Below are positions 1 through 64,000 of a stretch of DNA of 64,000 nucleotides, piece after piece (within the stretch, counting starts at the first letter, position 1; each line of letters starts with the position of its first letter). The notes under the pieces are model-generated. The model was not told the DNA's origin, made no database searches, and saw only the letters and a list, made by a program, of their open reading frames with translations. Both the position numbers and the translations under genes were made by a program. This DNA comes from an uncultured Thermodesulfobacteriota bacterium (GTDB lineage Bacteria; Desulfobacterota; CAZCTP01): assembly GCA_964501575.1 (NCBI GenBank), contig CAZCTP010000003.1, forward strand, positions 10,384-74,383. The letters are read 5' to 3'.

Positions 1-829
1 TTTTAAAAAATCTTACTCCTTTTAGAAAATCTCCATCAGTAACTCCAGTAGCTACAAATATTGTTTCTCCCTTAACAAGTTCATCTAAATTATATACTTT
101 GTTGAAATCGTTTATTCCAAATTTTCTTGCTATTTCCATATCTTCAGAGTTTTTTATTACCAACTTCCCTTGCATATCTCCCCCCATACACTTCAGTGCA
201 GATGCAGTAACAATTCCTTCTCTTGCTCCTCCAATCCCCATCAATATATTGATGCCAGACTCCTTATTGGCAGTAGATATTCCAGCTGATACATCACCAT
301 CTCCAATGAGTTTAATCCTTGCCCCTGCATCTCTTATCTCTTTAATTAATTCCCTATGCCTTGGTCTATCCAATATAACTACTGTGAGGTCTTCAATTCT
401 TACTTCTAAAGCTTCAGCAATAGCTTTCAAATTCTGGGATGGAGATAAATTTATATCTATAGTCCCTTTTAACTCAGGACCAACTGCTATCTTTTCCATA
501 TAAAGGTCAGGAACTTTTAGAATATCTCCCTTATCAGATATAGTAATTATAGATAGAGCATTATTCCCACCTTTTGAGCATATAGATGGTCCTTCCAAAG
601 GGATAAAGACTATATCTAAATCAGGATGAATAACCCTCTCATATTTATCATAAACTGAATCATCACCCTCATCTATGACATTCCAACCAATTCTATTAAA
701 TCCTCTTTTCATTTCATTAATAGCCAATTTATCAACCAATATTTCATCTCCCTTGCCCATAAACCTTGAGGCTGATATAGCAGTCTCTTCAGTAATATAT
801 AAGCATTCCAATTCTAACTTTTTATCCAT
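1..829 (-). CDS. glpX: Fructose-1,6-bisphosphatase class II (GlpX), C-terminally truncated by window edge
   Basis: Minus-strand translation from ATG at 827-829 reads MDKKLELECLYITEETAISASRFMGKGDEILVDKLAINEMKRGFNRIGWNVIDEGDD...VVILDRPRHRELIKEIRDAGARIKLIGDGDVSAGI..., the GlpX signature region. Absent from the supplied ORF track; the + strand ORF 99..503 is its antisense shadow. Start overlaps the upstream gene stop by 1 nt. Confidence 0.8.
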   Translation of the reverse strand, partial: MDKKLELECLYITEETAISASRFMGKGDEILVDKLAINEMKRGFNRIGWNVIDEGDDSVYDKYERVIHPDLDIVFIPLEGPSICSKGGNNALSIITISDKGDILKVPDLYMEKIAVGPELKGTIDINLSPSQNLKAIAEALEVRIEDLTVVILDRPRHRELIKEIRDAGARIKLIGDGDVSAGISTANKESGINILMGIGGAREGIVTASALKCMGGDMQGKLVIKNSEDMEIARKFGINDFNKVYNLDELVKGETIFVATGVTDGDFLKGVRFFK

Positions 830-1236
830 TACTTTTCTACCACAGGAGAAATTTTTTTAATTATGAAGTCTGGTATCCTCCTTATTTTTCCCTCTTTATC
901 TGTTAAAGCATGCATAGTGTATCCATTCACAAGCTCAATTTCACTATCTTCAAGAAATATTTCATAATGTATCTTTATACTTGCTCTCTTTACCTCTGTA
1001 AACATAGTTTCAATCCTCAATAGATCGTCATATCTTGCAGGTTTTATATACTTACAATATGCGCTTACTACAGGCAATAAAAATCCCTTTTTTTCAATCT
1101 CTTTATATGGAATACCAAGGTTCCTTAAATATTCTGTTCTACCCATCTCAAACCACTTAAAGTAATTAGAGTGATAAGCAACTCCCATTGCATCAGTATC
1201 AGCATATGTTACCCTATAATTGCACATAAATTTCAT
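829..1236 (-). CDS. Acyl-CoA thioesterase, 4HBT/YbgC hotdog family
   Basis: 135 aa; N-terminus YRVTYADTDAMGVAYHSNYFKWFEMGRTEYL matches the YbgC/4-hydroxybenzoyl-CoA thioesterase hotdog-fold signature (catalytic Asp in the DTD motif). Confidence 0.75.
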   Translation of the reverse strand: MKFMCNYRVTYADTDAMGVAYHSNYFKWFEMGRTEYLRNLGIPYKEIEKKGFLLPVVSAYCKYIKPARYDDLLRIETMFTEVKRASIKIHYEIFLEDSEIELVNGYTMHALTDKEGKIRRIPDFIIKKISPVVEK

Positions 1237-1249
1237 AGAATTTCCTAAA

Positions 1250-2446
1250 TTAGATAAATAAGTTCATAAGTTCAAAACCATCCTTAATATATATACCACT
1301 ATTCTTTGCAGATTTTTCATCAAATCCTCTGTAATCTACTACATTTTTCTTCACTCTTGAATTATATATCGCAAAAGGAACAGGAGAAGAAAAATGTGTT
1401 TTTAAAGAAACAGGGGTAAAATGGTCTGTTAAAATCAGTATCTTATAGTCACTATATATCTCCATGCCTTCAATTACTGTCCCAACAACCTTACTATCCA
1501 CCTCTTCAATTGCTTTAATCTTCTTCTCGATGTCTCCTTCATGAGAAGCTTCATCTGGAGCTTCTACATGGATATATACAAAATCCTTTTCTTTCAGTTC
1601 ATTTAATGCGTAATCAGCCTTCCCATAGAAATTAGTATCAAGATAACCGGTAACTCCTGGAACATCAACCACATCAAGGCCAGCATATATTCCTATACCT
1701 TTAATTAGATCCACCGCAGATATTACAGACCCAGAAATATTATACTTTTCCTTAAATGTAGGGATATCAGGAGCCTTTCCTTCACCCCATAGCCATATTG
1801 AATTCGCTGGTTTTAATCCCTTGTTTATTCTATTTTTATTGATTTTTAAATCTTTGAGGAATTTCTGGGATTCAAATATCAGTTCTCTTATTCTTTTATC
1901 TCCTTTACCTTCTGGAAGATAATCCATAATATTCTTTCCAATAATATCATGGGGTGGATAAGTTAGCATCCCATTTTCTCCATTTTCCCATACCATAAGA
2001 TTTCTGTAGCTAACACCCGGATAAAATCTTATATCATTTCCTCCTAATCTCAGATTTATCTCCTCTATTATCTTTTCAGCCTCCTCAGTTGATATATGAC
2101 CTGCACTAAAATCATCCATATATATCTCTCCGTTTTTAAATAGGAGTGTTACCAAATTACACCTAAAAGCAACATCATTTTCTGTGAGATTTATACCTAT
2201 ACTTGCAGCTTCAAAAGGAGCTCTACCAGTATAATATCTCTTTGAACTATATCCAAATATCTCAAGATTTGATACATCACTTCCTGCGGGAAATCCATCA
2301 GGGATCGTTTTAATAAGCCCCAATATACCCTTAGTGGCTATAATATCCATATTAGGAGTGGATGCAACTTGAAGAGGAGTTTTATCTCCTAATTCAGATA
2401 TTGAATAATCACCCATTCCATCTCCCAAGATTACAATATATTTCAT
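1250..2446 (-). CDS. Cofactor-independent phosphoglycerate mutase (ApgM) family protein; by operon position the proposed non-canonical homoserine kinase
   Basis: 398 aa, [13 protein letters not shown]...TPNMD... metalloenzyme-superfamily motifs of archaeal-type iPGM. Lies immediately downstream of, and overlaps, thrC and hom in a threonine operon that has no thrB. Confidence 0.7.
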   Translation of the reverse strand: MKYIVILGDGMGDYSISELGDKTPLQVASTPNMDIIATKGILGLIKTIPDGFPAGSDVSNLEIFGYSSKRYYTGRAPFEAASIGINLTENDVAFRCNLVTLLFKNGEIYMDDFSAGHISTEEAEKIIEEINLRLGGNDIRFYPGVSYRNLMVWENGENGMLTYPPHDIIGKNIMDYLPEGKGDKRIRELIFESQKFLKDLKINKNRINKGLKPANSIWLWGEGKAPDIPTFKEKYNISGSVISAVDLIKGIGIYAGLDVVDVPGVTGYLDTNFYGKADYALNELKEKDFVYIHVEAPDEASHEGDIEKKIKAIEEVDSKVVGTVIEGMEIYSDYKILILTDHFTPVSLKTHFSSPVPFAIYNSRVKKNVVDYRGFDEKSAKNSGIYIKDGFELMNLFI

Positions 2447-3501
2447 TATAACTCAAATGCCTCTACTATAGCATCTGTATTTGCTGGTAGAGTAACAGGT
2501 TTTTCTGATGTCTTTATCGCTAAATTAGGGTCCTTAAGACCATGACCTGTAAGAGTGCATACTATAATATCATCCTTATTAAAAAAGAGTTTCTTATTCA
2601 ACTTTATAATACCAGCAATAGATGCTGCAGACGCAGGCTCTACAAATATACCTTCCAATCTTGCTAATAATCTGTATGCATTAAGTATATCTTCATCTGA
2701 TACCATATCAATAATTCCTTGAGATTCATTTCTTGCTTTTTCTGCACCCTTCCAGTTTGCTGGATTTCCTATCCTTATAGCAGTAGCAATTGTTTCAGGA
2801 TTACTGATTGGATATCCCCTTACAATTGGAGCAGCCCCTTCTGCCTGAAAACCTAACATTTTTGGCAAAGAATCTATTAATCCATGCTCTTTATATTCTT
2901 TATAACCTTTCCAGTAAGCAGTTATATTTCCCGCATTTCCAACCGGAATAGAGTGATATGTTGGAGCAAAGCCAAGTTTATCACATATTTCAAAAGCAGC
3001 AGTTTTTTGGCCTTCAAGCCTATAGGGATTTAATGAGTTAACAAGGGTTACATTATATCTTTTTACTATATCCTTAACAATTGAGAGGGCATCATCAAAA
3101 TTTCCTTTTATCTGAATAACTTTGGCACCATGAAGAGTTATCTGAGATAGTTTTCCTAAAGCTATCTTTCCTTCTGGAATCAATATATATGCCTTTAAGT
3201 TTCCCCTTGCTGCATAAGCTGCTGCGGATGCAGCAGTATTTCCAGTAGATGCGCATATAATAGTCTTTGATCCTTCTTCTAAAGCCTTTGATACAGCAAC
3301 AGTCATACCTCTATCCTTGAATGATCCTGTAGGATTAGTCCCTTCATACTTTAAATATATCTTAATATTCTTATTTATGTAATCTCTGAGTCTCTTACTC
3401 TCTATTAGTGGAGTATTCCCTTCATTTAATGAGACAATGTTTTCATCATGTTCAATTGGTAAAAACTCCTTATATTTCTTTATTACCCCCATCCACTTCA
3501 T
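2446..3501 (-). CDS. thrC: Threonine synthase
   Basis: 351 aa; PLP-lysine motif [16 protein letters not shown] and overall threonine synthase layout; 1-nt/4-nt overlaps with flanking thr genes. Confidence 0.9.
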
Positions 3502-4799
3502 ATATTATTTTCAATCCTTATAAGGTTTGATTTATCAAGAACAACAGACAATTCATCTATTTCTTTAAGAGCTATTTTTACATCTCTTTCTTTAGCTTCA
3601 TGTGTCATAAGGACAATCGGTACACCTTCCTTTATCTCTCTACCTCTCTGGATCATAGATGCTATACTTATATTATTATCTCCAAGGATAGCTGATATCT
3701 TTGCAAGCACACCAGGTTTATCAACCACAATAAATCTCAAATAATAATTATTTATTATATCATCCATAGATTTTATCTTACTTTTTTTAATCTTCTGGTA
3801 AGATAAAGGAGGTACTCTCTGTTTAACTCCTTTCATAATATTCCTTGCTAACTCTATTATATCACTTACAATAGAACTTCCTGTAGGCATCATACCTGCT
3901 CCTTTACCATAAAATAGAGTAGGGCCAACAGCATCACCAGTTACAAGTATAGCATTAAATACTCCATCAACAGAAAATAAAGGATTATCTTTAGGAAGCA
4001 TTGTAGGATGAACCCTTATCTCGATTTCATTTCCGTTATCTTTTGCAATAGCAAGTAGCTTTATCTTATAACCGAACTCTTTTGCAAATTCAATATCAAT
4101 AGGGGTTATTTTAGAAATACCTTCAACATATACATCATCTATGTTTATCTCTACTCCAAAAGCAATTGACGCAAGAATAGCTATTTTATGAGCTGTATCT
4201 ATACCTTCAACATCAAGGGTTGGATCCGCTTCTGCATATCCTTTAGCTTTAGCTATTTCAAGAACTTCTTTAAAATTTTTTCCTTCTGCTGTCATATCAC
4301 TCAATATATAATTTGCAGTTCCGTTAATTATTCCAAATATAGATTTAATATTATTAGCACAGAGTCCTTCTTTCATAGCTCTTATAATAGGTATTCCCCC
4401 GCCAACACTTCCCTCAAATCCTATATCAACGCCATATAGAGAAGCAGCATCAAATATCTCTTTTCCATGGACAGCGAGTAAAGCCTTGTTTGCAGTAATA
4501 ACATGTTTACCATTTCTAATAGCCTTTAATATAAAACTTTTAGCAGGTTCATAACCACCTATAAGTTCAATTACAATGGATATCTGTGGATCATCTATAA
4601 TCTCCTCTGGATTATCTGTTAATATAGATCTGTCAATATCTATTCCCCTATCCTTCTCTAAGTCTATATCAGCAATCTTCTTTAATACAATTTTTCCGCC
4701 TAATTTTTCTTCTAATATGTCCCCATTCTCATTAAGTATCTTGACAACTCCGGTACCTATTGTCCCAAATCCTATAAGACCTACCTTTATCTCTTTCAT
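3498..4799 (-). CDS. hom: Homoserine dehydrogenase with C-terminal ACT domain
   Basis: 433 aa; N-terminal Rossmann [13 protein letters not shown], homoserine dehydrogenase catalytic region, C-terminal ACT-like domain. Confidence 0.9.
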
Positions 4800-5962
4800 A
4801 ATATTTTCTTTATTCCCTTTATAGCCTGTCTTATTCTATGCTCATTTTCCACAAGTGCAAATCTTATATAGTCATCTCCATATTCACCAAATCCTATACC
4901 TGGAGAGACAGCTACCTTTGCTTTACTTAAAAGAATCTTTGAGAATTCAAGGGATTTCATCTCTAAATAGCTTTCAGGAAGTTTAGCCCATACAAACATA
5001 GTAGCTTTTGGCTTTTCAACCTTCCAGTGTAATCTATTTAAACCATTAATAAGGGTATCCCTTCTTGATCTGTATATCTTCCTTATTTCTTCAACAGAAT
5101 CATCAGATTCATTAAGTGCAATTATAGAGGCAATCTGGATTGGCTGAAATATACCATAATCGAGATAGCTTTTTAATCTTGTTAAAGCAGAGATCACCTT
5201 GCTATTACCAACGGCAAATCCAACTCTCCATCCGGGCATACTGTAACTTTTAGAAAGGGTAAACAATTCAACAGCTACATCCTTTGAATCTTTAATCTGT
5301 AAAATACTTGGTGCTTTATATCCATCAAAAACCAGGTCTGCGTAAGCCAAATCATGAACTACCAATATATTATGTTCTCTTGCAAAATCTACTATCTTTT
5401 GGAAGAATTCTATATTAACCACTGTTGTTGTGGGATTATGAGGAAAGTTTATTATTAACATCTTGGGTTTGGGCCATGTTTCCTTTGTAGCTTTTAAGAG
5501 ATGATCAAAAAAATTATTATCATCAAGAAGAGGAATACTTCTTAAATCGCCTCCTGCAATTACAACAGAATAAGAATGTATAGGGTATGTAGGATTCGGA
5601 ACAAATACTACATCTCCCCTATCTATAACTGCCAAGACCAGATGAGAAATTCCCTCTTTAGAGCCTATTGTTACTATAGCTTCAGAATCAGGATCAAGTT
5701 CAACATCATATCTCTTTTTATACCAGTTTGTAATAGCTAATCTTAATTTGTATATGCCTCTTGATACAGAGTATCTATGATTTCTTGTGTTATATACTGC
5801 TTCTACTAATTTATCCACTATATGCTTTGGTGTAGGGAGATCCGGATTACCCATGCCCAAGTCAATTATATCCTCTCCCATTTTTCTTGCCTGGATTTTT
5901 AGGTTGTTAACAATATTAAATACATAAGGAGGCAATCTTTTAATTCTGTTAAATTCTTCCAT
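4796..5962 (-). CDS. PLP-dependent aminotransferase class I/II (AspC/AlaA-like)
   Basis: 388 aa; [12 protein letters not shown]...[15 protein letters not shown]-terminal motif and [15 protein letters not shown]-lysine motif typical of class I aminotransferases. Confidence 0.8.
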
Positions 5963-6312
5963 TTGTGTAATTAAAACCTCTTAGCTTTATCTATTATTAT
6001 CTATTTAACTAAATTTATGGAAACAAGTCAAGTAAAATCCCTCATTGAACAATGATTTTACAACCTTTACAAATTTTTTAATATAAAAGAGGATGAAGAA
6101 TAAAATAGTAACTGCTAATCCCTATGAGAAATTTCCCCAACTAAATGTTCCAGTGGATGGGATTTTTAACCTAAAAAAATTCCTGATAATATTACTATAG
6201 GTAGGATTTTCCAATTTAGCAATCTTGATTATATAACTATAGTCAGAATATTCTGTACCCATTTTATAAAAGATACATGATTTAATGAATAAATTGCTAA
6301 TTCTATGATACT

Positions 6313-7362
6313 TTACTTAAATAAATGAGAAAAGTAATTCCCCTTCCTTTTTAATCTTACTCTTTCTGAGAGTGCATGGCTGATTATTGGTAAAGCAATA
6401 GTGGCATCACAGTAACATTGGATAAATCCTCCAGTAGCTGCCAATTCCTTTCCCCATGATACAGCTTCTTCAAATGTACATCCTGACAATCCACCCCATT
6501 GCGGAGAATCTGTTGTGATTTGTACAGCATACTTATGGGGATAATAAGTTTCATTTATAATATTACGTTTATGTCCCCCTTTTCTATTGGGTATTCTTCT
6601 ATCTTCATATAATAGGTCACCAGTAACTGCAAAAAGTTGAATAAAATCCTTAGGGACTCCTCCACCAATATAAATTACTCCCGTATCTTTTACCTTCTCT
6701 CCTAAACTCATAAATTCAACATAATCTTTTACTGCGTCGATTATTAAATTAAATCCTTTACTCTTCGCAATAAGAGAGGCATCACCATAAGGACTATCTA
6801 TTATAGCAGGACAAAAAATCGGAATTTTATTCTCTGCTGCTATCGCAACAATACTTCTTATCTCTCTTTCTAAAAGCCATTGCCCAAAAAGGTATAGAAA
6901 TTCTCTTGAAGAATATGCATAATTTTCATTAAGTGTTAATATAAATTCCGCAATTAATTCAGTCATTTTTAAATAATCTTCTTCCTTCCCGAAGACATCA
7001 TAATATCTATTGAGCCCTTCTTTAAATAATTTCTGATCATCAACAAGATGAGAACCTTGAAAGTAACAGAACCCCATAGCTTCAACTATATCTTCAGAAA
7101 TATTAGCACCTGTTGAAACAAGTATATCTACAAAATGATTTTCTATTAACCAATTAATTATCTTCCATTGTCCTGTTGTAGATAAAGAACCAGCGTAACC
7201 AAGAAGTATTGTAATATTTTTATCTTTAATCATTTCTTCAATAATATCTGTTGCTTCAGCTAATTTTCTCCCCTGGAAGCCTGTTTTTGACATTTCAGAT
7301 AGAAGCTGAGATATTGATTTTTTATTTTCTACGCTAATTGCTCTAACCTTATTAGTAGGCAA
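6313..7362 (-). CDS. Deoxyhypusine synthase-like protein (DHS / homospermidine synthase-like)
   Basis: 349 aa; GGLSGCTFEEAVSWGKE matches the DHS active-site region (catalytic Lys in WGK); NAD-binding TGANISEDI segment. Confidence 0.75.
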   Translation of the reverse strand: MPTNKVRAISVENKKSISQLLSEMSKTGFQGRKLAEATDIIEEMIKDKNITILLGYAGSLSTTGQWKIINWLIENHFVDILVSTGANISEDIVEAMGFCYFQGSHLVDDQKLFKEGLNRYYDVFGKEEDYLKMTELIAEFILTLNENYAYSSREFLYLFGQWLLEREIRSIVAIAAENKIPIFCPAIIDSPYGDASLIAKSKGFNLIIDAVKDYVEFMSLGEKVKDTGVIYIGGGVPKDFIQLFAVTGDLLYEDRRIPNRKGGHKRNIINETYYPHKYAVQITTDSPQWGGLSGCTFEEAVSWGKELAATGGFIQCYCDATIALPIISHALSERVRLKRKGNYFSHLFK

Positions 7363-7521
7363 ATCTACCTCCCATGTTCTTAATTTTTGCTAAAGTTTAA
7401 TTTACTCATTTTCATTAAATATTGTCAATACCTTTTGAAAGGAACAGGCTATTTTTTTCTTTATCTTTATTATGGGGGGATACTATGTATATGGTATTTC
7501 CAAGAGGAGGTGAGAAAAGAC

Positions 7522-7551
7522 TTGACATGTATTATGTATACTGTATACAAT
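7522..7551 (+). promoter_or_regulatory. Candidate sigma70-type promoter (TTGACA-N18-TACAAT) overlapping a GTATAC-GTATAC palindromic GntR/FadR-like operator
   Basis: TTGACA at 7522-7527 and TACAAT at 7546-7551; tgtatactgtataca (7535-7549) contains two overlapping GTATAC palindromes, resembling FadR/GntR-family operators. Lies about 45 nt upstream of the GntR gene. Confidence 0.3.
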
Positions 7552-7593
7552 AGAACTTATTATAATGAAATATACATTTTTTGATTTTTAATA

Positions 7594-8262
7594 GTGATAA
7601 TGAAAAAGAAGTTTTTAAGGATTGAAAATCATCAGACATTAAGAGAAAAAATAGTAAATTCTATAAGAGAAGCTATTATAAAAGGAGTGCTTGAACCTGG
7701 AGAGAAAGTTCCTGAACCTGAATTAGCAAGAAGATTTGGAACAAGTAGAACCCCTATTAGAGAATCCTTTAGACAGTTAGAATCAGAAGGTTTTTTAACA
7801 GTTATTCCAAGGAAGGGAGCTATAGTTCGCTCTTTTACCAAGAAAGATATTGAAGAGTTTTATGCTATTAAAGCTTTATTAGAAGGATATGCAGCAAGAA
7901 TAGCTGTGGAGAAGATAACGGAAGATGATATCAAGAAAATGGAGATATTAAATGATAAATTAGAAAGGGTTTCAGATATTCAAGATTTAAAGAGGGCTTT
8001 AGAGATCCATAATGAATTTCATGAAGTATTTATAAAGGCATGTGGCAATGATAAACTTTATCGACTTATAGATAATCTTGTGTCACAATTTTCAATCTTT
8101 AGGTTCTCTATCTCTCAAAAAGGTAGAATAGAAGGTTCTATAGAACAACATAAGGCTATAATAGATGCATTTAAAAAGAGAGATTCCGAACTTGTAGAAA
8201 AGTTAGTCAGAGAGAATGCTATGTATGGAAGAGATGTATTGATCAGAGAAATGAAAGAATAA
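7594..8262 (+). CDS. GntR-family transcriptional regulator (FadR/FCD subfamily)
   Basis: 222 aa; N-terminal winged HTH (LEPGEKVPEPELARRFGTSRTPIRESFRQLESEGFL) and C-terminal FCD-like helical domain. Confidence 0.8.
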   Translation: MIMKKKFLRIENHQTLREKIVNSIREAIIKGVLEPGEKVPEPELARRFGTSRTPIRESFRQLESEGFLTVIPRKGAIVRSFTKKDIEEFYAIKALLEGYAARIAVEKITEDDIKKMEILNDKLERVSDIQDLKRALEIHNEFHEVFIKACGNDKLYRLIDNLVSQFSIFRFSISQKGRIEGSIEQHKAIIDAFKKRDSELVEKLVRENAMYGRDVLIREMKE

Positions 8263-8269
8263 TAAATAT

Positions 8270-9256
8270 ATGGAAGTTAGTGAGATTGGAGAAGAAGAAT
8301 TAATTAATAGGATAAAGAAAAAGGTTAGATATAATGATAGATTGATACTAAAAGGAATTGGAGATGATGCAGCTGTTATAAAATTTTTAACTGGTAAAAA
8401 TCTTCTTTTTACAACAGATCTACTTATAGAAAATATCCATTTCGATCTTAATTTTATAGATCCCTATAGACTGGGCAAAAAATCTTTGGCTGTTAGTTTA
8501 AGTGATATTGCAGCAATGGGAGGGAATCCAAAATATTTTAATATTTCTATTGGAATCCCTTTAAGAATATCGGTTGAGTTTATAGAAGCATTATATAATG
8601 GTATAATTGATATTTCTAAAGCCTATAATGTATCCTTAGTTGGTGGAGATATATCTAAATCGAAGGATAAATTGATTATAGATATATCGTTAATAGGGGA
8701 AGGGGAGAACGTAATATTTAGAAATGGGGCTGGAGTTGGAGATCAGATATTCGTAACTGGCAATTTAGGTGATTCAGCATTTGGATTGAATATTTTGAAA
8801 AATTGTTATAAAATTAAAAATGAGAGATTTATTAATAAACATTTGGAACCATGTCCAAGGGTAAGAGAGGGAATGATTCTTTCAAAACTAAACTTGCCAA
8901 CATCTATGATAGACATTAGTGATGGACTTATTAAAGATTTGGGGCATATTATTAAAGAAAGTGATGTTGGTGCAATTATATGGATGGAAAAACTTCCCTT
9001 TTCGGAAGAAATGCTGGAAGTGATAGATATTGAAGAAGTTTGGAATTTAGCATTAACCGGGGGAGAGGACTATGAACTTTTATTTACAGTAAAAAAAGAT
9101 AGAATAGGAGAATTGGTTAACATTTCTAAAAAATATAATATGAAGATTAGCCATATAGGAGAAATTAAAAAAGATAAAAAGGATATTAAATTCCTCGTTA
9201 AAGATGGGAGAGTTTATAACCCTAAGGGTTACGGTTACGATCATTTTAGGGATTAA
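8270..9256 (+). CDS. thiL: Thiamine-monophosphate kinase
   Basis: 328 aa; GIGDDAAV N-terminal motif, AIR-synthase-related fold, C-terminal KGYGYDHF matching the ThiL C-terminus. Confidence 0.85.
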   Translation: MEVSEIGEEELINRIKKKVRYNDRLILKGIGDDAAVIKFLTGKNLLFTTDLLIENIHFDLNFIDPYRLGKKSLAVSLSDIAAMGGNPKYFNISIGIPLRISVEFIEALYNGIIDISKAYNVSLVGGDISKSKDKLIIDISLIGEGENVIFRNGAGVGDQIFVTGNLGDSAFGLNILKNCYKIKNERFINKHLEPCPRVREGMILSKLNLPTSMIDISDGLIKDLGHIIKESDVGAIIWMEKLPFSEEMLEVIDIEEVWNLALTGGEDYELLFTVKKDRIGELVNISKKYNMKISHIGEIKKDKKDIKFLVKDGRVYNPKGYGYDHFRD

Positions 9257-9258
9257 GA

Positions 9259-10479
9259 TTGGATCCCTCATTTATAATTAGAATTATAATATTGTTAATT
9301 TTTTTATCTCTGTCAGCTTTCTTTGCTGCTTCAGAGACTTCTTTGTTTTCTTTGGGGTCGCTCAAATTAGAAAGGCTAAAAGAGGAAAAGCATCCAAATT
9401 CAAGAGTAATTAGTGATTTACTTAAGTATCCCAGAAGGCTTCTAATATCTATAATTGTGGGCAATGAGCTCGTTAATATAGGAGCTTCAGCTATAATGAC
9501 ATCAATAATTATCACAATATGGGGAGATTCTAAAAAGTGGATTGCAATTGGAATAATGTTTCCTATTATATTAATATTCTGTGAAATCATTCCAAAGAGT
9601 ATTGGAGCTACTGACCCAGAAAAACTGTCAATAATATTTGCTAAACCAATAAAATACTTTATATTTCTTGTTACACCCATTAGGTGGATTATTAGGAATA
9701 TTTCTGATAGGGTAGTGAAAATATTTATAAAGAATGCTGAAAATAGGGAAGATATAATAATGGAGGATGAATTTAGGAGTATCGTAGATATTAGTCGCAA
9801 AGAAGGGATAATAGAAGAGTCTGAAAGAAAGCTGATACATAATGTATTTGAATTTGGAGATATATATGTATCAGAAGTAATGACACCAAGAATAGATATA
9901 TTTAGTCTTTCAATAGGTTTTGAACTTAATGAAATAATAAAGATGGTTAAGAATAGTGGGTATTCAAGGATTCCAATATATGAGGGGGATAAAGATAATA
10001 TAATAGGGATACTTTACGCTAAAGATCTATTTAAAGGTGAAAGAAATCTAAAAAATATATTAAGAAAACCATACTTTATACCTAAAAATAAAAGACTTGA
10101 TGATCTATTTAGGGAATTTCAAACAAAAAGGATTCACTTAGCAATTGTTGTAGATGAATATGGCGGCATTGCCGGTATTGTTACTATAGAGGATCTTATA
10201 AAAAAGCTGTTTGGAGAGATAATGGATGTAAGTAGATTGTATAAAAAAGTAGATGGTAAATATATAGTTTCATCAAAGCTTTTAATAGATGAATTTAATA
10301 AAATATTTGATACAGATATTCCTGATTCTGATTACAAGACTATCGGAGGTTTTATATTAAATCTCTTTGGCAGATTGCCGAAAGTTGGGGATTATATTAA
10401 TTATTCTAATTTTATATTTTTGGTAAATAAGGTAAAAGGAACAAGAATACTTGAAATAATTGTAAAGAGAGAAGACTAA
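9259..10479 (+). CDS. CNNM/CorC/HlyC-family transporter-associated protein (DUF21-CBS-CorC_HlyC)
   Basis: 406 aa; N-terminal 4-TM DUF21, CBS pair, C-terminal CorC_HlyC domain (GDY motif). Confidence 0.8.
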   Translation: MDPSFIIRIIILLIFLSLSAFFAASETSLFSLGSLKLERLKEEKHPNSRVISDLLKYPRRLLISIIVGNELVNIGASAIMTSIIITIWGDSKKWIAIGIMFPIILIFCEIIPKSIGATDPEKLSIIFAKPIKYFIFLVTPIRWIIRNISDRVVKIFIKNAENREDIIMEDEFRSIVDISRKEGIIEESERKLIHNVFEFGDIYVSEVMTPRIDIFSLSIGFELNEIIKMVKNSGYSRIPIYEGDKDNIIGILYAKDLFKGERNLKNILRKPYFIPKNKRLDDLFREFQTKRIHLAIVVDEYGGIAGIVTIEDLIKKLFGEIMDVSRLYKKVDGKYIVSSKLLIDEFNKIFDTDIPDSDYKTIGGFILNLFGRLPKVGDYINYSNFIFLVNKVKGTRILEIIVKRED

Positions 10480-11682
10480 ATGGACATATTTATAGTGATG
10501 ATTATGCTTCTTATATTTGAAGCATTTTTCTCTGGGTCAGAAATAGCTATATTGGCAGTCGATAAGATAAAGGTTAAATATATGGCTGAATCAGGCTCAA
10601 AGAGGGCTAAGCTAATAGATAATATATTAAAAACTCCTGAGAAAATTTTAGGAACGGTCAATATAGGTACAAATTTATCAATAATAACAAATACTACATT
10701 AGCGACTTCAATCATACTTTCTATCTTCCCAGATAAAGGTGATTTACTAACAACCCTTATTATGACTCCAATAATATTGATATTTGGAGAAATAATACCT
10801 AAGAGTATTGCCCAGAATAAAGCGCAATATATTTCTCTGAAAGTGATACCGTTTTTATGGATATTCTACTATATTTTTTCTCCTATAATATTTTTAATTA
10901 CAAGTATATATAAATTTATAAAAAAAGATAGAGATATAGTTCCCTTTATGACAAAGGAAGAATTGTCCCTATTATTAAGGACAAGGGGAAGAAGTATAGA
11001 CTTATCAGAAAAAAATATGATTAATAGGATATTTGATTTTTCAGAAAAGACTGTAAAAGAAGTAATGATTCCATTAATAGAAGTTCAAGCTATTTCAGAA
11101 GATGCTAAGATAAGCAATGCAATAGATATGATTAATAATACAGGTTTTTCAAAATTTCCTGTGTATCGAGATAGAATAGATAATATTATAGGGGTATTGA
11201 AAGCTTTTGATATTCTGAATGAGTCAGAAGAAGAGGGTATAAAAAAATATATAAAAAATGCTTATTATGTCCCGGAGACTAAATCTATAGATGAGTTGCT
11301 TGTAGAGCTTGAAAAAAATAGAGAAGGTATGGGAGTAGTAGTAGACGAGTATGGAGGAGCAGTAGGTATAATAACTATAGAGGATATACTTGAAGAGATT
11401 GTAGGAGAAATAGAGGATGAATATGATGTAAAGGAAGAGCTTTATAGAAAGATTGGCGAAAAAAAATATATTGTAAATGTCAGGATGGAAGTAGACAAAA
11501 TAAACGAGATATTAGATTTAAATCTTCCAAAGGGAGATTATGAAACATTAGGAGGATTTATATTGGAAAGGATGGGAAAAATTCCCAAGGTAGGGGAAGT
11601 TTTAAGATATAATAATATAACATTTATAATTAAGAAGGGGACAAATCGTTTTATATCAGAGGTTATAGTTAAAATAGATTGA
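10480..11682 (+). CDS. CNNM/CorC/HlyC-family protein, tandem paralog
   Basis: 400 aa; same DUF21-CBS-CorC_HlyC architecture as the preceding gene; start immediately follows the previous stop. Confidence 0.8.
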
Positions 11683-11737
11683 TTTTTAATTGTAATAATA
11701 TTATTATATTTAAAATTAAAATGAAAGGAGATAAGAA

Positions 11738-12235
11738 ATGGTTAAGGTTCTTAAATTACCAGATGAGGTTGTAGAGATAATCAATAATCCTAAAACATTT
11801 AAAGTTGTTGCTACTAAGGATGAGGAAGGAGTTCCTCATGTAGTTTTTAAAGGTTCATTAAGGGCAATAGATAATGAGACAATAGCTTTTGCAGAACTCT
11901 TAGAGAACTCAAGAACTGGAAAAAATATACTAAGACTTATGAATTTCGATTACGACAAAAAGAAACTTATAGCTATTTCTGTATTTAATTCTGAAAATGG
12001 AATATCCTATCAAATAAAAGGAGAGCCTTATCAGCTTGAGGTAGAAGGACCAATATGGGATGAGTTTTTAAAGATGATTTGGAAGTGGAATAGAGATGCG
12101 GATCCAGTCGGAGTATGGTTAGTAAGACCAAGGGAGTTATTAAATCAAACATATAATTTCAGAAAACAGGAGGAGGAAAATAGATTACAACCTCCTGATT
12201 CCATGTGGTTCAAATATCTTGGTCCAAGAGAGTAG
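11738..12235 (+). CDS. PNPOx-like FMN-binding split-barrel family protein (function unknown)
   Basis: 165 aa; shares NNP...KV.AT.D..G.PH....AFA.L...SYQIKG pattern with the 35297..35710 product (paralogs). Fold assignment is by pattern, not by search. Confidence 0.45.
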   Translation: MVKVLKLPDEVVEIINNPKTFKVVATKDEEGVPHVVFKGSLRAIDNETIAFAELLENSRTGKNILRLMNFDYDKKKLIAISVFNSENGISYQIKGEPYQLEVEGPIWDEFLKMIWKWNRDADPVGVWLVRPRELLNQTYNFRKQEEENRLQPPDSMWFKYLGPRE

Positions 12236-12986
12236 AAGAATGAAGAGAGTGGTTGAGCCAAAGAATAGAATAATCTTCCCTTTAGATGTTAATTCTGAAA
12301 GAGACGTTAGAAAATGGGTGAGATTATTAAAGGATTATGTAGGATTATTTAAAGTTGGGAATGAACTATTTACCTATTATGGTCCTAAAATCTTAGATAT
12401 AGTCTATGAGAATGATTGTAAGGTATTTCTTGATCTTAAATTTCATGATATCCCAAATACAGTTGTAAAGGCATCAAAGGAGGCTTTAAAACTTAACGTA
12501 TCTATGTTTAGTGTGCATTCATTAGGTGGATATGAAATGATGAGAGGAAGTGTTGAGGCTATTAAAGAGGTATCAGAAAGATTAAGGCCTTTAATTTTAT
12601 CTGTTACAATATTAACAAGTATGGATAATAACTCTCTCAAGGAGATAGGGATATATGATAGTATAGAAAACTCTGTGCTTCGGCTCGCTTCTCTTTCCCA
12701 AAAAGCTGGTGTTGATGGAGTTGTTGCTTCAGGAAGTGAAACAAAGAGAATTAAAGAAAAATTTGGGAATGATTTTATAGTTGTTACTCCAGGTATAAGA
12801 ATCAATGACCTGTATCACGATCAGAAGAGGGTATCAGGAGTGGTTGAAGCGATAAAAAATGGAGCGGATTATATTGTTGTAGGACGGCCTATAAGAGAGT
12901 CAAAAGACCCTTTAAAGGCAGTTCAAACAATAATAGATGATATTCTAAAAGCTGAACATTATATGCTTGAAGAAAGGATTATATGA
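12219..12986 (+). CDS. pyrF: Orotidine 5'-phosphate decarboxylase
   Basis: 255 aa; FPLDV...[11 protein letters not shown] motifs of OMP decarboxylase; true start probably the internal MKRVV at about 12240. Confidence 0.85.
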
Positions 12987-13858
12987 AGTTTCAGGATATT
13001 ATTTTTTCCCTTCAAAGATTCTGGAGTGAGAAAGGATGTATAATTCAACAACCATACGATGTAGAAGTGGGGGCAGGCACTTTTAATCCTGCTACCTTTT
13101 TAAGAGTACTTGGGCCAGAGCCATGGAGAGTCGCCTATGTTGAACCCTCAAGACGGCCTACTGATGGTAGATATGGAGAAAATCCAAATAGACTTCAGCA
13201 CTATTATCAATTCCAGGTTATATTAAAGCCATCTCCAATTGATATTCAGGATATATATATTGATAGTCTGAAGTATTTGAATATTAACCCATTGGAACAT
13301 GATATAAGATTTATAGAAGATGATTGGGAATCCCCGACACTTGGAGCATGGGGATTGGGATGGGAAGTATGGCTCGACGGAATGGAAATTACACAATTTA
13401 CATATTTCCAACAGGCAGGTGGAATTGATCTTAAACCTATATCTGTTGAGATAACCTATGGTATAGAAAGGATAGCTATGTATTTACAGGAAGTAGACAA
13501 TGTATTTGATATTGAATGGGGTGAAAGAATAAAATATGGTGATATCCATTATCAATCAGAGGTAGAATTTTCCATATATAATTTTGAGGAAGCAGATATA
13601 AATATGTTATTCAATTTATTTGATATTTATGAAAAAGAAGGTATCAGGCTAATAGAAAGAGAGATTGTGTTACCTGCTTATGATTACTGTTTAAAATGTT
13701 CTCATATATTTAACCTTCTTGAAGCAAGGGGCGCAATAAGCGTAACAGAGAGAACAGGATATATTGGAAGGGTCAGGAATCTTGCATCTCTATGTGCTAA
13801 GAAATATTTAGATAGGCGTGAGAGAGCAGGATATCCTTTGTTAAGGAAGAAAAAATGA
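12983..13858 (+). CDS. glyQ: Glycine--tRNA ligase alpha subunit
   Basis: 291 aa; [41 protein letters not shown] is the highly conserved GlyQ N-terminus. Confidence 0.95.
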
Positions 13859-15921
13859 ATAAAGATCTTATACTTGAGATAGGAATTGAAGAAATGCCCG
13901 CAAGATTTTTGCCTAAGATATTGAAAGATTTATATAATATTGCTATTAAAGAATTTGATGATAAAGTAATTAAATTTAAAGAGGTTAAAACATTTGGAAC
14001 CCCAAGGAGAATAACTCTATATATAAATAATATTGATGAGAAGCAGGAAGATTTCCGTATGAAGGTTATAGGGCCTCCATCTAAAGTAGCATTTAATTCT
14101 GATAATAGACCTACAAAAGCTGCTATAAAATTCGTAAAATTCCACGGTATGGATATATCTAATATAAAAATTATTTCTCTTGAGAAAGGAGATTATATAT
14201 ATTTAGATAAATTCAAGAAAGGAGAGAGTACAAGGCTTCTTCTTCCAGAAATACTAAAAAAAATAATCTTTTCTCTCCCATTTCCTAAATCTATGAAGTG
14301 GGGAGATTGGGATATCAGATTTGTAAGACCTATACATTGGATTCTTTCAATATATGATGGTGAAACCATTCCTATTGAGATAGCCGGCATTAAGAGTAAC
14401 AATCTATCTTATGGACACAGGTTTCTATCTCCTTCACCGTTTGTTGTAAAGGATTATTTTTCATATATAGAGGGATTAAAAGATAGATATATTATACTTG
14501 ATCAGGCAGAAAGGAAAGAGATAATAAATAATGAAATAAAGAGACTGTCAGAAATGGTTTCGGGTAAAATCATAGATGATCCCGAGCTTATTGAAACTGT
14601 TACATATTTAATAGAATATCCTTTTGCAATATTGGGAAGGATTAATCATGATTTTCTTAATCTTCCAAAGGATGTTATTATTACTGTTATAAGAGATGTA
14701 CAGAAATTCTTCCCTGTAGTAGATAATAAGGGAAAGCTTCTACCATATTTTATATCTATAATTAATACGAAGGTAAATGATCCGGATGTTGTAATTAAAG
14801 GGAATGAAAGAGTTTTAAATGCTAAGCTTAATGATGCAAAGTTCTTTTTTAATGAGGATATAAAAAGAAGACTTGAAAATTATGTAGAAAGGTTAAAGGG
14901 TGTAATATTTCAATCAAAGTTAGGCTCATACTATGAAAAAAGTTTAAGAATTAAAGAAATATCTCTATACCTAGCTGGTAAAATAGATAATAATATAATA
15001 GAGACAGTAGAAAGAGGAGCTATGTTATGCAAAGCTGATCTTGTTACTTCAATGGTATCAGAATTTCCGAATCTTCAAGGAGTGATGGGAAGAGAATATG
15101 CTATACTTTCGGATGAAAAGATAGAAGTAGCTGATGCAATATATGAACACTATTTACCAACTTCATCAAAAGATATAATACCTACTTGCAACGCTGGAGC
15201 AATTATAGGTATTGCAGATAGAATAGATACAATAGTAGGATGTTTTGGTATAGGATTAATACCATCAGGGACTTCAGATCCCTATGGATTAAGAAGAAAT
15301 ACTATTGCTATAATAAATATAGTAATTGGAAAGGGTTATCATATATCATTGAATGCTCTTGTTAACAAGGGGTTAGAACTCCTTGAAAATAAAATAGAGA
15401 GAGATAAGGACAGTATTAAAAGTGATATAATAGAGTTTTTTAGAATTAGACTAAATAACAAACTTGTTTCAGAGGGACATTTATATGATACAGTTGATGC
15501 GGTATTATCAGTATATTTTGATGATATATTAGATTCAGTAGAACGCATAAGAGCTTTATCATATGCAAGATCTTATCTTAAATTTGATGACCTTATAATA
15601 CCCTTTAAAAGGGCTATAAATATAATTAAAGGTTTTGAATATTCAGAAATAAATGAAACTCTATTTGAGAATAAAGTTGAAAAAGAACTTTATGAAATTC
15701 TTATTCCTATAGAAGAAAGGACTAACATTTTGATAGAAAGGAGGGATTATACAGGGGTATTAAAAGAGATGTTATCACTTAGAAAGCCTATAGATAATCT
15801 ATTTAATAAGGTAATGATAATGACAGAGGATGAAAATATAAGAAATAATCGTATATCCCTTCTTAGAAGGATATGCATGTTATTTTCTAAATTTGCCGAT
15901 TTTTCAAAGATATCATTTTAA
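13855..15921 (+). CDS. glyS: Glycine--tRNA ligase beta subunit
   Basis: 688 aa; follows glyQ with 4-nt overlap; GlyS tRNA-binding and anticodon-binding regions. Confidence 0.9.
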
Positions 15922-15936
15922 TTTAAGGAGGTTTCA

Positions 15937-18588
15937 ATGGCTCTAAAATATATTTACTTTTTTGGAGAAGGAAAAGCCGATGGTAACGCAAATATGAAGG
16001 ATTTATTAGGTGGTAAAGGAGCAAATCTTGCTGAAATGACAAATTTAGGTATTCCTGTTCCTCCGGGTTTTACAATAACAACCCAGGCTTGTATAGAGTT
16101 TTTTAAGAATGAGGGCGAATATCCAGATGGTATGTGGGAAGAGTTGATTGAAAATTTAAACAAATTAGAATCTATCATGGGAACAAAGCTTGGTGATTCA
16201 GAAAATCCTCTTTTAGTTTCTGTAAGATCTGGTGCTAAGTATTCTATGCCTGGTATGATGGATACGATCTTAAATCTTGGTCTTAATGATAACTCTCTTA
16301 AAGGACTTATAAAGAAAACAAATAATGAGAGATTTGCATATGATGCATATAGACGTTTTATTGCAATGTTTGGATCTATTGTAATGAATATTGATAAAAA
16401 GAGATTTGAAAATATATTAGAAGAGAAGAAAAAAGAGGCTGGGATAAAGGATGATACAGAGCTTTTAGTACAGGACCTAAAAGATATAACAGATAAATAT
16501 AAGATGATTTATAAAAAAGAGACAGGCGATGAACTACCTTCTAATCCACTGGACCAATTGAAACTTGCTATAAACGCTGTCTTTAATTCATGGTGGAGTG
16601 AAAGAGCAAAAACCTATAGAAAACTTCATGGTATTTCTGATGATTTAGGCACAGCGGTAAATGTTGTTACAATGGTTTTCGGAAATATGGGGGATACATC
16701 AGGGACTGGTGTAGCATTTACAAGGAATCCTTCTACAGGAGAAAATAAATTTTATGGTGAGTATTTAGCAAATGCTCAGGGAGAAGATGTGGTTGCAGGT
16801 ATAAGAACTCCTCTTCCTATAGAAGCTCTCTCAAAGAGTATGCCAGATGTGTATAATGAGCTTATAAATATTTATAAAAAACTTGAAAATCATTATAAAG
16901 ATATGCTTGATATTGAATTTACTGTTCAAGAAGGAAAGTTATATATACTACAAACAAGAGTTGGTAAACGGACAGCGAGGGCTGCCCTTAAAATTGCTGT
17001 AGATATGGTAAAGGAAGGATTAATAGATAAAAAGGACGCTATTCTTAGAATAACTCCTGAACAGGTTGAGCAACTCCTTCATCCAATGATAAATCCTGAT
17101 ATAAAGGTTAATAAGATAGCAAAGGGGCTTCCTGCTTCTCCTGGAGCTGCTGTTGGAAGAGTGGTGTTTACAGCTACAGATGCAGAAAGGATAGCATCTA
17201 AAAAAGAAAAAGTTATTCTTTTAAGACTTGAAACTTCTCCAGAAGATATAGGTGGTATGCATGCAGCAGAAGGTATACTAACAGCAAGAGGTGGTATGAC
17301 TTCACATGCAGCAGTTGTTGCAAGAGGTATGGGGAAGCCATGTATTGTGGGTTGTGGGGAATTAGTAATTAATGAGGAAGAGAAATATTTTACTGTGAAT
17401 GATGTAAAGGTCAATGAGGGCGATTATATAACAATAGATGGAAGTACGGGAGAAGTTATTCTTGGGGCAGTAGATCTTGTTGAACCAAAACTTACCGGGG
17501 ATTTTAGTACACTTATGGAGTGGGCAGATGAATTCAGAGAAATAGGAGTCCGTGCAAATGCTGATACTCCAAAAGATGCAAAGGTAGCAAGGGAGTTTGG
17601 AGCTGAAGGCATAGGATTGTGTAGAACAGAACATATGTTTTTTGGAGGAGACAGAATAAAGGCAATGCGCGAAATGATACTTGCAAATGATAAACAAGGA
17701 AGAGAGAGAGCTCTTGCTAAAATTCTACCAATGCAGAAGAATGATTTTATAGAAATATTTAAGGCTATGGAAGGGTATCCTGTAACTATAAGACTTCTTG
17801 ATCCTCCTCTTCATGAATTTCTTCCTCATACAGATGATGAGATAAAGGAACTCTCGAAAGAAATGGGAGTTTCTGTTGAAGAATTAAAGGCAAAGCAAAA
17901 GGCTTTATTTGAATTTAATCCTATGCTTGGATACAGAGGATGCCGTCTTGGAATAACGTATTCTGAAATATATGAGATGCAGGTTAATGCTATAATGGAA
18001 GCTGCATGTAAACTTACAAAAGAAGGTATAGAGGTTATACCAGAAATAATGATCCCTCTTGTAGCATATGTGAATGAGTTAAGGGTGATGAAAGAAATGA
18101 CGATTAAGACAGCAGATAAAGTGATGAGTAAATATGGTGTTAAAGTAGATTATAAAATTGGAACCATGATAGAGCTTCCAAGAGCAGCCCTCACAGCAGA
18201 TGAGATTGCTAAAGAGGCAGAATTTTTTTCATTTGGGACAAATGATCTTACACAAACTACTATCGGACTTAGTCGTGATGATGCAGGTAAATTCTTACCT
18301 TATTATGTAGAAAATAGGATAATTGATAAGGATCCTTTTATTAGCATAGATCAAAGTGGTGTAGGACTTCTCATAAAAATAGGTGTTGAAAAGGGGAGAA
18401 AAACAAAGCAGGATTTAAAAATAGGAATTTGTGGAGAACATGGAGGAGATCCTGCATCTATAGAATTCTGTCATATTAACGGATTGAATTATGTCAGTTG
18501 TTCTCCATATAGAGTTCTTATAGCAAGATTATCAGGAGCTCAGTCTAATTTAAAGAAGGAGGCTGTAGAATCAATTGACTATAGATAA
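15937..18588 (+). CDS. ppdK: Pyruvate, phosphate dikinase
   Basis: 883 aa; PEP-utilising His domain GGMTSHAAVVARGMGKPC, C-terminal PEP/pyruvate TIM barrel with GICGEHGGDP. Confidence 0.95.
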   Translation: MALKYIYFFGEGKADGNANMKDLLGGKGANLAEMTNLGIPVPPGFTITTQACIEFFKNEGEYPDGMWEELIENLNKLESIMGTKLGDSENPLLVSVRSGAKYSMPGMMDTILNLGLNDNSLKGLIKKTNNERFAYDAYRRFIAMFGSIVMNIDKKRFENILEEKKKEAGIKDDTELLVQDLKDITDKYKMIYKKETGDELPSNPLDQLKLAINAVFNSWWSERAKTYRKLHGISDDLGTAVNVVTMVFGNMGDTSGTGVAFTRNPSTGENKFYGEYLANAQGEDVVAGIRTPLPIEALSKSMPDVYNELINIYKKLENHYKDMLDIEFTVQEGKLYILQTRVGKRTARAALKIAVDMVKEGLIDKKDAILRITPEQVEQLLHPMINPDIKVNKIAKGLPASPGAAVGRVVFTATDAERIASKKEKVILLRLETSPEDIGGMHAAEGILTARGGMTSHAAVVARGMGKPCIVGCGELVINEEEKYFTVNDVKVNEGDYITIDGSTGEVILGAVDLVEPKLTGDFSTLMEWADEFREIGVRANADTPKDAKVAREFGAEGIGLCRTEHMFFGGDRIKAMREMILANDKQGRERALAKILPMQKNDFIEIFKAMEGYPVTIRLLDPPLHEFLPHTDDEIKELSKEMGVSVEELKAKQKALFEFNPMLGYRGCRLGITYSEIYEMQVNAIMEAACKLTKEGIEVIPEIMIPLVAYVNELRVMKEMTIKTADKVMSKYGVKVDYKIGTMIELPRAALTADEIAKEAEFFSFGTNDLTQTTIGLSRDDAGKFLPYYVENRIIDKDPFISIDQSGVGLLIKIGVEKGRKTKQDLKIGICGEHGGDPASIEFCHINGLNYVSCSPYRVLIARLSGAQSNLKKEAVESIDYR

Positions 18589-18633
18589 ACTTTATGATAT
18601 TTGTTAATAAAATCAAAAACAAAAAGGTGAGCT

Positions 18634-19983
18634 ATGTCTAAAAAAGTTTTATTGGCAGACGATAGTATTACTATTCAAAAGGCTATTTCCATAATTTTTT
18701 CTACAGAGGATATCTCTCTAACAATGGTTAATAACGGTACAGATGCTATAACCAAGGCAAAGGAGCTAAAACCAGATTTAATATTAGCAGATGTATCTAT
18801 GCCTGGGAAAAATGGCTTTGAGGTGTGTGAATATATAAAAAATGATCCAGAGTTAAAAGATATACCTGTGCTTATATTGGCAAGTACATTTGAGCCATTC
18901 AATGAGGAGGAATACAGAAAGGTTAGAGCTGATGACTATATAGTTAAGCCTTTTGAATCGAAAGAATTAATGGATAAAGTTAACTCTTTATTATTTATGA
19001 AGAAGACTGGTGAAGAAGTTACAGAATATGAGGAAATTCTGGAAGAAACAGAAGAGTTGACTTTTGAGGAAGAACCTCAAATTGAGGATGAAGGCGAAAG
19101 ATTATCTGAAGAAGAGGATTTACTAACAGAAGAGGATTTAAAATTCTTAGACTCTCTCGAAGAGGAAATTTCAGAGAAGGAAGCTGAAGAAGAGATTAGA
19201 GAGGAATTTTCTTTAGAAGAGTCCTTTACCGAAGAACCTCAAATAAAAGAGACTGGAGAGAAAACTTTTCAAAGTGAGTCTAAAGAATCATTAGGAGAAA
19301 TAGGTATATGGGACGATGAATTTATTGAAGAAATAGAAGAGAGGGAAGTAGTTGAAGAGCTTCCTGAAGGGGAAATTATAGAGGAACTACCAGAAGAGGA
19401 AATAATTTTAGAAGAAGAAATAGAAGACCTTTCAGAAGAAGGAAAGATAGAATTATCTCCTGAGGAGCTGAAGATAGAATCTGATGTAGAAAAACCATTA
19501 GAAAGTGAAGAGGAGGAGATAATAGAAGAATTAGAAGAAATTTCAGAAGAGTGGGAAGAAGAGGCAGAGGAATTAGAAGAGATTCCAGAGGAATTAAAGA
19601 TAGAAGAAAAGGAATTATTAGAAGAAATAGATAAATTTCCAAAGGAGGATATAGAGGCGTTTCCTAAAGAAGAAATTAAATTGGAAGAAGGCGGGGCTGA
19701 AGAAGCTGTTTTAGATGAATTTAATAGGGAGATAACGGATCATTACGAAACGGTTTATAAGATTGAGGAAATTTCGGAATCACCTAGTGAAAAAGAAGAG
19801 AGGGAATTAGAAAAACGTATTGAAAGTGAAATTAAAGCTATTCCTGAGAAAAAGTTAGAAGATATAATTGCAAATGTTGCTAAAGATATAATAAAAGATA
19901 TTGCTTGGGAAGTTATTCCTGATATAGCTGAAAATTTGATAAAGGATGAGATAAGAAGGTTAAAGGAGGGGGAGGTATCCTGA
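18634..19983 (+). CDS. CheY-like receiver domain protein with about 320-residue Glu-rich low-complexity tail
   Basis: N-terminal REC domain (LLADDS...DLILADVSMPGKNG...DDYIVKPF); the remainder is EE[IL]xE-type acidic repeats encoded by GAAGAA-rich DNA. Confidence 0.7.
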   Translation: MSKKVLLADDSITIQKAISIIFSTEDISLTMVNNGTDAITKAKELKPDLILADVSMPGKNGFEVCEYIKNDPELKDIPVLILASTFEPFNEEEYRKVRADDYIVKPFESKELMDKVNSLLFMKKTGEEVTEYEEILEETEELTFEEEPQIEDEGERLSEEEDLLTEEDLKFLDSLEEEISEKEAEEEIREEFSLEESFTEEPQIKETGEKTFQSESKESLGEIGIWDDEFIEEIEEREVVEELPEGEIIEELPEEEIILEEEIEDLSEEGKIELSPEELKIESDVEKPLESEEEEIIEELEEISEEWEEEAEELEEIPEELKIEEKELLEEIDKFPKEDIEAFPKEEIKLEEGGAEEAVLDEFNREITDHYETVYKIEEISESPSEKEERELEKRIESEIKAIPEKKLEDIIANVAKDIIKDIAWEVIPDIAENLIKDEIRRLKEGEVS

Positions 19984-19987
19984 AGTT

Positions 19988-22615
19988 ATGGGTAAATTAT
20001 TAGAGAAGGTTTATAATCCTCATAAGATAGAAGATAAATGGTATAATTTCTGGATAGAAAATAATTTCTTCCATGCGGAGGAGGACTCTGATAAAAAACC
20101 CTTTTCGATTGTAATTCCACCACCAAATATCACCGGTTCCCTTCATATGGGTCATGCATTAAATAATACACTTCAAGATATAATTGCCAGATATAAGAGA
20201 ATGCAGGGCTATAATGTTTTATGGATGCCAGGGACAGATCATGCCGGTATCGCTACCCAAAATGTAGTAGAGAGAGATATAATGAAGAAGGGATTTACTC
20301 GTCAATCATTAGGAAGAGAGGAGTTTATAAAGAGGATATGGAAATGGAAAGGGAAATATGGTAACGAGATAATAAATCAGCTTAAAAGGCTTGGTGCATC
20401 CTGCGATTGGGAAAGAGAAAGGTTTACAATGGATGAAGGGCTTTCTCTGGCTGTAAAAGAAGTATTTGTAAGACTTTATGAAGAGAATCTTATATATATA
20501 GGTGATTATATAATAAATTGGTGCCCAAGATGCTTAACGGCTTTATCTGATCTTGAGGTAGAGCATAAAGAGGTGGATGGAAATCTTTACTATATAGATT
20601 ATCCGGTAAAAAATAGCACTTATTCTATACAAATTGCTACTACAAGGCCAGAAACTATGCTCGGAGATACAGCAGTTGCTGTTAATCCCGAGGATAAGAG
20701 ATATTCAGATTTTGTAGGTAAGGTTGCAATTTTACCCATTGTAAATAGAGATATTCCTATTATTATGGATGAATATGTTGACATGGATTTCGGATCTGGA
20801 GCTTTAAAGATTACCCCTGCCCATGATCCATATGACTTTGAAGTTTCAAAAAGGCATAATTTGGATGTGATAAAGATGATGGAAGATGATGGAACTATTA
20901 AGAAAGGATTTGGTAAATATAGCGGTATGGATAGATTTTACTGCAGAGATGAAATTGTAAAAGACTTAAAAAATTTAGGCTTTTTGAAAAGAATAGAGGA
21001 ATATAAACATACAGTAGGACATTGCTATAGATGTAGGTCTATCGTGGAACCGATATTATCAAAACAATGGTTTGTTAAAGTAAAACCGCTCTCCTTATCT
21101 GCAATTGAGGCTGTAAAAAAGGGTAAAACAAGAATAATACCCAAGGGGTGGGAGAAAACATACTTTGAATGGATGAAGAATATAAAAGATTGGTGTATAT
21201 CACGCCAAATATGGTGGGGACATAGAATACCAGCATGGCATTGTGATGACTGTAAAGAGATAACGGTGGCAAGGGAAGAGCCAACAATTTGTAAACATTG
21301 TAATAGTAAAAATATTCACCAGGATACAGATGTTCTTGATACATGGTTTTCCTCAGCTTTATGGCCATTTAGTACATTTGGCTGGCCTAGTCATACAAAA
21401 GAATTAGAGGTATTCTATCCAACATCGCTTCTTGTAACAGGGTTTGATATTCTATTCTTCTGGGTTGCAAGGATGATGATGATGGGGATAAAATTCATGC
21501 ATGATGTTCCATTTAGAGATGTATACATTCATGCTCTTGTAAGGGATGCTGAAGGACAGAAGATGAGTAAATCTAAGGGTAATGTTATTGATCCATTAAT
21601 AATTATGGATAAATATGGAACAGATGCATTTCGTTTTACACTTGCTGCATTTGCTGCTCAAGGTAGGGATGTTAAACTTTCAGAGGATAGAATAGAAGGA
21701 TACAGAAACTTTATGAATAAGCTATGGAATGCTTCTCGATTTTCTCTAATGAATATTGATGATGCTTCAATAGAGATTAAAAAAGAATTTTTATCTATTC
21801 CTGATAAATGGATTCTATCAAGATTAAGAGATGTAACCTCTCAGACAATAAAGGCACTTGATGAGTATAGATTTAATGATGGGGCACATATATTATATCA
21901 ATTTGTATGGCATGAATTCTGTGACTGGTATATTGAGTTTATAAAACCATTATTATATGGAGATAGTGATCCATCTCAAAAGATATGTACGAAAAAGGTT
22001 CTTGAAATAGCTCTTAGAGCAATTCTTAGACTACTCCATCCCTTTATACCTTTCATTACCGAAGAAATATGGCAATCTCTGCCATCCACAAAGGAGAGCT
22101 TGACAATATCAAGATATCCAGAGATAGATGAATTTCCATCATTTGAAGATGAGTCAAAAGAGATAGCTCTTATAACAGATATAATTAGTGGAATAAGAAA
22201 TATTAGAGGAGAGATAAGAATATCTCCATCTGAATATGTTGATTTGATCCTCTTAACCAATAATAAAAATAATCTTATATATATAGAGAGGAATGTGGAA
22301 TATATAAAAAATTTAGCAAAAGTTAGAGAAATACATATAAATACGGATAGGCCGCTAAATAGTGCTACCGGAGTTGTAAAGGATATAGAAATATTTGTAC
22401 CTATAGCCAATATTCAGAGTGAGATAAAAAGGCTGAATAAAGAAATAGAAAAGATAGATAAAGAGTTTAAATTAATAAATAAGAAGCTCTTAAATGAAGA
22501 TTTTATTGAAAATGCACCAGATGAGATAGTTGAAAAAGAAAGAAGAAAGGCTAAAGAGCTTGTTGAAAAAAGGGATAAACTCAAAAAGAGTTTAGAGAAT
22601 ATTGAAAGAATTTAA
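19988..22615 (+). CDS. valS: Valine--tRNA ligase
   Basis: 875 aa; HMGH and KMSKS class I signature motifs, C-terminal coiled-coil. Confidence 0.95.
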   Translation: MGKLLEKVYNPHKIEDKWYNFWIENNFFHAEEDSDKKPFSIVIPPPNITGSLHMGHALNNTLQDIIARYKRMQGYNVLWMPGTDHAGIATQNVVERDIMKKGFTRQSLGREEFIKRIWKWKGKYGNEIINQLKRLGASCDWERERFTMDEGLSLAVKEVFVRLYEENLIYIGDYIINWCPRCLTALSDLEVEHKEVDGNLYYIDYPVKNSTYSIQIATTRPETMLGDTAVAVNPEDKRYSDFVGKVAILPIVNRDIPIIMDEYVDMDFGSGALKITPAHDPYDFEVSKRHNLDVIKMMEDDGTIKKGFGKYSGMDRFYCRDEIVKDLKNLGFLKRIEEYKHTVGHCYRCRSIVEPILSKQWFVKVKPLSLSAIEAVKKGKTRIIPKGWEKTYFEWMKNIKDWCISRQIWWGHRIPAWHCDDCKEITVAREEPTICKHCNSKNIHQDTDVLDTWFSSALWPFSTFGWPSHTKELEVFYPTSLLVTGFDILFFWVARMMMMGIKFMHDVPFRDVYIHALVRDAEGQKMSKSKGNVIDPLIIMDKYGTDAFRFTLAAFAAQGRDVKLSEDRIEGYRNFMNKLWNASRFSLMNIDDASIEIKKEFLSIPDKWILSRLRDVTSQTIKALDEYRFNDGAHILYQFVWHEFCDWYIEFIKPLLYGDSDPSQKICTKKVLEIALRAILRLLHPFIPFITEEIWQSLPSTKESLTISRYPEIDEFPSFEDESKEIALITDIISGIRNIRGEIRISPSEYVDLILLTNNKNNLIYIERNVEYIKNLAKVREIHINTDRPLNSATGVVKDIEIFVPIANIQSEIKRLNKEIEKIDKEFKLINKKLLNEDFIENAPDEIVEKERRKAKELVEKRDKLKKSLENIERI

Positions 22616-23432
22616 TTATGATAGTTTAATAGAATCTGCGATTAAAGAGGATATTGGCTCAGGTGATATAACTACCTATTCTCTTGAGCTTAGTGATAGG
22701 TATGGAGAAGGATTAATAATAGCTAAAGAAGATCTTATATTAGCCGGTATCGATATAGCAGAAAGAGTATTCAAGATTTTAAATCCCGAAATAATATTTA
22801 ATAAAAATTATATAGATGGAGATGAAGTTAATAAAGGTAGAGTTATAGGTTCAATCAAAGGTAAGGTTGAATACTTACTTGCTGGTGAGAGAGTAGCCTT
22901 AAACTTTCTACAGAGATTGAGTGGAATTTCTACTTTGACAAGAAGATATGTTGATATGGTTAAAGATTATAATGTTAGAATATTAGATACAAGAAAGACT
23001 ACGCCAGGACTCAGGACGTTAGAGAAGTATGCTGTGAAGATTGGTGGAGGGTTTAATCATAGATTTGGGCTTTTTGATGGAGTTCTTATAAAGGATAATC
23101 ATATTAAGGCTGTCGGTGGAATAAGGGAGGCTATTAAAAGAGCGAGGTCTACTATACCTCATACATTAAAAATTGAGGTAGAGGTTAAAGATTTAGATGA
23201 GGTGGAGGAGGCTCTCAATGGAGGGGCTGATATTATAATGCTTGATAATATGTCTATCAATGATATTGAAAGGGCAGTAAATATTATTAATAAGAAAATA
23301 CCTATTGAGGTATCAGGTAATATAAAGCTGGATAATATTATAGAGGTAGCAAAGACAGGGGTTAATTTTATATCAATAGGAGCATTGACACACTCCTCAA
23401 AGGGAGTAGATATTAGCTTGGAGATTATTTGA
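22602..23432 (+). CDS. nadC: Nicotinate-nucleotide pyrophosphorylase (carboxylating)
   Basis: 276 aa; quinolinate phosphoribosyltransferase type II fold motifs (LDTRKTTPGLR, LLDNM). Confidence 0.85.
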   Translation: MKEFNYDSLIESAIKEDIGSGDITTYSLELSDRYGEGLIIAKEDLILAGIDIAERVFKILNPEIIFNKNYIDGDEVNKGRVIGSIKGKVEYLLAGERVALNFLQRLSGISTLTRRYVDMVKDYNVRILDTRKTTPGLRTLEKYAVKIGGGFNHRFGLFDGVLIKDNHIKAVGGIREAIKRARSTIPHTLKIEVEVKDLDEVEEALNGGADIIMLDNMSINDIERAVNIINKKIPIEVSGNIKLDNIIEVAKTGVNFISIGALTHSSKGVDISLEII

Positions 23433-24259
23433 TAGGACTAAAGAATATACTCAATACAGACTTCATTGGAAAAGATATATACTATTTTAAAGAAATAGAT
23501 TCTACAAATAATAAAGCCTATGAGTTAGCTGAAAAGGGAGCTGAGGAAGGAATTGTTATAATAGCTGAATCTCAAACCAGAGGTAAAGGAAGATTAGGTA
23601 GAAGATGGGAATCTCCATATGGTGTAAATTTATATACCTCTATTATATTGAGGCCTCAAATATCACCTAATATAGCTACATTGATAACAATAATGTCATC
23701 TATCGCTGTATCAGATGCTATTAATAAATCTTTTAATATAGTCCCACAAATTAAATGGCCAAATGATATTATTATAAATAACAAAAAGGTTTCTGGAATA
23801 CTAACAGAGATGGATTCTAACATAAGTTTAGTAAATTTTATTATACTTGGAATAGGAGTAAATCTCAATATGGATGTTCCAGAATATTTAAAGGATAAAG
23901 CTATATCTATAAAAGAGATTATGAATAAGGAAGTTTCAAGAGTGGAGTTTACAGCAATTTTGTTTAAGATGATAGAAAAATGGTATAATAATTTTTTGAA
24001 GAAGGGATTTGAATCCATAATATATCCATGGAATAGATATTCTATGATGGAGGGAAAGCTTATAAAGGTTTCATCTCATGGAGAGACTATAGAAGGATAT
24101 TCAATAGGGTTAGATAGGGATGGTGCTCTTATTTTAAGAGATAGAAATGGTATAATAAGAAGAGTTATAGCTGGAGATGTGACAGTTATTCAGGGTGACA
24201 AATACTTCTCCGATTTTCTCAAACAAGAGAATGTAATCAAACAAGAGAATGTAAAATGA
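23429..24259 (+). CDS. birA: Biotin--[acetyl-CoA-carboxylase] ligase, group I (no DNA-binding domain)
   Basis: 276 aa; GRGRLGRRWESP biotin-binding loop; C-terminus ends with an 18-bp tandem duplication (KQENVIKQENVK). Confidence 0.8.
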   Translation: MIGLKNILNTDFIGKDIYYFKEIDSTNNKAYELAEKGAEEGIVIIAESQTRGKGRLGRRWESPYGVNLYTSIILRPQISPNIATLITIMSSIAVSDAINKSFNIVPQIKWPNDIIINNKKVSGILTEMDSNISLVNFIILGIGVNLNMDVPEYLKDKAISIKEIMNKEVSRVEFTAILFKMIEKWYNNFLKKGFESIIYPWNRYSMMEGKLIKVSSHGETIEGYSIGLDRDGALILRDRNGIIRRVIAGDVTVIQGDKYFSDFLKQENVIKQENVK

Positions 24260-24313
24260 GAGTTTATATTTAGAGGATTCAAATAAATTTAAGGCTTCTT
24301 TAGAGAGGCTACC

Positions 24314-25093
24314 ATGCTTTTAGTAATAGATGTCGGTAATACTCATATAGTGTTTGGTGTATATAAAAAGGATAAACTTATAAATGACTGGAGGATAGAG
24401 ACAGATGCTCAAAAAACATCCGATGAGTATGGAACTATTCTAAGATCATTCTTTTTATATAATGATATATCCTACAGAGGGATAAATGATATTATAATAT
24501 CTAATGTGGTTCCTCCACTTCATAATGTGCTAATAGAGATGTCAAGAAAATATTTTAATGTTGATCCAATAATGGTTGAGCCAGGTATAAAGACTGGAAT
24601 GGCAATACTCTGTGATAATCCAAAAGAAGTTGGAGCTGACAGAATTGTAAATGCAGTGGCAGCTTATGAAAAACACAAAAGAAGCCTGATAATAGTAGAC
24701 TTTGGAACAGCAACTACCTTTGACTATGTGAATTCAATAGGAGAATATATAGGTGGTATAATAGCACCAGGAATAATAATTTCATCTGAGGCTCTTTTTC
24801 AAAAGGCATCAAAGCTTCCAAGAATTGAGCTTAAAAAACCTTCTTCCGTAATAGGTAAGAATACTATAAATAGCATGCAGTCTGGTATAATATATGGATA
24901 TGTTGGACTTGTAGATGGGATAATAACTCGTATGAAAGCAGAAGTAAGAGAAGACTCCTATGTAATTGCTACAGGAGGATTGGCTAAAGTTATTGCACCA
25001 GAGACAGCTTCAATAAATGAGATAGACGATTCCTTAACATTGGAAGGATTAAGAATTATATATAACAAAAATAGAAGATCATCTATAAGATAA
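24314..25093 (+). CDS. coaX: Type III pantothenate kinase
   Basis: 259 aa; [11 protein letters not shown] and GTATT motifs of the CoaX/Bvg accessory factor family; classic birA-coaX adjacency. Confidence 0.85.
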
Positions 25094-25242
25094 AAAATTT
25101 CCTACTATGAGAAAAGCTCCAATTATCAATATAATTAATGGGATAAAAACCGAAATCTCCATTTATCTACCTCCCTTTAAACTATCCAATTTAATATTTT
25201 TAATAAATTTTTAACATAATGTCAAGGGAAATATGGAAATAA

Positions 25243-26292
25243 GTGAAAATAAGTGAAAAAATAAAAATCTTATCCCTTCAGGCAAAATATGATATCTCTT
25301 CACCATATGGAGTATATTATGCTTATTTACAAGGAGGTAAAAAAATTTCTTTGTTTAAGATTCTATTGACAAATATCTGTGAAAAAGATTGTTATTACTG
25401 TGGTAATAGTTCTTTATTGGATATACCAAGGAAAAGTTTCAATCCAGAAGAATTAGCAAAAATATTTATGGAATATTATAATCGTGGTTATGTAGAAGGC
25501 TTGTTCCTTTCCTCTGGTATAGCTAAAAACTCTTTATTTACAATGAGAAGAATGATTGATACAGTGGAAATATTAAGAAATAGATATAAATACAAGGGAT
25601 ATATACACCTTAAAATTCTGCCTGGAGCAGATCTCGGATCTATAGAAAAAGCTATACAATTAAGCGATAGGGTATCTGTAAATATAGAGGCTCCCAATCC
25701 ATGGAGGCTCAAGAAAATCTCATCTATGAAACTCTACTACGAAGAGATATTAAGTATAATGAATCACATAAAAATTATATTAAAAAAGAATCCAGGCCTT
25801 CTTCCTTCAGGGTATACCACCCAGTTTGTTGTTGGAGCATCAAATGAGTCAGATAAAGAGATATTAGTCTCAGTTGATAGATTATATAAAGAATTTAATA
25901 TAAAGAGACCATATTTTAGTCCGTTTAATCCTATACCTAAAACTCCACTTGAGAATCTTATTCAAGTTCCTGTAACAAGAGCTCATAGATTATATCAGGC
26001 AGATTGGCTTTTAAGAAACTATGGATTTAACATAAAAGACCTTATATTTGAGGGAGGGAATCTTCCTGTAAGTCTTGATCCAAAACTTTTATGGGCGAGA
26101 GCAAATCCTCAACTTTTCCCCATAGATATAAATAAGGCTTCTTATCATGAACTTATACTTATTCCTGGAATAGGCCCACTATCCGCTAAAAAAATAATAA
26201 AATTTAGAAGAGAAAAAAAATTTAAAGATACATCTGATTTAAAGAAAGCTGGTTTACCTATTAAGAGAGCTTTGTCATTTATTAAATTATAA
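25243..26292 (+). CDS. Radical SAM protein with C-terminal helix-hairpin-helix (resembles the 'putative DNA modification/repair radical SAM protein' family)
   Basis: 349 aa; CX3CX2C (LTNICEKDCYYCGN) near the N-terminus; C-terminal HhH (ELILIPGIGPLSAKKII). Translationally coupled (TAATG) to the next gene. Confidence 0.55.
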   Translation: MKISEKIKILSLQAKYDISSPYGVYYAYLQGGKKISLFKILLTNICEKDCYYCGNSSLLDIPRKSFNPEELAKIFMEYYNRGYVEGLFLSSGIAKNSLFTMRRMIDTVEILRNRYKYKGYIHLKILPGADLGSIEKAIQLSDRVSVNIEAPNPWRLKKISSMKLYYEEILSIMNHIKIILKKNPGLLPSGYTTQFVVGASNESDKEILVSVDRLYKEFNIKRPYFSPFNPIPKTPLENLIQVPVTRAHRLYQADWLLRNYGFNIKDLIFEGGNLPVSLDPKLLWARANPQLFPIDINKASYHELILIPGIGPLSAKKIIKFRREKKFKDTSDLKKAGLPIKRALSFIKL

Positions 26293-27248
26293 TGAATATT
26301 GGTATATTCGAGTTTTATCTTAGAGCAATAGAAAGAATTCTTTTACCTCCCTATAAAGGTTCAACAATAAGAGGAGGATTTGGTAATGTTTTTAAAAAGG
26401 TTGTATGTGCAATAAAAAATAATAAAATGTGTAATAATTGTATACTTAGAGAGAGATGTATATATTCATATATATTTGAAACCAAGCCTCCTTCAGATAC
26501 GAAAATAATGCGAAAATATGAAAGAGTCCCACATCCATTTATTATAGAGCCTCCATATAAAGACAAAATAGAGTATAATATAGGAGAAATAATTGAATTC
26601 AATCTGATACTTATAGGGAGAGCTATAGATTATCTTCCGTATTTCATATATACCTTTGATGAGCTCGGAAAGATAGGAATTGGAAAGGGTAGGGGAAAAT
26701 ATGAACTGAAAAGTGTTAAGATTCAAAAGTCGATGATCAAAAGTGAAGAAATTTATTCATCTGATACAAAAATTCTTAAACCATTTAAAATAAATCCATT
26801 ATCTTTACAGCCTCTATCTCTTGGAAATGACTTCACCTATCTAAAGAATTTAACCCTTTATTTCCTTACACCAACCCGTATTATTCACAATGGCCATCTA
26901 ATATTTGATCTTGAATTTCATATATTTATAAGAAATTTATTAAGAAGGATTGCACTTATTTATTACTTCCATTGTGGAGGGAGCCCTTTCAAAATACGTT
27001 TTAAAGAGTTAATATATAAAGCAATGGAGATAAAGGTTAGAGATAGAAATCTAAAATGGTATGACTGGGAGAGATACTCAGCAAAGCAGGATATAAAAAT
27101 TAAAATGGGAGGATTTATAGGGAATATAACATTTGAAGGGGATATAAATAAGTTTATTCCTTATATAAATATTGGTGAATATATTCATGTAGGCAAAGGA
27201 ACAAGCTTTGGGCTTGGAAAGTATGAAGTAAGTTATGAAAATTTTTAA
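26292..27248 (+). CDS. Cas6-like RAMP-fold protein (two glycine-rich loops), not CRISPR-associated here
   Basis: 318 aa; C-terminal VGKGTSFGLGKYEV matches the Cas6 G-rich loop pattern GxGxxxxxGxG near the C-terminus; second internal loop GIGKGRGKYEL; N-terminal C-x7-C-x2-C-x5-C cluster. Confidence 0.35.
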   Translation: MNIGIFEFYLRAIERILLPPYKGSTIRGGFGNVFKKVVCAIKNNKMCNNCILRERCIYSYIFETKPPSDTKIMRKYERVPHPFIIEPPYKDKIEYNIGEIIEFNLILIGRAIDYLPYFIYTFDELGKIGIGKGRGKYELKSVKIQKSMIKSEEIYSSDTKILKPFKINPLSLQPLSLGNDFTYLKNLTLYFLTPTRIIHNGHLIFDLEFHIFIRNLLRRIALIYYFHCGGSPFKIRFKELIYKAMEIKVRDRNLKWYDWERYSAKQDIKIKMGGFIGNITFEGDINKFIPYINIGEYIHVGKGTSFGLGKYEVSYENF

Positions 27249-27314
27249 AAATATTTTTTTCAAAAGAAATTAAAAAATTGCCATAAGTTACCTATATCAA
27301 CGTTTAAATTCGCC

Positions 27315-27343
27315 TTGACATAAAAGAATTAAATATTTAAAAT
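27315..27343 (+). promoter_or_regulatory. Candidate sigma70 promoter TTGACA-N17-TAAAAT directly abutting the regulator start codon (leaderless or near-leaderless)
   Basis: TTGACA 27315-27320, 17-nt spacer, TAAAAT 27338-27343; ATG of the sigma-54 activator at 27353. Confidence 0.35.
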
Positions 27344-27352
27344 AGAATTATA

Positions 27353-29329
27353 ATGGGAGTTTATCCTATTAATTTAAATGTATCTGTTGAATCCATATTA
27401 AAGGCAAAAGATAAATTTCTCAGAACAGGATTTATAGATAAAAGGGTTGTTCGTCAAATAATTGCGGATTCCTGGATCAGGTCTAGGGATTTTTACAATA
27501 TAGATCCGGAGAGTATAAATACCTCTACCTATTTAGATGATGCGGAATATAGGGAAAAATTGGATGAAAATGAATATCTTCTTAGATTTTCTATACCATT
27601 CTTAGAAAAGCTTATTCCATTTTTAAGAGAGGATGGGTATGTATTAGTATTATATTCAAAAGATGGTTATCATATATATCATTCAGGAGAGCTTTATCCT
27701 AAAGAGAAAAGAGTAATAAAGCTTTATGAAATTCTCAAGCGAGTATGTTGGAATGAGGAATATATAGGTACATCTCCATTTTCATTGGTAAAAAGACTAA
27801 GATCAGCGGTTCAGGTATTTGGACCGGAATATTATTGCAATATAATGTGTAACTTTTGTGGTTCTTTTGCACCTATTATAGTGGAAAACAATGAATTTAT
27901 AGGTGCAATAGGGATTACTTCCTATGGTAAGATACCTCACCCCCATACATTGGGTATAGCCATATCCGCTGCTTCAGCTATAGAGAATCATATAAAGCAT
28001 GAAAGAGTGAATGAAAGATTAAGATTTTATATTGAAAATATAAGGATTACTCTTAATTCCATGAAGGATGGTCTTGTGTGGACAGATGAAAATGGGAAGA
28101 TCATAGAGATAAATGAATCTGCTATAGAAATGCTCGGTATTATAGGAAAGGACGTAAAGGGTAAAAATGTTAAAGATATAGTTAATTCCTATCCTTCGTT
28201 ATCTGATTTAATAAAATCAGCGCTTTCTATGAAGAAAGTCCCTTCTGATGAGGAGATTATTGTGGAGTCTATTGATGGAATAAATAGACTCATTACTTCT
28301 ATAACGGCTGTTAAGATAGATGGTGGAGAATATATTGGTACGATTATATCATTAAAAAACATAAAGAGCATTAAAAAGATTGCTAAGAATATTGCATCTT
28401 ACGAAGCTAAGTTTTTACTCTCCGATATTGTAGGAAATAGTAAAACAATCAGAGAATTAAAGGAATATGTTTTACTTATTGCAAGGAGTGATTCTAATAT
28501 ATTAATTGAAGGTGAAAGCGGAACCGGTAAAGAGTTAATAGCTCATTGTATTCATAATTATAGTGATAGGAGTGAGGGGCCATTTGTTCCAATTAATTGC
28601 GCTGCGATTCCTCCGGAATTATTTGAAAGTATCCTTTTTGGATATGAGAAAGGGGCGTTTACGGGGGCCAAAGCAGAAGGAAGCCATGGAAAATTCGAGA
28701 TTGCCAATGGTGGGACACTATTCTTAGATGAAATAGGAGAACTCCCTTTTCATATGCAGTCAAAGCTATTGAGGGCAATATCAGAGGGGAGAATTGAGAA
28801 AATAGGTGGGAGAAGGCCAATAAATGTCGATGTAAGATTAATTTCTGCTACAAACAAATCCTTGCTGGATGAGATAGATAGTGGTAGATTTAGAAAAGAT
28901 TTATATTATAGAATAAATGTTTTTAATATAAAGACTCCTTCTCTTAGAGAGATTATAGATGATATTCCTCTATTAGTAGAATATTTTATAAAAAAATCTG
29001 GGAAGAAAATAAAATATATCTCAGAAGATTTTTATAATGTTCTTAAAGCATATTCATGGCCTGGTAATGTGAGGGAACTTGAAAATATTTTAGAGAGAGC
29101 TATTCATACTAGTAAAGATGGTATAATAGATATTAATTCCCTTCCTGAATATATTATAAACAACCAGGAATTCCTTTTACCTAAAAAGATTTTACCACTT
29201 TCAGAAATAGAGAGGAATGTTATAAAAATGGCTCTCGATATCTGTAAAGGCAATAAGAGTAAATCTGCAAAACTTTTAGGAATAGGAAGAGATACTCTAT
29301 ATAGGAAGATAAGGTCTTATCACATATAA
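27353..29329 (+). CDS. Sigma-54-dependent transcriptional activator (sensory N-terminal domain + PAS + AAA+ sigma54-interaction + HTH)
   Basis: 658 aa; GESGTGKE Walker A, GAFTGA sigma54-contact motif (EKGAFTGAK), C-terminal Fis-type HTH. Confidence 0.85.
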
Positions 29330-29517
29330 ATGTATTAATACAATACATTGTCTTATTATAGGATATTTTTATTTATAATTTTTAATCAGTATATGAGAAT
29401 ATTATTTTAATATTTTAGTTGTTTTATTTTTAATCTATTCTAATATTATGTCTTGAAATAATACATGCAAATTCATTCCTCTACACCTTTACCTTTGATT
29501 ATAGATACTTCTTATTA

Positions 29518-29533
29518 TGGCATGATAATTGCA
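29518..29533 (+). promoter_or_regulatory. Sigma-54 (-24/-12) promoter candidate TGGCAT-N5-TTGCA
   Basis: TGGCATgataaTTGCA: GG at 29519-29520 and GC at 29531-29532 with canonical 10-nt spacing. Located 200 bp downstream of a sigma-54 activator gene and about 17 nt upstream of the MoaD-like start. Confidence 0.5.
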
Positions 29534-29549
29534 TAATTATATTTTATAT

Positions 29550-29849
29550 ATGAAAATTAAGGTGAAGTTTTATGGAACAGTTAGAGATATAGTGAAGGAA
29601 AAAGAAGTTGAAATAGAGGGTAATGGAATATTAAACATTATGGACATTATAAATATTTTTATAGAGAGATATGGAAACAGGTTTAAAGAGAGAATTTTAA
29701 CTAATAATGGGAAGCTTCAGAGTTATGTAAGAATATTTATAAATGATGATCCTGTAGATTATAGAGAATTGGATAAGAAACTTATTAACAAAGGAGACTC
29801 AGAGATATTAATATATATATTACCAGCTCAAATGGGAGGATTATTATGA
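29550..29849 (+). CDS. MoaD/ThiS-family beta-grasp small protein with GG followed by two extra residues
   Basis: MKIKVKFYGTVRDIVKEKEVEIEG... aligns with the MoaD N-terminus (MIKVLFFAQVRE...); ends ...AQMGGLL. Stop overlaps the next gene start (ATGA). The upstream ATG at 29529 used by the ORF track would place the promoter inside the gene. Confidence 0.55.
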   Translation: MKIKVKFYGTVRDIVKEKEVEIEGNGILNIMDIINIFIERYGNRFKERILTNNGKLQSYVRIFINDDPVDYRELDKKLINKGDSEILIYILPAQMGGLL

Positions 29850-32413
29850 ATAATATAAAAGAGGATGTATGGATACCATCATCATGTAATATATGCTATG
29901 GAGGCTGTTCAATTTTAGCCCATAGAGTTAATGGGGTTTTAACAAAGATAGAAGGAAATCCAGAGAGTCCTATAGGTATGGGGAGATTATGTCCTAAGGG
30001 AGTATCCGGGATTATGATTTTATATGACCCTAATAGGGTGAATGTCCCATTAAAAAGGACAAATCCTGAGAAAGGATTTGGAGTTGATCCTAAATGGGTG
30101 GAAATTACCTGGGATGAAGCACTTGATACTATTGTAGAAAGGCTTAAAAAGATAAGGGAAGATGATCCAAGAAAGCTCTTCTTTATGGGTACCACAACAT
30201 GTGGGAATACAATGACATCTGGAGGGGTAACATTTATATCTGCCTTTGGTTCCCATAACTTCCTTGTTGGTGGAGGAGGTCTTCATTGTGGAAATGGTGC
30301 TCATCTTTTGAATGGTGTAATGCATGCATCATGGTCTTTAGTTCCTGATTTTGAATATTCTAACTATATTATATATTTTGGAGCAAGCAAAGGACATGCT
30401 GCAGGTCATGCAGCAAATTCTAATGCACAGAAGGCTGCTGATGCAAGGGCAAGGGGTGCAAAGTTTGTTGTTGTTGATCCAATGTGTAATTTTTCAGCAT
30501 CAAAGTCTGTTGAATGGATTCCTATTAAACCTGGGACTGATGGAGCATTCGCAATAGCAATTATAAATATACTTCTAAATGAGCTTAATATATATGATAG
30601 GGAGTATATAAAGAAACATACAAATGGTCCATATCTTATCAGACCCGATGGGTATTACATGAGAGATGAGAATGGAACTCCTTTAATATGGGATCCTGTT
30701 GATAATAGAGCAAAGCCTTACAATGACTTAAGTATAAAAGATCTTTCTATAAAGGGTGAATACGAAATTAGTGGAACTATCTGTAAACCAGGATTTCAGT
30801 TGCTTAAAGAACATGTTAGGAAATATACTCCTGAAGAGGTTTCAAGGATAACAACCATACCTCCAGATACAATAAGAAGAATAGCAAAAGAATTCGGAGA
30901 AGCAGCCCGAGTTGGAAGTAAAATAGTGATAGAAGGGGTAGAGCTTCCCTATAGACCTGCATGTGCAATATATTTTAGAGGAGCCCAGGGGCATAAGAAT
31001 TCTACATTAACGTGTATGGCAATAGAGCTTCTAAATCAGGTAGTTGGGGCTGCTGATGTCCCTGGTGGAGCACTCGGATTTACACCTGTTAGTTATGGCC
31101 ATCCAGATACCGGGAGACCCTATTTTGTTCCAAAGGAAGGGGAGGATGGAATAATGCTTACCGGAACATGGATGGTTCCTCATCTCCCATATCCACCTAA
31201 TGAACCAAGGGTCCCGGAGTCAATAGGGCTTGGAGAACTATTCCCTTTAGGTATGCTTACTCCTCTAACTGTTTCATCTGATCAGGAAGAGCTCTGGGAA
31301 AAGGTTGGACTTCCCTATAGGGTGGAGATGATAATCAATTTTGGATCAAACCCTATAATGAGTGTTGGTAATCCCGGGATAGTTGCTGAATCTATAAAGA
31401 GAATACCATTTATTGTATCCTTTGATATATTTCTTACAGAATTTTCACAATTTGCAGATATAGTTTTGCCTGATGGATGTTATCTTGAGAGGTTTGATCC
31501 GGGTCCAGCGTATCCACCAATTCTTAATCATCCAGCAGGTATGGGTGAATGGGGATGGCCGATAAGACAATCTGTTGTTGAACCGGCTTTTAAGAGAAGA
31601 AATTTTACAGAAGTTATGCTTGAAATTGCGGATAGGATAGGAATGAGAGACGATTTCTATGCTGTATTAAATCTCTTTTACGAACTTAAAGGGCCTTATA
31701 AACTTGATTCTAAAAGAGAATATACCTGGGAAGAGATATGCAACAATATTCTGAAGAATAATTTTGGGGAGGAGCATGATATAAATTGGTTCAGAAAGAA
31801 TGGTATTATAAAGTGGAAGAAAAGAGTTGAAGAGGTATATTGGAGGCCATTCTTAAATGTGAGGGTTCCAATATATTTTGAATATATTAGAAGAGTTGGT
31901 GATAAGGTTAAGGAAATTGCGGATAAATTGGATATTAAGCTCGATTATTCCTATTATCAGCCTTTACCAGATTACAGGCCCTGTGTATCACATCAGGTAG
32001 CTGATGAAAACTATGATTTATATGGATTCTATTACCGGGATGTGTTACACACAAACTCATTTACAATGGAAAATCCATGGCTTGATGAGGCTTCTTTAAT
32101 GAATCAGCATACCTATTATATCTCAATAAATTTGGATACCGGGAGAAAAAAAGGTATAAAGGATGGTGATACTATATTGGTAGAATCAACAAAGGGACGC
32201 AGGATAAAGGGTAAGGTAAAACTTATAGAGGGAATACATCCAGAGTGTCTTGGAATAGCTGCCTGTTCCGGTCATTGGAGTCCAAATATGCCTGTAGCTA
32301 AAGGTAAGGGGGTCCTTTTTAATGAACTCCTTGAGGTAGATCTTGAACATTCTGATCCAGCAAACCTTAATATGGATCTATGTGTTAAGGTGAGAATATA
32401 TAAGGAGGGTTAA
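29846..32413 (+). CDS. Molybdopterin (Mo/W-bisPGD) oxidoreductase catalytic subunit, PsrA/PhsA-like, no twin-arginine signal
   Basis: 855 aa; N-terminal FeS motif C-x2-C-x3-C...C (SSCNICYGGCS...GRLCPKG), MopB domains. N-terminus MNNIKEDVWIPSSC lacks an RR Tat motif. Confidence 0.85.
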   Translation: MNNIKEDVWIPSSCNICYGGCSILAHRVNGVLTKIEGNPESPIGMGRLCPKGVSGIMILYDPNRVNVPLKRTNPEKGFGVDPKWVEITWDEALDTIVERLKKIREDDPRKLFFMGTTTCGNTMTSGGVTFISAFGSHNFLVGGGGLHCGNGAHLLNGVMHASWSLVPDFEYSNYIIYFGASKGHAAGHAANSNAQKAADARARGAKFVVVDPMCNFSASKSVEWIPIKPGTDGAFAIAIINILLNELNIYDREYIKKHTNGPYLIRPDGYYMRDENGTPLIWDPVDNRAKPYNDLSIKDLSIKGEYEISGTICKPGFQLLKEHVRKYTPEEVSRITTIPPDTIRRIAKEFGEAARVGSKIVIEGVELPYRPACAIYFRGAQGHKNSTLTCMAIELLNQVVGAADVPGGALGFTPVSYGHPDTGRPYFVPKEGEDGIMLTGTWMVPHLPYPPNEPRVPESIGLGELFPLGMLTPLTVSSDQEELWEKVGLPYRVEMIINFGSNPIMSVGNPGIVAESIKRIPFIVSFDIFLTEFSQFADIVLPDGCYLERFDPGPAYPPILNHPAGMGEWGWPIRQSVVEPAFKRRNFTEVMLEIADRIGMRDDFYAVLNLFYELKGPYKLDSKREYTWEEICNNILKNNFGEEHDINWFRKNGIIKWKKRVEEVYWRPFLNVRVPIYFEYIRRVGDKVKEIADKLDIKLDYSYYQPLPDYRPCVSHQVADENYDLYGFYYRDVLHTNSFTMENPWLDEASLMNQHTYYISINLDTGRKKGIKDGDTILVESTKGRRIKGKVKLIEGIHPECLGIAACSGHWSPNMPVAKGKGVLFNELLEVDLEHSDPANLNMDLCVKVRIYKEG

Positions 32414-32414
32414 G

Positions 32415-33086
32415 ATGGTGAGATATGGGATGGTTATAGATCTCTTAAGATGCATAGGATGTTTCGGATGTCAGCTTGCATGCAAGGCTGAGAATGCCAC
32501 TCCAAAGGGAATTCTATGGGCAAGGGTTGAGGAGAAGGAGATAGGTAAATTTCCATCTGTAAGGAAAATATATCTTCCTCTGCTCTGTATGCATTGTAGA
32601 GAACCTGAGTGTGAAAAGGTATGTCCTACAAAGGCAACTACGAAAAGAGAAGATGGAATAGTGGATATTGATGATACAAAGTGCATAGGGTGTAGATATT
32701 GTATGACAGCATGTCCATATGGGTCAAGATATTTCATGGATGGAATTAAAAGTTATTTTGATAATGCTATTACTCCATATGAGGATTTTGGATATAAAAA
32801 GTGGCAAAAGGGTGTTACAGTTAAGTGCAATATGTGTAAGGATAGGATAGAGAACGGAATAAAGAGGGGGTTAAACCCTGGGATTGATAGAGCCGCAACC
32901 CCAGCCTGTGTGATAAACTGTATGAGTAAAGCGAGATACTTTGGAGATCTTGATGATCCAACGAGTGAAGTTTCAAGATTGATTGCAACTGGTCAGGCAT
33001 TTCAACTGCTTCCAGAGATAGGAACAGATCCTCAGGTTTATTATTTAGCCCCTGGAAGACTGATGCCTATACAATCACCACCATAG
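32415..33086 (+). CDS. 4Fe-4S ferredoxin-type electron-transfer subunit (PsrB/DmsB-like)
   Basis: 223 aa; four Cys cluster motifs (CIGCFGCQLAC, CMHCREPECEKVC, CIGCRYCMTAC, CNMCKDR...). Confidence 0.85.
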   Translation: MVRYGMVIDLLRCIGCFGCQLACKAENATPKGILWARVEEKEIGKFPSVRKIYLPLLCMHCREPECEKVCPTKATTKREDGIVDIDDTKCIGCRYCMTACPYGSRYFMDGIKSYFDNAITPYEDFGYKKWQKGVTVKCNMCKDRIENGIKRGLNPGIDRAATPACVINCMSKARYFGDLDDPTSEVSRLIATGQAFQLLPEIGTDPQVYYLAPGRLMPIQSPP

Positions 33087-33098
33087 GGAGGTTTTGAT

Positions 33099-33962
33099 AT
33101 GGATGTAACACAGACTATATGGAGATGGAAGGTAGCTTTTTATCTGTTTCTTGCAGGAGTTGGTGCCGGGAGTTATTTTATAGGAATTATTGAAGATTTT
33201 AGAGGGTATGATTCGGTGGCTACTATAGGTATCTGGCTCGGTGTTATCTTGGTATTTATATCTATCCTATTTTTACTCTGGGATCTTGGAAGACCTGAGA
33301 GATTTTATAAAGCAATAAATAATCCCAATTCATGGATCACAAAGGGTGTTTTTATACTCACTTTATTTGTTGTAGTGGGTATTGTTACTATTTTTATTGG
33401 TAATCCATTAAACTTTTATTTTAAAATTATTGGAATCATATTAGCTATAGCAATAGCTATATATACAGGGGTATTAATAGGAGTCGTTGCTGGAAGACCG
33501 ATATGGGGTAATTCAATGCTTCCTATACTTTTCTTAGTTTCAGCAATATCTACAGGAATAGGTGGAATAATGACTGTATATGTATTTAATATAGGAGACT
33601 TAAGTATTATTGATAGACTTGGATTGTTAGATATATTTCTGATAATATTAGAAGGGCTCGTTATATACCTATATCTTGTTATAATATTCTGGAGATTTCC
33701 AGAGAGTGTTAACATATTGATAAAGGGAAGACTCTCTCTCCAATTCTGGATAGGGCTTATATTTATAGGTCTTATTCTCCCATTGGTATTAGAATATATA
33801 AATCTATATACCGAAGTAGAGATAGTAAAGCTTCTTATTGCTTTTACAACTGGTATATCACTATTAATAGGTGGGTTTTTATTGAGAATTCTGATACTTG
33901 GAGCAGGGATTAGAAGACCTTTATATGTTGGGGTTCCCTTTTATGTACGTCCTGATGAGTGA
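33099..33962 (+). CDS. NrfD/PsrC-family integral membrane quinone-interacting subunit
   Basis: 287 aa, about 8 predicted TM helices, WRWKVAFYLFLAGVGAGSY N-terminal pattern typical of NrfD/PsrC. Confidence 0.75.
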   Translation: MDVTQTIWRWKVAFYLFLAGVGAGSYFIGIIEDFRGYDSVATIGIWLGVILVFISILFLLWDLGRPERFYKAINNPNSWITKGVFILTLFVVVGIVTIFIGNPLNFYFKIIGIILAIAIAIYTGVLIGVVAGRPIWGNSMLPILFLVSAISTGIGGIMTVYVFNIGDLSIIDRLGLLDIFLIILEGLVIYLYLVIIFWRFPESVNILIKGRLSLQFWIGLIFIGLILPLVLEYINLYTEVEIVKLLIAFTTGISLLIGGFLLRILILGAGIRRPLYVGVPFYVRPDE

Positions 33963-33973
33963 GGAGGGTAATT

Positions 33974-35239
33974 ATGCAGATTAGAAGGTTATATGAGAAA
34001 TTTTTATGGGTTGCAGAGCCAATAATATTAAAAATTGAGATTTTAAGAACAGGTTTAAAATTTACAGATGCTGCTAAGAATGCTCTAAAAGAGAGGGATG
34101 ATATATTATTTAAAGGATTCTGGCTATTTTCATATGATAGGGGAGAACCTGTTATGTATGGAGAGAAAATCCCTTTTCTTATAAGACTAAAAGATGAGAC
34201 TCCCATTCAGGTTAGAACAAATGAGAATTCTCCATATTATATAGATTATACTGATGGGAAATATATGCTTTGCGATCCTGATGGGCCACTTGAGGAAATT
34301 TTTTTTGATAGATCTCCAAAATATTATTCTAAAATTCTTTCAGATGGTACTCCAATGGCATCTATTGTCCAGGCAGTTGGCGATCTATTATTTGTAACAA
34401 TAAATAAATATTGCGAAATGTGGAAGGGTGGAAATCAGTGTCTGTTCTGTGATTTCAATGCCCAGACAAGAACTCAATCCCAAAAAGGGGAGGCTACAAT
34501 AGTAAGGAAAACTCCAGAAGTTATTGCAGATGTCTTGGAGATTGCATTCCATGAACCACAGTTCAGATATATGCTTATAACCGGCGGTTCAATTCTATCA
34601 TCTTATGAGGGTAAGAATGAAGTAGAGTATTATTGCGAACATTTAAATACTATAAGAAAGAGACTCAGGGTATGGTATCCAGCGGCATTTCAGATTGGTG
34701 CATTAAAAGAAGATGACTGGAAGAGAATATATGATACTGGAATTGGAACTGTTGAGCCAAATATAGAAGTGTGGGATAAAAGGCTATTTCAGATATTGTG
34801 TCCTGGTAAGGAGAAGGCGGTTGGATATGATGAATGGATAAGGAGAACTATTAAAGCTGTTGATATATTTGGACCTGGTAATGTTGTTCCAAACTTTGTA
34901 ACAGGGATTGAAATGGCAAAACCCTATGGATTTGAAAGATGGGAAGATGCTGTTAAATCTACATTGGATGGATTTGACTATTTGATGGATTATGGAGTCT
35001 TACCAAGGATGGATATGTGGTGTATAGAACCCAATTCTGTTCTTGCGAAATATAATCCAGAACCACCCCCTATAGAATATTATGTACATTTAGAAAAGGG
35101 ATATATGGAATTAAGGGAAAAGCATGACTTTATGACACTACAGGCGGGAATATCAAGATATTCTTATATCCATAACTGTGCTTGTGATTTCGCATACTAT
35201 CATGGGAATGGCCCCGGGTCAAAGAAGATACTTGGTTAA
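33974..35239 (+). CDS. Uncharacterised Cys-rich protein X1 (possible non-canonical radical SAM/TIM-barrel FeS enzyme); paralog of 62235..63512
   Basis: Strong SD GGAGGGT 6 nt before ATG 33974 (the track's GTG at 33959 overlaps the NrfD stop). Conserved with X2: FKGFWLFSYD.GEPVMYG, C-x9-C-x2-C (YCEMWKGGNQCLFCD), ITGG, EPNIEVW, ICPGK, MWCIE, C-terminal CxC. Confidence 0.5.
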   Translation: MQIRRLYEKFLWVAEPIILKIEILRTGLKFTDAAKNALKERDDILFKGFWLFSYDRGEPVMYGEKIPFLIRLKDETPIQVRTNENSPYYIDYTDGKYMLCDPDGPLEEIFFDRSPKYYSKILSDGTPMASIVQAVGDLLFVTINKYCEMWKGGNQCLFCDFNAQTRTQSQKGEATIVRKTPEVIADVLEIAFHEPQFRYMLITGGSILSSYEGKNEVEYYCEHLNTIRKRLRVWYPAAFQIGALKEDDWKRIYDTGIGTVEPNIEVWDKRLFQILCPGKEKAVGYDEWIRRTIKAVDIFGPGNVVPNFVTGIEMAKPYGFERWEDAVKSTLDGFDYLMDYGVLPRMDMWCIEPNSVLAKYNPEPPPIEYYVHLEKGYMELREKHDFMTLQAGISRYSYIHNCACDFAYYHGNGPGSKKILG

Positions 35240-35296
35240 ATAAAGTTTCAAGGGGAATACCCCTTTGAATCAAATTAATTAAAAAGGAGGTTTGAT

Positions 35297-35710
35297 ATGG
35301 CTAATATGACAAAAGAGGTAATGGATATGTTTAATAATCCAGCTGCTTCAAAAGTATTGGCTACAGTAGATTCAAATGGGAAGGTTCACGCAGTCCCCCA
35401 TGGATCTATAGTAGCTATCGGTCCTGATAGAGTAGCATTTGCAAAACTTGTTAAGGGGAAGACATTGGAGAATCTTGAATCTACTAAAAATGTTTCTGTA
35501 ACAGCCTTTGTTCCATCACAACAACCAGGAGAGTCTATAGGTTATCAGATTAAGGGGATATTTGAAGGACTTCAGAATTCCGGTCCACTATTTGATAACT
35601 ACCAATCAAAGATGCCACCTAATATGAAACTGGCAGGGGTTGGAACAATAAAGGTTGAAGAAGTCTATGAGGTAAGTCCTGGACCAAACTGCGGTAAGAG
35701 GCTTGCCTGA
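35297..35710 (+). CDS. PNPOx-like FMN-binding split-barrel family protein (paralog of 11738..12235)
   Basis: 137 aa; shares the ...VLATVDSNGKVHAVPHGS...VAFAKL...YQIKG pattern with the housekeeping-region paralog. Confidence 0.45.
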   Translation: MANMTKEVMDMFNNPAASKVLATVDSNGKVHAVPHGSIVAIGPDRVAFAKLVKGKTLENLESTKNVSVTAFVPSQQPGESIGYQIKGIFEGLQNSGPLFDNYQSKMPPNMKLAGVGTIKVEEVYEVSPGPNCGKRLA

Positions 35711-35736
35711 AAATTTAATATAAAAGGAGGTGTAAG

Positions 35737-38208
35737 ATGGCAAGAGAAGCAGTAGTGAGGAAGATAGTAACTCCAAGAGAAGTAAAAGGAGAACCTTCAA
35801 CTCCAAGATCAAGGATTGTAAGAGAAAGATATTTGAAGGCAGAACCAAGAGTTGATCCTGAAAGAGCATATCTATATACCAAATCATGGAAAGAGACAGA
35901 AGGAGAGCCTGTTGAGATAAGAAGAGGGAAATCATTTAAGTATGTGATGTCAAATCTAACTCCGGTAATAAGAGAAGGAGAATTGATTGTTGGTAATACA
36001 ACAAGGTATGTTCGTGGTTCATCCCCTTATCCTGAATTTTCAGTAAAATGGATGAAAAATGTGCTGAAGCAGGTACTTGATGAGGATGAGAAGTATGTTG
36101 ATGTCGGAACATATACAAAAGAGGCAAATTTTGGTGTATACAAAATAAGTACAGAAGACCTTAATATGCTCAAGGAATGTATTGAATACTGGGATGGGAG
36201 ATCATTGGACTGTCTTGCAAGAAAGTATATAGGTATGACGGATTGGAAGGATGAATTCGAAGCTGGTGAATCTGCTCAATGGTTTACAAGGCTTGGTTCA
36301 GAAATTCCAGAGGGTAGATTGGTGCTTGATTATGGAAAAGTCTTAAAATTGGGATTTAGGGGTATAATAGATGAGGCTAAAAACTGGATGAAATTACTCG
36401 AGGTAGTTACAATGGATGATTTCAGAAAACTTGCTTTCTATCAGGGAGTTATTAATGCATTAGAAGGAGTAATCCAATTTGCAAAGAACTATGCAAATGA
36501 GGCAAGAAGATTATCAAAGGAGGAGAAAAACAGGGATAGAGAAAAAGAACTTCTTGAGATTGCAGAGAGATGTGAATGGGTATCTGAGAACCCTCCAAGA
36601 GGGTTTAAAGATGCTTTACAGCTATACTGGTTTACAGTTTTATCCGGTCAGATTGAAAGTTTTTCATTCGGATTCTCTCCTGGAAGATTCGATCAATATA
36701 TGTATCCCTTCTATAGAAAAGATATAGACGAAGGTAAGATTACAAATAAGGAGGTCCTTGAACTACTTGAGCTATTAAGAGTTAAGTTTACAGAGATTCA
36801 GAGGGTCTGTTCGAGGTTCTGGGAAGGTCATGGTTCCGGTAATCTCTACCAGAATATGATGCTTGGAGGGATGAAAGCCGATGGCGAGGATGCAAGTAAT
36901 GAATTATCTATTCTTGTTCTTCAGGCAGCTATAAATCAGCAGACAACCCAGCCAACTCTATCGGTTAGATGGAATGATAAACTTAATGAGGAATTCCTGT
37001 TAAAGGCTATAGAACTTGTAAAAACCGGGGTCGGTATGCCAGCATGGTTTAATGATGAAGTGGCAATCCAACATTTCTTGGGCTATACTGGCTGCACATT
37101 AGAGGAGGCAAGAGATTATGCAATGGGTGGATGTACAGAAATGACACTTCCTGGAAAGAGATACGGTATTGTTACACCTGGTTTTGTAAATCAGGCGAAA
37201 TGTCTTGAGCTTGCTCTAAATAATGGTGTAAATCCTATAGATGGGAAGCAGCTTGGGCCGAAAACAGGCAAAATTAATAGCTTTGAAGATCTGCACAGAG
37301 CATTTCTCATACAGATGCAAAGGGCTATTGAGCTTATGTGTAAAGGACATGCAATATTAATGGGAGTTCATAGAGAGCTTGTTCCTCTTATATTCCATTC
37401 AGCAGTTATGGATGACTGCCTTGAAAAGGGTTTAAGCATGGATAATGGGGGAATAAGATATAAGGATTCGCCAACAATACTCTCTGTGGGGATGATAAAT
37501 GTTGCAAACTCTATGGCTGCTATAAAAAAGTGTGTATTTGAAGATAAAACATTCACGTTGAATGAGCTTAAAAAGGCATTGATTTCTAACTTTAAAGGAG
37601 ATGGATACGCAAGTGTTCACAGGAAGCTTCTTGATGCCCCTAAGTTTGGTAATGATGATGATTATGTAGACTTAATAGCAAAGGAGTTATACGAAGAGTT
37701 TGCAGAGGAAGTTTATAAATATAAGAACTATTTTGGTGTTCCTTATACCCCTGGAGCTCTTTCAATAAGCAGTCATCCACACTTTGGCAGGGTATGCGGT
37801 GCAAGCCCTGATGGAAGATTGGCAGGTGTCTCTCTATGCGATGGAGCTGTATCTGCATTTCCAGGAACAGATAAAAATGGACCAACATCCCTTGTTAAAT
37901 CCGCAACCAAGGTTGATTCCATTCCCCATATGGTGGTCCTCTTTAATATGAAATTCCATCCAACAGCTTTAAAGGGAATAGAGGGGTCAAAGAAGCTATT
38001 ATCTCTGATTAAGACATATTTTGATAGGGGTGGATGGCATGTTCAATTCAATGTAGTTGATACAAAGATGCTGAGGGATGCCCAGAGGAATCCTGAAAAA
38101 TACAGGGATCTTATTGTAAGGGTAGCAGGATTCAGTGCCTACTGGGTTGAGTTATCAAAGGCGGTTCAGGACGAGGTAATAGCAAGAACCGAGTATGAGA
38201 CATGTTAA
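35737..38208 (+). CDS. Glycyl radical enzyme GRE1 (PFL superfamily), unknown specificity
   Basis: 823 aa; C-terminal glycyl radical motif [13 protein letters not shown] (Gly codon 38128-38130); catalytic Cys loop MGGCTEM (Cys codon 37132-37134) with Glu two residues after Cys, as in GRE eliminases/decarboxylases. Confidence 0.9.
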   Translation: MAREAVVRKIVTPREVKGEPSTPRSRIVRERYLKAEPRVDPERAYLYTKSWKETEGEPVEIRRGKSFKYVMSNLTPVIREGELIVGNTTRYVRGSSPYPEFSVKWMKNVLKQVLDEDEKYVDVGTYTKEANFGVYKISTEDLNMLKECIEYWDGRSLDCLARKYIGMTDWKDEFEAGESAQWFTRLGSEIPEGRLVLDYGKVLKLGFRGIIDEAKNWMKLLEVVTMDDFRKLAFYQGVINALEGVIQFAKNYANEARRLSKEEKNRDREKELLEIAERCEWVSENPPRGFKDALQLYWFTVLSGQIESFSFGFSPGRFDQYMYPFYRKDIDEGKITNKEVLELLELLRVKFTEIQRVCSRFWEGHGSGNLYQNMMLGGMKADGEDASNELSILVLQAAINQQTTQPTLSVRWNDKLNEEFLLKAIELVKTGVGMPAWFNDEVAIQHFLGYTGCTLEEARDYAMGGCTEMTLPGKRYGIVTPGFVNQAKCLELALNNGVNPIDGKQLGPKTGKINSFEDLHRAFLIQMQRAIELMCKGHAILMGVHRELVPLIFHSAVMDDCLEKGLSMDNGGIRYKDSPTILSVGMINVANSMAAIKKCVFEDKTFTLNELKKALISNFKGDGYASVHRKLLDAPKFGNDDDYVDLIAKELYEEFAEEVYKYKNYFGVPYTPGALSISSHPHFGRVCGASPDGRLAGVSLCDGAVSAFPGTDKNGPTSLVKSATKVDSIPHMVVLFNMKFHPTALKGIEGSKKLLSLIKTYFDRGGWHVQFNVVDTKMLRDAQRNPEKYRDLIVRVAGFSAYWVELSKAVQDEVIARTEYETC

Positions 38209-38318
38209 AAAGAGCGGAAGTCCTGAAGTGCTGAGGAACGGAAGTGCGGAAGCAAAGACTTTAGATTTCTGAGTTTTCGTGCTTCTGTTCTCTTATAAAG
38301 TATAAAGGAGATAAAAAT

Positions 38319-39245
38319 ATGGTTGATAATGGAGAGAGAGCTCTTATATTTAATATTCAGAGATATTCTGTCCATGATGGTCCTGGAATAAGAACTACAG
38401 TATTTATGAAGGGATGCCCATTAAGATGTATATGGTGTCAGAATCCAGAAGGTATAAAGGGAAGGGTAGAGATAGGTTATAGCAAAAGATTGTGTTGTAG
38501 AGACTATCTCTGTTTAAAGGCGTGTCCAAATGGAGCAATAACTCTCTTAAAAAACGGAGAGATAAGGATAAATAGGAATATATGTTATCTATGTGAAAAT
38601 AGAAATTGTTTGTCAGTATGTAATACAAGAGCTATAGAACCGATAGGGAGATACATGACAGTTGATGAATTATTAAAAGAGGTTATGAAAGACAGCCTCT
38701 TTTATAGAAATTCGGATGACGGTGGAGTTACCCTATCCGGTGGTGAATCAACAACACAATGGAGATTTGTATTGGAGTTTTTTAAGAAATGTAAAGAGAG
38801 GGGGGTCCATACTGTTCTTGATACATGTGGATATGTTAAATGGGAAAGACTGTTAAATATATTGGAATATACGGATATAATTCTTTACGATATAAAGCAT
38901 ATGAATAGTAAGGAACATAAAAGACTTACCGGGGTTTCAAATGAACTTATTTTAAAGAATGCAGAGAATATTGCTAAGTTAAAGGATAAAAAGGTTATTA
39001 TAAGATATCCTGTTATCCCCGGGTATAATGATTCTATAGAAAACATAGATGCTTTAGGAGAATTTATGAATAAAATAGGTTTAAAGGAGATATGCCTTTT
39101 ACCCTATCACAGATTGGGCTCAGGTAAATATGAGAAAATAGGAAGGAAATATAGATTAGACCATGTTTTGGCTCCAAGTGAATCACAATTAAAGGGAATA
39201 AAGGATATTTTTGATAGAAGAGGGTTTATCTGTTCTATACAATGA
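38319..39245 (+). CDS. Glycyl radical enzyme activating enzyme (radical SAM, with two-ferredoxin insert)
   Basis: 308 aa; CX3CX2C in GCPLRCIWCQN, then two ferredoxin-like Cys motifs (CCRDYLCLKACP, CYLCENRNCLSVCN) as in BssD/CutD/GD-AE-type activases. Confidence 0.9.
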   Translation: MVDNGERALIFNIQRYSVHDGPGIRTTVFMKGCPLRCIWCQNPEGIKGRVEIGYSKRLCCRDYLCLKACPNGAITLLKNGEIRINRNICYLCENRNCLSVCNTRAIEPIGRYMTVDELLKEVMKDSLFYRNSDDGGVTLSGGESTTQWRFVLEFFKKCKERGVHTVLDTCGYVKWERLLNILEYTDIILYDIKHMNSKEHKRLTGVSNELILKNAENIAKLKDKKVIIRYPVIPGYNDSIENIDALGEFMNKIGLKEICLLPYHRLGSGKYEKIGRKYRLDHVLAPSESQLKGIKDIFDRRGFICSIQ

Positions 39246-39802
39246 ATCTTAAAAGGATTTTAAAACTTGATCCGGATAGAATAAGTTTAGGGACAAATAT
39301 AGCCCTTATAGGAGCAATAAGATTTGCAGTGAAAAATAAAAGTAGTGAAGTATACCCTGAACATATTATATATTCCCTTTTTACCATGGAGGATGCTGTT
39401 CTGCCTTTACTGATATCCAATCTTGGAGGCGATCCAGAAGAGGTTATTAGTAGTATAGAAAAGAGAATTAAAGATATTCAGGATAAAAAAAGAGTAGCTG
39501 ATAGAATTGAGAATGTTAAATTGTCTTTCAAATTAAGAAGGATAATAAATGAGGCTCTTAAGGAATCAGAGATGAGAGGAGAGCTTTTGTGTAATGATCA
39601 TCTTATGGTCGCTCTTTTTAAAGAAAAGGGTGGATTATTTTCGGAGATCCTTTTAAGTAATGGTATTAAGGAGTTTGATGTAAAACCCTTCAATTGTGGA
39701 GGATGTCCCAACGTATGTGAAGATATTATTGAATATATTGTAAACGGTGAGGTAATTGGAAGATATGGTGGGATATGTGGAACATGGAGGTTTAACCTAT
39801 GA
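39242..39802 (+). CDS. Stand-alone Clp N-terminal-domain (double Clp_N repeat) protein with Cys-rich C-terminal tail
   Basis: 186 aa; two Clp_N repeats (PEHIIYSLFTMEDAVLPLLISNLGGDPEEV and NDHLMVALFKEKGGLFSEILLSNGIKEF); tail C-x2-C-x3-C...C. ATGA overlap with the AE gene. Confidence 0.55.
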   Translation: MNLKRILKLDPDRISLGTNIALIGAIRFAVKNKSSEVYPEHIIYSLFTMEDAVLPLLISNLGGDPEEVISSIEKRIKDIQDKKRVADRIENVKLSFKLRRIINEALKESEMRGELLCNDHLMVALFKEKGGLFSEILLSNGIKEFDVKPFNCGGCPNVCEDIIEYIVNGEVIGRYGGICGTWRFNL

Positions 39803-39887
39803 AGAACATAGGCGGGAAGAGTGGAAGCGCGGAAGGACTTTGTAATTGGAAGAAATAGAGAATATGTGGAACATGGAGGTTTAACCT
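39773..39887 (+). repeat. Perfect 26-bp direct repeat (39773-39798 and 39862-39887) bracketing a 63-bp GGAAG-rich segment
   Basis: ATATGTGGAACATGGAGGTTTAACCT occurs twice; copy 1 is the 3' end of the Clp_N gene, copy 2 supplies the RBS of the next small ORF. The bracketed segment resembles the GGAAG-rich element at 38209-38265. Confidence 0.8.
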
Positions 39888-39888
39888 G

Positions 39889-40457
39889 ATGCGAAATATA
39901 ACAATTTTGAAGGAATCTGTAATTATAATGTTATCCATTCTATTTTTTGGATTTACCCCTATTAACAGGAACTATCTTGGAATAGATATTGGCATATCCC
40001 CTGATGAGTTTGTTAAGAGAACAAATGGAAAGGAGGTGACATACAATCTTTTTCATGTAAAGGATGAGAGAACAATCTTTTTCATGTAAAGGATGAGAGA
40101 ATATTCGAAGCTGTGGATTATAAGAAGGGTGTAAATATCCATTCATATTTTTATAAGGGGGTCCTATATAGATTTGATGTGGAATATCCTGCTGACTGTT
40201 TACCCTGTGAATCATTATGGAATAATGAGATCAGAACTTTCTTTAAAGCTTATAATGCCCCAATGATTAATAATGAGGCTATTTCCGTATGGAATGACGG
40301 CAAGACAGAACTTATATTGTTTAAGAAGAGTAAAGTAATAATATTAAGAGATGATAGGGTAGCAGATATAATAGAAATGGAGGAAAATAAAAACCCTCTT
40401 ATCAAGAATATGGAAGAAAAGGCAAGAAATATATTTAAAGATAAAAATAAAGAATAG
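39889..40457 (+). pseudogene. Small membrane-anchored protein gene split by a 29-bp tandem duplication (frameshift)
   Basis: ORFs 39889..40089 and 40113..40457 become one continuous about 180-aa frame if one copy of the 29-bp unit is removed (...LFHVKDER|IFEAVDYKKGVNIH...). Confidence 0.5.
40044..40101 (+). repeat. 29-bp perfect tandem duplication (CAATCTTTTTCATGTAAAGGATGAGAGAA x2)
   Basis: Units at 40044-40072 and 40073-40101 are identical; the duplication introduces a TAA at 40087-40089 in the second copy. Confidence 0.85.
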
Positions 40458-40532
40458 AATGAGAGAATATTTTTACTCTAATGATTTTAAAATTAATTTT
40501 TAATCTAATAATTTTGATTAAGGAGGTGCTTT

Positions 40533-42035
40533 ATGAGATTAATAAAATATAGTGTTATAATTTTAATGATATTTTTATGGGTTAATCCTTCCTATAGTGG
40601 AACAACTTTTACTACAAAAGCAGGGATACTATCTATTGGTGGTTATTTTGAAAATGCGAGTGGTTTAAGGCTTGGGCAGGAGGGTAGAGGCAGATTAACA
40701 ATGTGTAGAACCTCAATTCAGCCTGATATATTCTTTGATACCGGAAAGGGCGTAAGATTCTTTTTAGCTCAAAGACTGGTTAAGGAGACTAAATATACTC
40801 TTGAGGATAAATTGAGAAAGAAAGCAGGATTGCCACCCCTTGAGAGCGATTTTTATGATGAATATGATTCATGGTCTGTAAGAGAGTTATATTTTGATAT
40901 TGATCTTTTGGAAAATTTAAATATAAGGATTGGAAGACAATTGATAACATGGGGTGAGACAGATGTATTTACCCTTTTAGATGTTATTGACCCTCAAGAT
41001 TCAAGCTGGAATCTACCAGGTCTATTCCCTCTTGAAGAAACAAGGCTTCCGTTATCAGGTTTAAGGGCTCTATGGACAATGCCATCAATGGGAATGACGA
41101 CAAACCCTGTATTTGAGTTTGTTTACTTCCCCGGCCTTGATGATTTCAGAGTTAACAAGGGTGCTCCCACAGCAGGAAGATTTCGTCCCCATCCTGAGGA
41201 CAGACCAGGAGCAGCGTTTCCATTTCAGTTTCCTCAGATCCCGCTAAGTGATTGGAGAAGCATTGGAAGGAATGTTGGTGTAAGAACAGTCCTTCCTGAA
41301 AAGCATGGTGATAATGGAAGGGTTGGAGGCAGATTGTATTTCTTTATTGGTAGATGGAATTTCTCTATTGCAGACTATTATACATATAACCTATCTCCTA
41401 ACTTCTATATTGAAAATATAGAAAGGGATGATTTGGGAATTGCAAGGGCTGCCCAGTTTGCTGTTAAATATAAGAGGCAGAATATAGTCGGATTTACCTT
41501 CAATGTTTCTGATGACTATACAAAGGCAACATATAATGGTGAGTTCGCATATTATATAAATAAGCCTTATAATACATATGATCCAAATATTAAAAATGCA
41601 GTTGTTCAGAAGGATACCCTATCCTCTGTGATAAGGATTGAAAGACCAACCTATATTCCACTTCTTCAGCCATATGATCCTACAAGAGAATTTGTTATCT
41701 CATTTCAGTGGTTTCAGGATCTTATTTTGAGTAAGGATGATAATCTCCATTTTCTTATATATAAGACTCCCATTGATAAAGTTACAACAAGGTTGACCCT
41801 TTCTATAGCCACAGGGTATAAGAACGACCAATGGAAACCATCTGTATTCTGGGCGTATGATCCTGATAGGAACAACGGACTGTTTAGAGGGATATTGGAA
41901 TATAATCCCCCCTGGAATGAAAGATATAAGTTGCAGATCCTTTACGAAAACTTCTGGGGTAAGGATTCCTATAACTTCGCTGGTTTCTTCAGAGAAAAGG
42001 ATTCTATATTCTTTAAAATACGGTATCAATTTTAG
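40533..42035 (+). CDS. Secreted/outer-membrane protein, DUF1302-like (putative beta-barrel of hydrophobic-substrate uptake cluster)
   Basis: 500 aa; cleavable signal peptide (MRLIKYSVIILMIFLWVNPSYSG); C-terminal aromatic residue (…KIRYQF); gene order OMP-BNR-RND-DUF1329 matches the known DUF1302/DUF1329 cluster architecture. Family assignment is by context and pattern. Confidence 0.45.
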   Translation: MRLIKYSVIILMIFLWVNPSYSGTTFTTKAGILSIGGYFENASGLRLGQEGRGRLTMCRTSIQPDIFFDTGKGVRFFLAQRLVKETKYTLEDKLRKKAGLPPLESDFYDEYDSWSVRELYFDIDLLENLNIRIGRQLITWGETDVFTLLDVIDPQDSSWNLPGLFPLEETRLPLSGLRALWTMPSMGMTTNPVFEFVYFPGLDDFRVNKGAPTAGRFRPHPEDRPGAAFPFQFPQIPLSDWRSIGRNVGVRTVLPEKHGDNGRVGGRLYFFIGRWNFSIADYYTYNLSPNFYIENIERDDLGIARAAQFAVKYKRQNIVGFTFNVSDDYTKATYNGEFAYYINKPYNTYDPNIKNAVVQKDTLSSVIRIERPTYIPLLQPYDPTREFVISFQWFQDLILSKDDNLHFLIYKTPIDKVTTRLTLSIATGYKNDQWKPSVFWAYDPDRNNGLFRGILEYNPPWNERYKLQILYENFWGKDSYNFAGFFREKDSIFFKIRYQF

Positions 42036-42050
42036 TAAGAAGGATAGAAA

Positions 42051-43067
42051 ATGGAATTTAAGAGAGTATCTATTCTATTAATGATGGTTCTCCTTCTCTT
42101 AATGAATTTCAGGATAGTCCGTGCCTCTGATAGAATTGTAAGATATTATGACAATCTGTATGATGTTGAAATAGTGGGAAAGAATATATGGGCTGTGGGT
42201 TATTATGGAACCATACTTTATTCAAAGGATGGTGGTGAAAACTGGACTATTCAGAAAAGTCCAACAAAGAATCCCTTATTCAGGGTAGAATTTCTCGATG
42301 GATCAAATGGATGGATTGTCGGAAATTATGGGACAATTTTGCATACCTCAGATGGTGGAAGAAGCTGGAATATTCAGAAGAGTGGAACAAATAACCATCT
42401 ATTTGGTATCTCTTTTATAAACCCGGTAAAAGGATGGGTTGTAGGAGAGATGGGAACCATTCTTCATACCGATGATGGTGGTAAGAGCTGGATTGACCAA
42501 TCATTAAAGAATGAAGATATCATTCTAAATAGTATATGCTTTATTGATGAGGAAAATGGATGGATAGGAGGGGAATTCGGGGTTATATATGCTACAAAAG
42601 ATGGAGGCAGGAGCTGGATTAAGCAGAATAGTCCGGTAGAGGTTGGAAGATTTTCAGGGATTAGCCAGGTTATAAATAAGATTTGCTTCAATGATTTAAA
42701 AAGAGGATGGGCTGTAGGTTTAGATGGTGTTATTCTCAAGACAGAGGATGGAGGTAATAGCTGGAGGATTGTTGATAAAAAGGGGATATCCAAGCATGAG
42801 ATGGCAAGGAGTTATCTTTTAGACCTTACAAGTAACAGTGAAGATATATGGGCTGTTGGTTTAAGGGGAGCAATAATCTTCAGCAAGAATGAAGGTAAAG
42901 AATGGCATGTTATGGACTTAGGATACAGATTCCATCTAAATGGTATAGATATGAATAAAAAAGGACTTGGAATTATAGTTGGAGATAAAGGGTTTATTCT
43001 TAGAACCTTAGACGGTGGGAAAAGCTGGGATGTTATAAAACTTGAGGGAAGAGGAGAGAGAAAATGA
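42051..43067 (+). CDS. BNR/Ycf48-like beta-propeller repeat protein, secreted
   Basis: 338 aa; signal peptide; six to seven repeats of the DGG(K/R)SW BNR/Asp-box motif. Confidence 0.65.
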   Translation: MEFKRVSILLMMVLLLLMNFRIVRASDRIVRYYDNLYDVEIVGKNIWAVGYYGTILYSKDGGENWTIQKSPTKNPLFRVEFLDGSNGWIVGNYGTILHTSDGGRSWNIQKSGTNNHLFGISFINPVKGWVVGEMGTILHTDDGGKSWIDQSLKNEDIILNSICFIDEENGWIGGEFGVIYATKDGGRSWIKQNSPVEVGRFSGISQVINKICFNDLKRGWAVGLDGVILKTEDGGNSWRIVDKKGISKHEMARSYLLDLTSNSEDIWAVGLRGAIIFSKNEGKEWHVMDLGYRFHLNGIDMNKKGLGIIVGDKGFILRTLDGGKSWDVIKLEGRGERK

Positions 43068-45370
43068 AAATATTAGCCACTTTTATTATAAAATATCGCT
43101 TGCCAATCCTGACTGTAATAGTTCTAATTACCCTATTCTTTGCTTATCAAATACTCCATATAGAGATGTATACGGTCTTTGAAGACCTTCTTCCTTCAAA
43201 TCATCCATATATAAAGATGCATAGAGAGTTTAAGGATATATTTGGAGGGGCAAACCTTGTTCTTATATCAATTGAGGTAAAAAAAGGGAATATATTTAAT
43301 TACGATATCCTCTATAAGGTTAAGAAGATGACAGAGGCTGTTGAGATGTGCCATGGGGTGAATAACTATTTAATATACTCCATTGCAAGGCAGAAGGTTA
43401 AGGATATGAAGGCAACATCATGGGGGATTGAGATACAGCCTGTAATGTTTCCGAATCCACCGAAAACCAAGGAAGGTATGGAAGAACTTAAGAATGTTAT
43501 ATACTCCAATGATACAATATTTGGTAAGCTTGTTTCCCTTGACAGCAAGGCTGCTTTAATAACAGCCTCATTTATGGAGAAGAGGCTCGACTATAAATAT
43601 ATATTTGACCATATAATGAGGGCAGCGGATTCACTAAAAGATGAGAATACAATAATTAATGTTGCTGGTGAACCCATATTATATGGATGGATGTATTATC
43701 ATCTAAGGGAAATATCTGTAATATTTATTATTACCATCTCTACTATAGTTCTTCTACTAATCCTTTACTTTAGAAATATACCTGGTGTTATTATACCCAT
43801 GCTTTCTCTTATAGTTACAGCTATATGGGGTGTAGGATTTAATGGCGTTATGGGGTATAACTTTGATCCATTAATCCTTGTAGTTCCATTCCTTATATCT
43901 GCAAGGACAGTCAGTCACTCTGTTCAGATGACTTCTCGATTCTTTGAAGAATATGTTAGATCGGGTGATAGAAAAGAATCAGCGAGGATATCCATTGAAG
44001 GTTTACTGATCCCTGGATTAACATCCATAATAACAGATGCATTTGGTATTCTTGTTATTATTATTGCTCCCATACCAATCCTGGTGAGATTGGGTGTTGT
44101 TGGAACATTCTGGATAATAACGAATATTGTGAGTGTTCTTATATTAGCTCCTATCATATTTACATATATTCCGGTTCCTAAAAAGATAAGAGAGGAAAAG
44201 AGTGAAGATCTCCTTGGGAGAACCCTGTATAGAGCTGGAAAGGGATGCTTTGGGTTTCCACGATTTGGTATAGTAGGAGCAGCTATAATCATTGTTATAT
44301 GGTCTTCATGGAATGTAAGATATCTGACAATAGGGGATTCTCGCCCCGGTTCCCCTTTATTATGGCCAGATGCTCCTTTTAATCTCAGCACAAAGCATAT
44401 AAATGATAAGTTTCCAGGAACAAACCAGTTGATAATATTTGTAAAAGGGAAACATGAAAATACAATAAAATCTCCTGCTTTATTGTACAAGATGGAGGAA
44501 TTTGAAAGGTATTTAAGGAGATATTCAAAGGTTGGTGGAACAGAGTCTATAATAAATCTTGGTAAGAGGGCATATATGGTATTTCATAACGATGATCCAA
44601 GATGGAGATTCCTGTGTAAATCCAGGAATGATATGGGCAATATCTTCTATTTAGCCCAGGAAGGAACAGAGCCTGGGGACTTAGATAAATGGGTAAATTA
44701 TAACTGGCAGCATGGAACTATTATAGCCTATTTAAAGGACCATAAGGGAGATACTATAAGGGAGATTATAGGTAGAGCAAAGAGATTCATTGATAAAAAT
44801 CCAGTTAAAGATGCAGAATGGAAGCTTGCTGGTGGTCTTATAGGTATAGTCGCTGCAGGGAACGAAGTTATTGCAAAAGCCCATGAGTGGAATCTATTCC
44901 TTATACTATTTATAACCTTCCTATGCTGTGCAATAGGCTATAGGTCTATTATTGGTGGTATACTATTTATAGTATCTACATCAATAGCCAATTTTACCAC
45001 CTTGGCTATAATGGCATATTATAACCTTGGTTTAAATGTTAATACAATCCCTGTTGTGACATTAGGTATAGGATTGGGGGTTGATTATGGTCTCTATGTT
45101 GTAAGCAGAATAAAGGAGGAATATGAAATATCTAAGGATTTGAAGATCGCTATTCCCCTGGCTATATCCACTGCTGGTAAGGCTGTTCTATTTACAGCAT
45201 TAACAATAACAGCAGGTATTATATTCTGGTGGTTTTCACCCCTTAGGTTCCAGGCTGAGATGGGGGGGCTTTTGACAATAGTACTTCTCTTTAATATGCT
45301 CGGGGGTATGTTTCTACTTCCGGCACTTATATATATTATAAAACCAAAATTTGTTATTGGAAGGGGGTGA
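43064..45370 (+). CDS. RND-superfamily exporter (MMPL/'predicted exporter of the RND superfamily' type)
   Basis: 768 aa; two 6-TM bundles each preceded by a large extracytoplasmic loop; sterol-sensing-domain-like TM region. Confidence 0.75.
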   Translation: MKILATFIIKYRLPILTVIVLITLFFAYQILHIEMYTVFEDLLPSNHPYIKMHREFKDIFGGANLVLISIEVKKGNIFNYDILYKVKKMTEAVEMCHGVNNYLIYSIARQKVKDMKATSWGIEIQPVMFPNPPKTKEGMEELKNVIYSNDTIFGKLVSLDSKAALITASFMEKRLDYKYIFDHIMRAADSLKDENTIINVAGEPILYGWMYYHLREISVIFIITISTIVLLLILYFRNIPGVIIPMLSLIVTAIWGVGFNGVMGYNFDPLILVVPFLISARTVSHSVQMTSRFFEEYVRSGDRKESARISIEGLLIPGLTSIITDAFGILVIIIAPIPILVRLGVVGTFWIITNIVSVLILAPIIFTYIPVPKKIREEKSEDLLGRTLYRAGKGCFGFPRFGIVGAAIIIVIWSSWNVRYLTIGDSRPGSPLLWPDAPFNLSTKHINDKFPGTNQLIIFVKGKHENTIKSPALLYKMEEFERYLRRYSKVGGTESIINLGKRAYMVFHNDDPRWRFLCKSRNDMGNIFYLAQEGTEPGDLDKWVNYNWQHGTIIAYLKDHKGDTIREIIGRAKRFIDKNPVKDAEWKLAGGLIGIVAAGNEVIAKAHEWNLFLILFITFLCCAIGYRSIIGGILFIVSTSIANFTTLAIMAYYNLGLNVNTIPVVTLGIGLGVDYGLYVVSRIKEEYEISKDLKIAIPLAISTAGKAVLFTALTITAGIIFWWFSPLRFQAEMGGLLTIVLLFNMLGGMFLLPALIYIIKPKFVIGRG

Positions 45371-45459
45371 GGGAAGTCAATTAAGAATTATGAATTAGGA
45401 ATTATGAATTATGAGTTATTATTAAGCAGGAAGTAAAAAATATAAAGAAGGAGGTTTAT

Positions 45460-46716
45460 ATGAAAAAATCAAAATATTTCGTTATTCCTTTTATAATTTT
45501 ATCCTTTATTTTTCTTCTTAATACGAGAAGGGGCTTTGCGGATGTTAAGCCAGGGGATGTTATAGGTCCAAATAACTGGGAGAAAGTTAAAGACCTATTT
45601 TTACCATGGATGTTAGGGCAGATAAAAAAAGGCTGGACAATAAAGATAAGAAAGACAGAGCCTATTCTCCCCACATTTTCAAAGGGATACTTAGAGGCAA
45701 CCCGGAAGTATGCAGGGCAGGCAAAGATAGGGCTCAATGATGGGTTGCTTAACTATAAAGGTGGCCTTCCATTTCCGAAGATAGACCCCGATGACCCTCA
45801 AGCTGGAATAAAGATTATGTATAACTTCTACTGGAGATGGACAGGAGATGATAAGGTTCTCGCTGTTGATAAAACCGGAAAGAGAATAGTACCCTGGAGG
45901 AGATGGGTTATTGATAGGCACGGAAATGAGATAACTGCAGATACATATGGATATTTTTTGAAAGCGAGTGCAAGAACAGATATACCTCCAATATCTGCTT
46001 TTAAAGGAAAGGAGCATATAGAGAGTTATAGTATGTGGATAAATGTATGGCCAAGGGATTCATCGGGAACGGTTGTCTTTTATTACAGATATTATGATCC
46101 TAAAAAATGGGATGACCAGTGGATATTTATACCGAGTATAAGAAGAGTAAGAAGATGGCCAACATCTCAGAGATGTTCAACAAAAGCTCCAACAGACTAT
46201 ATATGGGATGATAACTGGGGATGGGATTCAAAGGTAAGCCTTTTTAAATATAAACTTCTTGGTGAAAAGAAGATGTTAACCATATTTCATGGAAAGCATA
46301 TTCCATATAAGAAGAAGAAAGGTTCTCCATGGTTGCTGGATGAAGAGTTTGAAGTAAGGGACTGTTATGTTGTTGAGATAACTGCAAAGGATCCAAACTA
46401 CTGCTATAGAAGACAGGTATACTATGTAGACAAAGAGAGTTTTCATGGAGTTGCAAAGGAGGTGTATGACAGGAAAAATGAATACTGGAAAGAGATGTTA
46501 ATGTTTGGAACCAATTATGAATATCCTGATGGAAGGAAATTCTGGGGGATTTTAGGATCTATATTTGTAAATGTTCAGACAGAACATATAAATATAAACT
46601 GCCCTTCTGAATCTGGGGCTACAATATATTATAATATAGGACTTACTCCAAAGTTCTTTACCCTATCTCAGATGCAGCAATTTCAGAGAGGGATGGGTTA
46701 TGTGAAGATTAAGTGA
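45460..46716 (+). CDS. Secreted protein, DUF1329-like (partner of DUF1302-like protein)
   Basis: 418 aa; signal peptide MKKSKYFVIPFIILSFIFLLNTRRGFADV; paralog at 61160..62233. Confidence 0.45.
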   Translation: MKKSKYFVIPFIILSFIFLLNTRRGFADVKPGDVIGPNNWEKVKDLFLPWMLGQIKKGWTIKIRKTEPILPTFSKGYLEATRKYAGQAKIGLNDGLLNYKGGLPFPKIDPDDPQAGIKIMYNFYWRWTGDDKVLAVDKTGKRIVPWRRWVIDRHGNEITADTYGYFLKASARTDIPPISAFKGKEHIESYSMWINVWPRDSSGTVVFYYRYYDPKKWDDQWIFIPSIRRVRRWPTSQRCSTKAPTDYIWDDNWGWDSKVSLFKYKLLGEKKMLTIFHGKHIPYKKKKGSPWLLDEEFEVRDCYVVEITAKDPNYCYRRQVYYVDKESFHGVAKEVYDRKNEYWKEMLMFGTNYEYPDGRKFWGILGSIFVNVQTEHININCPSESGATIYYNIGLTPKFFTLSQMQQFQRGMGYVKIK

Positions 46717-46742
46717 GAGAAGGTTTAAAGTAGAGGATAAAG

Positions 46743-47525
46743 GTGAGGCTCAAGGATAGGGTAGCAATAGTAACAGGTGGCGGGACTGGTATTGGTAAAG
46801 CTATTGCTCTTGGCTTTGCAAGGGAGGGAGCAGATGTTGTAATTGCCCAGAGGAGGATGGAACTGGCAGAAAAAACAGCAGAGGAGATAAAAGTTATAGG
46901 CAGAAGAGCAATTGCTATTAAGACTGACATCTCTATAATTAGAGATGTCAATAACTTGGTTGATAGGACTATAGAGAATTTTGGTAAGATAGACATCCTC
47001 GTAAACAATGCATCTCTATTTCCTGGGGGTTCATTTTTAGAAATATCAGAAGAGGAACTGGATAGAGTGTTTTCAGTAAATCTTAAGGGGACATTTCTTT
47101 TAACCCAGAGAGTCGCTAAGGAGATGACCAGTAGAAGGAAGGGGAAGATAATAAATATATCTTCGGGCCGTTCCATTGTTGGGATACCCGGGCTTACCCA
47201 TTATACTGTTACAAAAGGAGGGATTAATGCATTTACGAGGGGACTGGCTGCAGAACTCGGTCCCTATGGAATAAATGTAAATGCTATTGTTTGTGGGTTT
47301 GTACCTGATACGGACGGGGTTAATGCTCTGTTTTCCTCTCTGGGTGAAGGGCTCTCCAGAAAGATCCTTGAAACTCAGATATTACAAACAGCCTTGAAAA
47401 GGTTCGGAAAGCCAGATGATTTTGTGGGTATTGCTGTCTATTTAGCAAGCGATGAAAGTAATTTTATAACGGCAGAGTGTATAACCGTGGATGGAGGCTT
47501 AGCTTATACTCGGATGAGATGGTAG
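46743..47525 (+). CDS. Short-chain dehydrogenase/reductase (FabG-like)
   Basis: 260 aa; TGGGTGIGKAIA Rossmann motif, NNAS, catalytic YTVTK (YxxxK). Confidence 0.85.
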   Translation: MRLKDRVAIVTGGGTGIGKAIALGFAREGADVVIAQRRMELAEKTAEEIKVIGRRAIAIKTDISIIRDVNNLVDRTIENFGKIDILVNNASLFPGGSFLEISEEELDRVFSVNLKGTFLLTQRVAKEMTSRRKGKIINISSGRSIVGIPGLTHYTVTKGGINAFTRGLAAELGPYGINVNAIVCGFVPDTDGVNALFSSLGEGLSRKILETQILQTALKRFGKPDDFVGIAVYLASDESNFITAECITVDGGLAYTRMRW

Positions 47526-47609
47526 ATATAAGGAATAAATGGAAGGGTTTTTTTGTTTGTAGGAAAGAGTATTAACTTAACTCTTAAACCTTTAATATAA
47601 GGAGGTAAA

Positions 47610-47998
47610 ATGGCAAGAGAAGCAGTAATAAAGGAAATAATAGCTCCAAGGGAGGTTCAGGGTGAGCCTTCAACTGAAAGATCAAGACTTGTAAGGGAGA
47701 GATATCTAAAGGCAGAGCTTGAAGTAGATCCTGAAAGGGCGGATCTCTATACAAAATCATGTAAGGAAACATAGGGAGAGCCTCTTGAAATAAGGAGAGG
47801 TAAGGCATTCAAATATATTATAGGTGGCATATACAGTTCAATGTAGTTGATACAAAGATGCTGAGGGATGCACAGAGGAATCCTGATAAATACAGGGGTC
47901 TTATTGTAAGGGTTGCAGGATTCAGTGCCTACTGGGTTGAGCTTTCTAAAGCAGTGCAGGATGAAGTTATAGCAAGAACTGAGTATGAGACATGCTAA
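47610..47998 (+). pseudogene. Glycyl radical enzyme remnant: GRE1-type N-terminus (about 70 aa) fused to C-terminal glycyl-radical motif segment, with an in-frame stop and about 700 codons deleted
   Basis: Begins with the same SD + ATGGCAAGAGAAGCAGTA as GRE1 (MAREAVIKEIIAPREVQGEPSTERSRLVRERYLKAE...), TAG at 47772-47774, then at about 47840 jumps to sequence about 90% identical to the last about 160 nt of GRE1 ([55 protein letters not shown]), out of frame. Confidence 0.75.
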
Positions 47999-48053
47999 AG
48001 AGGCAATAGGTAAGAGGTGATAGGTAAGAAATTATGAGATGAGGAAATAAAGA

Positions 48054-50345
48054 ATGAAAAGATACTCTGTGATTGGTAAAAGTTTGCCTATGGTGGATAG
48101 TATACCAAAGGTTACCGGGGAGGCTAAATATTCTATCGATATATTTTTACCAGGGATGCTACATGGGAAGATTCTAAGGAGTCCCTGTCCCCACGCAAGA
48201 ATTCTTAATATAGATGTCAGTGAGGCTAATAAACTTTCTGGGGTGAAGGCTATAATAACCGGTAGAGAAACCCTGGGAATAAAACGTAGCTTCTTTTCTA
48301 ACCCACCCCAGTATGATGATGAGTTTCCATTAGCTATAGATAGGGTCAGATATATTGGTGATCCATTGGCTGCAGTGGCTGCAGTAAATGAATATATAGC
48401 TGAAGAGGCATTAGAGCTTATTAAAGTAGAATATGAGGTATTACCTGCTTTCTTTTCTCCTGAGGAGGCTATGGAAGAGGGGGCTCCAATGATTCATGAG
48501 CATGTTAAGAATAATATAGCCCACCAACTCCATCTTGATTTTGGTGATATAGATAATGGTTTTAGTCAATCTGATTATATCCGTGAGGATAGATTCATTT
48601 CCAATCCCCTTCATCAGGGTTTTCTTGAACCTCATATCTCTGTAGCATCCTATGATTCTATGGGTGAATTGACTATCTGGACCTCTACTCAAATACCATT
48701 TTCCCTTAGAAGTGAATTATCTAAAACACTGGGAGTGAAAGAAGGGATGATAAGGGTAATTAAACCCTATGTGGGTGGGGCTCATTGTAGCAAATTAGAG
48801 TTACTTGCCCACCATTTCTGTTCGGCTCTCCTTTCAAAGAAGACAGGGAAGCCAGTAAAGATAGAGTTGACAAGGGAAGAAGTTTTTCAAATCAATAGAG
48901 GATCCCATCCTGTTACTATTGATCTAAAAACAGGGGTTAAGAAGGATGGAACTCTGATGGCTCAATATGCTAAGCTTATCGCTGATGCTGGAGCATATTT
49001 AAGCGCTGGATTGCTTCTAAATATCCTTTCAGGCCTTTTTATCTCCCTGCCTTATAAAATAGATAACTTTCGCTATGATGGATACATTGTATATACAAAT
49101 AACCCTGTCTGTGCAACTCAAAGAGCAATGGGATTGATTCAGATGCGCTTTGCAATTGATTCTCAACTGGATATAATTGCCAGGAACTTAGGAATAGACA
49201 TTAAAGATTTAATGATCAAGAATGCTGTTACCAGTGGGTATACTACTATAACTAAAAATAAGATATCAAGCTGTGGTCTTATAGAATGTATACAAAAAAC
49301 TGAAGAAAGTTCTTACTGGAGGGAAAGGCATAGTAAATTATTAAATAATAATAGAGGACTGGGAATAGGATGCGGATTCTGTACCTCAGGGGTAAAGGGG
49401 ACCAAGGTAACAGGGGATACCTGGGCTAAGTTAAAGATAGATTCAGATGGCATAGTTACTCTATTTACAGGGGCTTCAGATCTCGGCCAGGGAAGCAATA
49501 CTATTTTATCCCAGATAGTCGCTGAGGAACTGGGTATAGATTTAAAAAATATAAAAATAATCTCTGCAGACACAAAGATTACTCCAACAACTCCTGGAAG
49601 CTTTGGAAGCAGGGTTACCTTCCAGGTAGGAAATGCTGTAAAGCTGGCTGCTGCCGATGCAAAAAGGATTCTTCTAAGAACCGCTGCTAAAAAATTAAAG
49701 GTAAAATATGAATTCTTAGATATCAAAGATAATCGTATCTTTGTTAAGAATTTTCCAGATAGAGCCATATCTTTTTTAGATGCTGTTCGGGTATCTCTCG
49801 AATACCAACAGAGAAGAGATTCTATAATAGGCGAAGGATATTATACCCCTCCTGGTGAAATGCCGGATCCAGACACCTATGAGGGGAATATCGCTTCAGC
49901 CTTTAGCTTTGGGACAACAATAGCTGAAGTGGAGGCTGATCCTGAAACAGGAAGAGTTAATGTATTAAAAATAACTCATTCCCATGACTGCGGTTTTCCG
50001 ATAAATCCTATGGCAGTTGAAGGTCAGATTGAAGGTCAGGTAGCTTTTGGATTGGGACAGGCTTTATATGAAGAGCGTATTTTAGAAAATGGATTAATGG
50101 TCAATCCTTCTTTCTTGGGATATAAGATCCCTATAGCTTCAGAAATGCCGAGTGTAAATTCTATATTAATAGAAACCCATGATCCTAACGGGCCTTTTGG
50201 AGCTAAAGAATGCGGTGAGGGACCTCAAACTTCTGTAGTTCCAGCTATAGCCAATGCTATCTATAATGCAATCGGTATAAGGATTAAAGATTTACCCATA
50301 ACCCCTGAAAAGATATTGAAGGGATTGGAAGAAAAAAGCCTGTGA
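48054..50345 (+). CDS. Xanthine dehydrogenase/aldehyde oxidase-family molybdopterin-binding large subunit (CoxL/HcrA-like), no adjacent FeS or FAD subunit genes
   Basis: 763 aa; N-terminal a/b-hammerhead domain (SVIGKSLPMVDSIPKVTGEAKYSID...), MoCo-binding domains. Confidence 0.8.
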   Translation: MKRYSVIGKSLPMVDSIPKVTGEAKYSIDIFLPGMLHGKILRSPCPHARILNIDVSEANKLSGVKAIITGRETLGIKRSFFSNPPQYDDEFPLAIDRVRYIGDPLAAVAAVNEYIAEEALELIKVEYEVLPAFFSPEEAMEEGAPMIHEHVKNNIAHQLHLDFGDIDNGFSQSDYIREDRFISNPLHQGFLEPHISVASYDSMGELTIWTSTQIPFSLRSELSKTLGVKEGMIRVIKPYVGGAHCSKLELLAHHFCSALLSKKTGKPVKIELTREEVFQINRGSHPVTIDLKTGVKKDGTLMAQYAKLIADAGAYLSAGLLLNILSGLFISLPYKIDNFRYDGYIVYTNNPVCATQRAMGLIQMRFAIDSQLDIIARNLGIDIKDLMIKNAVTSGYTTITKNKISSCGLIECIQKTEESSYWRERHSKLLNNNRGLGIGCGFCTSGVKGTKVTGDTWAKLKIDSDGIVTLFTGASDLGQGSNTILSQIVAEELGIDLKNIKIISADTKITPTTPGSFGSRVTFQVGNAVKLAAADAKRILLRTAAKKLKVKYEFLDIKDNRIFVKNFPDRAISFLDAVRVSLEYQQRRDSIIGEGYYTPPGEMPDPDTYEGNIASAFSFGTTIAEVEADPETGRVNVLKITHSHDCGFPINPMAVEGQIEGQVAFGLGQALYEERILENGLMVNPSFLGYKIPIASEMPSVNSILIETHDPNGPFGAKECGEGPQTSVVPAIANAIYNAIGIRIKDLPITPEKILKGLEEKSL

Positions 50346-50375
50346 CCGGGTTGAAAATATAAAAGGGAGTTTAGA

Positions 50376-51842
50376 ATGGCAAGAGATATGTTTGATGAGG
50401 AGTATGATGTAGTTATAATCGGTGCAGGTATGGGAGGACTTACCTGTGGAGCAGCTCTTGCTAAAAAAGGAAAGAGAGTAAAGATATTTGAACAGCACAT
50501 TCTTCCAGGAGGATATGCCTCTTCCTTTGTTAGAAAGGGCTTTAAATTTGATGTCGCTATTCATTATGTAATCGGTTTGGGTAATGGGGGACAGGTATAT
50601 AAAATATTATCAGAAATTGGGCTTAGTGACGGATTAGATTCCATTAAATTTGATAATCTTTACAGATGCTTTTTCCCGGGAGAATCTTTTATTGTCCCCA
50701 GTAATTTGGAAGATTATTTAAATTTTCTCTCTCAAAGATTTCCAGAGGAAAAGATAGGAATAAAAACCCTTTTTGGTACAATGGGACTCATCTATGAAGA
50801 TAGTAAGAACCTTCCATCACTGACCTCTTTATTAACCCGATATAAAGATAAGACGCAAAAGGAATTATTAGATGAGTTTATAAAGGATGGTAAGCTTAAG
50901 AGTATAGTTTCTTCACTATTTTATGGGGGCTTGCCACCATCTAAGATATCAGCTATTCAGAGATCCTGCTCAATAATGGGAGCCTTTTCAAATGGGGCAT
51001 TTTATCCAGTAGGAGGTTCACAAGCATTAGTCAATATCTTGGTAAATGGATTAAAAAGAGCTGGAGGAGAATTAGAATTGGGTAGATTAGTGAATAGAAT
51101 TATTGTAAAGAATGGAAGGGCTATTGGAATTGAAACATCAGATGGTAAGAGAATAAAAGCTAATTGGATTGTATCTAATTCAGATATTATGGAAACCTTT
51201 TTTAAGTTAATCGGGGGAAAAGAGTTAGAAGGGATAAATCCTGCATTTCTAAAAGGCTTAAGGGAAATGCAGCCATCTTTATCCTCTTTTGATGTATACC
51301 TTGGAGTGGACTTGGATATAAAATCCATTGGTATCACTGACCATGAGATTATAGTGCATGAAAGCTGGAATATAGAGGAGGAATTTAAAGAATTATTAGA
51401 GGATGGTTTCTCGGGGGTTCCCTATTCTATAACAATACCAACACTTTCTGATCCTTCACTTGCTCCTGTGAATCATCATATAGTAATTATCTTTACACCA
51501 GCGCCTTATCATTTAAAAGGAGGGGATTGGAAGGCTGATAAAGAGAGGATTACGAATGAAATGATATTAAAGGCAGAGTCTGTTATACCTGGATTATCCA
51601 AGCATATAGTAGTAAAAGACTCCGCTACCCCTTTGACAAAGGAAAGGTATACATTAAATTTTAGGGGGTCTATTGGAGGTTGGGCTAATTATCCAAACAT
51701 AATATTTAATAAGCCATTACCCAAGACCCCGGTTGAGAATCTTTATCTTACCGGTCATTGGACACTTCCTGGAGGTGGAATTTCAGGGGTAATCTCTTCT
51801 GGATGGGCAGTTGCTAATATGATAGGGGAAAATAGCTTTTAG
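50376..51842 (+). CDS. FAD-dependent oxidoreductase, phytoene-desaturase (CrtI/COG1233) family
   Basis: 488 aa; N-terminal DVVIIGAGMGGLTCGAALAKKGKRVKIFEQHILPGGYA dinucleotide-binding motif characteristic of the CrtI-like amine-oxidase fold. Confidence 0.7.
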   Translation: MARDMFDEEYDVVIIGAGMGGLTCGAALAKKGKRVKIFEQHILPGGYASSFVRKGFKFDVAIHYVIGLGNGGQVYKILSEIGLSDGLDSIKFDNLYRCFFPGESFIVPSNLEDYLNFLSQRFPEEKIGIKTLFGTMGLIYEDSKNLPSLTSLLTRYKDKTQKELLDEFIKDGKLKSIVSSLFYGGLPPSKISAIQRSCSIMGAFSNGAFYPVGGSQALVNILVNGLKRAGGELELGRLVNRIIVKNGRAIGIETSDGKRIKANWIVSNSDIMETFFKLIGGKELEGINPAFLKGLREMQPSLSSFDVYLGVDLDIKSIGITDHEIIVHESWNIEEEFKELLEDGFSGVPYSITIPTLSDPSLAPVNHHIVIIFTPAPYHLKGGDWKADKERITNEMILKAESVIPGLSKHIVVKDSATPLTKERYTLNFRGSIGGWANYPNIIFNKPLPKTPVENLYLTGHWTLPGGGISGVISSGWAVANMIGENSF

Positions 51843-51883
51843 TTAATTTTTTAAAATATTATGAATTAATAAGGGGGTATAAA

Positions 51884-54385
51884 ATGGCAAGAGAATCAGC
51901 AATAAGGGAACTAATAACCGATAGGGAAATAAGGAGAGAGCCTACTACAGAGAGAACAAAGATGCTCAGAAAAAGATTTCTTCAGGAAAAGCTTACAGTA
52001 TGCACTGAGAGGGCATTTTTATTTACAGAGGCTTTTAAAAAAGGCGATGGTCTGCCAATAATGGTAAGAAGAGCAGAAGCATTCAAATATTACTTGAGCA
52101 ATATGAAGCCCATTATCAGAGATGGAGAGCTTATTGTAGGAAATTATACAAGATTTGTAAGGGGCGCTGCACTCTATCCTGATGGGGGTGTAAAGTGGAT
52201 AAAGGACGTATTAAAAGGGATTCTTTCTGAAGCCGAACAGAAATATGTAGAGCTCCCGGATGGGGGTGGAATTGTAAGGGACTTTGTCACATATAGGCTT
52301 GCACTGAGTAAGAAGGAAGAGGAAAAGTTATGGGAGGTGTTAGACTACTGGGATGGTAAAAGTTTTGATTGTATGATTAGAAAATATTTTGAAAAGACCG
52401 ATAGTTATGCCCTTCTAAAAGAATTAGAGTCTACATTAACTATTTCTCCATTTATTACAACCAATCTCTGTGAAGGTAGGATGGTTCTTGATTATGAAAA
52501 GGTTTTAAATAAGGGATTTAATGGAATAATAGAAGAGATAAATGAGAAACTAAGAGAGCTCAGAAGGATAGGGCATAGAGTGAGGCTTATGGATGATATG
52601 GATAAGATAATCTTCTACGAATCTGCTATATCATCCTGTGAAGGGGTAATAGCACTATCAGAGAATTATGCCTCCGAGGCAGAGAGATTGGCAAGAAACG
52701 AAAAGAATAGAAATAGAAAAGATGAACTAATGAGAATAGCAGGGGCATGCAGATGGGTTCCTGCAAATCCAGCGAGGAATTTATATGAGGCATTACAGTC
52801 ATGGTATTTCACTCATATGGCTGGATTCTTAGAGTCTGGTGGAGCAGCTTATTCTCCTGCAAGGTTTGATCAATATATGTATCCCTTCTATAAAAAGGAT
52901 ATAGAAGAGAATAAAATAACAAGGAGTGAGGCTTTAGAGCTATTAGAATGCTTAAGGTTAAAAATCGCTCAATATCAGTATGTAACCACTGTTATGAATG
53001 AAGGGCTTTTTTCAGGGACTACAAATCAGAATCTTGTGTTAGGGGGATGCACAAAGGATGGAAAACCTGCTGATAATGATTTGTCAACCCTCATATTAGA
53101 ATCAGCAATAACAATGCAGACAAATCAGCCAACTCTATCTATCAGATATAATGATAAACTTAATGAGGATTTCCTGCTTAAGGCTATAGAATTGGTAAAG
53201 ACAGGTATTGGGATGCCTGCATGGTTTAATGATGAGGTTGGCATTGCTCATGCATTATCCCATACCGGTGCTTCCTTAGAAGATGCAAGGGATTGGGCAC
53301 TGGGGGGTTGTGTTGAGCAGGTTGTATCCCATAGAAGGGGAGGATTCCAATTATCATTCTATACAAACCTCGGGAAGACACTGGAATTAGCACTGAATAA
53401 TGGAATTGATCCAGTAAGCAGGAAAAGGGTTGGTATTGAGACAGGTGATCCTCAGAATATGAGCTATGATGAGCTTGTTGATGCCTGGAAAAAACAGACA
53501 GCATATGTTTATCATCTTGCCCAGGACTACTGGAATATGGCAATGGGCTTGCACCCTCATATCCTTCCACTACCCTATGCATCTGTTTTAACAGATGATT
53601 GTATTGAAAGGGGTAAGAGTTTAGATGAAGGTGGAGCAAGGTACTCAGATGGACCAACCCATTTAATTACAGGTCTTATAGATGTAGCTAATTCCTTTGC
53701 AGCTATAAAGAAGTGTGTATTTGAAGATAAGGTCTTTACAATGGGGGAGTTAATTAATGCATTAAATAGAGACTTTAAAGGGTATGAGGATATTCAAAGG
53801 AAGCTTATTGATGCTTCAAAGTTTGGAAATGATGATGATTATGTGGATGATATAGCCCAAGATCTTTATGGATATCTTGCAGAGGAATCGCTCTCCCATA
53901 AGAATTGGTTTGGTCATCCAATCCCTCCTGCACCGGCTACTGTAACCACACATCCAATATTTGGTAAGGCATGTGGTGCTCTGCCAGAAGGAAGAAAGAA
54001 GGGGATTGCCCTATGTGATGGTTCTGTTTCGGCACTTCCCGGGACGGATAAAAATGGTCCAACAGCTCTTGTTAATTCTGCATCCAAGGTAGATGCTATT
54101 CCATATTCATGTCATCTATTAAATATTAAGTTTCATCCAACAGCTCTGAAGGATATAGATGGATCAAGAAAACTTTTGGCATTGATTAAGACCTATATGG
54201 ATAGGGGTGGATATCATGTTCAATTTAATGTGGTTGATACAAAGATGTTAAGGGATGCTCAGAGGAGACCGGAAGATTATCAGGATTTATGGGTAAGGGT
54301 AGCCGGATTCAGTATGAGGTGGGTTGAGCTATCAAGGGCTGTTCAGGATGAGATAATCAGAAGAACAGAGTATGAAGAATGCTAA
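51884..54385 (+). CDS. Glycyl radical enzyme GRE2 (PFL superfamily), paralog of GRE1
   Basis: 833 aa; C-terminal RVAGFSMRWVELS glycyl radical motif (Gly codon 54304-54306); catalytic loop LGGCVEQ (Cys codon 53309-53311). No activase or small subunit genes adjacent. Confidence 0.9.
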   Translation: MARESAIRELITDREIRREPTTERTKMLRKRFLQEKLTVCTERAFLFTEAFKKGDGLPIMVRRAEAFKYYLSNMKPIIRDGELIVGNYTRFVRGAALYPDGGVKWIKDVLKGILSEAEQKYVELPDGGGIVRDFVTYRLALSKKEEEKLWEVLDYWDGKSFDCMIRKYFEKTDSYALLKELESTLTISPFITTNLCEGRMVLDYEKVLNKGFNGIIEEINEKLRELRRIGHRVRLMDDMDKIIFYESAISSCEGVIALSENYASEAERLARNEKNRNRKDELMRIAGACRWVPANPARNLYEALQSWYFTHMAGFLESGGAAYSPARFDQYMYPFYKKDIEENKITRSEALELLECLRLKIAQYQYVTTVMNEGLFSGTTNQNLVLGGCTKDGKPADNDLSTLILESAITMQTNQPTLSIRYNDKLNEDFLLKAIELVKTGIGMPAWFNDEVGIAHALSHTGASLEDARDWALGGCVEQVVSHRRGGFQLSFYTNLGKTLELALNNGIDPVSRKRVGIETGDPQNMSYDELVDAWKKQTAYVYHLAQDYWNMAMGLHPHILPLPYASVLTDDCIERGKSLDEGGARYSDGPTHLITGLIDVANSFAAIKKCVFEDKVFTMGELINALNRDFKGYEDIQRKLIDASKFGNDDDYVDDIAQDLYGYLAEESLSHKNWFGHPIPPAPATVTTHPIFGKACGALPEGRKKGIALCDGSVSALPGTDKNGPTALVNSASKVDAIPYSCHLLNIKFHPTALKDIDGSRKLLALIKTYMDRGGYHVQFNVVDTKMLRDAQRRPEDYQDLWVRVAGFSMRWVELSRAVQDEIIRRTEYEEC

Positions 54386-54475
54386 TAAGGTGAAGGATAA
54401 AAACCGATAAAGAATAAAAAAGATGATGTGACAGGTATATAAAAAAATATTATTTTAATTGAAGGGGAATAAAAA

Positions 54476-56029
54476 ATGGAATATGATATTATTGTGATAG
54501 GAAGCGGACATAATGGTTTAACAACCGCATGTTATCTTGCAAAATGGGGACTTAAGGTTATTGTTTTGGAAAAAAGGAATGTCTTCGGTGGAGGATGTAT
54601 TACTGAAGAGGTAACGCTCCCTGGTTTTAAGCATGATATTCATTCAGAAAATCATCTGTGGGTGAGAATATCCCCTACAATGGATGAACTTCAACTTGAA
54701 AAATATGGACTGGAATATTATATACCGGAAAAACTTATTGGTTCAGGATTTCCTGATGGAAGTTCCATAGTTCAAAATATAGATATAGATAAAACACTTG
54801 AGAGTATATCAAAGATAAATGAGGAAGATGCAGATTCATATAAAAGGTTTTATGAGAGATATTTAGAGGTTTCAAAGATAATATTTGATTCCTTCTTTTT
54901 AACAACCCCTCCTGGAACAGGATTTATGCAGGCAATGGAGGGAAGTAGAGAAGGTGCAGAAATATTGAGATATATGCTTCTTTCTCCAAAAGATGTATTA
55001 GACGAAAATTTTAAAGATGACAGGGTTAAAACATGGCTATATGCTTATGCTGAACAGCTTGGAAATGCTCCTGATGAACCAGGGAGCGGTTTCTCTATAT
55101 TTCTTCTTCCCTCATTTGTTCAACAATATGGTCTGGGGAAGCCGATTGGAGGCTCTGGTATGCTTACAGAAGCATTTCTAAAATGTTTTAAATCTTTAGG
55201 AGGAGAGGTAAGAGGGAATTCTGAGGTTAGAAGGATAATAATTGAAGGGGGGGGAGCAAGCGGCGTTGAACTTATTAGTGGAGAGAAGATAAGGGCTAAA
55301 AAGGCTATCGTGTCGATGATGTCATTTCCCTACCTGATTAAGGCTACTGGAGAAGAAAATCTTGGCTATGATTTTGTAAAGAGAGCAAATAACTTTAGAT
55401 ATGGATATGGAATATTTATGGTTCATGCTGCCCTTGATGATCAATTAAATTTTATTTCTCCTGAGCTTGATGATGCAACAACAATAACCCTTTATGAATC
55501 AATGGATAACTGCCTTAAATGTTTTCATCAAATATCCATGGGAGAGATACCATGGGATAATATACTTGTATTTGTGAGTAACTATTCTGTAAAGCTATGT
55601 GAAAAGACAAAAAAGGTACCACATGGAAAAGCTACATTATATCTTGCATCTCCTGAATGTATTCCAAATACCAAAAATTTAAGAAATGGAACATGGGATT
55701 ATAATAAGGTAAGGTTTGGAGAAGCACTTATAAATAAACTCTCTATGTATGCACCGAATCTCAAAGATATTCTTTTAAAGGTATATTTTGATTCACCAGC
55801 AGACATCGAGAGGAGAAATCCTACAATGGCATACGGAGATGCAGTCTTAGGGAGATCTACTTTAGAACAGTTCTTAATGAGACCATTTCCAGGATATACA
55901 GAATATAAAACATCCATATCTAATCTGTATATGACGGGGGGGCATACATGGCCATCCGGAGGTGTAACAACAGCCCCAGGATATAACTGTGCAAGAATTA
56001 TAAAAAGAGATCTTAAGATAGGAGGATAG
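54476..56029 (+). CDS. FAD-dependent oxidoreductase, phytoene-desaturase (CrtI/COG1233) family
   Basis: 517 aa; [45 protein letters not shown] dinucleotide-binding motif. Confidence 0.7.
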   Translation: MEYDIIVIGSGHNGLTTACYLAKWGLKVIVLEKRNVFGGGCITEEVTLPGFKHDIHSENHLWVRISPTMDELQLEKYGLEYYIPEKLIGSGFPDGSSIVQNIDIDKTLESISKINEEDADSYKRFYERYLEVSKIIFDSFFLTTPPGTGFMQAMEGSREGAEILRYMLLSPKDVLDENFKDDRVKTWLYAYAEQLGNAPDEPGSGFSIFLLPSFVQQYGLGKPIGGSGMLTEAFLKCFKSLGGEVRGNSEVRRIIIEGGGASGVELISGEKIRAKKAIVSMMSFPYLIKATGEENLGYDFVKRANNFRYGYGIFMVHAALDDQLNFISPELDDATTITLYESMDNCLKCFHQISMGEIPWDNILVFVSNYSVKLCEKTKKVPHGKATLYLASPECIPNTKNLRNGTWDYNKVRFGEALINKLSMYAPNLKDILLKVYFDSPADIERRNPTMAYGDAVLGRSTLEQFLMRPFPGYTEYKTSISNLYMTGGHTWPSGGVTTAPGYNCARIIKRDLKIGG

Positions 56030-56033
56030 GAAT

Positions 56034-57461
56034 ATGCCTTTCAATGATATAAGGGAGTTTATAGAAAGATTAAGAGAGACAGGAGATCTATTAGAGATTA
56101 ATAGAGAGGTCGACTGGAATCTTGAGGCAGGCGCTATAATGAGAAGGTGTAATGAAACAAATGAAAGGGCTCAACTTTTTAATAATATAAAGGGATATCC
56201 AGAAGGATACAGGTTATTTGGGAGTCCATTAGCAAATTTAAGAAGAGTCGCTATAGCACTCGAGATGTCTCCAGAATCCTCTTATACAGAAATATTAGAT
56301 GAGTATATTAAGAGGCGCAATAATATTATAAAGCCTATAATTGTGAGTGATGGTCCATGTAAGGAGAATATATATAAGGGAGAAGAGGTCGATCTGTTTA
56401 AATTTCCTTCTCCTATGATTCATGCAGGGGACGGAGGGCGTTATATAGGAACATTGGATGTAGGGGTATGTAAAGATCCGGACTCTGACTGGATAAATTG
56501 GGGTACATATAGGTTAATGATCCATGATAGAGATTCCATAGGTATATTTCTTATTCCTGCTCAACATGTTGGGATGATATATTCAAAGTATAAATCAAGC
56601 AATAAACCTATGGAATATGTTGCATTTATGGGCTGTGAACCAATAACAAATCTTGTTGCAACGACGGGGATACCCTATGGAGTGAGTGAAGTGGATGTAA
56701 TAGGAGCTGTTAGAAGAGAACCTTTAAAGGTGGTTAAATGTGAGACTGTTGACCTCTTTGTCCCTGCAAGCGCAGAGATTGTTATTGAAGGGGAGATACT
56801 TCCTCATGTCAGAAAGGATGAAGGACCATTTGGAGAAGGGGCTGGTTACCAGGTTACTGGAAGGGTTCCGAGACCAGTATTTAAAGTAAAAGCCATTACA
56901 CATCGAAATGCTCCAATACTTCCTGTTTCATGCATAGGTGTTCCTGTAGATGACAGTCATGTAGCAAGTAATATAGGATTTATATCAGGTATAAAGATAG
57001 CATTAGTTGAAGCTGGTATTCCAATTACTGGAATATATATGCCCCCAGAATCCGGGCTTTCCCTGTGTATTGTTTCAACAAAGACTCCGACTCCAAATAT
57101 AGCGAGAAGGATTGCAAGTTGTGTATGGGGAGATAAAAATGGCCAATATCTGCCCAAAATAGTAGTAGTTGATGAAGATATTGATCCAACAAATATGGCT
57201 CAGGTCATCCATGCATTTGCTACCAAGTGTCATCCATCAAGAGGGATAATGATTATGGATAATGTATTTAATTCTCCAATATTAGGATACTTAAGTAAGG
57301 AGGAGAGGACTTTAAGTAGTGGAAGCAATGTTTTGTTTGATTGTACATGGCCTAAAAGCTGGAAGACAGAAGATATTCCACCAAAATCCTCCTTTGACAA
57401 TATATACCCAGATGAGGTTAGAGAGATGGTTATATCTAATTGGAAGGAATATGGATTTTAG
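56034..57461 (+). CDS. UbiD-family (prenylated-FMN-dependent) decarboxylase/carboxylase
   Basis: 475 aa; MPFNDIREFIERLRETGDLLEINREVDWNLEAGAIMRR is the conserved UbiD N-terminus; no ubiX in window. Confidence 0.85.
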   Translation: MPFNDIREFIERLRETGDLLEINREVDWNLEAGAIMRRCNETNERAQLFNNIKGYPEGYRLFGSPLANLRRVAIALEMSPESSYTEILDEYIKRRNNIIKPIIVSDGPCKENIYKGEEVDLFKFPSPMIHAGDGGRYIGTLDVGVCKDPDSDWINWGTYRLMIHDRDSIGIFLIPAQHVGMIYSKYKSSNKPMEYVAFMGCEPITNLVATTGIPYGVSEVDVIGAVRREPLKVVKCETVDLFVPASAEIVIEGEILPHVRKDEGPFGEGAGYQVTGRVPRPVFKVKAITHRNAPILPVSCIGVPVDDSHVASNIGFISGIKIALVEAGIPITGIYMPPESGLSLCIVSTKTPTPNIARRIASCVWGDKNGQYLPKIVVVDEDIDPTNMAQVIHAFATKCHPSRGIMIMDNVFNSPILGYLSKEERTLSSGSNVLFDCTWPKSWKTEDIPPKSSFDNIYPDEVREMVISNWKEYGF

Positions 57462-57555
57462 AGTTATTGCAATTGCTTATAAATTTATGTACATAAATCA
57501 ATGAATTGTAAATATTTACTATAATTTATGTTAATATTATATAAGGAGGACGTAT

Positions 57556-57930
57556 ATGAAATATGTAACAATTGTAAATATTAATCCATCTCAGGCAGAA
57601 AGGCTTAGAGAGTCTATTCCAGCAGAGGCTTTTCTACATCTTGAAGAGGCTATTCACTCAGGAAGAACTCCCTCGGAGGAAGAGTTATTAAGTAAGGGGG
57701 TGGAAAAGGAATTCGCAGAGCTTTTAGTAGCTCATCTAAGCTATCTAAAAAGTTTAAATGATAGAGGTATCCTTGAGAGCGGAGGGCCATGCAAAGGATT
57801 TAATAAAGCTGTTAATATATTTGAGGCTGATTCAGAGGAAAAGGCGAGAGAATTTCAAGAGGGGGACCCGTTCTTTAAGTATGGGATGCTTTCAGATTAT
57901 GAGATCTTAGAGTGGAATAAAGTATTTTAG
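57556..57930 (+). CDS. Small YciI/Dabb-like protein (tentative)
   Basis: 124 aa; size and hydrophobic pattern with ...DRGILESGGP... resemble YciI-like ferredoxin-fold proteins common in aromatic catabolic clusters. Weak assignment. Confidence 0.35.
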   Translation: MKYVTIVNINPSQAERLRESIPAEAFLHLEEAIHSGRTPSEEELLSKGVEKEFAELLVAHLSYLKSLNDRGILESGGPCKGFNKAVNIFEADSEEKAREFQEGDPFFKYGMLSDYEILEWNKVF

Positions 57931-58100
57931 TCTTAATTGCATAGAAATAATTCAGGCTAAAGATTGATAGAGAAAAGAATAAGATATTTTAGAATTATCT
58001 ATAATAAATTTTTTTGTTAATTAGATTTTAAAGGAATTATCATTTTTAAGATTAGTGAAAGGGGGAAAAATTCTAATTTAATAATGAAGATATAATTTAA

Positions 58101-59727
<1,627 letters not shown>

Positions 59728-59731
<4 letters not shown>

Positions 59732-61149
59732 AAGGAAAGGTTTTATTAATTGTATTAATAGCTTTATTTATAGATAAAAGAGCTTTCTCCTTTAATATTG
59801 CTTCATTCAATCCCATAGGTAATAGCCTTAGTAAAATAAAGAAGAGTATACCAAATCTGGATATTAAAGGGTTTATTGAAAATGAAACCGATATAGATCT
59901 TCATGGACATAGATATAATACCCAGAAGATAGAGTGGCTTTCAGAGATTGATCTAAGATATAGGTTATCCAGTGATATGGAGATAGTGAACATCTATAAT
60001 TTTCTATATGATTCAATATTTGACTGGGAGGCAAAACATGTATTCTCTTCAGAAACAGAAAGGAAGTTAAGAGTATACAGGAATGGAAAGAGGATATTAA
60101 GAGAGTTATATCTTGACTGGGCACTTAATGACTGGAGATTTATTTTAGGAAAACAACAGGTTGTTTGGGGAAAGGTTGATGGAAGAAAGGTTCTTGATAT
60201 GATAAATCCAGAGGATTTTAGAGAGGGTCCATGGGATGCTGCAATGGATGATTGGAAGTATACAAGAATTCCGTTATGGATGGCAAATATATCATGGAGT
60301 GGAGAGATATATAACCTCCAATTTTTATGGATTCCTGACTTTGAGCCAAATCCCTTAATACCTGAGGACTGGATATGGGGATTTAAGAGAAGACCAGATC
60401 CATCGATTAGAACGGTAATTAGAGATATTATTAAACCCGATGAAGATAGGATTGAAAATCATGAATTCGCTCTAAAGTTAGAATTTGAGCAAAATGGATG
60501 GGATATATTCTTTGTTTACTTTTATGGATGGAGTTATAATCCTACTCTCTTTAGAAAGGATACTATAATATCCACTAATAAAGGAGATCCAATAACATTT
60601 GTTCTTGAACCAAGATATACCCGCTTGCACAGATTCGGCTTTGCCCTTGATAAAGCATTCTCCTTTTTAGGATATGATTGGGTTGGAAGAATAGAATCTG
60701 TTTACAAAAAGAATCTATATATAGCCACTGATAATGAACCACTGAATGAGGATGGTCAGACTCAAAGGGACAGGCTTTTAACATCGCTTGCTTTAGAGAC
60801 TATAATCTTTGTAGACTGGGATATTCTTCTCACTATTCTACCTGAATATACATTTGGAAGTATGGAGGGATTGAGATTTATGCCGATAAGAACACCTCTT
60901 AATCACTGGGAAAATTATTATTCTCTTACAATAACAAAGAGTTTTTATTATGACAGGGGTACTTTATCCCTTACAATGGCTTATGGTGACCATGGAGAGG
61001 AAAGGCTTAGAACTCGTATATTCTTTAGGCTTTCCGATTTTATAACATTGAGTGTCGGGATTCATTCCTTCTGGGGGAAGGATAGTACAGTTACAGGACA
61101 ATTCTCAAAGAATGACGAAGTAGAATTCGGGATAAAATATGAATTTTAA
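59728..61149 (+). CDS. Secreted/outer-membrane protein, DUF1302-like, second copy
   Basis: 473 aa; signal peptide MKGKVLLIVLIALFIDKRAFSF; C-terminal aromatic residue (…GIKYEF); paired with DUF1329-like gene as in the first module. Confidence 0.4.
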
Positions 61150-61159
61150 GGAGGAGAGT

Positions 61160-62233
61160 ATGATGAGAAAAATAATTTTTTTAATCCCCTTTATATTTTT
61201 CCAATCTTTATTATATGCAGGTCAATGGAAGAACCCAAGGGATATCATAGGGGATCCTATGATTGTCAGGCTACAACAGGGCAGGAAAGAGCTTACTTCA
61301 GAGGAAAAGGAAGAAATAAAGAGATATGGATATACAGGATTGGAGATAATGAGCTATGTGATGTGCAACAAGGACCCCGGAAAAGACAATGAGGGATTCT
61401 ATAAAAGTATATCTGTAGATTCATCAGGAAATATCCAGATCAGAGAGGTTATAAGAAGGAGAAAATATTATTATAAGGATTATAGGGCAAGGTTTACCTA
61501 TGATGGGATTAAGCCCGGGGATGTAGTTTACAAAAGAGCAGGTATGCAGTTATATCCCCCTCGTGATAGAGGAACCACATTTATAAGAATTGCCTATCTA
61601 AAATCAAAGGATAATTATAAGCCAGATACCCTTTTCGTAAGGTCTATATCTCTGAAGAGGATAAGGCAATATCCAACCCCTAACAATCAGGATAAATTTT
61701 ACAAAGAGGATATGACTCATGATGACTGGTATGCAAGAGAGGCGTGGCAGGAAAATCACAGGATTATAGGAGAGGATAATATAAGGGGTAAGGACTGCTT
61801 TGTTATAGAGAGCAAAAACTGGTATTATCCGAATTACTATCTCAGCAAGAGGGTAACCTGGGTTGAGAAGAAGAACTTTCTTGATCTACATGAAGAACAG
61901 TTTGATAGGAAGGGCAGGCTATTTAAAATAATGGACAAAGAGTGGGTCCAGGTTCCACCATGGAACTATTGGGTGAGAAAAAACTGGGATATTATAGATC
62001 TCAGCACAAAATCAAGAACCATTGAATATACCTATGATTGGATATTTGATCAGGGTTTTACAGAAAAGAAATTCTCTAAGGCGATGCTTAAGAATGAGAA
62101 GGTGTGGAGAGAACCTAAAAATCCGCCTCCATCCATTAGAAAACTTTCAGATCTACCTAATCCACCACAGGTAAGGTCAGAGTTCTGGAAGAGGATGGAT
62201 GTAGCACCAAATATTTTTGGGAGGGGGAAGTAA
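61160..62233 (+). CDS. Secreted protein, DUF1329-like, second copy
   Basis: Start ATG 61160 preceded by AGGAGG; signal peptide MMRKIIFLIPFIFFQSLLYAGQ; shares size, signal peptide and W/Y-rich composition with 45460..46716. Confidence 0.4.
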   Translation: MMRKIIFLIPFIFFQSLLYAGQWKNPRDIIGDPMIVRLQQGRKELTSEEKEEIKRYGYTGLEIMSYVMCNKDPGKDNEGFYKSISVDSSGNIQIREVIRRRKYYYKDYRARFTYDGIKPGDVVYKRAGMQLYPPRDRGTTFIRIAYLKSKDNYKPDTLFVRSISLKRIRQYPTPNNQDKFYKEDMTHDDWYAREAWQENHRIIGEDNIRGKDCFVIESKNWYYPNYYLSKRVTWVEKKNFLDLHEEQFDRKGRLFKIMDKEWVQVPPWNYWVRKNWDIIDLSTKSRTIEYTYDWIFDQGFTEKKFSKAMLKNEKVWREPKNPPPSIRKLSDLPNPPQVRSEFWKRMDVAPNIFGRGK

Positions 62234-62234
62234 T

Positions 62235-63512
62235 ATGGAGCTATTTGAAGCATTTAAAAGATTTTCGGATGTTGCAGAGCCTATAATTATAAAATCTGAT
62301 GTTGTAAGACTCGGGCTAAGATTCAGTGACAGAGCAAAGGAGTCCTTCAAAGAGAGGAAGGATATTCTATATAAAGGATTCTGGCTATTTTCCTATGATA
62401 AGGGAGAACCTGTTATGTATGGAGATAATATACCATTTCTTATAATCCTTGATGATGGAACAGAAGAGGGAACGACGATTCAGGTTAGAACATCTGAGGA
62501 TACCCCGTATATGGTTGATATAGTTGATGGAGAATATAAGCTATTCTGGAATGAAGAACCTATAGGAAGGGTCGGTTTTGATAAGCCCCCAAAGTTTTTT
62601 GAGAGGATGATAGATGGAATTCCTATGGCATCCCTGGTTCAGGGAGCAAGGGATACTCTATTTGTTACTGCTAATAAACATTGTGACTATTTCTCAATAA
62701 AGAAGGAGTGCCTGTTCTGTGATCTTACACCCCATGCCGCTGCCCAGAAAAAGAAGGGTGAGACAATGATATTAAGAAAAAAAGGGGATATGGTTGCTGA
62801 AGTCCTGGAAATTGGGCTTCATGAGTCGAGGTTCAGGCATCTATTTATAACCGGAGGGACATTCCTGAAGGAATATGAGGGTAAGAAGGAACTGGATTGG
62901 TATTGTGATTTCTTAGAATCCATAAGAAAAAGGCTAAAGGTATGGTATCCTGTAAATTTTCAGATAGGAGCCCTTGATGATGAGGGATGGAAGAGATTAA
63001 AGGATACAGGAATTACCAATATTGAACCAAATATTGAGGTATGGAATAGGAAGCTATTTGAAATAATATGTCCTGGTAAGGCTTCCCATGTCGGGTATGA
63101 TGAATGGATAAAAAGGACTATAAGGGCTGTTGATTTCTTTGGAGTCGGGAATGTTAACCCGAACTTTGTTTCAGGAGTTGAGATGGCAAAACCCTTTGGA
63201 TTTACCGATGTAGATGAGGCTGTTGAATCCACAGTTAATGGATTTGACTTCCTTATGAGTCATGGTGTTCTTCCAAGACAGGGGGACTTCTGGTGTATTG
63301 AGCAAAAATCAAAGCTTTCCCACTCTGAACCACCACCTTTAGAGTATTTTATAAAACTTGGAATAGGATATCTTGAGGTAAGAGAGAAGTATGGATTTAT
63401 GTCTCCAACTCTATCATTGTGTAGATATTGTCTCCCTCATGGGACAGAGTATGACTTTGAATACTGGCATGGTAATGGGCCATATTCAAAGAAAAATGAA
63501 AAAGGAGGGTAA
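62235..63512 (+). CDS. Uncharacterised Cys-rich protein X2 (paralog of X1 at 33974..35239)
   Basis: Start ATG 62235 preceded by GGGAGGGGG; about 60% identical to X1 by eye, with the same conserved blocks (YKGFWLFSYDKGEPVMYG, C-x8-C-x2-C in HCDYFSIKKECLFCD, ITGG, EPNIEVW, ICPGK, FWCIE). Confidence 0.5.
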   Translation: MELFEAFKRFSDVAEPIIIKSDVVRLGLRFSDRAKESFKERKDILYKGFWLFSYDKGEPVMYGDNIPFLIILDDGTEEGTTIQVRTSEDTPYMVDIVDGEYKLFWNEEPIGRVGFDKPPKFFERMIDGIPMASLVQGARDTLFVTANKHCDYFSIKKECLFCDLTPHAAAQKKKGETMILRKKGDMVAEVLEIGLHESRFRHLFITGGTFLKEYEGKKELDWYCDFLESIRKRLKVWYPVNFQIGALDDEGWKRLKDTGITNIEPNIEVWNRKLFEIICPGKASHVGYDEWIKRTIRAVDFFGVGNVNPNFVSGVEMAKPFGFTDVDEAVESTVNGFDFLMSHGVLPRQGDFWCIEQKSKLSHSEPPPLEYFIKLGIGYLEVREKYGFMSPTLSLCRYCLPHGTEYDFEYWHGNGPYSKKNEKGG

Positions 63513-63513
63513 C

Positions 63514-64000
63514 ATGGATTTAATAGAACCTTTAGCAGAAAATATAGTCAATATAAATTATAATGATCTCCCAGAAGATATTATAGATATCACGAAGATG
63601 TGCATCCTTGATTCTATAGGAACAATGATTGCAGGTTCAGATGCCCCCGGATGCAGGAATATAGTGGAAATAGTTAAAGAATGGGGTGGTAAGGAGGAAT
63701 CCACAATAATGATATATGGGGGTAAAGTTCCAGCGCATGATGCTGCTTTAGCAAATGCAGTTATGGCAAGGGCTCTTGACTTTGATGATGGGGTTGATAA
63801 GGGGATGCATATGAGTTCATCTTTAATCCCAACCGCATTTGCAGCAGGAGAAAAGATAGGAGGAATTAATGGTAAAGAATTTCTGACTGCTATCGCATTA
63901 GGAACAGATATTGCAGTCAGGATAAGTAAGGCAACACTTGATTATCATGGATTTGATCCAACATTAACTTGTGGTATATTTGGAACAACAGCCTGTGCAG
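63514..64000 (+). CDS. MmgE/PrpD-family protein (2-methylcitrate dehydratase-like), N-terminal part, runs off window
   Basis: MDLIEPLAENIVNINYNDLPEDIIDITKMCILDSIGTMIAGSDAPG... matches the MmgE/PrpD N-terminal domain. Confidence 0.7.
   Translation, partial: MDLIEPLAENIVNINYNDLPEDIIDITKMCILDSIGTMIAGSDAPGCRNIVEIVKEWGGKEESTIMIYGGKVPAHDAALANAVMARALDFDDGVDKGMHMSSSLIPTAFAAGEKIGGINGKEFLTAIALGTDIAVRISKATLDYHGFDPTLTCGIFGTTACA

What the first reader, a model, noticed from the sequence alone, without database searches (positions are those of the whole stretch)
35737..39245. GRE1 plus dedicated activase: PFL-family enzyme with a Cys-x-Glu active-site loop and no small subunits
GRE1 has the radical glycine motif [12 protein letters not shown] and a MGGCTEM loop. 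A Glu two residues after the thiyl Cys is typical of GRE eliminases/decarboxylases rather than PFL or X-succinate synthases. The activase carries the two-ferredoxin insert typical of BssD/CutD-type activases. No BssB/C-like small ORFs exist in the 27-111 bp flanking gaps. The N-terminal 60 residues (MAREAVVRKIVTPREVKGEPSTPRS...) are conserved in GRE2 and in the GRE remnant, so this is a distinct family-specific extension.
Basis: partly seen in the sequence, partly recalled or inferred. Interest (0 to 1): 0.75.

Follow-up and report, generated by a model that had tools for sequence, protein, structure and literature searches.

The report
Uncharacterised glycyl radical enzyme with activase
This is an intact oxygen-sensitive radical enzyme and its activating partner, from an untested branch of the family whose only studied member makes skatole. 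It probably removes a carboxyl group from a greasy aromatic acid, but its real substrate is unknown.

Summary
GRE1 (35737-38208, 823 aa) is an intact PFL-like glycyl radical enzyme with the Gly loop [12 protein letters not shown] (G798) and the Cys loop MGGCTEM (C466, E468). The next gene (38319-39245) is a GRE activase with CX3CX2C and eight further cysteines. No known small-subunit gene is present.

CxE, the ferredoxin-like insert and the lack of small subunits apply to most non-PFL, non-XSS GREs. The "60-residue extension" is about 20 residues, and it is shared with indoleacetate decarboxylase (IAD).

GRE1 passes no curated family cut-off. It falls in a well-supported superclade whose only characterised member is IAD (44% identity). 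It keeps IAD's Arg, gate Trp, Phe and Leu but lacks IAD's His514, HPAD's second Glu and the polar diol-binding residues of glycerol dehydratase.

Its close relatives (58-61% identity, sediment metagenomes) always sit next to an SDR. They often also sit next to an aldehyde oxidoreductase, a UbiD decarboxylase and flavoenzymes. The same gene set, plus an AmeABCD-type hydrophobe pump, surrounds GRE1.

Best guess (about 0.45): it decarboxylates an aromatic or hydrophobic acetic-acid-type substrate. A 1,2-eliminase role remains a serious rival. It is a new member of a known kind, of moderate interest.

The parts
35737..38208 (+). GRE1, a PFL-like glycyl radical enzyme of 823 aa, with a strong Shine-Dalgarno sequence (AAGGAGG) upstream
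   Evidence: AF2 model pLDDT 93.3.
36310..36318 (+). E192-G193-R194 motif. R194 sits at the position of IAD Arg226 and HPAD Arg223, where glycerol dehydratase has His164 and the Klebsiella CutC sequence has Asp.
   Evidence: Alignments. At least 90% conserved in 111 superclade members.
36661..36678 (+). Pocket loop F309-S-F-G-F-S314. The close relatives have G-A-M-G-M-S, glycerol dehydratase has N-G-H-S-I-S and HPAD has Ser344 at the F311 position.
36820..36849 (+). W362...Y371. These are the equivalents of the IAD gate Trp392 and pocket Phe401, with the same 9-residue spacing.
   Evidence: PMC13232127.
37123..37143 (+). Cys loop MGGCTEM, with the thiyl-radical Cys466 and the CxE Glu468
38119..38154 (+). 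Glycyl radical loop [12 protein letters not shown] (G798)
38221..38309 (+). Strong RNA hairpin in the GRE1-activase spacer. It may be an mRNA stabiliser or a partial terminator that sets the GRE:activase ratio (inference).
   Evidence: -36.2 kcal/mol, z = -4.6, 0 of 200 shuffles fold as well.
38319..39245 (+). GRE activating enzyme (radical SAM), 308 aa
   Evidence: It is the only copy in the window.
38415..38438 (+). Radical SAM cluster motif C33-P-L-R-C37-I-W-C40
38493..38621 (+). Eight-cysteine ferredoxin-like insert (CC-x4-C-x3-C ... C-x2-C-x4-C-x3-C), which would hold two auxiliary [4Fe-4S] clusters
   Evidence: The same 8-Cys feature is described for the IAD activase (PMC6181972).
46743..47525 (+). 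SDR oxidoreductase. Its orthologues (41-46% identity) lie next to every close GRE1 relative for which upstream DNA is available.
47610..47998 (+). Remnant of a third GRE1-like gene directly after the SDR. It keeps N-terminal codons 1-74 with a stop at codon 55, joined out of frame to the last 57 codons.
   Evidence: The same 54-aa truncated ORF is called in an independent assembly.
29518..29533 (+). Candidate sigma-54 -24/-12 element TGGCATGATAATTGCA. It lies between the sigma-54 activator gene and the first gene of the same-strand gene row that contains GRE1.
   Evidence: one mismatch, one of only two such sites in the window.. Its function is inferred.
40533..46716 (+). AmeABCD-type four-part RND cassette downstream of GRE1 (DUF1302, Ycf48/BNR-like, MMPL/RND, DUF1329)
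   Evidence: PMC6394551.

Best explanation
GRE1 and the adjacent gene form a working glycyl radical enzyme system.

The activase binds SAM on its CX3CX2C [4Fe-4S] cluster, which is fed electrons through two auxiliary clusters. It abstracts a hydrogen from Gly798 of GRE1. The stored glycyl radical generates a thiyl radical on Cys466 in each turnover, and Glu468 acts as the proton relay. These steps are inferred from family membership and intact motifs.

GRE1 belongs to an uncharacterised clade of the superclade that contains indoleacetate decarboxylase. The host is an uncultured bacterium related to Nitrospirota/Thermodesulfovibrionales.

The most likely reaction is non-oxidative, Kolbe-type or HAT-initiated decarboxylation of an aromatic or otherwise hydrophobic acetic-acid-type substrate, giving a methyl-bearing apolar product. 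The substrate would lie in a Phe/Trp/Tyr/Leu-lined pocket under Arg194.

The surrounding genes suggest a route, all of it inferred. The apolar product would be handled by the AmeABCD-type pump. It could then be oxidised at the new methyl group by CtmAB-like COG1233 flavoenzymes, followed by the SDR, a molybdenum aldehyde oxidoreductase and UbiD decarboxylation. The substrate is not indoleacetate, 4-hydroxyphenylacetate or phenylacetate as recognised by the known enzymes.
For: (1) The protein is intact and folds well. Domains and motifs. AF2 pLDDT 93.3 and pTM 0.93.

(2) Placement.
- The best curated model is IAD, NF033718, at 870 bits. PFL2-3 scores 653, HPAD 640, HypD 548 and CutC 529.
- Genuine IADs score 1557-1665 bits and are 44-45% identical to GRE1.
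- In the NJ bootstrap, GRE1, GRE2, IAD and the related clades separate from glycerol dehydratase, CutC and HypD in 100 of 100 replicates. GRE1 groups with its 58-61% relatives in 94 of 100.

(3) Pocket (residue roles from PMC13232127).
- Kept from IAD: R194 = Arg226, W362 = Trp392, Y371 = Phe401, F483 = Phe517, L582 = Leu616.
- The polar diol-binding residues of glycerol dehydratase are replaced: His164 by Arg, His281 and Ser282 by Phe and Gly, Asp447 by Thr.

(4) GRE1 has an IAD/HPAD-type N-terminal segment and a partial 'extension 1'.

(5) Conserved neighbours of close relatives.
- An SDR is adjacent in 13 of 13 loci.
- A tungsten-type aldehyde:ferredoxin oxidoreductase, UbiD, CrtO-like or FixC-like flavoenzymes and an activase recur.
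- Locus L102 carries CrtO-like x2, SDR, GRE, activase, AOR and UbiD. That is the same set as in the window.

(6) Context in the window.
- The UbiD is closest to phenylphosphate carboxylase and to aromatic-acid decarboxylases.
- The XDH-type protein is closest to 4-hydroxybenzoyl-CoA reductase alpha.
- An AmeABCD-type cassette, which gives tolerance to apolar monoterpenes in Castellaniella, lies directly downstream (PMC6394551).
- COG1233 enzymes (CtmAB) oxidise an allylic methyl group anaerobically, and alcohol and aldehyde dehydrogenases follow (PMC4109377).
Against: - Single-sequence similarity hardly separates decarboxylases from dehydratases. Glycerol dehydratase is 40% identical, at 590 bits, and is the best solved match. 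In the Foldseek search, HPAD (E 3.7e-67) and glycerol dehydratase (E 6.8e-67) tie.
- GRE1 lacks IAD extension 2 and His514, and it lacks HPAD Ser344 and Glu637.
- A strictly conserved SDR together with aldehyde oxidoreductases is the classic company of GRE dehydratases that release aldehydes.
- The position of the GRE1 clade relative to IAD is unresolved. The grouping A+IAD+C appears in only 17 of 100 replicates.
- HPAD, PhdB, AAD, the sulfonate lyases and the XSS enzymes were not in my tree.
- GRE1 differs from all 17 close relatives at several pocket positions, so their gene context may not transfer to it.
- GRE1's own gene row (MoaD-like, Psr-like Mo enzyme, variant radical SAM, PNPOx) is not found beside any relative, and this reading does not explain it.
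- No substrate was docked or tested.
Confidence: 0.45

Rival explanations
1. GRE1 is a 1,2-eliminase (dehydratase or lyase) or an isomerase acting on a hydrophobic or aromatic alcohol, for example an aryl-substituted vicinal diol or a beta-hydroxy ether. Cys466 abstracts H from the carbinol carbon and Glu468 deprotonates the hydroxyl. A leaving group on the neighbouring carbon departs, perhaps assisted by Arg194. The aldehyde or ketone product is then oxidised by the aldehyde oxidoreductase or reduced by the SDR.
For: - CxE is retained by all eliminases and isomerases, where the Glu binds the substrate hydroxyl (PMC13450708).
- Glycerol dehydratase is the best solved-structure sequence match (590 bits, 40% identity) and ties with HPAD in the fold search.
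- TIGR01774 (PFL2/glycerol dehydratase subfamily) scores 653 against a cut-off of 678.
- Tyr371 equals the glycerol dehydratase Tyr in the MYQN motif (Tyr339 by my recollection of the published numbering).
- The SDR is adjacent in 13 of 13 close relatives and aldehyde:ferredoxin oxidoreductases recur. That is the usual downstream chemistry for an aldehyde-forming GRE.
Against: - The residues that hold and protonate the leaving group in known eliminases are replaced by Arg, Phe, Gly and Thr.
- The clade separates from glycerol dehydratase, CutC and HypD in 100% of bootstraps and groups with IAD-type enzymes.
- All eliminase equivalog models score far below their cut-offs.
- UbiD and the COG1233 flavoenzymes are not explained by this reading.
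Confidence: 0.3
2. GRE1 carries out a GRE reaction type not yet described, neither decarboxylation, 1,2-elimination, isomerisation nor fumarate addition. The substrate would be an apolar isoprenoid-, sterol- or lignin-derived compound, and GRE1 would work with the Psr-like Mo enzyme, variant radical SAM and PNPOx proteins of its own gene row.
For: - GRE1 passes no curated family threshold.
- It differs from all its closest relatives at pocket positions G309F, M313F, S467T, Q470T, L581I and I583S.
- Its upstream genes are unique to this genome.
- The 2026 review states that entire GRE clades lack experimental validation (PMC13450708).
Against: There is no positive evidence for new chemistry. 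Every catalytic element present (Gly, Cys, CxE, Arg) is already used by known classes.
Confidence: 0.15
3. GRE1 is an X-succinate synthase-like hydrocarbon-activating enzyme that adds an apolar hydrocarbon to fumarate. The pump and the hydrocarbon-type flavoenzymes nearby would fit this.
For: - An AmeABCD-type cassette and CtmAB-like COG1233 genes lie nearby, as in anaerobic hydrocarbon and terpene degraders.
- IAD-type enzymes are structurally close to BSS and MASS (PMC13232127).
Against: - The Cys loop has Glu where BssA has Ser (PMC7079210).
- No beta, gamma or delta small-subunit genes are present.
- BSS and MASS are the weakest non-PFL matches among solved structures (325-342 bits against 590 for glycerol dehydratase).
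- The BssD activase model scores 230 against a cut-off of 496.
Confidence: 0.04
4. GRE1 is a decaying or non-catalytic paralogue, one of three GRE copies in an island that is undergoing gene loss.
For: A third copy is already a remnant. One COG1233 gene appears to be split into two ORFs, 58119-59168 and 59240-59731. GRE1 sits on a long branch with many private substitutions.
Against: The reading frame is full length. All catalytic motifs are intact. There is a strong ribosome-binding site and an adjacent intact activase. The model is confident throughout.
Confidence: 0.04

Closest known systems
Indoleacetate decarboxylase (IAD; Olsenella and Clostridium scatologenes type, NCBIfam NF033718)
   Same: - Best-scoring curated family (870 bits), with 44-45% identity to genuine IADs.
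- Same superclade, supported by 100% of bootstraps.
- Single subunit with no small subunits.
- CxE Cys loop.
- Shares Arg (226/194), gate Trp (392/362), Phe517/F483 and Leu616/L582, the N-terminal REV-x-G-x-PST-R segment, and an activase with the 8-Cys insert.
   Different: - Scores below the 1100-bit cut-off.
- His514, which binds the indole N-H, is Thr480.
- Extension 2 (IAD 651-675) is absent and extension 1 is shorter.
- The GRW-PAYD and SPGRWGQLL signatures are replaced by GRLVLDYG and SPGRFDQYM.
- The pocket loop is FSFGFS where IAD has V-V-G-L-S.
- The genomic context is not amino-acid fermentation with an MFS transporter.
4-Hydroxyphenylacetate decarboxylase (HPAD, HpdBC/CsdBC; PDB 2Y8N)
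   Same: - Best Foldseek match (E 3.7e-67, TMq 0.93).
- CxE, Arg at the QGR/EGR position, and an N-terminal extension.
   Different: - 640 bits against a cut-off of 1150.
- Glu637 is Leu and Ser344 is Phe.
- The long insertion after the Cys loop is absent.
- No gamma subunit gene.
B12-independent glycerol and 1,2-propanediol dehydratases (PDB 1R8W, 5I2A, 9RCO)
   Same: - Highest phmmer score among solved structures (590 bits, 40% identity).
- Almost the same length, with few indels.
- CxE and the Tyr of the Y-Q-N motif are conserved.
- SDR and aldehyde-oxidising neighbours resemble diol-dehydratase pathways.
   Different: - His164 is Arg, His281 and Ser282 are Phe and Gly, and Asp447 is Thr.
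- It falls outside the GRE1 superclade in 100% of bootstraps.
- TIGR01774 scores 653 against a cut-off of 678.
Phenylacetate decarboxylase PhdB (toluene synthase)
   Same: It is also a single-subunit GRE decarboxylase from uncultured anaerobes that yields an apolar product.
   Different: PhdB has CxQ, and its Q484E mutant is inactive (PMC7079210). GRE1 has CxE. I had no PhdB sequence to align.
Castellaniella defragrans monoterpene island (CtmAB, GeoA/GeoB, AmeABCD)
   Same: The window combines an AmeABCD-type cassette, COG1233 flavoenzymes, an alcohol dehydrogenase and an aldehyde-oxidising enzyme (PMC6394551, PMC4109377).
   Different: That island has no GRE and no UbiD. Here the proteins are only family-level relatives. 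I had no Ctm or Ame sequences to compare directly.

Membership tests
PFL-like glycyl radical enzyme superfamily (IPR004184) | PFL-like barrel domain plus C-terminal glycine radical domain | tested here: met
   PF02901 at 653 bits and PF01228 at 102 bits. The AF2 model matches all solved GREs at TM 0.88-0.94.
PFL-like glycyl radical enzyme superfamily (IPR004184) | Conserved radical Gly in an RVxG motif and catalytic Cys on the Cys loop | tested here: met
   G798 and C466 are invariant in 111 aligned relatives. C466 aligns with glycerol dehydratase C433.
PFL-like glycyl radical enzyme superfamily (IPR004184) | Cognate radical SAM activase encoded nearby | tested here: met
   TIGR02494 at 343.7 bits against a cut-off of 174, with CX3CX2C at residues 33-40. 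An activase lies beside 79 of 88 related loci.
PFL-like glycyl radical enzyme superfamily (IPR004184) | Formation of a stable glycyl radical (EPR doublet, O2 cleavage) | not testable with these tools
   Needs anaerobic biochemistry.
Indoleacetate decarboxylase (NF033718) | Whole-protein score at or above the curated cut-off of 1100 bits | tested here: not met
   870.4 bits. Genuine IADs from C. drakei, Clostridium sp. OS1-26 and C. massiliodielmoense score 1557-1665.
Indoleacetate decarboxylase (NF033718) | His514 hydrogen-bonding the indole N-H; Arg226, Phe401, Leu616, Glu502 and Trp392 required for activity | tested here: inconclusive
   The Arg, Trp, Glu and Leu equivalents and Phe517 are present. 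Phe401 is Tyr371 and His514 is Thr480. His514 substitutions have only a modest effect in IAD (PMC13232127).
Indoleacetate decarboxylase (NF033718) | Extension 1 (124-169) and extension 2 (651-675) that replace the small subunits | tested here: not met
   Extension 2 is absent and extension 1 is shortened and lacks the GGG motif.
4-Hydroxyphenylacetate decarboxylase (NF033715) | Curated cut-off of 1150 bits; Glu637 (Glu2) binding the phenol OH; [4Fe-4S] gamma subunit | tested here: not met
   640 bits. The Glu637 position is Leu582. No small Cys-rich ORF is present.
Phenylacetate decarboxylase PhdB | CxQ Cys loop (Gln484) | tested here: not met
   GRE1 has C466-T-E468. The feature is taken from PMC7079210.
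GRE diol dehydratases (glycerol and propanediol) | His164 as general acid, His281/Ser282 and Asp447 binding the diol; TIGR01774 cut-off of 678 | tested here: not met
   Arg194, Phe311/Gly312 and Thr480 occupy these positions. The score is 653.4 bits.
Choline TMA-lyase, HypD and sulfonate lyases | Curated equivalog cut-offs (1000-1100 bits) | tested here: not met
   CutC 529, HypD 548, HpsG 538 and HpfG 524 bits.
X-succinate synthases | Ser, not Glu, at Cys+2; beta and gamma (and delta) small subunits; BssD-type activase | tested here: not met
   Glu468 is present. There are no small-subunit genes. TIGR04003 scores 230 against a cut-off of 496. BSS and MASS score 325-342 bits.
X-succinate synthases | Fumarate-binding pocket residues | not tested
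   I had no residue-level alignment to BssA.
Pyruvate formate-lyase / TdcE | Adjacent Cys-Cys pair on the Cys loop; TIGR01255 cut-off of 994 | tested here: not met
   The loop has a single Cys (G-G-C-T-E). The score is 140 bits.

The most novel reading that the evidence does not exclude
GRE1 and its conserved partners encode an undescribed anaerobic route that removes an acetic-acid side chain from an aromatic or isoprenoid ring one carbon at a time. The steps would be:
1. GRE decarboxylation (R-CH2-COOH to R-CH3).
2. Oxygen-independent methyl hydroxylation by CtmAB-like COG1233 flavoenzymes.
3. Alcohol oxidation by the SDR.
4. Aldehyde oxidation by the Mo- or W-dependent oxidoreductase.
5. 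UbiD decarboxylation (R-COOH to R-H).

An AmeABCD-type pump would handle the toxic apolar intermediate. This would give uncultured sediment Nitrospirota and deltaproteobacteria-type organisms a new way to degrade such compounds.
Probability: 0.12. Interest if true: 0.8.

Novelty: new member of a known kind. Interest (0 to 1): 0.45.

Why it matters
Only about two dozen GRE reactions are known, and the 2026 review stresses that entire clades are untested. This enzyme sits in the large environmental and archaeal sister radiation of the skatole-forming IAD. Members occur in Ignavibacteria, Cloacimonadota, Asgard archaea and sediment deltaproteobacteria-type MAGs.

Its close relatives have an unusually consistent gene company: SDR, aldehyde oxidoreductase, UbiD and flavoenzymes. 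That gives a concrete, testable handle on the function of a whole clade. It may also bear on how aromatic or terpenoid acids are degraded, or volatile hydrocarbons produced, in anoxic sediments.

If GRE1 is a decarboxylase, it would also be a candidate catalyst for making hydrocarbons from renewable acids.

Tried and rejected
- Small subunits. I looked at every small ORF near GRE1 (99, 66 and 114 aa) and at the 186-aa Clp_N/Cys-rich protein that overlaps the activase stop codon. None matches a small-subunit model. The Clp_N protein has no homologue other than itself among 5.8 billion proteins and is absent from 88 related loci. I rejected it as a conserved subunit.
- Fold search. Foldseek against the PDB cannot separate decarboxylase from dehydratase.
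- PhdB, PFL and XSS membership. All rejected on the Cys-loop residue and on scores.
- Upstream genes. I asked whether GRE1's upstream genes (Psr-like Mo enzyme, NrfD, variant radical SAM, PNPOx) are conserved partners. They have no hits in 88 related loci, so that arrangement is specific to this genome.
- Genome collection. The GTDB genome scan returned nothing above about 51% identity.
- Literature. Searches for GRE + UbiD + AOR and for GRE in Nitrospirota found nothing relevant.
- Remnant as a spare part. I considered the GRE remnant as a GrcA-like spare part. It has an in-frame stop and a frame shift, and the 46-aa Gly-loop ORF has no obvious ribosome-binding site, so I treat it as a pseudogene.
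- Missing reference sequences. I could not obtain PhdB, BssA, IslA, Ctm or Ame sequences for direct alignment.

Full report
**1. The observation**

The window has an 823-codon ORF at 35737-38208 on the + strand and a 308-codon ORF at 38319-39245.

The first translates to a protein with MGGCTEM at residues 463-469 and [12 protein letters not shown] at 795-806. It matches the PFL-like domain (PF02901, E 7e-196) and the glycine radical domain (PF01228, E 3e-29). Its Cys aligns with the catalytic Cys433 of Clostridium butyricum glycerol dehydratase.

The second ORF matches the GRE activase subfamily TIGR02494 at 344 bits against a cut-off of 174. It has C33-x3-C37-x2-C40 and eight further cysteines between residues 59 and 101, arranged CC-x4-C-x3-C and C-x2-C-x4-C-x3-C.

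Both genes have good Shine-Dalgarno sequences. The gaps on either side of GRE1 are 26 and 110 bp.

**2. Small subunits**

The small ORFs in the neighbourhood are:
- a 99-aa MoaD-family protein at 29550-29849;
- ORFs of 66 and 114 aa at 39889 and 40113.

These have 0-2 cysteines and match no HPAD or BSS small-subunit model.

A 186-aa protein (39242-39802) overlaps the activase stop codon. It has a Clp_N domain and a C-terminal CGGCPNVC...C patch, so I considered it as a possible new partner. It has no homologue other than itself in the 5.8-billion-protein collection and is absent from 88 related loci. It is not a conserved subunit.

**3.

The literature confirms that the Cys-loop Glu is replaced by Ser in PflB and BssA and by Gln in PhdB (PMC7079210). 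All eliminases, all isomerases, HPAD and IAD keep CxE (PMC13450708). So CxE excludes PFL, XSS and PhdB, but nothing else.

The 8-Cys insert is present in many GRE activases, including the IAD activase (PMC6181972).

The "N-terminal 60 residues" are mostly the ordinary GRE N-terminus. GRE1 residues 21-820 align with glycerol dehydratase residues 9-785. Only about 20 residues are extra. Their motif (R14, E15, S21, T22, R24) is at least 90% conserved across 111 relatives, and E15, S21, T22 and R24 are also seen in genuine IADs. In IAD, residues 4-41 form a described N-terminal extension (PMC13232127).

The activase is the only one in the window, and GRE2 has none, so "dedicated" is not established.

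**4. Placement**

*Curated models.* No curated equivalog is passed:

| Model | Score (bits) | Cut-off |
|---|---|---|
| IAD | 870 | 1100 |
| PFL2-3 | 653 | 678 |
| HPAD | 640 | 1150 |
| HypD | 548 | 1100 |
| CutC | 529 | 1050 |

*Solved structures.* By sequence, glycerol dehydratase is best at 590 bits. HPAD scores 463 and BSS and MASS score 325-342.

*Homologues.* The protein search found the identical protein on contigs from JGI metagenomes. It also found a tight group of 17 relatives at 58-61% identity, from sediment-type metagenomes and Deltaproteobacteria bacterium DG_8. Below that come hundreds of hits at 44-53% from Ignavibacteria, Cloacimonadota, Anoxybacter, Thermoanaerobacterales and several archaeal phyla.

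*Reference IADs.* The genome scan brought in enzymes from Clostridium drakei, Clostridium sp. OS1-26 and C. massiliodielmoense. They score 1557-1665 bits on the IAD model and are therefore genuine IADs. They are 44-45% identical to GRE1.

*Tree.* In a neighbour-joining tree with 100 bootstraps:
- all of these sequences separate from glycerol dehydratase, CutC and HypD in 100 replicates;
- GRE1 groups with its 58-61% relatives (clade A) in 94;
- IAD groups with the large Ignavibacteria/Cloacimonadota clade in 100;
- the position of clade A relative to these and to GRE2's clade is unresolved (17 and 12).

*Structure.* An AlphaFold model is confident (pLDDT 93.3, pTM 0.93). In the Foldseek search, HPAD 2Y8N and glycerol dehydratase 1R8W tie (E 3.7e-67 and 6.8e-67).

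GRE1 is thus a member of an uncharacterised clade in the IAD-containing superclade. In overall similarity it is roughly equidistant from a decarboxylase and a dehydratase.

**5. Active site by homology**

I used the IAD cryo-EM description (PMC13232127) and alignments to genuine IADs, HPAD and glycerol dehydratase.

| GRE1 | IAD | Other enzymes |
|---|---|---|
| Arg194 | Arg226 (stacks on the indole) | HPAD Arg223; glycerol dehydratase His164; Asp in the Klebsiella CutC sequence |
| Trp362 | gate Trp392 | |
| Tyr371 | Phe401 | |
| Phe483 | Phe517 | |
| Leu582 | Leu616 | HPAD Glu637 |
| Thr480 | His514 | glycerol dehydratase Asp447 |
| Phe311, Gly312 | | glycerol dehydratase His281, Ser282 |
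| Phe311 | | HPAD Ser344 |

IAD extension 2 is missing and extension 1 is short.

GRE1 also departs from all 17 of its closest relatives at G309F, M313F, S467T, Q470T, L581I and I583S. It departs from most of them at positions 310, 311, 365, 366, 371, 479 and 480. The predicted pocket is therefore very hydrophobic and aromatic, IAD-like in layout, and private to this protein.

**6. Gene context**

*The GRE1 gene row.* GRE1 lies in a same-strand row of genes. A PAS/sigma-54 activator gene (27353-29329) is followed by a near-consensus -24/-12 element at 29518-29533. That site is one of only two sites with at most one mismatch in the window. The overall count at up to two mismatches is not above chance. 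The genes that follow are:
- a MoaD-like protein;
- a Psr/Phs-like Mo enzyme with its FeS and NrfD subunits;
- a variant radical SAM protein;
- a PNPOx-like protein;
- GRE1, the activase and the Clp_N orphan.

*Downstream*:
- an AmeABCD-type RND cassette (DUF1302, Ycf48-like, HAE3/MMPL, DUF1329);
- an SDR;
- the GRE remnant;
- an XDH-family Mo protein closest to 4-hydroxybenzoyl-CoA reductase alpha (767 bits, cut-off 995);
- a COG1233 flavoenzyme;
- GRE2;
- another COG1233 enzyme;
- a UbiD closest to phenylphosphate carboxylase alpha and to the solved aromatic-acid and ferulic-acid decarboxylases;
- a YCII protein;
- a third COG1233 gene in two pieces;
- a second partial Ame-like set;
- another variant radical SAM protein.

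*What is conserved elsewhere.* The genes upstream of GRE1 are not conserved near any relative. In clade A, an SDR 41-46% identical to the window's SDR is adjacent in 13 of 13 loci that have upstream sequence. It lies on the opposite strand directly upstream of the GRE in all of them. Activase, tungsten-type aldehyde:ferredoxin oxidoreductase, UbiD, and CrtO-like or FixC-like flavoenzymes with a ferredoxin recur. Locus L102 has CrtO-like x2, SDR, GRE, activase, AOR and UbiD. That is the same set as the window, with a W-AOR in place of the Mo enzyme.

In the window the SDR is followed not by an intact GRE but by the remnant. The intact GRE1-activase pair lies 8.5 kb upstream.

*GRE2's clade.* Its loci instead carry a TPP-dependent decarboxylase-like enzyme, an AOR and FAD enzymes.

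*Host.* Housekeeping genes place the organism near Nitrospirota/Thermodesulfovibrionales. Its PPDK is 70-74% identical to MAGs of that group. The GC content is about 35%.

**7. Interpretation**

What is shown: an intact GRE and activase, membership of the IAD-containing superclade, failure of every specific family test, a hydrophobic IAD-like set of pocket residues, and a conserved gene company.

What is inferred: the reaction.

The best-supported reading is decarboxylation of an aromatic or hydrophobic acetic-acid-type substrate. The conserved neighbours can then be arranged as a chain acting on the same carbon:
1. An aldehyde oxidoreductase could supply the acid from an aldehyde.
2. After decarboxylation, COG1233 enzymes could oxidise the new methyl group. 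CtmAB does this anaerobically to the allylic methyl of limonene, and alcohol and aldehyde dehydrogenases follow (PMC4109377).
3. The SDR and the Mo or W enzyme would carry the carbon to the acid.
4. UbiD would remove it.
5. The Ame-type pump, which confers tolerance to apolar monoterpenes (PMC6394551), would deal with the apolar intermediate.

This chain is a hypothesis, not a result.

The main rival is a 1,2-eliminase releasing an aldehyde or ketone. The near-equal similarity to glycerol dehydratase and the SDR and AOR company favour it. The loss of all the polar leaving-group residues counts against it. XSS, PFL and PhdB-type functions fail defining tests.

**8. Novelty and score**

The June 2026 review lists the characterised GRE classes and says that whole clades remain unvalidated (PMC13450708). 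Nothing in the searched literature covers this clade.

It is a new member of a known kind. It is not a new architecture and, on present evidence, not new chemistry.

The conserved SDR/AOR/UbiD/flavoenzyme company and the remodelled pocket make it a reasonable target for function discovery. Interest: 0.45.

Noticed in passing
window 47610-47998 (+): Remnant of a third GRE1-like gene directly after the SDR.
- Codons 1-74 are 73% identical to GRE1 and carry a TAG at codon 55.
- They are joined out of frame to the last 57 codons, which are 95% identical at the protein level. Of the 16 codons that differ there, 13 are synonymous and 3 are not.
- A 46-aa ATG ORF (47858-47998) still encodes the whole Gly loop.
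- The truncated 54-aa ORF is also called in an independent assembly.
It is most likely a deletion pseudogene. A spare-part role like GrcA, known so far only for PFL, is a long shot.
   Followed up: partly
window 51884-54385 (+): GRE2 (833 aa, 53% identical to GRE1) has an intact Gly loop and a GGCVEQ Cys loop, but no activase of its own in the window. Its closest relatives mostly carry Cys-x-Asp instead of Cys-x-Glu. They sit beside a TPP-dependent decarboxylase-like gene, an aldehyde:ferredoxin oxidoreductase and FAD enzymes.
   Followed up: partly
related proteins P0036, P0067, P0072, P0113 and P0117, and locus L088: A large clade of GREs from Firmicutes and archaea (Nezhaarchaeota, Hecatellales) has a P-C-G-C-V-D Cys loop, with Asp in place of the CxE Glu. 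Several Asgard archaeal MAGs (Hermod-, Hod- and Heimdallarchaeota) encode GREs in the IAD sister clade. No archaeal PFL-like GRE has a proven function.
   Followed up: no
window 38221-38309 (+): A long, near-perfect RNA hairpin fills the 110-nt spacer between GRE1 and the activase (-36.2 kcal/mol, z = -4.6). It has no clear U-tract. It may stabilise the GRE1 message or reduce read-through into the activase gene.
   Followed up: partly
window 39242-39802 (+): A 186-aa protein whose start overlaps the activase stop codon. It has a Clp_N domain and a C-terminal CGGCPNVC...C cysteine patch. It has no homologue other than itself in 5.8 billion proteins.
   Followed up: yes
window 27353-29850 (+): A PAS-domain sigma-54 activator is followed by the near-consensus -24/-12 element TGGCATGATAATTGCA, only 16 nt before the ATG of a MoaD-family gene. 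That leaves almost no leader and no Shine-Dalgarno sequence.
   Followed up: partly
window 29846-33962 (+): A Psr/Phs-like molybdopterin oxidoreductase with FeS and NrfD subunits. Its catalytic subunit starts directly at the Fe4S4 domain, so it appears to lack a Tat signal. Its best models are PhsA and QrcB, both far below their cut-offs. It is not found next to any related GRE.
   Followed up: no
window 33959-35239 and 62217-63512 (+): Two paralogous 'variant radical SAM' proteins (NF045502, 219 and 185 bits) of unknown function bracket the island. One lies directly upstream of PNPOx and GRE1.
   Followed up: no
window 40533-46716 and 59728-62233 (+): One complete AmeABCD-type RND cassette (DUF1302, Ycf48-like, MMPL/HAE3, DUF1329), and a second partial set (DUF1302 plus a LolA-like protein). 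This type of cassette has mostly been described in Proteobacteria. Here it is in a Nitrospirota-like genome.
   Followed up: partly
window 58119-59731 (+): The third COG1233 (CrtO-like) flavoenzyme is split into two ORFs of 349 and 163 aa, separated by 71 nt. This suggests a disrupted gene. Together with the GRE remnant, it suggests the island is being remodelled.
   Followed up: no
window 25243-27248 (+): A radical SAM protein with a helix-hairpin-helix domain is followed by a protein with a Cas6-type domain. No CRISPR array or other cas genes were seen nearby in the ORF list.
   Followed up: no

Follow-up and report, generated by a model that had tools for sequence, protein, structure and literature searches.

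The window analyzed here, a stretch of DNA 64,000 nucleotides long, lies on a metagenome contig of an anaerobic bacterium of the sulfate-reducer type, from a deep uncultured lineage of Thermodesulfobacteriota whose ValRS is at most ~63% identical to anything else. Positions 40533-46716 of its forward strand are occupied by four packed, co-directional genes in the order A-C-D-B (Table 1). A preliminary description had placed four consecutive genes here, in the order DUF1302, BNR/Ycf48, RND/MMPL, and DUF1329, and both its limits and its order proved exact. Genes A and C are separated by 15 nt, the stop codon of C overlaps the start codon of D (4-nt overlap), and 89 nt lie between D and B; a Shine-Dalgarno-like sequence precedes each of the four. 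The cassette lies within a specialized anaerobic gene cluster, downstream of a sigma-54 activator gene, and the region directly upstream of it showed neither a promoter nor a sigma-54 site. The four genes are an AmeABCD-type DUF1302/DUF1329/BNR/RND cassette, of a kind that has already been described but is poorly understood. What is new here is the deep uncultured host lineage, the divergent barrel, the A-C-D-B order, the setting with two glycyl-radical enzymes (GREs), and a second pair of genes, A2-B2.

Table 1. Genes of the cassette and of the second barrel/LolA-like pair (positions in the window).
Gene	Product	Position	Strand	Length	Profile match
A	DUF1302 outer-membrane beta-barrel, AmeA-like, divergent short subfamily	40533-42035	+	500 aa	
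C	Periplasmic Ycf48-like BNR beta-propeller, AmeC-like	42051-43067	+	338 aa	
D	RND-superfamily inner-membrane pump, MMPL/HAE3-like, AmeD-like	43064-45370	+	768 aa	
B	DUF1329/LolA-like periplasmic protein, AmeB-like	45460-46716	+	418 aa	
A2	Second, more divergent DUF1302-like barrel	59728-61149	+	473 aa	Pfam DUF1302, 29.8 bits (cut-off 23.2), E 4.2e-7
B2	Second LolA_like/DUF1329-like protein	61139-62233	+	364 aa	LolA_like, E 5.9e-22; DUF1329, E 6.9e-6

Profile searches with the DUF1302 and DUF1329 models, which the preliminary description had named as the check on its assignments, gave matches above the Pfam cut-offs for both proteins: 56.5 bits for A (cut-off 23.2; E 3.3e-15) and 143.4 bits for B (cut-off 23.1; E 1.4e-41). 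The match of A covers only positions 160-541 of the DUF1302 profile, about two thirds of the model. The signal peptide of A ends in SYS and has no lipobox, and its C-terminus, FFKIRYQF, is typical of the beta-signal of outer-membrane proteins. The predicted beta-barrel was borne out by an AlphaFold2 (AF2) model that is all-beta, albeit of moderate confidence only (pLDDT 66, pTM 0.61), and that Foldseek matched to 16-18-strand porins, OccAB1, and AlgE at a probability of 1.0. A FadL/TodX-type channel, a 14-strand barrel with an N-terminal hatch, was also considered for A and rejected: there is no match to the Pfam Toluene_X model, and neither FadL nor TodX is among the 50 best Foldseek matches listed. 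The homologs of A (n=14) have in common the invariant pattern GxQxxxWGETDVF...D..P.D...P...LEETR, and A is a member of a small divergent subfamily of DUF1302 barrels.

Protein B, which has a type-I signal peptide without a lipobox, also matches the Pfam LolA_like model (63.4 bits, cut-off 30; E 2.7e-17). Its AF2 model (pLDDT 89.6, pTM 0.88) is closest to LolA3 of Porphyromonas gingivalis (PDB 9tp6; TM 0.86), 3bk5 (0.84), and the DUF1329 protein 4z48 of Desulfovibrio piger (0.82). With LolA3 (PMC13103446) and 4z48 it shares a 13-strand open beta-sheet and a hydrophobic groove; however, these two proteins are ~240 aa long, whereas B carries an extra N-terminal region of ~130-170 aa. We rejected the identification of B as LolA proper of the LolA/LolB pathway: the Pfam match is to LolA_like (PF17131) and DUF1329, not LolA, and true LolA reaches a TM of only 0.41-0.56, compared with 0.82-0.86 for the DUF1329/LolA3 group. 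LolA3 of P. gingivalis itself does not pair with LolB (PMC13103446).

These models bear on the hypothesis of Thompson et al. that the DUF1302/DUF1329 pair of P. putida acts as an enzyme, for instance an outer-membrane esterase. Mutants in PP_0765 and PP_0766 fail specifically on Tween 20 and butyl stearate (10.1101/2020.07.04.188060), a phenotype that can also be read as a defect of uptake or of the envelope. An enzymatic role is very improbable in our view, as modeling gave a porin-like barrel for A and, for B, the lipid-carrier fold of LolA-type proteins, neither of them a hydrolase fold, no Pfam or NCBIfam hydrolase model was matched, and the DUF1302/DUF1329 pair is cofit with the RND pump (10.1101/072470).

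Protein C matches the Pfam PSII_BNR/Ycf48 model in five stretches (157.6 bits, cut-off 27; E 5.8e-46) and the sequence of the Ycf48 structure 2xbg (E 2.1e-22); its N-terminus is signal peptide-like and has no lipobox. The preliminary description had spoken of signal-peptide proteins and an RND transporter, the former of which fits the N-termini of A, C, and B and the latter protein D. Protein D matches the Pfam MMPL model (85.4 bits, cut-off 20.5; E 4.5e-24), and its best NCBIfam model is TIGR00921 HAE3 (122 bits, under the cut-off of 352). It has about 12 hydrophobic/transmembrane (TM) spans, arranged as 1+5 / 1+5, and two large periplasmic loops. Across the homologs of D (n=12), D268 in TM4, which is part of an invariant D268-P269 pair, and D674-Y675 in the TM10 motif GxGxDYGxY are invariant, and the TM10 motif aligns with GIAIDYGLF of MmpL3. 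D carries a conserved proton-relay motif. Like D, the transporters HpnN, MmpL3, and BstA are monomer-type RND proteins with 12 TM spans, two periplasmic domains, a TM10 Asp-Tyr relay, and hydrophobic cargo (presumed for D); unlike D, they work without a dedicated barrel, LolA-like protein, or propeller. Equivalog assignment of D to any of them was rejected, with scores far under the cut-offs (66.8 versus 752 bits for HpnN, 44.8 versus 1400 for MmpL3, and 26.8 versus 1400 for BstA). The same applies to the HpnN/MmpL3 type of relay in both TM4 and TM10: D has the Asp-Tyr pair in TM10 only.

Two GREs flank the cassette, one on either side. The cluster also holds a UbiD and a 4-hydroxybenzoyl-CoA-reductase-like Mo enzyme, and there are three genes for CrtI-like / COG1233 phytoene-dehydrogenase-like flavoenzymes in the window. 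The surrounding cluster is one for degrading aromatic or terpene-like substrates without oxygen. Proximity to a GRE had initially been taken to support a hydrophobic substrate; this is a reasonable, if circumstantial, argument, and it is strengthened by the CrtI/COG1233-like, UbiD, and 4-hydroxybenzoyl-CoA-reductase-like neighbors and by related loci with UbiD arrays. Further downstream lies the second pair, in which B2 overlaps A2 by 11 nt. A2 is 22% identical to A over 393 aa (E 2e-10), with the GxQxxxWG..D and C-terminal Y-x-F features in common, and B2 is 24% identical to B over 155 aa. A2 is probably an extra outer-membrane partner without a pump of its own.

In close relatives, where the barrel is 39-47% identical to A, every sufficiently long locus contains all four genes, in the orders C-D-UbiD-A-B-B, A-C-D-B, C-D-A-B, and D-B-A-GRE. 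The A-C-D-B order recurs in six loci (L005, L067, L069, L082, L086, and L087), and a locus with the canonical A-B-C-D order (L090) encodes proteins that are 32/41/44/53% identical to those of the window. Across distant lineages, the four genes are found together in at least six different arrangements, and related cassettes adjoin UbiD arrays, Amidohydro_2, LigB, or a GRE. That all four genes are retained in shuffled order, beside UbiD arrays or a GRE, speaks for their acting as one unit, linked to anaerobic aromatic/terpenoid catabolism. Furthermore, because the A-B-C-D order is variable across the wider family, the A-C-D-B order is not disqualifying for membership in the AmeABCD type. Among 50 genome loci with enough flanking sequence, B is adjacent to A in 34, and C and D are nearby in 7; the A-B pair usually stands apart from C-D, which counts against a single four-part system. 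This frequent separation is the sole point in favor of the four genes being chance neighbors without a joint function. The comparative data contradict this explanation, which is hardly credible given the recurrence of the four genes in distant lineages, the overlap of C and D, and the published cofitness of split pairs (10.1101/072470).

The reading that we favor, and hold to be fairly probable, is that A, B, C, and D constitute one AmeABCD/'Nanopod'-type envelope-spanning system for hydrophobic small molecules, co-expressed with the surrounding catabolic genes. We infer a physical complex with the following order of hand-over. The proton-driven D, aided by C, would capture the compound either in the periplasm or in the outer leaflet of the inner membrane and load it into soluble B, whose groove is hydrophobic; B would then dock on the barrel A, so that the compound could cross the lipopolysaccharide barrier. 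Net outward movement would keep a toxic aromatic/terpenoid substrate or GRE product tolerable in the membrane, and the A-B and extra A2-B2 pairs may double as a passive entry passage through the outer membrane. The moderate confidence of the barrel model, the HAE3 score under its cut-off, and the missing promoter or sigma-54 site directly upstream count against the favored reading. RND pumps are outward transporters: HpnN, MmpL3, and AcrB all move their cargo out, and we know of no RND transporter that drives import. In Castellaniella defragrans 65Phen, deletion of ameABCD lowered monoterpene tolerance and raised Nile Red accumulation, which indicates efflux (PMC6394551); no other cassette of this kind is known to have been studied by deletion. 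Based on our analysis, net outward movement is most likely, because this is how the RND family behaves and how one distant betaproteobacterial system does. The label 'uptake' that the preliminary description had given to the module lacks support: its energized part is an RND pump with a proton-relay motif, the Ame deletion points the other way, and Price et al. proposed export of an envelope component (10.1101/072470).

Even so, there are reasons to consider uptake, in which A and B would bring a substrate of low solubility through the outer membrane and on across the periplasm to the inner membrane, with D and C taking part in its inward delivery. The cassette is embedded in catabolic genes, the A2-B2 pair has no pump, and some genomes contain at least 10 paralogous A-B loci beside catabolic genes, a pattern that fits substrate-specific uptake channels better than efflux pumps. 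Growth is poorer on phenanthrene in a DUF1329 mutant (PMC13101534) and on limonene in an ameB transposon mutant (PMC4109377), the P. putida mutants described above are unfit on fatty esters, and the authors of the ORM2a study suggested transport of benzene across the envelope (PMC13101534). On the other hand, lost tolerance explains growth defects on toxic substrates equally well, small hydrophobic molecules need no energized step once past the lipopolysaccharide barrier, the Ame deletion raised dye accumulation, and an import-driving RND protein has no known precedent. We therefore regard uptake as possible but rather unlikely. A bolder version, which we consider unlikely, would make the cassette and A2-B2 the dedicated entry route, not a tolerance pump, of an undescribed anaerobic pathway in which a hydrophobic aromatic/isoprenoid compound would be the target of arylacetate-decarboxylase-like GREs, UbiD (de)carboxylases, and CrtI-like flavoenzymes; each DUF1302/DUF1329 pair would be a substrate-specific, SusCD-like outer-membrane gate on one shared RND engine. 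If this were true, a new catabolic regulon would be marked by the recurrent linkage, in uncultured Thermodesulfobacteriota, of the barrel subfamily with UbiD arrays.

A role in envelope biogenesis was also weighed: by analogy with the hopanoid exporter HpnN, the pump might supply the outer membrane with an endogenous lipid or another envelope component and so harden the cell against solvents, and the catabolic context would reflect co-regulation only. This would agree with the LolA-superfamily fold of B, the weak similarity of D to the lipid exporters HpnN, MmpL3, and BstA, the occurrence of DUF1302 and DUF1329 proteins in outer-membrane vesicles and nanopods, and the pleiotropic phenotypes from which Price et al. 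proposed export of an envelope/cell-wall component (10.1101/072470). However, the surroundings of the cassette, both here and in close relatives, are catabolic clusters of variable make-up and not genes of lipid synthesis, a single locus or genome may carry several paralogous sets, and the HpnN and BstA equivalog scores are far under their cut-offs; we find this role quite improbable.

The DUF1302/DUF1329/Ycf48-like/HAE3 unit belongs to the more widely distributed four-gene sets of diderm bacteria; to our knowledge, it has no biochemical function assigned and no solved barrel structure. The locus is a further example, from a strictly anaerobic lineage that is uncultured, and in it the unit is attached directly to glycyl-radical chemistry. 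Together with the related loci, it shows that the unit stays intact under order shuffling, that extra barrel/LolA-like pairs build up around a single pump, and that the barrel subfamily travels with UbiD-type (de)carboxylases. This helps to frame work on how anaerobes handle toxic, poorly soluble benzene, phenolics, and terpenes.

The likeness to published clusters beside catabolic genes, also pointed out in the preliminary description, agrees with the literature (PMC6394551, PMC4109377, 10.1101/072470, PMC13101534), where such clusters lie within catabolic islands or are induced by hydrophobic substrates, among them phenanthrene, steroids, and p-cresol (10.1101/072470). AmeABCD of C. defragrans, located in a monoterpene catabolic island (PMC6394551; PMC4109377), comprises the same families as the window, here likened by description: a DUF1302 outer-membrane protein, a DUF1329/LolA-like protein, a COG4447 Ycf48-like propeller, and an RND protein, of the HAE3 type in AmeD and HAE3-like in D. 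Its island is also anaerobic and catabolic and encodes the COG1233 phytoene-dehydrogenase-like flavoenzymes CtmAB; the window has three genes of this type. The systems differ in gene order (A-B-C-D, reported as conserved in the AmeD lineage, versus A-C-D-B), in the barrel (605 aa in AmeA, ~100 aa longer than A), in the host (a denitrifying betaproteobacterium versus an obligate-anaerobe-type Thermodesulfobacteriota), and in the GRE neighbors, which are a feature of the window cassette and not of AmeABCD.

The 'Nanopod' cluster of Ca. Anaerobenzenivorax ORM2a (PMC13101534), an anaerobic hydrocarbon degrader from the same phylum as the window host (Desulfobacterota), contains porin-like, DUF1329, YCF48-related, and MMPL proteins, again likened to ours by description, and its proteins are among the most abundant during methanogenic benzene degradation. 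Its barrel has diverged to the point of carrying no annotation beyond 'hypothetical'. The order is A-B-...-C-D, with a universal stress protein gene and a hypothetical gene inserted that the window lacks, and the cluster is a separate island, apart from the activation genes.

Cofitness links the same four families in Shewanella, Kangiella, and Pseudomonas (10.1101/072470), and in S. amazonensis (Sama_1588-1591), Kangiella, and Pseudomonas (PP_0765/6 and PP_2018/9) they behave as one functional unit even when split into A-B and C-D (10.1101/072470; 10.1101/2020.07.04.188060). AlphaFold-Multimer predicts a complex of the Pseudomonas DUF1302 and DUF1329 proteins (ipTM 0.84; PMC13499233). These loci are housekeeping-like, belong to aerobes, have pleiotropic phenotypes, and are associated with LuxR-type regulators, whereas the window copy is part of a specialized anaerobic cluster; in those systems, as in the genome loci surveyed here, A-B is the core that occurs more widely.

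The preliminary description of this region had placed four consecutive genes at window positions 40533-46716. This was borne out: the limits are exact, and the interval contains four co-directional open reading frames and no more. The families named for them (DUF1302-like, BNR/Ycf48-like, RND/MMPL, and DUF1329-like) also proved right, as the four proteins, referred to here in chromosomal order as A, C, D, and B, all match the corresponding Pfam models above the curated cut-offs (see table), including the DUF1302 and DUF1329 models that had been singled out for a profile check. Genes A and C are separated by 15 nt, C and D overlap by 4 nt, and 89 nt lie between D and B; each of the four starts is preceded by a Shine-Dalgarno-like sequence.

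Genes of the four-gene cassette and its neighbourhood (window positions; GRE, glycyl-radical enzyme)
Feature	Position	Strand	Size, match, or score
Sigma-54 activator with PAS domain	27353-29329	+	
PsrABC-like molybdopterin oxidoreductase set	29846-33962	+	PsrA-like gene starts at 29846
"Variant" radical-SAM protein	33959-35239	+	NF045502
GRE1	35737-38208	+	
GRE1 activase	38319-39245	+	
Clp_N-domain protein	39242-39802	+	186 aa
A	40533-42035	+	500 aa; Pfam DUF1302, E 3.3e-15
C	42051-43067	+	338 aa; Pfam PSII_BNR/Ycf48, E 5.8e-46
D	43064-45370	+	768 aa; Pfam MMPL, E 4.5e-24
B	45460-46716	+	418 aa; Pfam DUF1329, E 1.4e-41; LolA_like, E 2.7e-17
SDR	46743-47525	+	
Remnant of a third GRE gene	47605-48002		54-aa and 46-aa ORFs
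4-Hydroxybenzoyl-CoA-reductase-alpha-like Mo enzyme	48054-50345	+	767 bits (cut-off 995)
CrtI-family flavoenzyme	50376-51842	+	
GRE2	51884-54385	+	
Second flavoenzyme, CrtI/CrtO-like	54476-56029	+	
UbiD	56034-57461	+	nearest to phenylphosphate carboxylase alpha
Third flavoenzyme gene, CrtO-like, in two pieces	58119-59168 and 59240-59731	+	
Second, weak DUF1302/LolA_like pair (A2/B2)	59728-62233	+	
Radical-SAM paralog	62217-63512	+	NF045502

The N-terminus of protein A resembles a signal peptide, with no lipobox, and its last residues are ...FFKIRYQF; an aromatic C-terminal end is typical of outer-membrane barrels. A beta-barrel prediction had been suggested as a further check, and the AlphaFold2 model of A, for which 14 homologs were aligned, is nearly all beta and has moderate confidence (pLDDT 66, pTM 0.61). 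Foldseek found it to be porin-like, matching OmpU/OmpF-type porins, OccAB1, and AlgE at probability 1.0 (TM 0.5-0.58 by target length). The model agrees with the published description of DUF1302, a family without a solved structure, as a barrel of 18 strands similar to Occ and AlgE (PMC13499233). A FadL-type channel was rejected on the Pfam matches and the top 50 Foldseek matches of A. Only positions 160-541 of the Pfam DUF1302 profile are covered by A. The most conserved block of its subfamily, GxQxxxWGETDVF...LEETR (A residues 134-171, window 40932-41045), is modelled from residue 139 to 171 at pLDDT <50, outside the barrel wall; it may be a loop folded into the barrel or a docking site for the DUF1329 partner. 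A word-indexed search returned no more than 20 relatives of A, with the nearest at 47% identity and those with names from Syntrophales. When 1.84 billion cluster representatives were searched with a full HMMER profile, 2210 matched at E<=1e-3 and 110 at E<=1e-30, and about six full-length clusters scored above 490 bits; by these counts, A belongs to a small subfamily inside a large superfamily.

C is a secreted Ycf48-type propeller (match to PDB 2xbg, E 2e-22). D has about 12 hydrophobic spans in a 1+5 / 1+5 layout with two large loops; its best curated model is that of the HAE3 subfamily, TIGR00921, with a score under the cut-off, and HpnN, MmpL3, and BstA score still weaker. D268 in TM4 and D674-Y675 in the TM10 motif GxGxDYGxY are invariant over 12 homologs of D. 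Because this motif aligns with the MmpL3 segment ...GIAIDYGLF..., whose Asp-Tyr is the established proton-relay pair, D is likely a proton-driven pump. B carries a type-I signal peptide, and its structure was modelled with confidence (pLDDT 89.6, pTM 0.88); the C-terminal approximately 240 residues superpose on P. gingivalis LolA3 (9tp6, TM 0.86), on the solved DUF1329 protein 4z48 (0.82), and on 3bk5 (0.84). True LolA proteins match B far more poorly (TM 0.41-0.56), and membership of the Lol pathway was rejected on these structural matches. Our conclusion is that the four proteins together make up a single route across the envelope for hydrophobic molecules: D would be the proton-driven engine and C would work with it in the periplasm, while B, with its hydrophobic groove, would serve as soluble carrier or adaptor and A would provide the outer-membrane passage.

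Close relatives of the cassette retain the four genes in shuffled order, and chance adjacency was rejected on this conservation. Two loci, L003 and L004, read GntR-C-D-UbiD-A-B-B, followed by five to six further UbiD genes; another (L005) reads UbiD-A-C-D-B-UbiD-UbiD-B, and a further one (L007) has A-B, then B-A-D-C on the opposite strand and one more B. A tar-biofilm MAG (L012) has D-B-A followed by a HypD/PFL2-like glycyl-radical enzyme; at L013, the genes before A are three for UbiD and one for a universal stress protein. The canonical A-B-C-D order is seen at L090, which adjoins Amidohydro_2 and LigB genes and whose proteins are 32/41/44/53% identical to A/B/C/D of the window. A Zixibacteria contig has an orphan B adjoining two UbiD and two Amidohydro_2 genes. 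The cassette nearest to that of the window, at L003 (8263-21590) and L004 (4282-17609), is flanked by seven consecutive UbiD-family paralogs; L004 was sampled together with the window, has a similar GC content (37.6%), and may be a second cassette of the same genome or belong to a sister genome.

The survey also took in 50 genome loci where the A homolog is more distant and has 6 kb or more of sequence on each side. B adjoins A in 34 of them, and C and D lie within 9 kb in seven. Loci with C and D mostly read A-C-D...B, as in the window. One MAG, PL23a_bin.76, has at least ten separate A(-B) loci (L014, L016, L017, L020, L021, L025, L027, L030, L048, and L079), some adjoining CrtI-like FAD and SDR genes, an expansion reminiscent of substrate-specific outer-membrane uptake systems. 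The picture that these gene orders suggest is of a core barrel/LolA-like pair that multiplies, with the propeller/pump pair sometimes linked to it; the same split was observed by Price et al. in Pseudomonas. Such multiplication of A-B pairs beside catabolic genes, and the presence in the window of one A-B type pair without a pump (A2/B2), make uptake through the cassette a serious rival reading, even if we would put it well short of an even chance. To our knowledge, every characterised RND pump works outward, and the sole deletion study indicates efflux; for these reasons we rate outward transport, controlling a toxic substrate or product in the membrane, as the most likely option, at an even chance or somewhat better.

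The gene neighbourhood bears on the cargo. From 27353 to 63512, all family-matched ORFs of at least 150 aa are on the plus strand. The cassette lies between two glycyl-radical enzyme genes, GRE1 and GRE2, for which the best curated model is indoleacetate decarboxylase (scores of 870 and 750, cut-off 1100) and the best solved structure is glycerol dehydratase; benzyl- and alkylsuccinate synthases are least similar, and fumarate addition by these enzymes is unlikely. An aromatic/phenolic or terpenoid cargo is probable, to judge from the arylacetate-decarboxylase-like glycyl-radical enzymes, UbiD, the 4-hydroxybenzoyl-CoA-reductase-like enzyme, and the COG1233 flavoenzymes of the window, and from the genes that flank related cassettes (UbiD, Amidohydro_2, and LigB). 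As a further alternative, the pump might export an envelope lipid made by the cell itself; the variable catabolic context of the cassette makes this less likely, and we consider it quite improbable.

Several neighbouring features deserve mention. The third glycyl-radical enzyme gene survives as a copy of the GRE1 5' end (77% identity to 35732-35948) overlapping a copy of its 3' end (68% identity to 37939-38212); the 46-aa ORF matches Pfam Gly_radical, and the remnant is a duplicate that has decayed or else a spare glycyl-radical domain of GrcA type. In the split CrtO/CrtI-like gene, the two ORFs correspond to CrtO profile positions 3-351 and 391-538, which could reflect a frameshift, a pseudogene, or an assembly error. 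The radical-SAM paralogs at both ends of the GRE/transport cluster share 73-79% DNA identity. The Clp_N-domain protein, an unusual companion for a glycyl-radical enzyme system, has a Cys-rich C-terminal tail, and its gene shares 4 nt with the 3' end of the activase gene. Short direct repeats (39780-40100) mark the 730-nt spacer that precedes the cassette: one copy of gaacatggaggtttaacct lies at the end of the Clp_N gene and a second about 80 nt downstream, and ctttttcatgtaaaggatgagagaa is present in two copies around 40049-40100; two ORFs in the spacer, 66 and 114 aa long, had no family match. Immediately upstream of GRE1 is a 137-aa gene (~35297-35710) with a weak PNPOx_N match; the limonenylsuccinate synthase operon of a Syntrophobacteraceae MAG encodes PNPOx-like LssP and LolA-like LssQ (PMC12583861). 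A radical-SAM/HHH protein and, after it, a protein matching the Cas6 endoribonuclease domain are encoded at 25243-27248.

Sigma-54 consensus sites are not above chance in the whole window (20 found, 14.6 expected), and none precedes the cassette start at 40533. The sole candidate that looks meaningful is a one-mismatch sigma-54-type site, TGGCATGATAATTGCA (29518-29533), between the activator and PsrA-like genes. Scans of 35000-48200 for sigma-70 promoters and terminators gave chance-level results only, so operon limits could not be set; Rfam and tRNA scans of the window gave no matches.

As for the host, the window matches without differences a contig of a JGI metagenome and a Logan assembly (source community JGI 3300023444 / SRR9849951). 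No other protein in a collection of 5.8 billion exceeds 62-63% identity to the window's ValRS, whose named neighbours come from MAGs of Deltaproteobacteria, Thermodesulfobacteriota, or Desulfobacterales. On this basis, the host is a deep, uncultured diderm of Thermodesulfobacteriota type, as placed by the ValRS neighbours only; GC content of the window is approximately 35%.

Systems of this kind have been described before. AmeABCD of Castellaniella defragrans lies in a monoterpene island, and alpha-phellandrene induces it; when it was deleted, monoterpene tolerance and biomass yield fell and Nile Red accumulation rose, and the authors of that study put forward efflux and a new sub-lineage of HAE3 (PMC6394551). 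An ameB transposon mutant grew more poorly on limonene, and the island also encodes the limonene dehydrogenase CtmAB, a COG1233 phytoene-dehydrogenase-like enzyme (PMC4109377). Price et al. reported that the four genes are cofit in Shewanella, Kangiella, and Pseudomonas and suggested that the system exports an envelope component; their list of family members includes some from phenanthrene, p-cresol, and steroid clusters (10.1101/072470). According to Thompson et al., P. putida needs its genes on Tween 20 and on butyl stearate, and an esterase was put forward as speculation; for the A-B pair, this function was rejected on the folds matched by Foldseek. Outer-membrane vesicles and nanopods of Delftia contain DUF1302 and DUF1329 proteins (PMC3110197). 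In Desulfobacterota, the "Nanopod" cluster of Ca. Anaerobenzenivorax ORM2a has the composition porin-like / DUF1329 / YCF48 / MMPL, and its proteins are among the most abundant sets in methanogenic benzene degradation (PMC13101534). The window cassette was likened to Ame and ORM2a by published family descriptions. It falls outside the HpnN/MmpL3, Lol, and FadL families. Of the five features at sequence level that define an Ame-type cassette, four are present; for the fifth, a pump of the HAE3/AmeD lineage, D is a candidate whose best model, HAE3, scores under its cut-off. Unlike Ame, the window cassette does not keep the canonical A-B-C-D order, which is variable across the wider family. By these features, the cassette is best read as an Ame-type system, of a kind already described; its novelty lies in the host lineage, in a barrel from a short and divergent subfamily, in being attached directly to glycyl-radical enzymes, and in the recurring linkage to UbiD arrays.

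Follow-up and report, generated by a model that had tools for sequence, protein, structure and literature searches.

The short stretch of DNA between a short-chain dehydrogenase (SDR) gene (46743-47525) and a xanthine dehydrogenase (XDH)-family molybdopterin subunit gene (48054-50345) raises the question of whether a third glycyl radical enzyme (GRE) gene once stood there, in addition to the two intact paralogs GRE1 and GRE2, and of what is left of it. All positions refer to the window, that is, the whole stretch of 64,000 nucleotides that was analysed. The initial annotation had described here a decayed third GRE copy retaining both of its termini, and two colinear blastn matches to GRE1 bore out this description. 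From the analysis presented below, the locus 47591-47998 is very probably what remains, as a pseudogene devoid of function, of a third GRE gene.

Both ends of the gene, its lesions and its assembly

The comparison of the segment 47500-48060 with the window by blastn aligned positions 47591-47816 with GRE1 35714-35943 (77.8% identity over 230 nt) and positions 47825-48002, gap-free, with GRE1 38035-38212 (89.3% identity over 178 nt). The matches of GRE2 to the same N and C pieces were weaker than those of GRE1, with 69% and 74% identity. The two gaps of the N-piece alignment are confined to the RBS spacer or its vicinity, and the codons align colinearly, with no indels, throughout the coding part. 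The remnant lies on the plus strand and measures 0.4 kb overall, with both ends kept and the middle missing, and only 84 nt and 55 nt of non-coding sequence flank it. In blastn, homology to GRE1 ends about 20 nt 5' of the ATG and 4 nt past the stop, which fits a duplication old enough for the non-coding flanks to have diverged. The coordinates of the remnant and of its paralogs are given in Table 1.

Table 1 Features of the third GRE copy and of the intact GRE genes in the window.
Feature	Positions	Strand	Details
Translation-initiation region, AAGGAGG Shine-Dalgarno	47591..47609	+	Homologous to the GRE1 upstream region; blastn homology begins at 47591 = 35714
N-terminal remnant, codons 1-70 GRE1-like	47610..47819	+	Colinear, in frame; ~78% identity to GRE1, nt and aa
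Premature TAG, codon 55	47772..47774	+	GRE1 has GAA (Glu-55) there; ends the 54-aa ORF 47610-47774
Deletion junction zone	47812..47824	+	Bases assignable to either side, from a three-way comparison with the N side and C side of GRE1
C-terminal remnant, last 57 codons + TAA	47825..47998	+	89% nt and 95% aa identity to GRE1
Low-divergence tract vs GRE1, around the radical loop	47837..47941	+	4 of 105 nt mismatched; uninterrupted matches of 35 and 27 nt
Glycyl radical motif RVAGF	47909..47923	+	Gly codon 47918-47920; precomputed Pfam PF01228 match on the 46-aa ORF
GRE1, closest intact paralog, 823 aa	35737..38208	+	PFL-like + Gly_radical
GRE activase, next to GRE1	38319..39245	+	Sole activase in the window; TIGR02494 343.7 bits vs cutoff 174
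GRE2, more distant intact paralog, 833 aa	51884..54385	+	PFL-like + Gly_radical; 53% aa identity to GRE1

The RBS and start of the remnant had been noted to be the same as those of GRE1, and indeed the 18-nt start ATGGCAAGAGAAGCAGTA is found without mismatch at 35737 and 47610 and with two mismatches at 51884; in none of 100 shuffles of the sequence were three matches to it obtained. The aligned 5' regions of the remnant and GRE1 have in common TTTAATAT..AAGGAGG..ATG. Over its 210 nt, the N piece differs from GRE1 at 48 positions, and third codon positions account for 30 of these. The initial annotation had reported about 70 GRE1-like codons followed by a TAG; both are present, but the TAG interrupts this run of codons rather than following it. 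In this genome TAG is a regular stop, terminating 8 of the 44 large ORFs. A read-through of this codon, for instance as pyrrolysine, was considered and dropped, as TAG is a normal stop here and the deletion and the frame shift would stay.

The interior deletion, announced as about 2 kb, was confirmed: the GRE1-equivalent sequence absent from the remnant amounts to ~2.09 kb (GRE1 35947-38034). In tblastn only the residues 1-74 and 767-823 of GRE1 have a counterpart in the remnant, which is devoid of ~696 of the ~823 GRE1 codons (interior ~71-766), and no further GRE fragments were detected in the window. Counted from the ATG at 47610, the reading frame changes across the junction from 0 to +2, the frame of the C piece. 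With a nonsense codon, the loss of its interior and a change of frame, the gene is broken in three ways. On the far side of the junction, the match of about 90% to the C-terminal part of GRE1, with its RVAGF motif, is as had been stated, but homology resumes at 47825 and not near 47840. The translation of the C piece begins with WHIQFNVV and ends with TEYETC*, and 54 of its 57 residues are those of GRE1; the sole ATG-started ORF inside it is 47858-47998, of 46 aa. The GGTGG microhomology proposed for the junction could not be verified. This motif is located at 47820-47824, and GRE1 and GRE2 carry a similar GGGGTGGAT just before the C-side homology, but neither of them has GGTGG at the N-side breakpoint, and the demonstration of a microhomology would need the ancestral gene. 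The GC content is uniform across the region (~0.37-0.40), no Rfam family matched in the remnant region, and neither the promoter/terminator scan nor the sigma-54 pattern returned anything specific to the remnant.

We compared the remnant with what is expected of a functional GRE. It retains the C-terminal RVxG[FWY] motif, as RVAGF. It has no uninterrupted ORF of ~750-900 aa with a PFL-like barrel (PF02901), and the active-site Cys loop, which we take from established knowledge of the GRE fold to sit in the barrel interior, is absent together with the entire interior. There is no adjacent radical-SAM activase either, the downstream gene belonging to the xanthine dehydrogenase family. What is found is what defines a pseudogene, namely colinear homology to an intact gene of the parent type combined with disabling lesions, in DNA that the assembled contigs indicate to be real.

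This last point was examined against the assembly chimera that could be produced if the 5' end of one GRE were joined to the 3' end of another via a repeat that GRE1 also carries. The remnant (47837-47871) and GRE1 (38047-38081) do have an exact 35-nt repeat in common, and the Logan contigs break there. However, the junction 47812-47824 lies upstream of this repeat, whereas the join of a repeat-mediated chimera would fall inside it, and the 12 nt between the junction and the repeat already hold remnant-specific differences from GRE1. The Logan de Bruijn contig from SRR9849951, which corresponds to 38052-47866 of the window, is unbranched through the junction; the next Logan contig begins at 47842 and the graph breaks only inside the 35-nt repeat, 3' of which the sequence differs from GRE1 and runs on into the XDH gene. 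Four independent JGI metagenome assemblies (3300023444, 3300038381, 3300023548 and 3300023507) contain the 528 nt from 47526 to 48053 with 100% identity, and the 54-aa ORF recurs unchanged in them, in the Logan assembly of SRR9849951 and on an NCBI contig of 95 kb. The remnant is fixed in several independent samples. A search of the literature by sample accession gave no result. With assembled contigs as the basis, a chimera is effectively excluded, with next to no probability left to it, and the statement that the remnant is not an assembly artefact of GRE1 stands.

Substitution pattern and the tract around the radical loop

The dS and dN values of the remnant pieces relative to GRE1 were calculated by the method of Nei-Gojobori. 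The N piece (69 codons) gave a dS of 1.19 and a dN of 0.12, corresponding to an omega of 0.10, and the C piece (57 codons) a dS of 0.56 and a dN of 0.03, corresponding to an omega of 0.05; in the latter, third positions account for 15 of the 18 mismatches. When the amino acid differences to GRE2 were compared over the N and C pieces, 36+14 were counted for the remnant and 41+11 for GRE1. These totals do not place the remnant at a greater distance from GRE2 than GRE1, and thus no acceleration or excess of replacements is visible in its lineage. As the differences are mostly synonymous, we infer that the ancestor was a separate, long-functional paralog, which purifying selection would have maintained during almost its entire divergence from GRE1 and which was inactivated recently. 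The pairwise omega of 0.05-0.10 reflects this long functional phase, and all the sampled copies of the remnant are identical, with no polymorphism.

The remnant and GRE1 were sisters in 200 of 200 NJ bootstraps over the 127 shared codons. GRE1 is, by a wide margin, the best match of both pieces, with 77% and 95% identity, the next database protein showing 57% and 85%. The nucleotide alignment of the remnant with GRE1 and GRE2, which had been put forward as a check, agrees with a separate, formerly functional paralog that is sister to GRE1 and diverged from it mainly at synonymous sites. Among 5.8 billion proteins the closest full-length relatives of GRE1 are only 60-61% identical, and with no relative above 61%, the duplication appears to be specific to a poorly sampled lineage.

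The divergence of about 10% from GRE1 given in the initial annotation holds roughly for the C piece, but the N piece is ~22% diverged. The value for the C piece is itself a mosaic of a 96%-identical core, the low-divergence tract of Table 1, and a 78%-identical tail made up of its last 54 nt. Third positions differ from GRE1 in 3 of the 35 codons of the tract, as compared with 30 of 70 in the N piece and 10 of 18 in the last 18 codons (47942-47995), or 40 of 88 outside the tract. The limits of the tract were first set by eye; in a window-scan permutation over all the codons, the observed extreme was reached in 22 of 5000 trials (~0.004), a convincing value, although one obtained from only 127 codons. 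Between GRE1 and GRE2, 13 of the 35 third positions of the same tract differ, so that it is not intrinsically constrained at silent sites. Judged from these alignments, the tract probably results from a short ectopic gene conversion involving GRE1 and the third copy, which would account for a C piece ~90% identical to GRE1 and yet an N piece only 78% identical. The GRE paralogs of this lineage probably exchange short tracts.

Origin and function of the remnant

An intact third GRE copy was not found in any of the searched collections. A comparison with relatives that might retain it, as suggested in the initial annotation, was made through the neighbouring XDH gene in GTDB genomes and JGI metagenomes: flanks of 6-10 kb on each side, where the contig allowed, were fetched around XDH-homolog loci, and no GRE was present in the flanks of 160 loci, a search that is uninformative about close relatives as the best of these homologs is only 49% identical. 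The full-length GRE1 query, with no protein above 61% identity, returned no candidate for a third-copy orthologue. The N-terminal 71-aa protein query retrieved only the 54-aa ORF itself and had a poor sensitivity, GRE1 also being missed, and in a search of metagenomes for N-terminal-only loci, none of 600 pattern matches was confirmed. A query made of the fused N and C proteins returned only short C-terminal GRE fragments; the matches of seemingly high coverage, P0001 and P0002 among them, proved to be the usual C-terminal fragments and not N+C fusions.

The unequal divergence of the two pieces from GRE1 (22% versus 10% of nucleotides, dS 1.19 versus 0.56) could also be explained if they came from two ancestral genes, a larger deletion having begun close to the 5' end of a first GRE1-like gene and stopped close to the 3' end of a second one in tandem with it. 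Such a deletion would have taken the end of the first gene, any genes between, such as an activase, and most of the second gene, and the remnant is found with no accompanying activase. However, the tail of the C piece is as diverged from GRE1 (78%, 10/18) as the N piece is, a single gene with a local conversion tract needs fewer ancestral genes, and no fourth copy is seen in the window. An origin from two genes is therefore considered unlikely.

As to function, the C piece could in principle act as a mini "spare part" of the GrcA/YfiD type, providing a new glycyl radical domain to an oxygen-damaged GRE1. The 46-aa ORF is intact with its native stop and RVAGF motif, the C piece has 95% amino acid identity to the C-terminus of GRE1, the NCBIfam models GrcA, GrcA2 and GrcA3 detect the ORF, and short Gly_radical-only proteins (73-81 aa) occur elsewhere on long contigs. 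The scores, however, are 41.4 bits for GrcA3, 34.0 for GrcA2 and 27.0 for GrcA, against cutoffs of 158, 145 and 170, and the ORF matches best to models of full-size GREs, at their C-terminal ends. In the GrcA3 model, which has 78 positions, the ORF spans only 34-76, so that even the smallest known cofactor is represented with a third or more of its length absent, and even the longest stop-to-stop frame of the C piece covers only positions 22-76. Moreover, no Shine-Dalgarno precedes the ATG at 47858, where the upstream sequence is TTGATACAAAG and no GGAGG-like sequence was found within 15 nt 5' of the start, and there is no ATG, GTG or TTG in frame between the previous stop and 47858. A GrcA-type role of the C piece is thus extremely improbable. 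More broadly, it is very unlikely that the remnant has been kept as useful, be it as a conversion reservoir for the radical loop of GRE1 or as a minimal spare part of 46-57 aa; if true, the latter would be smaller than any known GrcA. The database proteins P0059, P0102 and P0115, of 73-81 aa with a Gly_radical domain only and encoded on contigs of up to 528 kb, are presumably cofactors of the GrcA2/GrcA3 type and gave a size benchmark for such a spare part.

The decay of a single third GRE gene remains the reading that we prefer, and the duplication of a paralog followed by an internal deletion, as proposed in the initial annotation, is supported as the best one. In this scheme, a lineage-specific duplicate of the GRE1 type would have lain between the SDR gene and the XDH-family gene and would have been held under purifying selection until its synonymous sites neared saturation relative to GRE1. 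A recent illegitimate, out-of-frame deletion would have taken ~2.09 kb, corresponding to most of the PFL-like barrel and hence to the catalytic core, and a GAG or GAA at codon 55 would have become TAG. At some point, ~100 nt around the glycyl radical loop would have been homogenised with GRE1 by ectopic gene conversion. This order of events, with conversion as the mechanism and loss of function as the outcome, is what we infer from the pattern of lesions and differences, and the ancestral sequence, the exact breakpoint and the single-deletion model are accessible only indirectly, no intact orthologue of the third copy having been found in the searched collections. At present, the remnant most likely has no enzymatic function and survives as 0.4 kb of transcribed spacer between same-strand genes. 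Its 57 C-terminal codons, lesion-free and with a native stop, are what is expected of a young pseudogene and also of a retained functional fragment. It is a genuine but ordinary bacterial pseudogene.

The surrounding cluster and related systems

The window is chromosomal, with glyQS, valS, ppdK and amino-acid biosynthesis genes, and the GREs are part of a long same-strand cluster of uncharacterised anaerobic catabolic genes (29518-63512). Among its members are the molybdoenzyme downstream of the remnant (48054-50345), which resembles the alpha subunit of 4-hydroxybenzoyl-CoA reductase (HcrA) below the cutoff, CrtI/amine-oxidase-like flavoproteins at 50376, 54476 and 58119, a UbiD-family decarboxylase (56034-57461) and a YCII protein. 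A gene for a sigma-54-dependent activator (PAS, AAA+, HTH_8) is located at 27353-29329, and a near-consensus candidate -24/-12 site, TGGCATGATAATTGCA, at 29518-29533, 5' of the molybdopterin oxidoreductase gene at 29846; this site may be the promoter for the cluster in its entirety. The cluster is bracketed by a pair of paralogous "variant" radical SAM genes (33959-35239 and 62217-63512; NF045502) with 72-79% nucleotide identity over several blocks, which points to an older segmental duplication. DUF1302 + DUF1329/LolA-like sets are present twice, at 40533-46716, with in addition BNR/Ycf48-like and MMPL genes, and at 59728-62233. Sets of the DUF1302/DUF1329 type are typical of Gram-negative outer-membrane uptake of hydrophobic substrates.

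Short repeats were also observed. The perfect 29-nt tandem duplication ACAATCTTTTTCATGTAAAGGATGAGAGA occurs in two copies at 40043-40100, and an exact 26-nt direct repeat at 39773-39798 and 39862-39887, 89 nt apart, with a related 27-mer at 58521-58547; the 29-nt and 26-nt repeats lie in a poorly coding stretch between a Clp_N-domain gene and a DUF1302 gene. A similar initiation region, AATA(T/A)AAGG(G/A)(A/G)G...ATGGCAAGAGA (MAR- start), is found for GRE1, the remnant and GRE2 (35717-35747, 47591-47620 and 51864-51894, respectively) and also at 50356-50386, before the unrelated CrtI-like gene at 50376; this shared region may be due to chance or to a common expression signal.

For annotation, the 54-aa ORF ("hypothetical protein") and the 46-aa ORF ("pyruvate-formate lyase" in JGI) should be merged into one GRE pseudogene, and neither should enter the tally of GREs or of GrcA-like proteins. 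The remnant indicates that this sparsely sampled lineage used to have a third GRE paralog beside the other two, all in a single catabolic cluster, and is now losing it; neither this nor the probable exchange of short tracts would surprise a specialist. The remnant is of value mainly for a correct annotation, and as a modest trace of how paralogs turn over and convert one another.

With regard to known systems, the best NCBIfam model for both GRE1 and GRE2 is NF033718 (indoleacetate decarboxylase), with 870 and 750 bits, respectively, under the equivalog cutoff of 1100; this model and NF033715 (4-hydroxyphenylacetate decarboxylase large subunit) are the nearest equivalogs. The remnant resembles the PFL2/arylacetate decarboxylase branch (TIGR01774) by the homology of both its ends and by RVAGF, but the missing ~696 codons, the stop and the frame shift make it a relic and not an enzyme. 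The cofactors GrcA (YfiD), GrcA2 and GrcA3 (TIGR04365, NF008341 and NF038360) are likewise short stand-alone homologues of the GRE C-terminal domain; however, they measure 78-127 aa, as compared with 46 aa for the ORF described here, which covers only the last ~43 model positions and has no RBS. The closest likeness is to paralog pseudogenes that arise by internal deletion, with colinear ends, a lost interior, a nonsense codon, a frame shift, intact neighbours and fixation. There is no essential difference from these, and the remnant adds only the probable conversion tract shared with a functional paralog.

Follow-up and report, generated by a model that had tools for sequence, protein, structure and literature searches.

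A possible oxygen-independent catabolic island combining glycyl radical enzymes, CrtO/CtmAB-like flavoproteins and a UbiD-family (de)carboxylase

What chemistry, and on what kind of substrate, could bring CrtI-superfamily flavoproteins together with a glycyl radical enzyme (GRE) and a UbiD-family (de)carboxylase? This combination occurs at 50376–57930 of the 64,000-nucleotide stretch of DNA analysed here (the window), a region that is the distal half of a catabolic island of ~35 kb (~27.3–63.5 kb), all on one strand (Table 1). Domain E-values of its genes lie far past chance level. The host is a low-GC, outer-membrane-bearing, uncultured sediment-type anaerobe, whose nearest protein relatives are found in Thermodesulfobacteriota, Syntrophales and Desulfobacterium N47. 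A preliminary description had counted three CrtI-family flavoproteins within the region; two are there, together with GRE2, UbiD and a YciI-like protein, while the third, frameshifted, follows at 58119–59731. Since all genes are on the plus strand with close spacing (gaps of 41, 90, 4 and 94 nt, the 4 nt separating CrtO2 from the UbiD gene, then 188 nt to flavoprotein 3), the region has an operon-like look, and its genes appear to be co-transcribed. We found no description of such an arrangement of radical, flavin, molybdenum and prenyl-flavin enzymes.

Table 1. Features of the island, with positions in the window and supporting matches.
Feature	Position	Strand	Evidence
Sigma-54-dependent activator, PAS sensor domain	27353..29329	+	Sigma54_activat 2.4e-68, PAS, HTH_8 (Pfam)
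Sigma-54 promoter-like site TGGCATGATAATTGC	29518..29532	+	one mismatch to TGGCAC-N5-TTGC
MoaD-like, PhsA/PsrA-like molybdopterin oxidoreductase, 4Fe-4S subunit, NrfD membrane subunit	29529..33962	+	PhsA 249 bits, DsrO/ArrB-like, NrfD
Variant radical SAM protein	33959..35239	+	NF045502 218.9 bits (cut-off 125); paralog of 62217–63512
PNPOx-like flavin-binding protein	35297..35710	+	Pfam PNPOx_N 2e-06; homolog in L183
GRE1, paralog of GRE2	35737..38208	+	PFL-like 7e-196
GRE-activating radical SAM enzyme	38319..39245	+	TIGR02494 343.7 bits (cut-off 174)
AmeA/AmeC/AmeD/AmeB-type tetrapartite HAE3 RND transporter	40533..46716	+	DUF1302, BNR/YCF48, MMPL, DUF1329
SDR-family dehydrogenase	46743..47525	+	adh_short 2.7e-57
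Third-GRE remnant	47591..48002	+	GRE1-like 5' and 3' ends, ~2.1 kb internal deletion between
Stand-alone Mo-hydroxylase large subunit, 4-hydroxybenzoyl-CoA reductase alpha-like	48054..50345	+	TIGR03194 767 bits (cut-off 994)
Flavoprotein 1, CrtI/CrtISO-like, 488 aa	50376..51842	+	Amino_oxidase 3.5e-17
GRE2, divergent indoleacetate-decarboxylase-like, 833 aa	51884..54385	+	PFL-like 3.7e-188; Gly_radical 3.9e-26
Flavoprotein 2 (CrtO2), CrtO/CtmAB-like, 517 aa	54476..56029	+	NF045689 263 bits, full length
UbiD-family prFMN (de)carboxylase, Fdc1/HudA/PpcA-like, 475 aa	56034..57461	+	three of three UbiD domains
YciI-like small protein, 124 aa	57556..57930	+	YCII 41.8 bits (cut-off 24)
Flavoprotein 3, CrtO/CtmAB-like	58119..59731	+	frameshift near 59160; without flavinylation His
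Second, partial Ame-like set: DUF1302-like outer-membrane and LolA/DUF1329-like periplasmic protein	59728..62233	+	
Second variant radical SAM protein	62217..63512	+	NF045502 185 bits (cut-off 125)

The island is probably under sigma-54 control. The activator at its head, the probable regulator, shares 40% identity with the activator of the N47 locus that carries CtmAB-like and UbiD genes, and the promoter-like site lies in the gap 3' of the activator gene; three such sites were found against 1.2 expected, a count that is not significant by itself. AmeABCD-type transporters are associated with hydrophobic compounds (PMC6394551), and as genes of this type flank the cluster, a lipophilic substrate, already suggested in the preliminary description, is likely.

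Flavoprotein 1 carries the classical CrtI-type motif GFKFDVAIH and scores 213 bits with TIGR02730 and 167 bits with TIGR02734 (cut-off 238). CrtO2 has a His at the covalent-flavin position and reads GFKHDIHS where the published motif of CtmAB and delta-24 steroid desaturases is GF[LR]x[NS][TL]HA. In flavoprotein 3 the frameshift leaves ORFs of 349 and 163 aa, a split that recurs in two other assemblies of 100% identical DNA (L001, L002). By sequence, two of the three, flavoproteins 2 and 3, belong to the branch of CrtO, CtmAB (limonene dehydrogenase) and delta-24 steroid desaturases; carotenoid or classical phytoene desaturases were rejected for this pair in favor of that branch, which corrects the original CrtI/phytoene-desaturase assignment. 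Enzymes of the CtmAB/delta-24-desaturase branch hydroxylate or desaturate allylic C-H positions without O2 (Ame function and CtmAB chemistry: PMC6394551, PMC4109377, PMC11061730).

The UbiD homolog exceeds the cut-off of TIGR00148 (303.8 versus 244.85 bits). Aligned with 8crd and 4ip2, it retains every catalytic and cofactor ligand of Fdc1, the equivalents of R173/E277/E282 and N168/H191/E233. With the paralog in Desulfobacterium N47 it shares 55% identity. A housekeeping role was rejected, as had been anticipated, since the protein reaches only 150 bits with NF008175 (cut-off 788), is 31% identical to the UbiD of a UbiD-UbiA-UbiU-UbiV-UbiT operon (L097), and has no ubi genes nearby. The YciI-like protein has an additional ~50 aa at its N-terminus, and no such gene was found in the neighborhoods of related UbiD loci.

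For both GREs the nearest curated family is indoleacetate decarboxylase, the best model by 170–220 bits, although both remain below its cut-off (GRE1: 870 versus 1100 bits). The two are 54% identical and share the only GRE activase in the window. GRE2 has the motifs C476-V-E478 (C-x-E) and RVAG808, and an EGR motif is invariant across the GRE clade. GRE2 departs from clade-conserved residues at 39 positions, including the Cys and Gly loops. The third-GRE remnant contains an in-frame stop, and at the nucleotide level its two ends are 78% and 89% identical to those of GRE1. Given this deleted copy and the frameshifted flavoprotein, the locus may be undergoing partial decay. Among the remaining genes, the Mo catalytic subunit of the NrfD-containing set, a possible quinone-linked electron outlet, is 46% identical to one adjoining a CrtO-like pair and an SDR in locus L183. 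The SDR is 42–47% identical to SDRs beside GRE relatives (L086, L087, L180) and to that of the N47 locus. The Mo-hydroxylase large subunit scores 574 bits against 1rm6_A; stand-alone homologs adjoin UbiD relatives in L109 and L128, and homologs also occur in L106 and L123.

Which of these associations recur elsewhere? In N47 a CtmA-like/CtmB-like pair is directly followed by the UbiD paralog, in a locus that also has a sigma-54 activator, AmeABCD, an SDR and a tungsten aldehyde oxidoreductase; the same flavoprotein-flavoprotein-UbiD triad is found in L107 and L125. A CrtO-like flavoprotein with an SDR recurs in L094, L183, N47 and two sphingomonad plasmids. L183 shares with the island the flavoprotein pair, SDR, variant radical SAM protein, PNPOx-like protein and PsrA-like Mo enzyme, but has a hydantoinase-type carboxylase in UbiD's place. 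The conserved partner of the flavoproteins is an SDR, joined in several loci by a (de)carboxylase of one kind or another and an aldehyde oxidoreductase. Among seven contexts of GRE relatives, five contain an SDR, three tungsten aldehyde oxidoreductases, two ThDP decarboxylases, two AmeABCD and one a PCMH-family flavoprotein. Altogether, the comparative loci show a recurrent core of flavoprotein and SDR with an interchangeable (de)carboxylase, and a rare GRE linkage.

These data would be best explained by an island for O2-independent side-chain oxidation and decarboxylation, to which we give somewhat less than an even chance. Starting from an acid of the aryl- or allyl-acetate type, the GRE would remove the carboxyl group and leave a methyl compound, whose benzylic or allylic methyl group a CtmAB-like flavoprotein would hydroxylate with water. 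The SDR would then oxidize the alcohol, a Mo enzyme would convert the aldehyde to an alpha,beta-unsaturated or aromatic acid, and UbiD would release the carboxyl group as CO2 or, in reverse, carboxylate the nucleus; the upstream Mo/FeS/NrfD membrane complex would serve as the electron outlet. We infer the sequence R-CH2-COOH, R-CH3, alcohol, aldehyde, acid and R-H, in which the side chain would be trimmed carbon by carbon.

Several observations count against this proposal. Every catalytic protein of the island misses its equivalog cut-off. In pairwise comparison with solved structures, GRE2 matches CutC (533 bits) and glycerol dehydratase (529) better than HPAD or AAD (~420). The window contains no CoA ligase, no FeS or FAD partner subunits for the Mo-hydroxylase and, as had been noted before, no UbiX-family match among all substantial non-overlapping ORFs of at least 100 aa except 99–503. 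Limonene dehydrogenase is thought to require a high-potential acceptor (PMC12583861), a need that may suit a strict anaerobe poorly. The GRE-UbiD link is weak: none of 80 related UbiD loci has a GRE, and in the sole other case, L180, the UbiD is of a distant subfamily (28% identity).

The original proposal, partly supported as a whole, was radical activation of an isoprenoid- or polyene-like hydrocarbon by the GRE, followed by CrtI-type (de)saturation and UbiD (de)carboxylation. It agrees with the CrtI-superfamily domains, the flanking hydrophobe transporters, the terpenes and isoprenoid sterol side chains used by CtmAB and delta-24-desaturase relatives, and the known activation of limonene by a GRE. 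However, known hydrocarbon-activating GREs are X-succinate synthases, and fumarate addition by GRE1 and GRE2 was rejected given their nearest family and C-x-E motif; they score ~305 bits against benzylsuccinate synthase alpha (4pkc), no NCBIfam X-succinate-synthase model matches them, the 90-nt gap 3' of GRE2 contains no ORF, and GREs are not kept beside relatives of UbiD or the flavoproteins. We thus consider this route unlikely, and the sequence suggests that GRE2 more likely performs radical decarboxylation or elimination. Elimination is the basis of another improbable scheme, in which both GREs act as dehydratases or lyases on a hydrophobic alcohol, either a diol or a hetero-substituted one, and yield a carbonyl for the SDR and a Mo/W aldehyde oxidoreductase, with flavoproteins and UbiD in a separate step or pathway. 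The best structural matches, the C-x-E typical of eliminases, and SDRs and aldehyde oxidoreductases as the commonest neighbors of GRE relatives speak for it; against it, the curated HypD, CutC and HpsG models score 170–340 bits below indoleacetate decarboxylase, and glycerol dehydratase His164 and Asp447 align to Arg199 and a Leu in GRE2.

The genes might also share no pathway, the island being a mosaic of duplicated, partly decaying catabolic modules joined by rearrangement, with unrelated substrates for GRE2, flavoproteins and UbiD or with some of them non-functional. The GRE remnant, the frameshift, the second Ame set, the divergence of GRE2 and the varying context of each gene's relatives fit such a mosaic, to which we nevertheless assign a low probability: strand and spacing are uniform and tight, sub-modules recur elsewhere (flavoprotein pair with UbiD, flavoprotein with SDR, GRE with SDR), and intact genes keep their catalytic residues. 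That CrtO/CtmAB-like flavoproteins are accessory UbiD partners in anaerobes, for example in O2-independent oxidative maturation of prenylated flavin, is very unlikely. In the window, N47, L107 and L125, and also in the L097 operon, they are immediate neighbors of a UbiD gene, and these UbiD genes fall into two distantly related subfamilies (31% identity); the lack of ubiX would fit as well, but they accompany only 2 of 80 related UbiD genes, occur with an SDR and without UbiD in L094, L183 and the sphingomonad plasmids, and their characterized relatives oxidize substrates. Finally, public annotation ('phytoene dehydrogenase-like', 'prolycopene isomerase', '4-hydroxy-3-polyprenylbenzoate decarboxylase') would suggest a biosynthetic role, either in the desaturation or ketolation of carotenoids or in making ubiquinone or menaquinone. 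We regard this as hardly credible, with CrtI, CrtO, CrtISO and UbiD equivalog scores all below curated cut-offs, crtB/crtE/crtY, ubiA and men genes absent from the window, and a regulated catabolic island with GREs as context.

In summary, the locus is evolutionarily fluid, with a GRE copy deleted, a flavoprotein frameshifted and the GRE2 active site diverged. The sequence would define the substrate as a class, hydrophobic compounds, rather than by name. Side-chain oxidation and decarboxylation remains our preferred, if tentative, reading, and the island may serve its host in the O2-independent breakdown of a hydrophobic compound with an unsaturated or aromatic nucleus.

The single-strand gene run at 48054-59731 is borne out by the ORF list and by Pfam and NCBIfam scans. 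Housekeeping genes occupy the first 27 kb of the window, and the forward strand carries everything from 27.3 kb to the window end. The gene layout is operon-like, and the locus shows signs of gene decay. Two paralogous variant radical SAM proteins bracket the island. Counts of sigma-54 sites in the window are not above chance, the one at 29518 being the sole well-placed site, while sigma-70 promoter and terminator scans gave background levels only; the window has neither an Rfam nor a tRNA match. The end of the gene for the glycyl radical enzyme (GRE) activase is overlapped by 4 nt by the start of a gene for a 186-aa protein (39242-39802) with Clp_N as its sole domain, which may assist the GRE system as an accessory protein or chaperone. 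Upstream of the Ame-like transporter genes, two perfect copies of a 29-bp direct repeat (ACAATCTTTTTCATGTAAAGGATGAGAGA, 40043-40101) may be a regulator binding site. At 25243-27248, a protein with radical SAM and helix-hairpin-helix domains is followed by one with a Cas6 endoribonuclease domain; the window holds no CRISPR array and no other cas genes beside it.

Features of the island in order along the forward strand
Feature	Position	Strand	Evidence or placement
PAS/sigma-54 activator	from 27.3 kb	+	island head
TGGCAT-N5-TTGC, promoter-like	29518		suggestive only
MoaD-like gene		+	after promoter-like site, before PhsA/PsrA-like Mo enzyme
PhsA/PsrA-like Mo enzyme with FeS and NrfD subunits		+	after MoaD-like gene
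Variant radical SAM protein, first copy	33959-35239	+	NF045502
PNPOx-like protein		+	between first variant radical SAM protein and GRE1
GRE activase, sole one in window	38319-39245	+	after GRE1 (35737-38208)
DUF1302/BNR/MMPL/DUF1329 cassette (Ame-type)	40533-46716	+	after Clp_N protein
Dehydrogenase SDR	46743-47525	+	between Ame-type cassette and Mo subunit
Mo-hydroxylase large subunit	48054-50345	+	ORF, Pfam/NCBIfam
CrtI/CrtISO-like flavoprotein (CrtI1)	50376-51842	+	ORF, Pfam/NCBIfam
Glycyl radical enzyme GRE2	51884-54385	+	ORF, Pfam/NCBIfam
CrtO-like flavoprotein (CrtO2)	54476-56029	+	ORF, Pfam/NCBIfam
UbiD	56034-57461	+	ORF, Pfam/NCBIfam
YciI-like protein	57556-57930	+	ORF, Pfam/NCBIfam
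Second CrtO-like flavoprotein, two pieces (CrtO3)	58119-59168 and 59240-59731	+	ORF, Pfam/NCBIfam
Second, partial DUF1302/LolA-like pair		+	after CrtO3
Variant radical SAM protein, second copy	62217-63512	+	NF045502; downstream of partial DUF1302/LolA-like pair

The preliminary description counted three flavoproteins of the CrtI/phytoene-desaturase family between 50376 and 57930. All three are real, but CrtO3 falls outside that interval and is disrupted: one piece aligns with the N-terminal and the other with the C-terminal part of full-length homologs, and the frame changes near 59160, where the DNA reads from ...KTLH into IAPSIDY.... The same split occurs in two further assemblies, both 100% identical to the window, and is therefore no one-off assembly error. 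As to family, all three proteins carry NAD_binding_8 and Amino_oxidase matches and belong to the CrtI superfamily at fold level, with the CrtI structures 4dgk and 4rep as distant PDB matches, but none attains the 238 bits that the curated subfamily model TIGR02734 requires (CrtI/phytoene desaturase; 167, 86 and 53 bits for 50376-51842, 54476-56029 and 58119-59168). CrtO2 and CrtO3, which share 35% identity and have the UbiD and YciI genes between them, are closest to the CrtO ketolase model, and CrtI1 stands apart from both as a separate CrtISO/CrtI-like protein. A carotenoid biosynthesis reading was dropped.

The group to which these proteins belong, COG1233, takes in two heteromeric enzymes with flavin bound covalently to their subunits through a His in a G-F-L/R-X-N/S-T/L-H-A motif: limonene dehydrogenase CtmAB, an O2-independent hydroxylase of an allylic methyl group, and delta-24 steroid desaturase (PMC4109377, PMC11061730). 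In CrtO2 the corresponding stretch is GFKHDIHS, matching the consensus at G, F and His with conservative changes at four positions, and 43% of its homologs (n=111) have His at the flavinylation position. CrtO3 (GFKWDVFG) lacks this His, and CrtI1 reads GFKFDVAIH. Furthermore, CrtO2 is 31% identical to an alpha-like protein of Desulfobacterium N47 that bears the motif itself, identities to the N47 CtmAB-like pair being 24-31%. We thus assign CrtO2 putatively to the CtmAB/delta-24-desaturase branch, from its motif and its resemblance to proteins that bear the motif rather than from comparison with CtmA (CDM25290) and CtmB (CDM25289).

The nearest characterized parallel is the monoterpene island of Castellaniella defragrans (limonene dehydrogenase CtmAB, the alcohol and aldehyde dehydrogenases GeoA/GeoB, and AmeABCD), whose HAE3 RND system AmeABCD is required for growth on unfunctionalised monoterpenes (PMC6394551). 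Like it, the window has a COG1233 flavoprotein in which the covalent-flavin position is His, steps of alcohol dehydrogenation and aldehyde oxidation, and a four-part DUF1302/DUF1329/BNR/HAE3 transporter, the cassette at 40533-46716 having DUF1302, DUF1329/LolA-like, BNR/COG4447 and HAE3 RND components; O2-independent chemistry on a hydrophobic substrate would be common to both. In contrast to C. defragrans, the window lacks a ctmE/ctmF ferredoxin system, ring-cleavage and CoA-ligase genes, its second flavoprotein is frameshifted and set apart from the first, and its host is probably a strict anaerobe; it adds GREs, UbiD and a Mo subunit of the xanthine-oxidase family. A second comparison is with the delta-24 steroid desaturase of Sterolibacterium denitrificans, an alpha4beta4 enzyme with covalent FMN on both subunits that acts beside an existing double bond of a lipophilic substrate; it probably shares the flavoprotein branch and, with CrtO2, the N-terminal His-containing motif. 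[quoted passage not shown] The Mo subunit of the run is clearly akin to that of 4-hydroxybenzoyl-CoA reductase HcrABC (574 bits to 1rm6_A; TIGR03194 is its best model), yet it scores 767 against an equivalog cut-off of 994, and the window encodes neither the FAD/FeS (beta) nor the 2Fe-2S (gamma) subunit. Stand-alone copies of such HcrA-like subunits adjoin related UbiD genes elsewhere too.

The UbiD homolog matches Pfam UbiD_N, UbiD and UbiD_C and exceeds the TIGR00148 cut-off (303.8 against 244.85), so that a subfamily cut-off, but no equivalog cut-off, is reached. Among solved structures it comes closest to HudA/PA0254 and Fdc1 (about 290 bits). As in these three-domain enzymes, structure-relative alignments find both the E-R-E triad and the metal (Mn/K)/prFMN-phosphate ligands kept, at the equivalents of R173, E277 and E282, and N168, H191 and E233, of Fdc1. 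A housekeeping UbiD of ubiquinone decarboxylation among ubi genes, the case that the preliminary description had named against itself, is rejected (NF008175, 150 against a cut-off of 788). For phenylphosphate carboxylase alpha (TIGR02723) the score is 391 against a cut-off of 564, with no beta, gamma or delta partner genes in the window. The 55%-identical N47 paralog is annotated as phenylphosphate carboxylase alpha-like. The statement that the window has no ubiX holds: no UbiX-type flavoprotein was found in the 64 kb among the substantial, non-overlapping ORFs of at least 100 aa scanned, that is, all except 99-503.

The family of this UbiD has many members in Syntrophales, Thermodesulfobacteriota and N47, frequently as multiple copies. 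UbiD-like carboxylase clusters of the PAH degraders N47, NaphS2 and Desulfatiglans TRIP_1 were compared; as in the naphthalene carboxylase cluster, relatives of the window UbiD can form tandem arrays or adjoin genes of succinate-dehydrogenase-like and PNPOx-like type. The window UbiD, unlike those clusters, is single-copy and flavoprotein-flanked, and the window has no gamma-like, MRP/ParA or other carboxylase subunits, CoA ligase or ubiX. An extended array, followed by COXG-like and IspD-like genes, is seen in two metagenomic loci: L088 (1-19286) has at least 14 UbiD-family copies in tandem, one of them split, and L089 (919-10204), which shares its metagenome sample with the window, has six copies of this same array. 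Another locus, L099 (12666-15610), has homoserine dehydrogenase, phosphoglycerate mutase and 4HBT thioesterase genes in common with window positions 829-4799, which suggests that the two organisms are related. Next to these housekeeping genes L099 has an Ame cassette, a succinate-dehydrogenase-like pair of FeS protein and flavoprotein, and two UbiD genes; its UbiD is 60% identical to that of the window.

The pairing of UbiD with CtmAB-like flavoproteins recurs. In N47, the UbiD paralog lies directly 3' of a pair of 542-aa and 545-aa flavoproteins with the motifs GFLHNTHS and GFVGNTHA, in a locus that also holds a PAS/sigma-54 activator, an Ame-type cassette, a tungsten aldehyde oxidoreductase, a third flavoprotein and an SDR 47% identical to that of the window. 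This triad of flavoprotein pair then UbiD is seen again in the metagenomic loci L107 and L125, and side-by-side pairs occur in N47, L125, L094 and L183. Among 80 metagenomic loci with related UbiD genes, CtmAB-like flavoproteins were found in 2, Ame cassettes in 3, stand-alone Mo subunits in 4 and a GRE in none. The flavoproteins also occur with other partners. L094 combines a pair with an SDR and two FadL/TodX-type channels, and sphingomonad plasmids have a flavoprotein with an SDR, a plasmid search with CrtO2 returning only generically annotated oxidoreductases with no UbiD in their neighbourhoods. L183 (1-12727) has a CrtO-like pair, an SDR, two variant radical SAM proteins, a PNPOx-like protein and a PsrA-like Mo enzyme 46% identical to that of the window; this is the core of the window island, but with another carboxylase, of the hydantoinase A/B type (acetone/acetophenone-carboxylase-like), and no GRE. 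Homologs of the window's variant radical SAM proteins thus keep company with CrtO-like flavoproteins in L183. Together, these loci make flavoprotein(s) plus SDR the recurrent core, which is often accompanied by the Mo/radical SAM/PNPOx set and is joined to different (de)carboxylases.

Both GREs are best matched by the indoleacetate decarboxylase model (GRE1, 870 against at most 653 for any other model; GRE2, 750 against at most 577), and neither reaches its equivalog cut-off of 1100 (NF033718). GRE2 has the glycine loop RVAG808, C476 in the Cys loop and one activase to serve it. Like arylacetate decarboxylases (IAD, HPAD, PAD, AAD), of which this is the best-scoring curated family, the two enzymes carry Gly and Cys loops and the C-x-E motif, C476-V-E478 in GRE2. 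E-G-R199 is invariant in an alignment of 25 clade sequences. The distance from R199 to the Cys is 277 residues; in OuIAD, that from Arg226, a residue essential there, is 274 (PMC13232127, PMC9248008). From this spacing, rather than from an alignment, R199 is probably the Arg226 equivalent. In contrast to the decarboxylases, the His514 position, also by spacing, is Leu, and unlike in HPAD the small subunit is absent. The setting of those decarboxylases is gut Firmicutes and Actinobacteria, whereas the window GREs belong to an environmental Gram-negative host with hydrophobe transporters. GRE2 departs from 39 clade-conserved residues, several within the Cys and Gly loops, and is therefore a diverged paralog.

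Other GRE functions were weighed against decarboxylation. A fumarate-adding enzyme (X-succinate synthase) is rejected, no such model being among the NCBIfam matches and the 90-nt gap after GRE2 holding no ORF for a small beta/gamma subunit; GRE2 scores 305 bits against structure 4pkc and 533 against the top structure match. A canonical diol dehydratase is likewise rejected: GRE2 has Arg199 and Leu where glycerol dehydratase has His164 and Asp447. In raw pairwise scores with solved structures, CutC and glycerol dehydratase nevertheless outrank HPAD and AAD, so that an eliminase function is kept as a less probable alternative to the arylacetate decarboxylase reading. The neighbours of GRE relatives (53-57% identity) include an SDR in five of seven contexts, window remnant counted, tungsten aldehyde oxidoreductases in three and ThDP-dependent decarboxylases in two, and sets of ThDP decarboxylase, aldehyde oxidoreductase and GRE fit routes from arylpyruvate via arylacetaldehyde and arylacetate to a methylarene. 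One relative, in L086, has an Ame cassette and a PCMH/VAO-family flavoprotein alongside. The window remnant (47591-48002, between SDR and Mo subunit) is 78% DNA-identical to GRE1 at its 5' end and 89% at its 3' end, the two being joined by an internal deletion of about 2.1 kb, and has a stop codon; the 46-aa ORF within it (47858-47998, RVAGFSAYW) is the 3' end of this deleted gene, and a GrcA-like spare glycyl-radical protein is rejected. In L180 (5138-11435), an SDR and an Amidohydro_2 protein flank a GRE of the GRE1/GRE2 clade, downstream of which a distant 562-aa UbiD-family protein has a Tat/lipoprotein-like N-terminus (RREFLTIGAACVGAVTAGCG) and would be an unusual exported UbiD. Among the GRE2-clade matches listed (one genome per species), mostly 34-40% relatives in the alignment scan, none has a CrtI-like or UbiD neighbour.

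Altogether, we regard the locus as an anaerobic catabolic island whose functional coupling is only partly supported. It combines its enzyme classes with intact catalytic motifs, a hydrophobe transporter and partly conserved sub-modules in an operon-like order; the sequence of reactions we infer, as the chemically simplest chain that would use every intact enzyme. An aryl- or allyl-acetate-type acid would be decarboxylated by a GRE to a methyl compound, the CtmAB-like flavoprotein would hydroxylate the benzylic or allylic methyl group, the SDR and a Mo enzyme would oxidise the product to a conjugated acid, and UbiD would decarboxylate this with prFMN or act in reverse as a carboxylase, electrons passing to the membrane Mo/FeS/NrfD complex. 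Against this scheme stand the rarity of the GRE linkage, a Mo subunit without partner subunits, the absence of ubiX and a CoA ligase from the window and the signs of gene decay. A further weak point is the high-potential acceptor on which limonene dehydrogenase reportedly depends (PMC12583861). In its fullest form, the chain would be a previously undescribed O2-independent route by which the two-carbon side chain of a hydrophobic aromatic or alkenyl nucleus is lost as two CO2, through GRE decarboxylation, flavin-dependent methyl hydroxylation with water, SDR and Mo oxidation and prFMN decarboxylation, with the CtmAB-like and UbiD pairing as its conserved heart; this we consider quite unlikely.

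A bolder variant starts from L097 (4067-11584; also L098), where genes for a 447-aa UbiD, a 529-aa CrtO/CtmAB-like flavoprotein and UbiA share one operon with two U32 peptidase-family (UbiU/UbiV-like) genes and an SCP2 (UbiT-like) gene; a second CrtO-like flavoprotein there (527 aa) is 38% identical to CrtO2. This sets CrtO-branch flavoproteins within what looks like an O2-independent quinone pathway, whose UbiD is only 31% identical to that of the window. Since they stand beside two distant UbiD subfamilies, one within an anaerobic quinone operon, these flavoproteins could serve UbiD itself, for instance in an anoxic oxidative maturation of prFMN.

Every component comes from a known family, and neither a new fold nor a new element was found. 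The combination, especially the recurring CtmAB-like pair plus UbiD triad, has no description that we found in the searchable literature. Should its modules prove unrelated, the locus would merely add to the uncharacterised catabolic islands. Anaerobes attack unreactive C-H and C-C bonds by few enzyme strategies, and here three of them, glycyl radical, CtmAB-type flavin and prFMN, meet in one putative operon. The GREs mark a new environmental sister clade of the skatole-forming enzymes. The triad, with occurrences in N47, two metagenome loci and the window, would offer testable candidates for how hydrocarbon degraders that reduce sulfate or live syntrophically remove methyl groups or side chains, and the locus is a good lead for enzymologists who study the anaerobic metabolism of hydrocarbons and aromatics.
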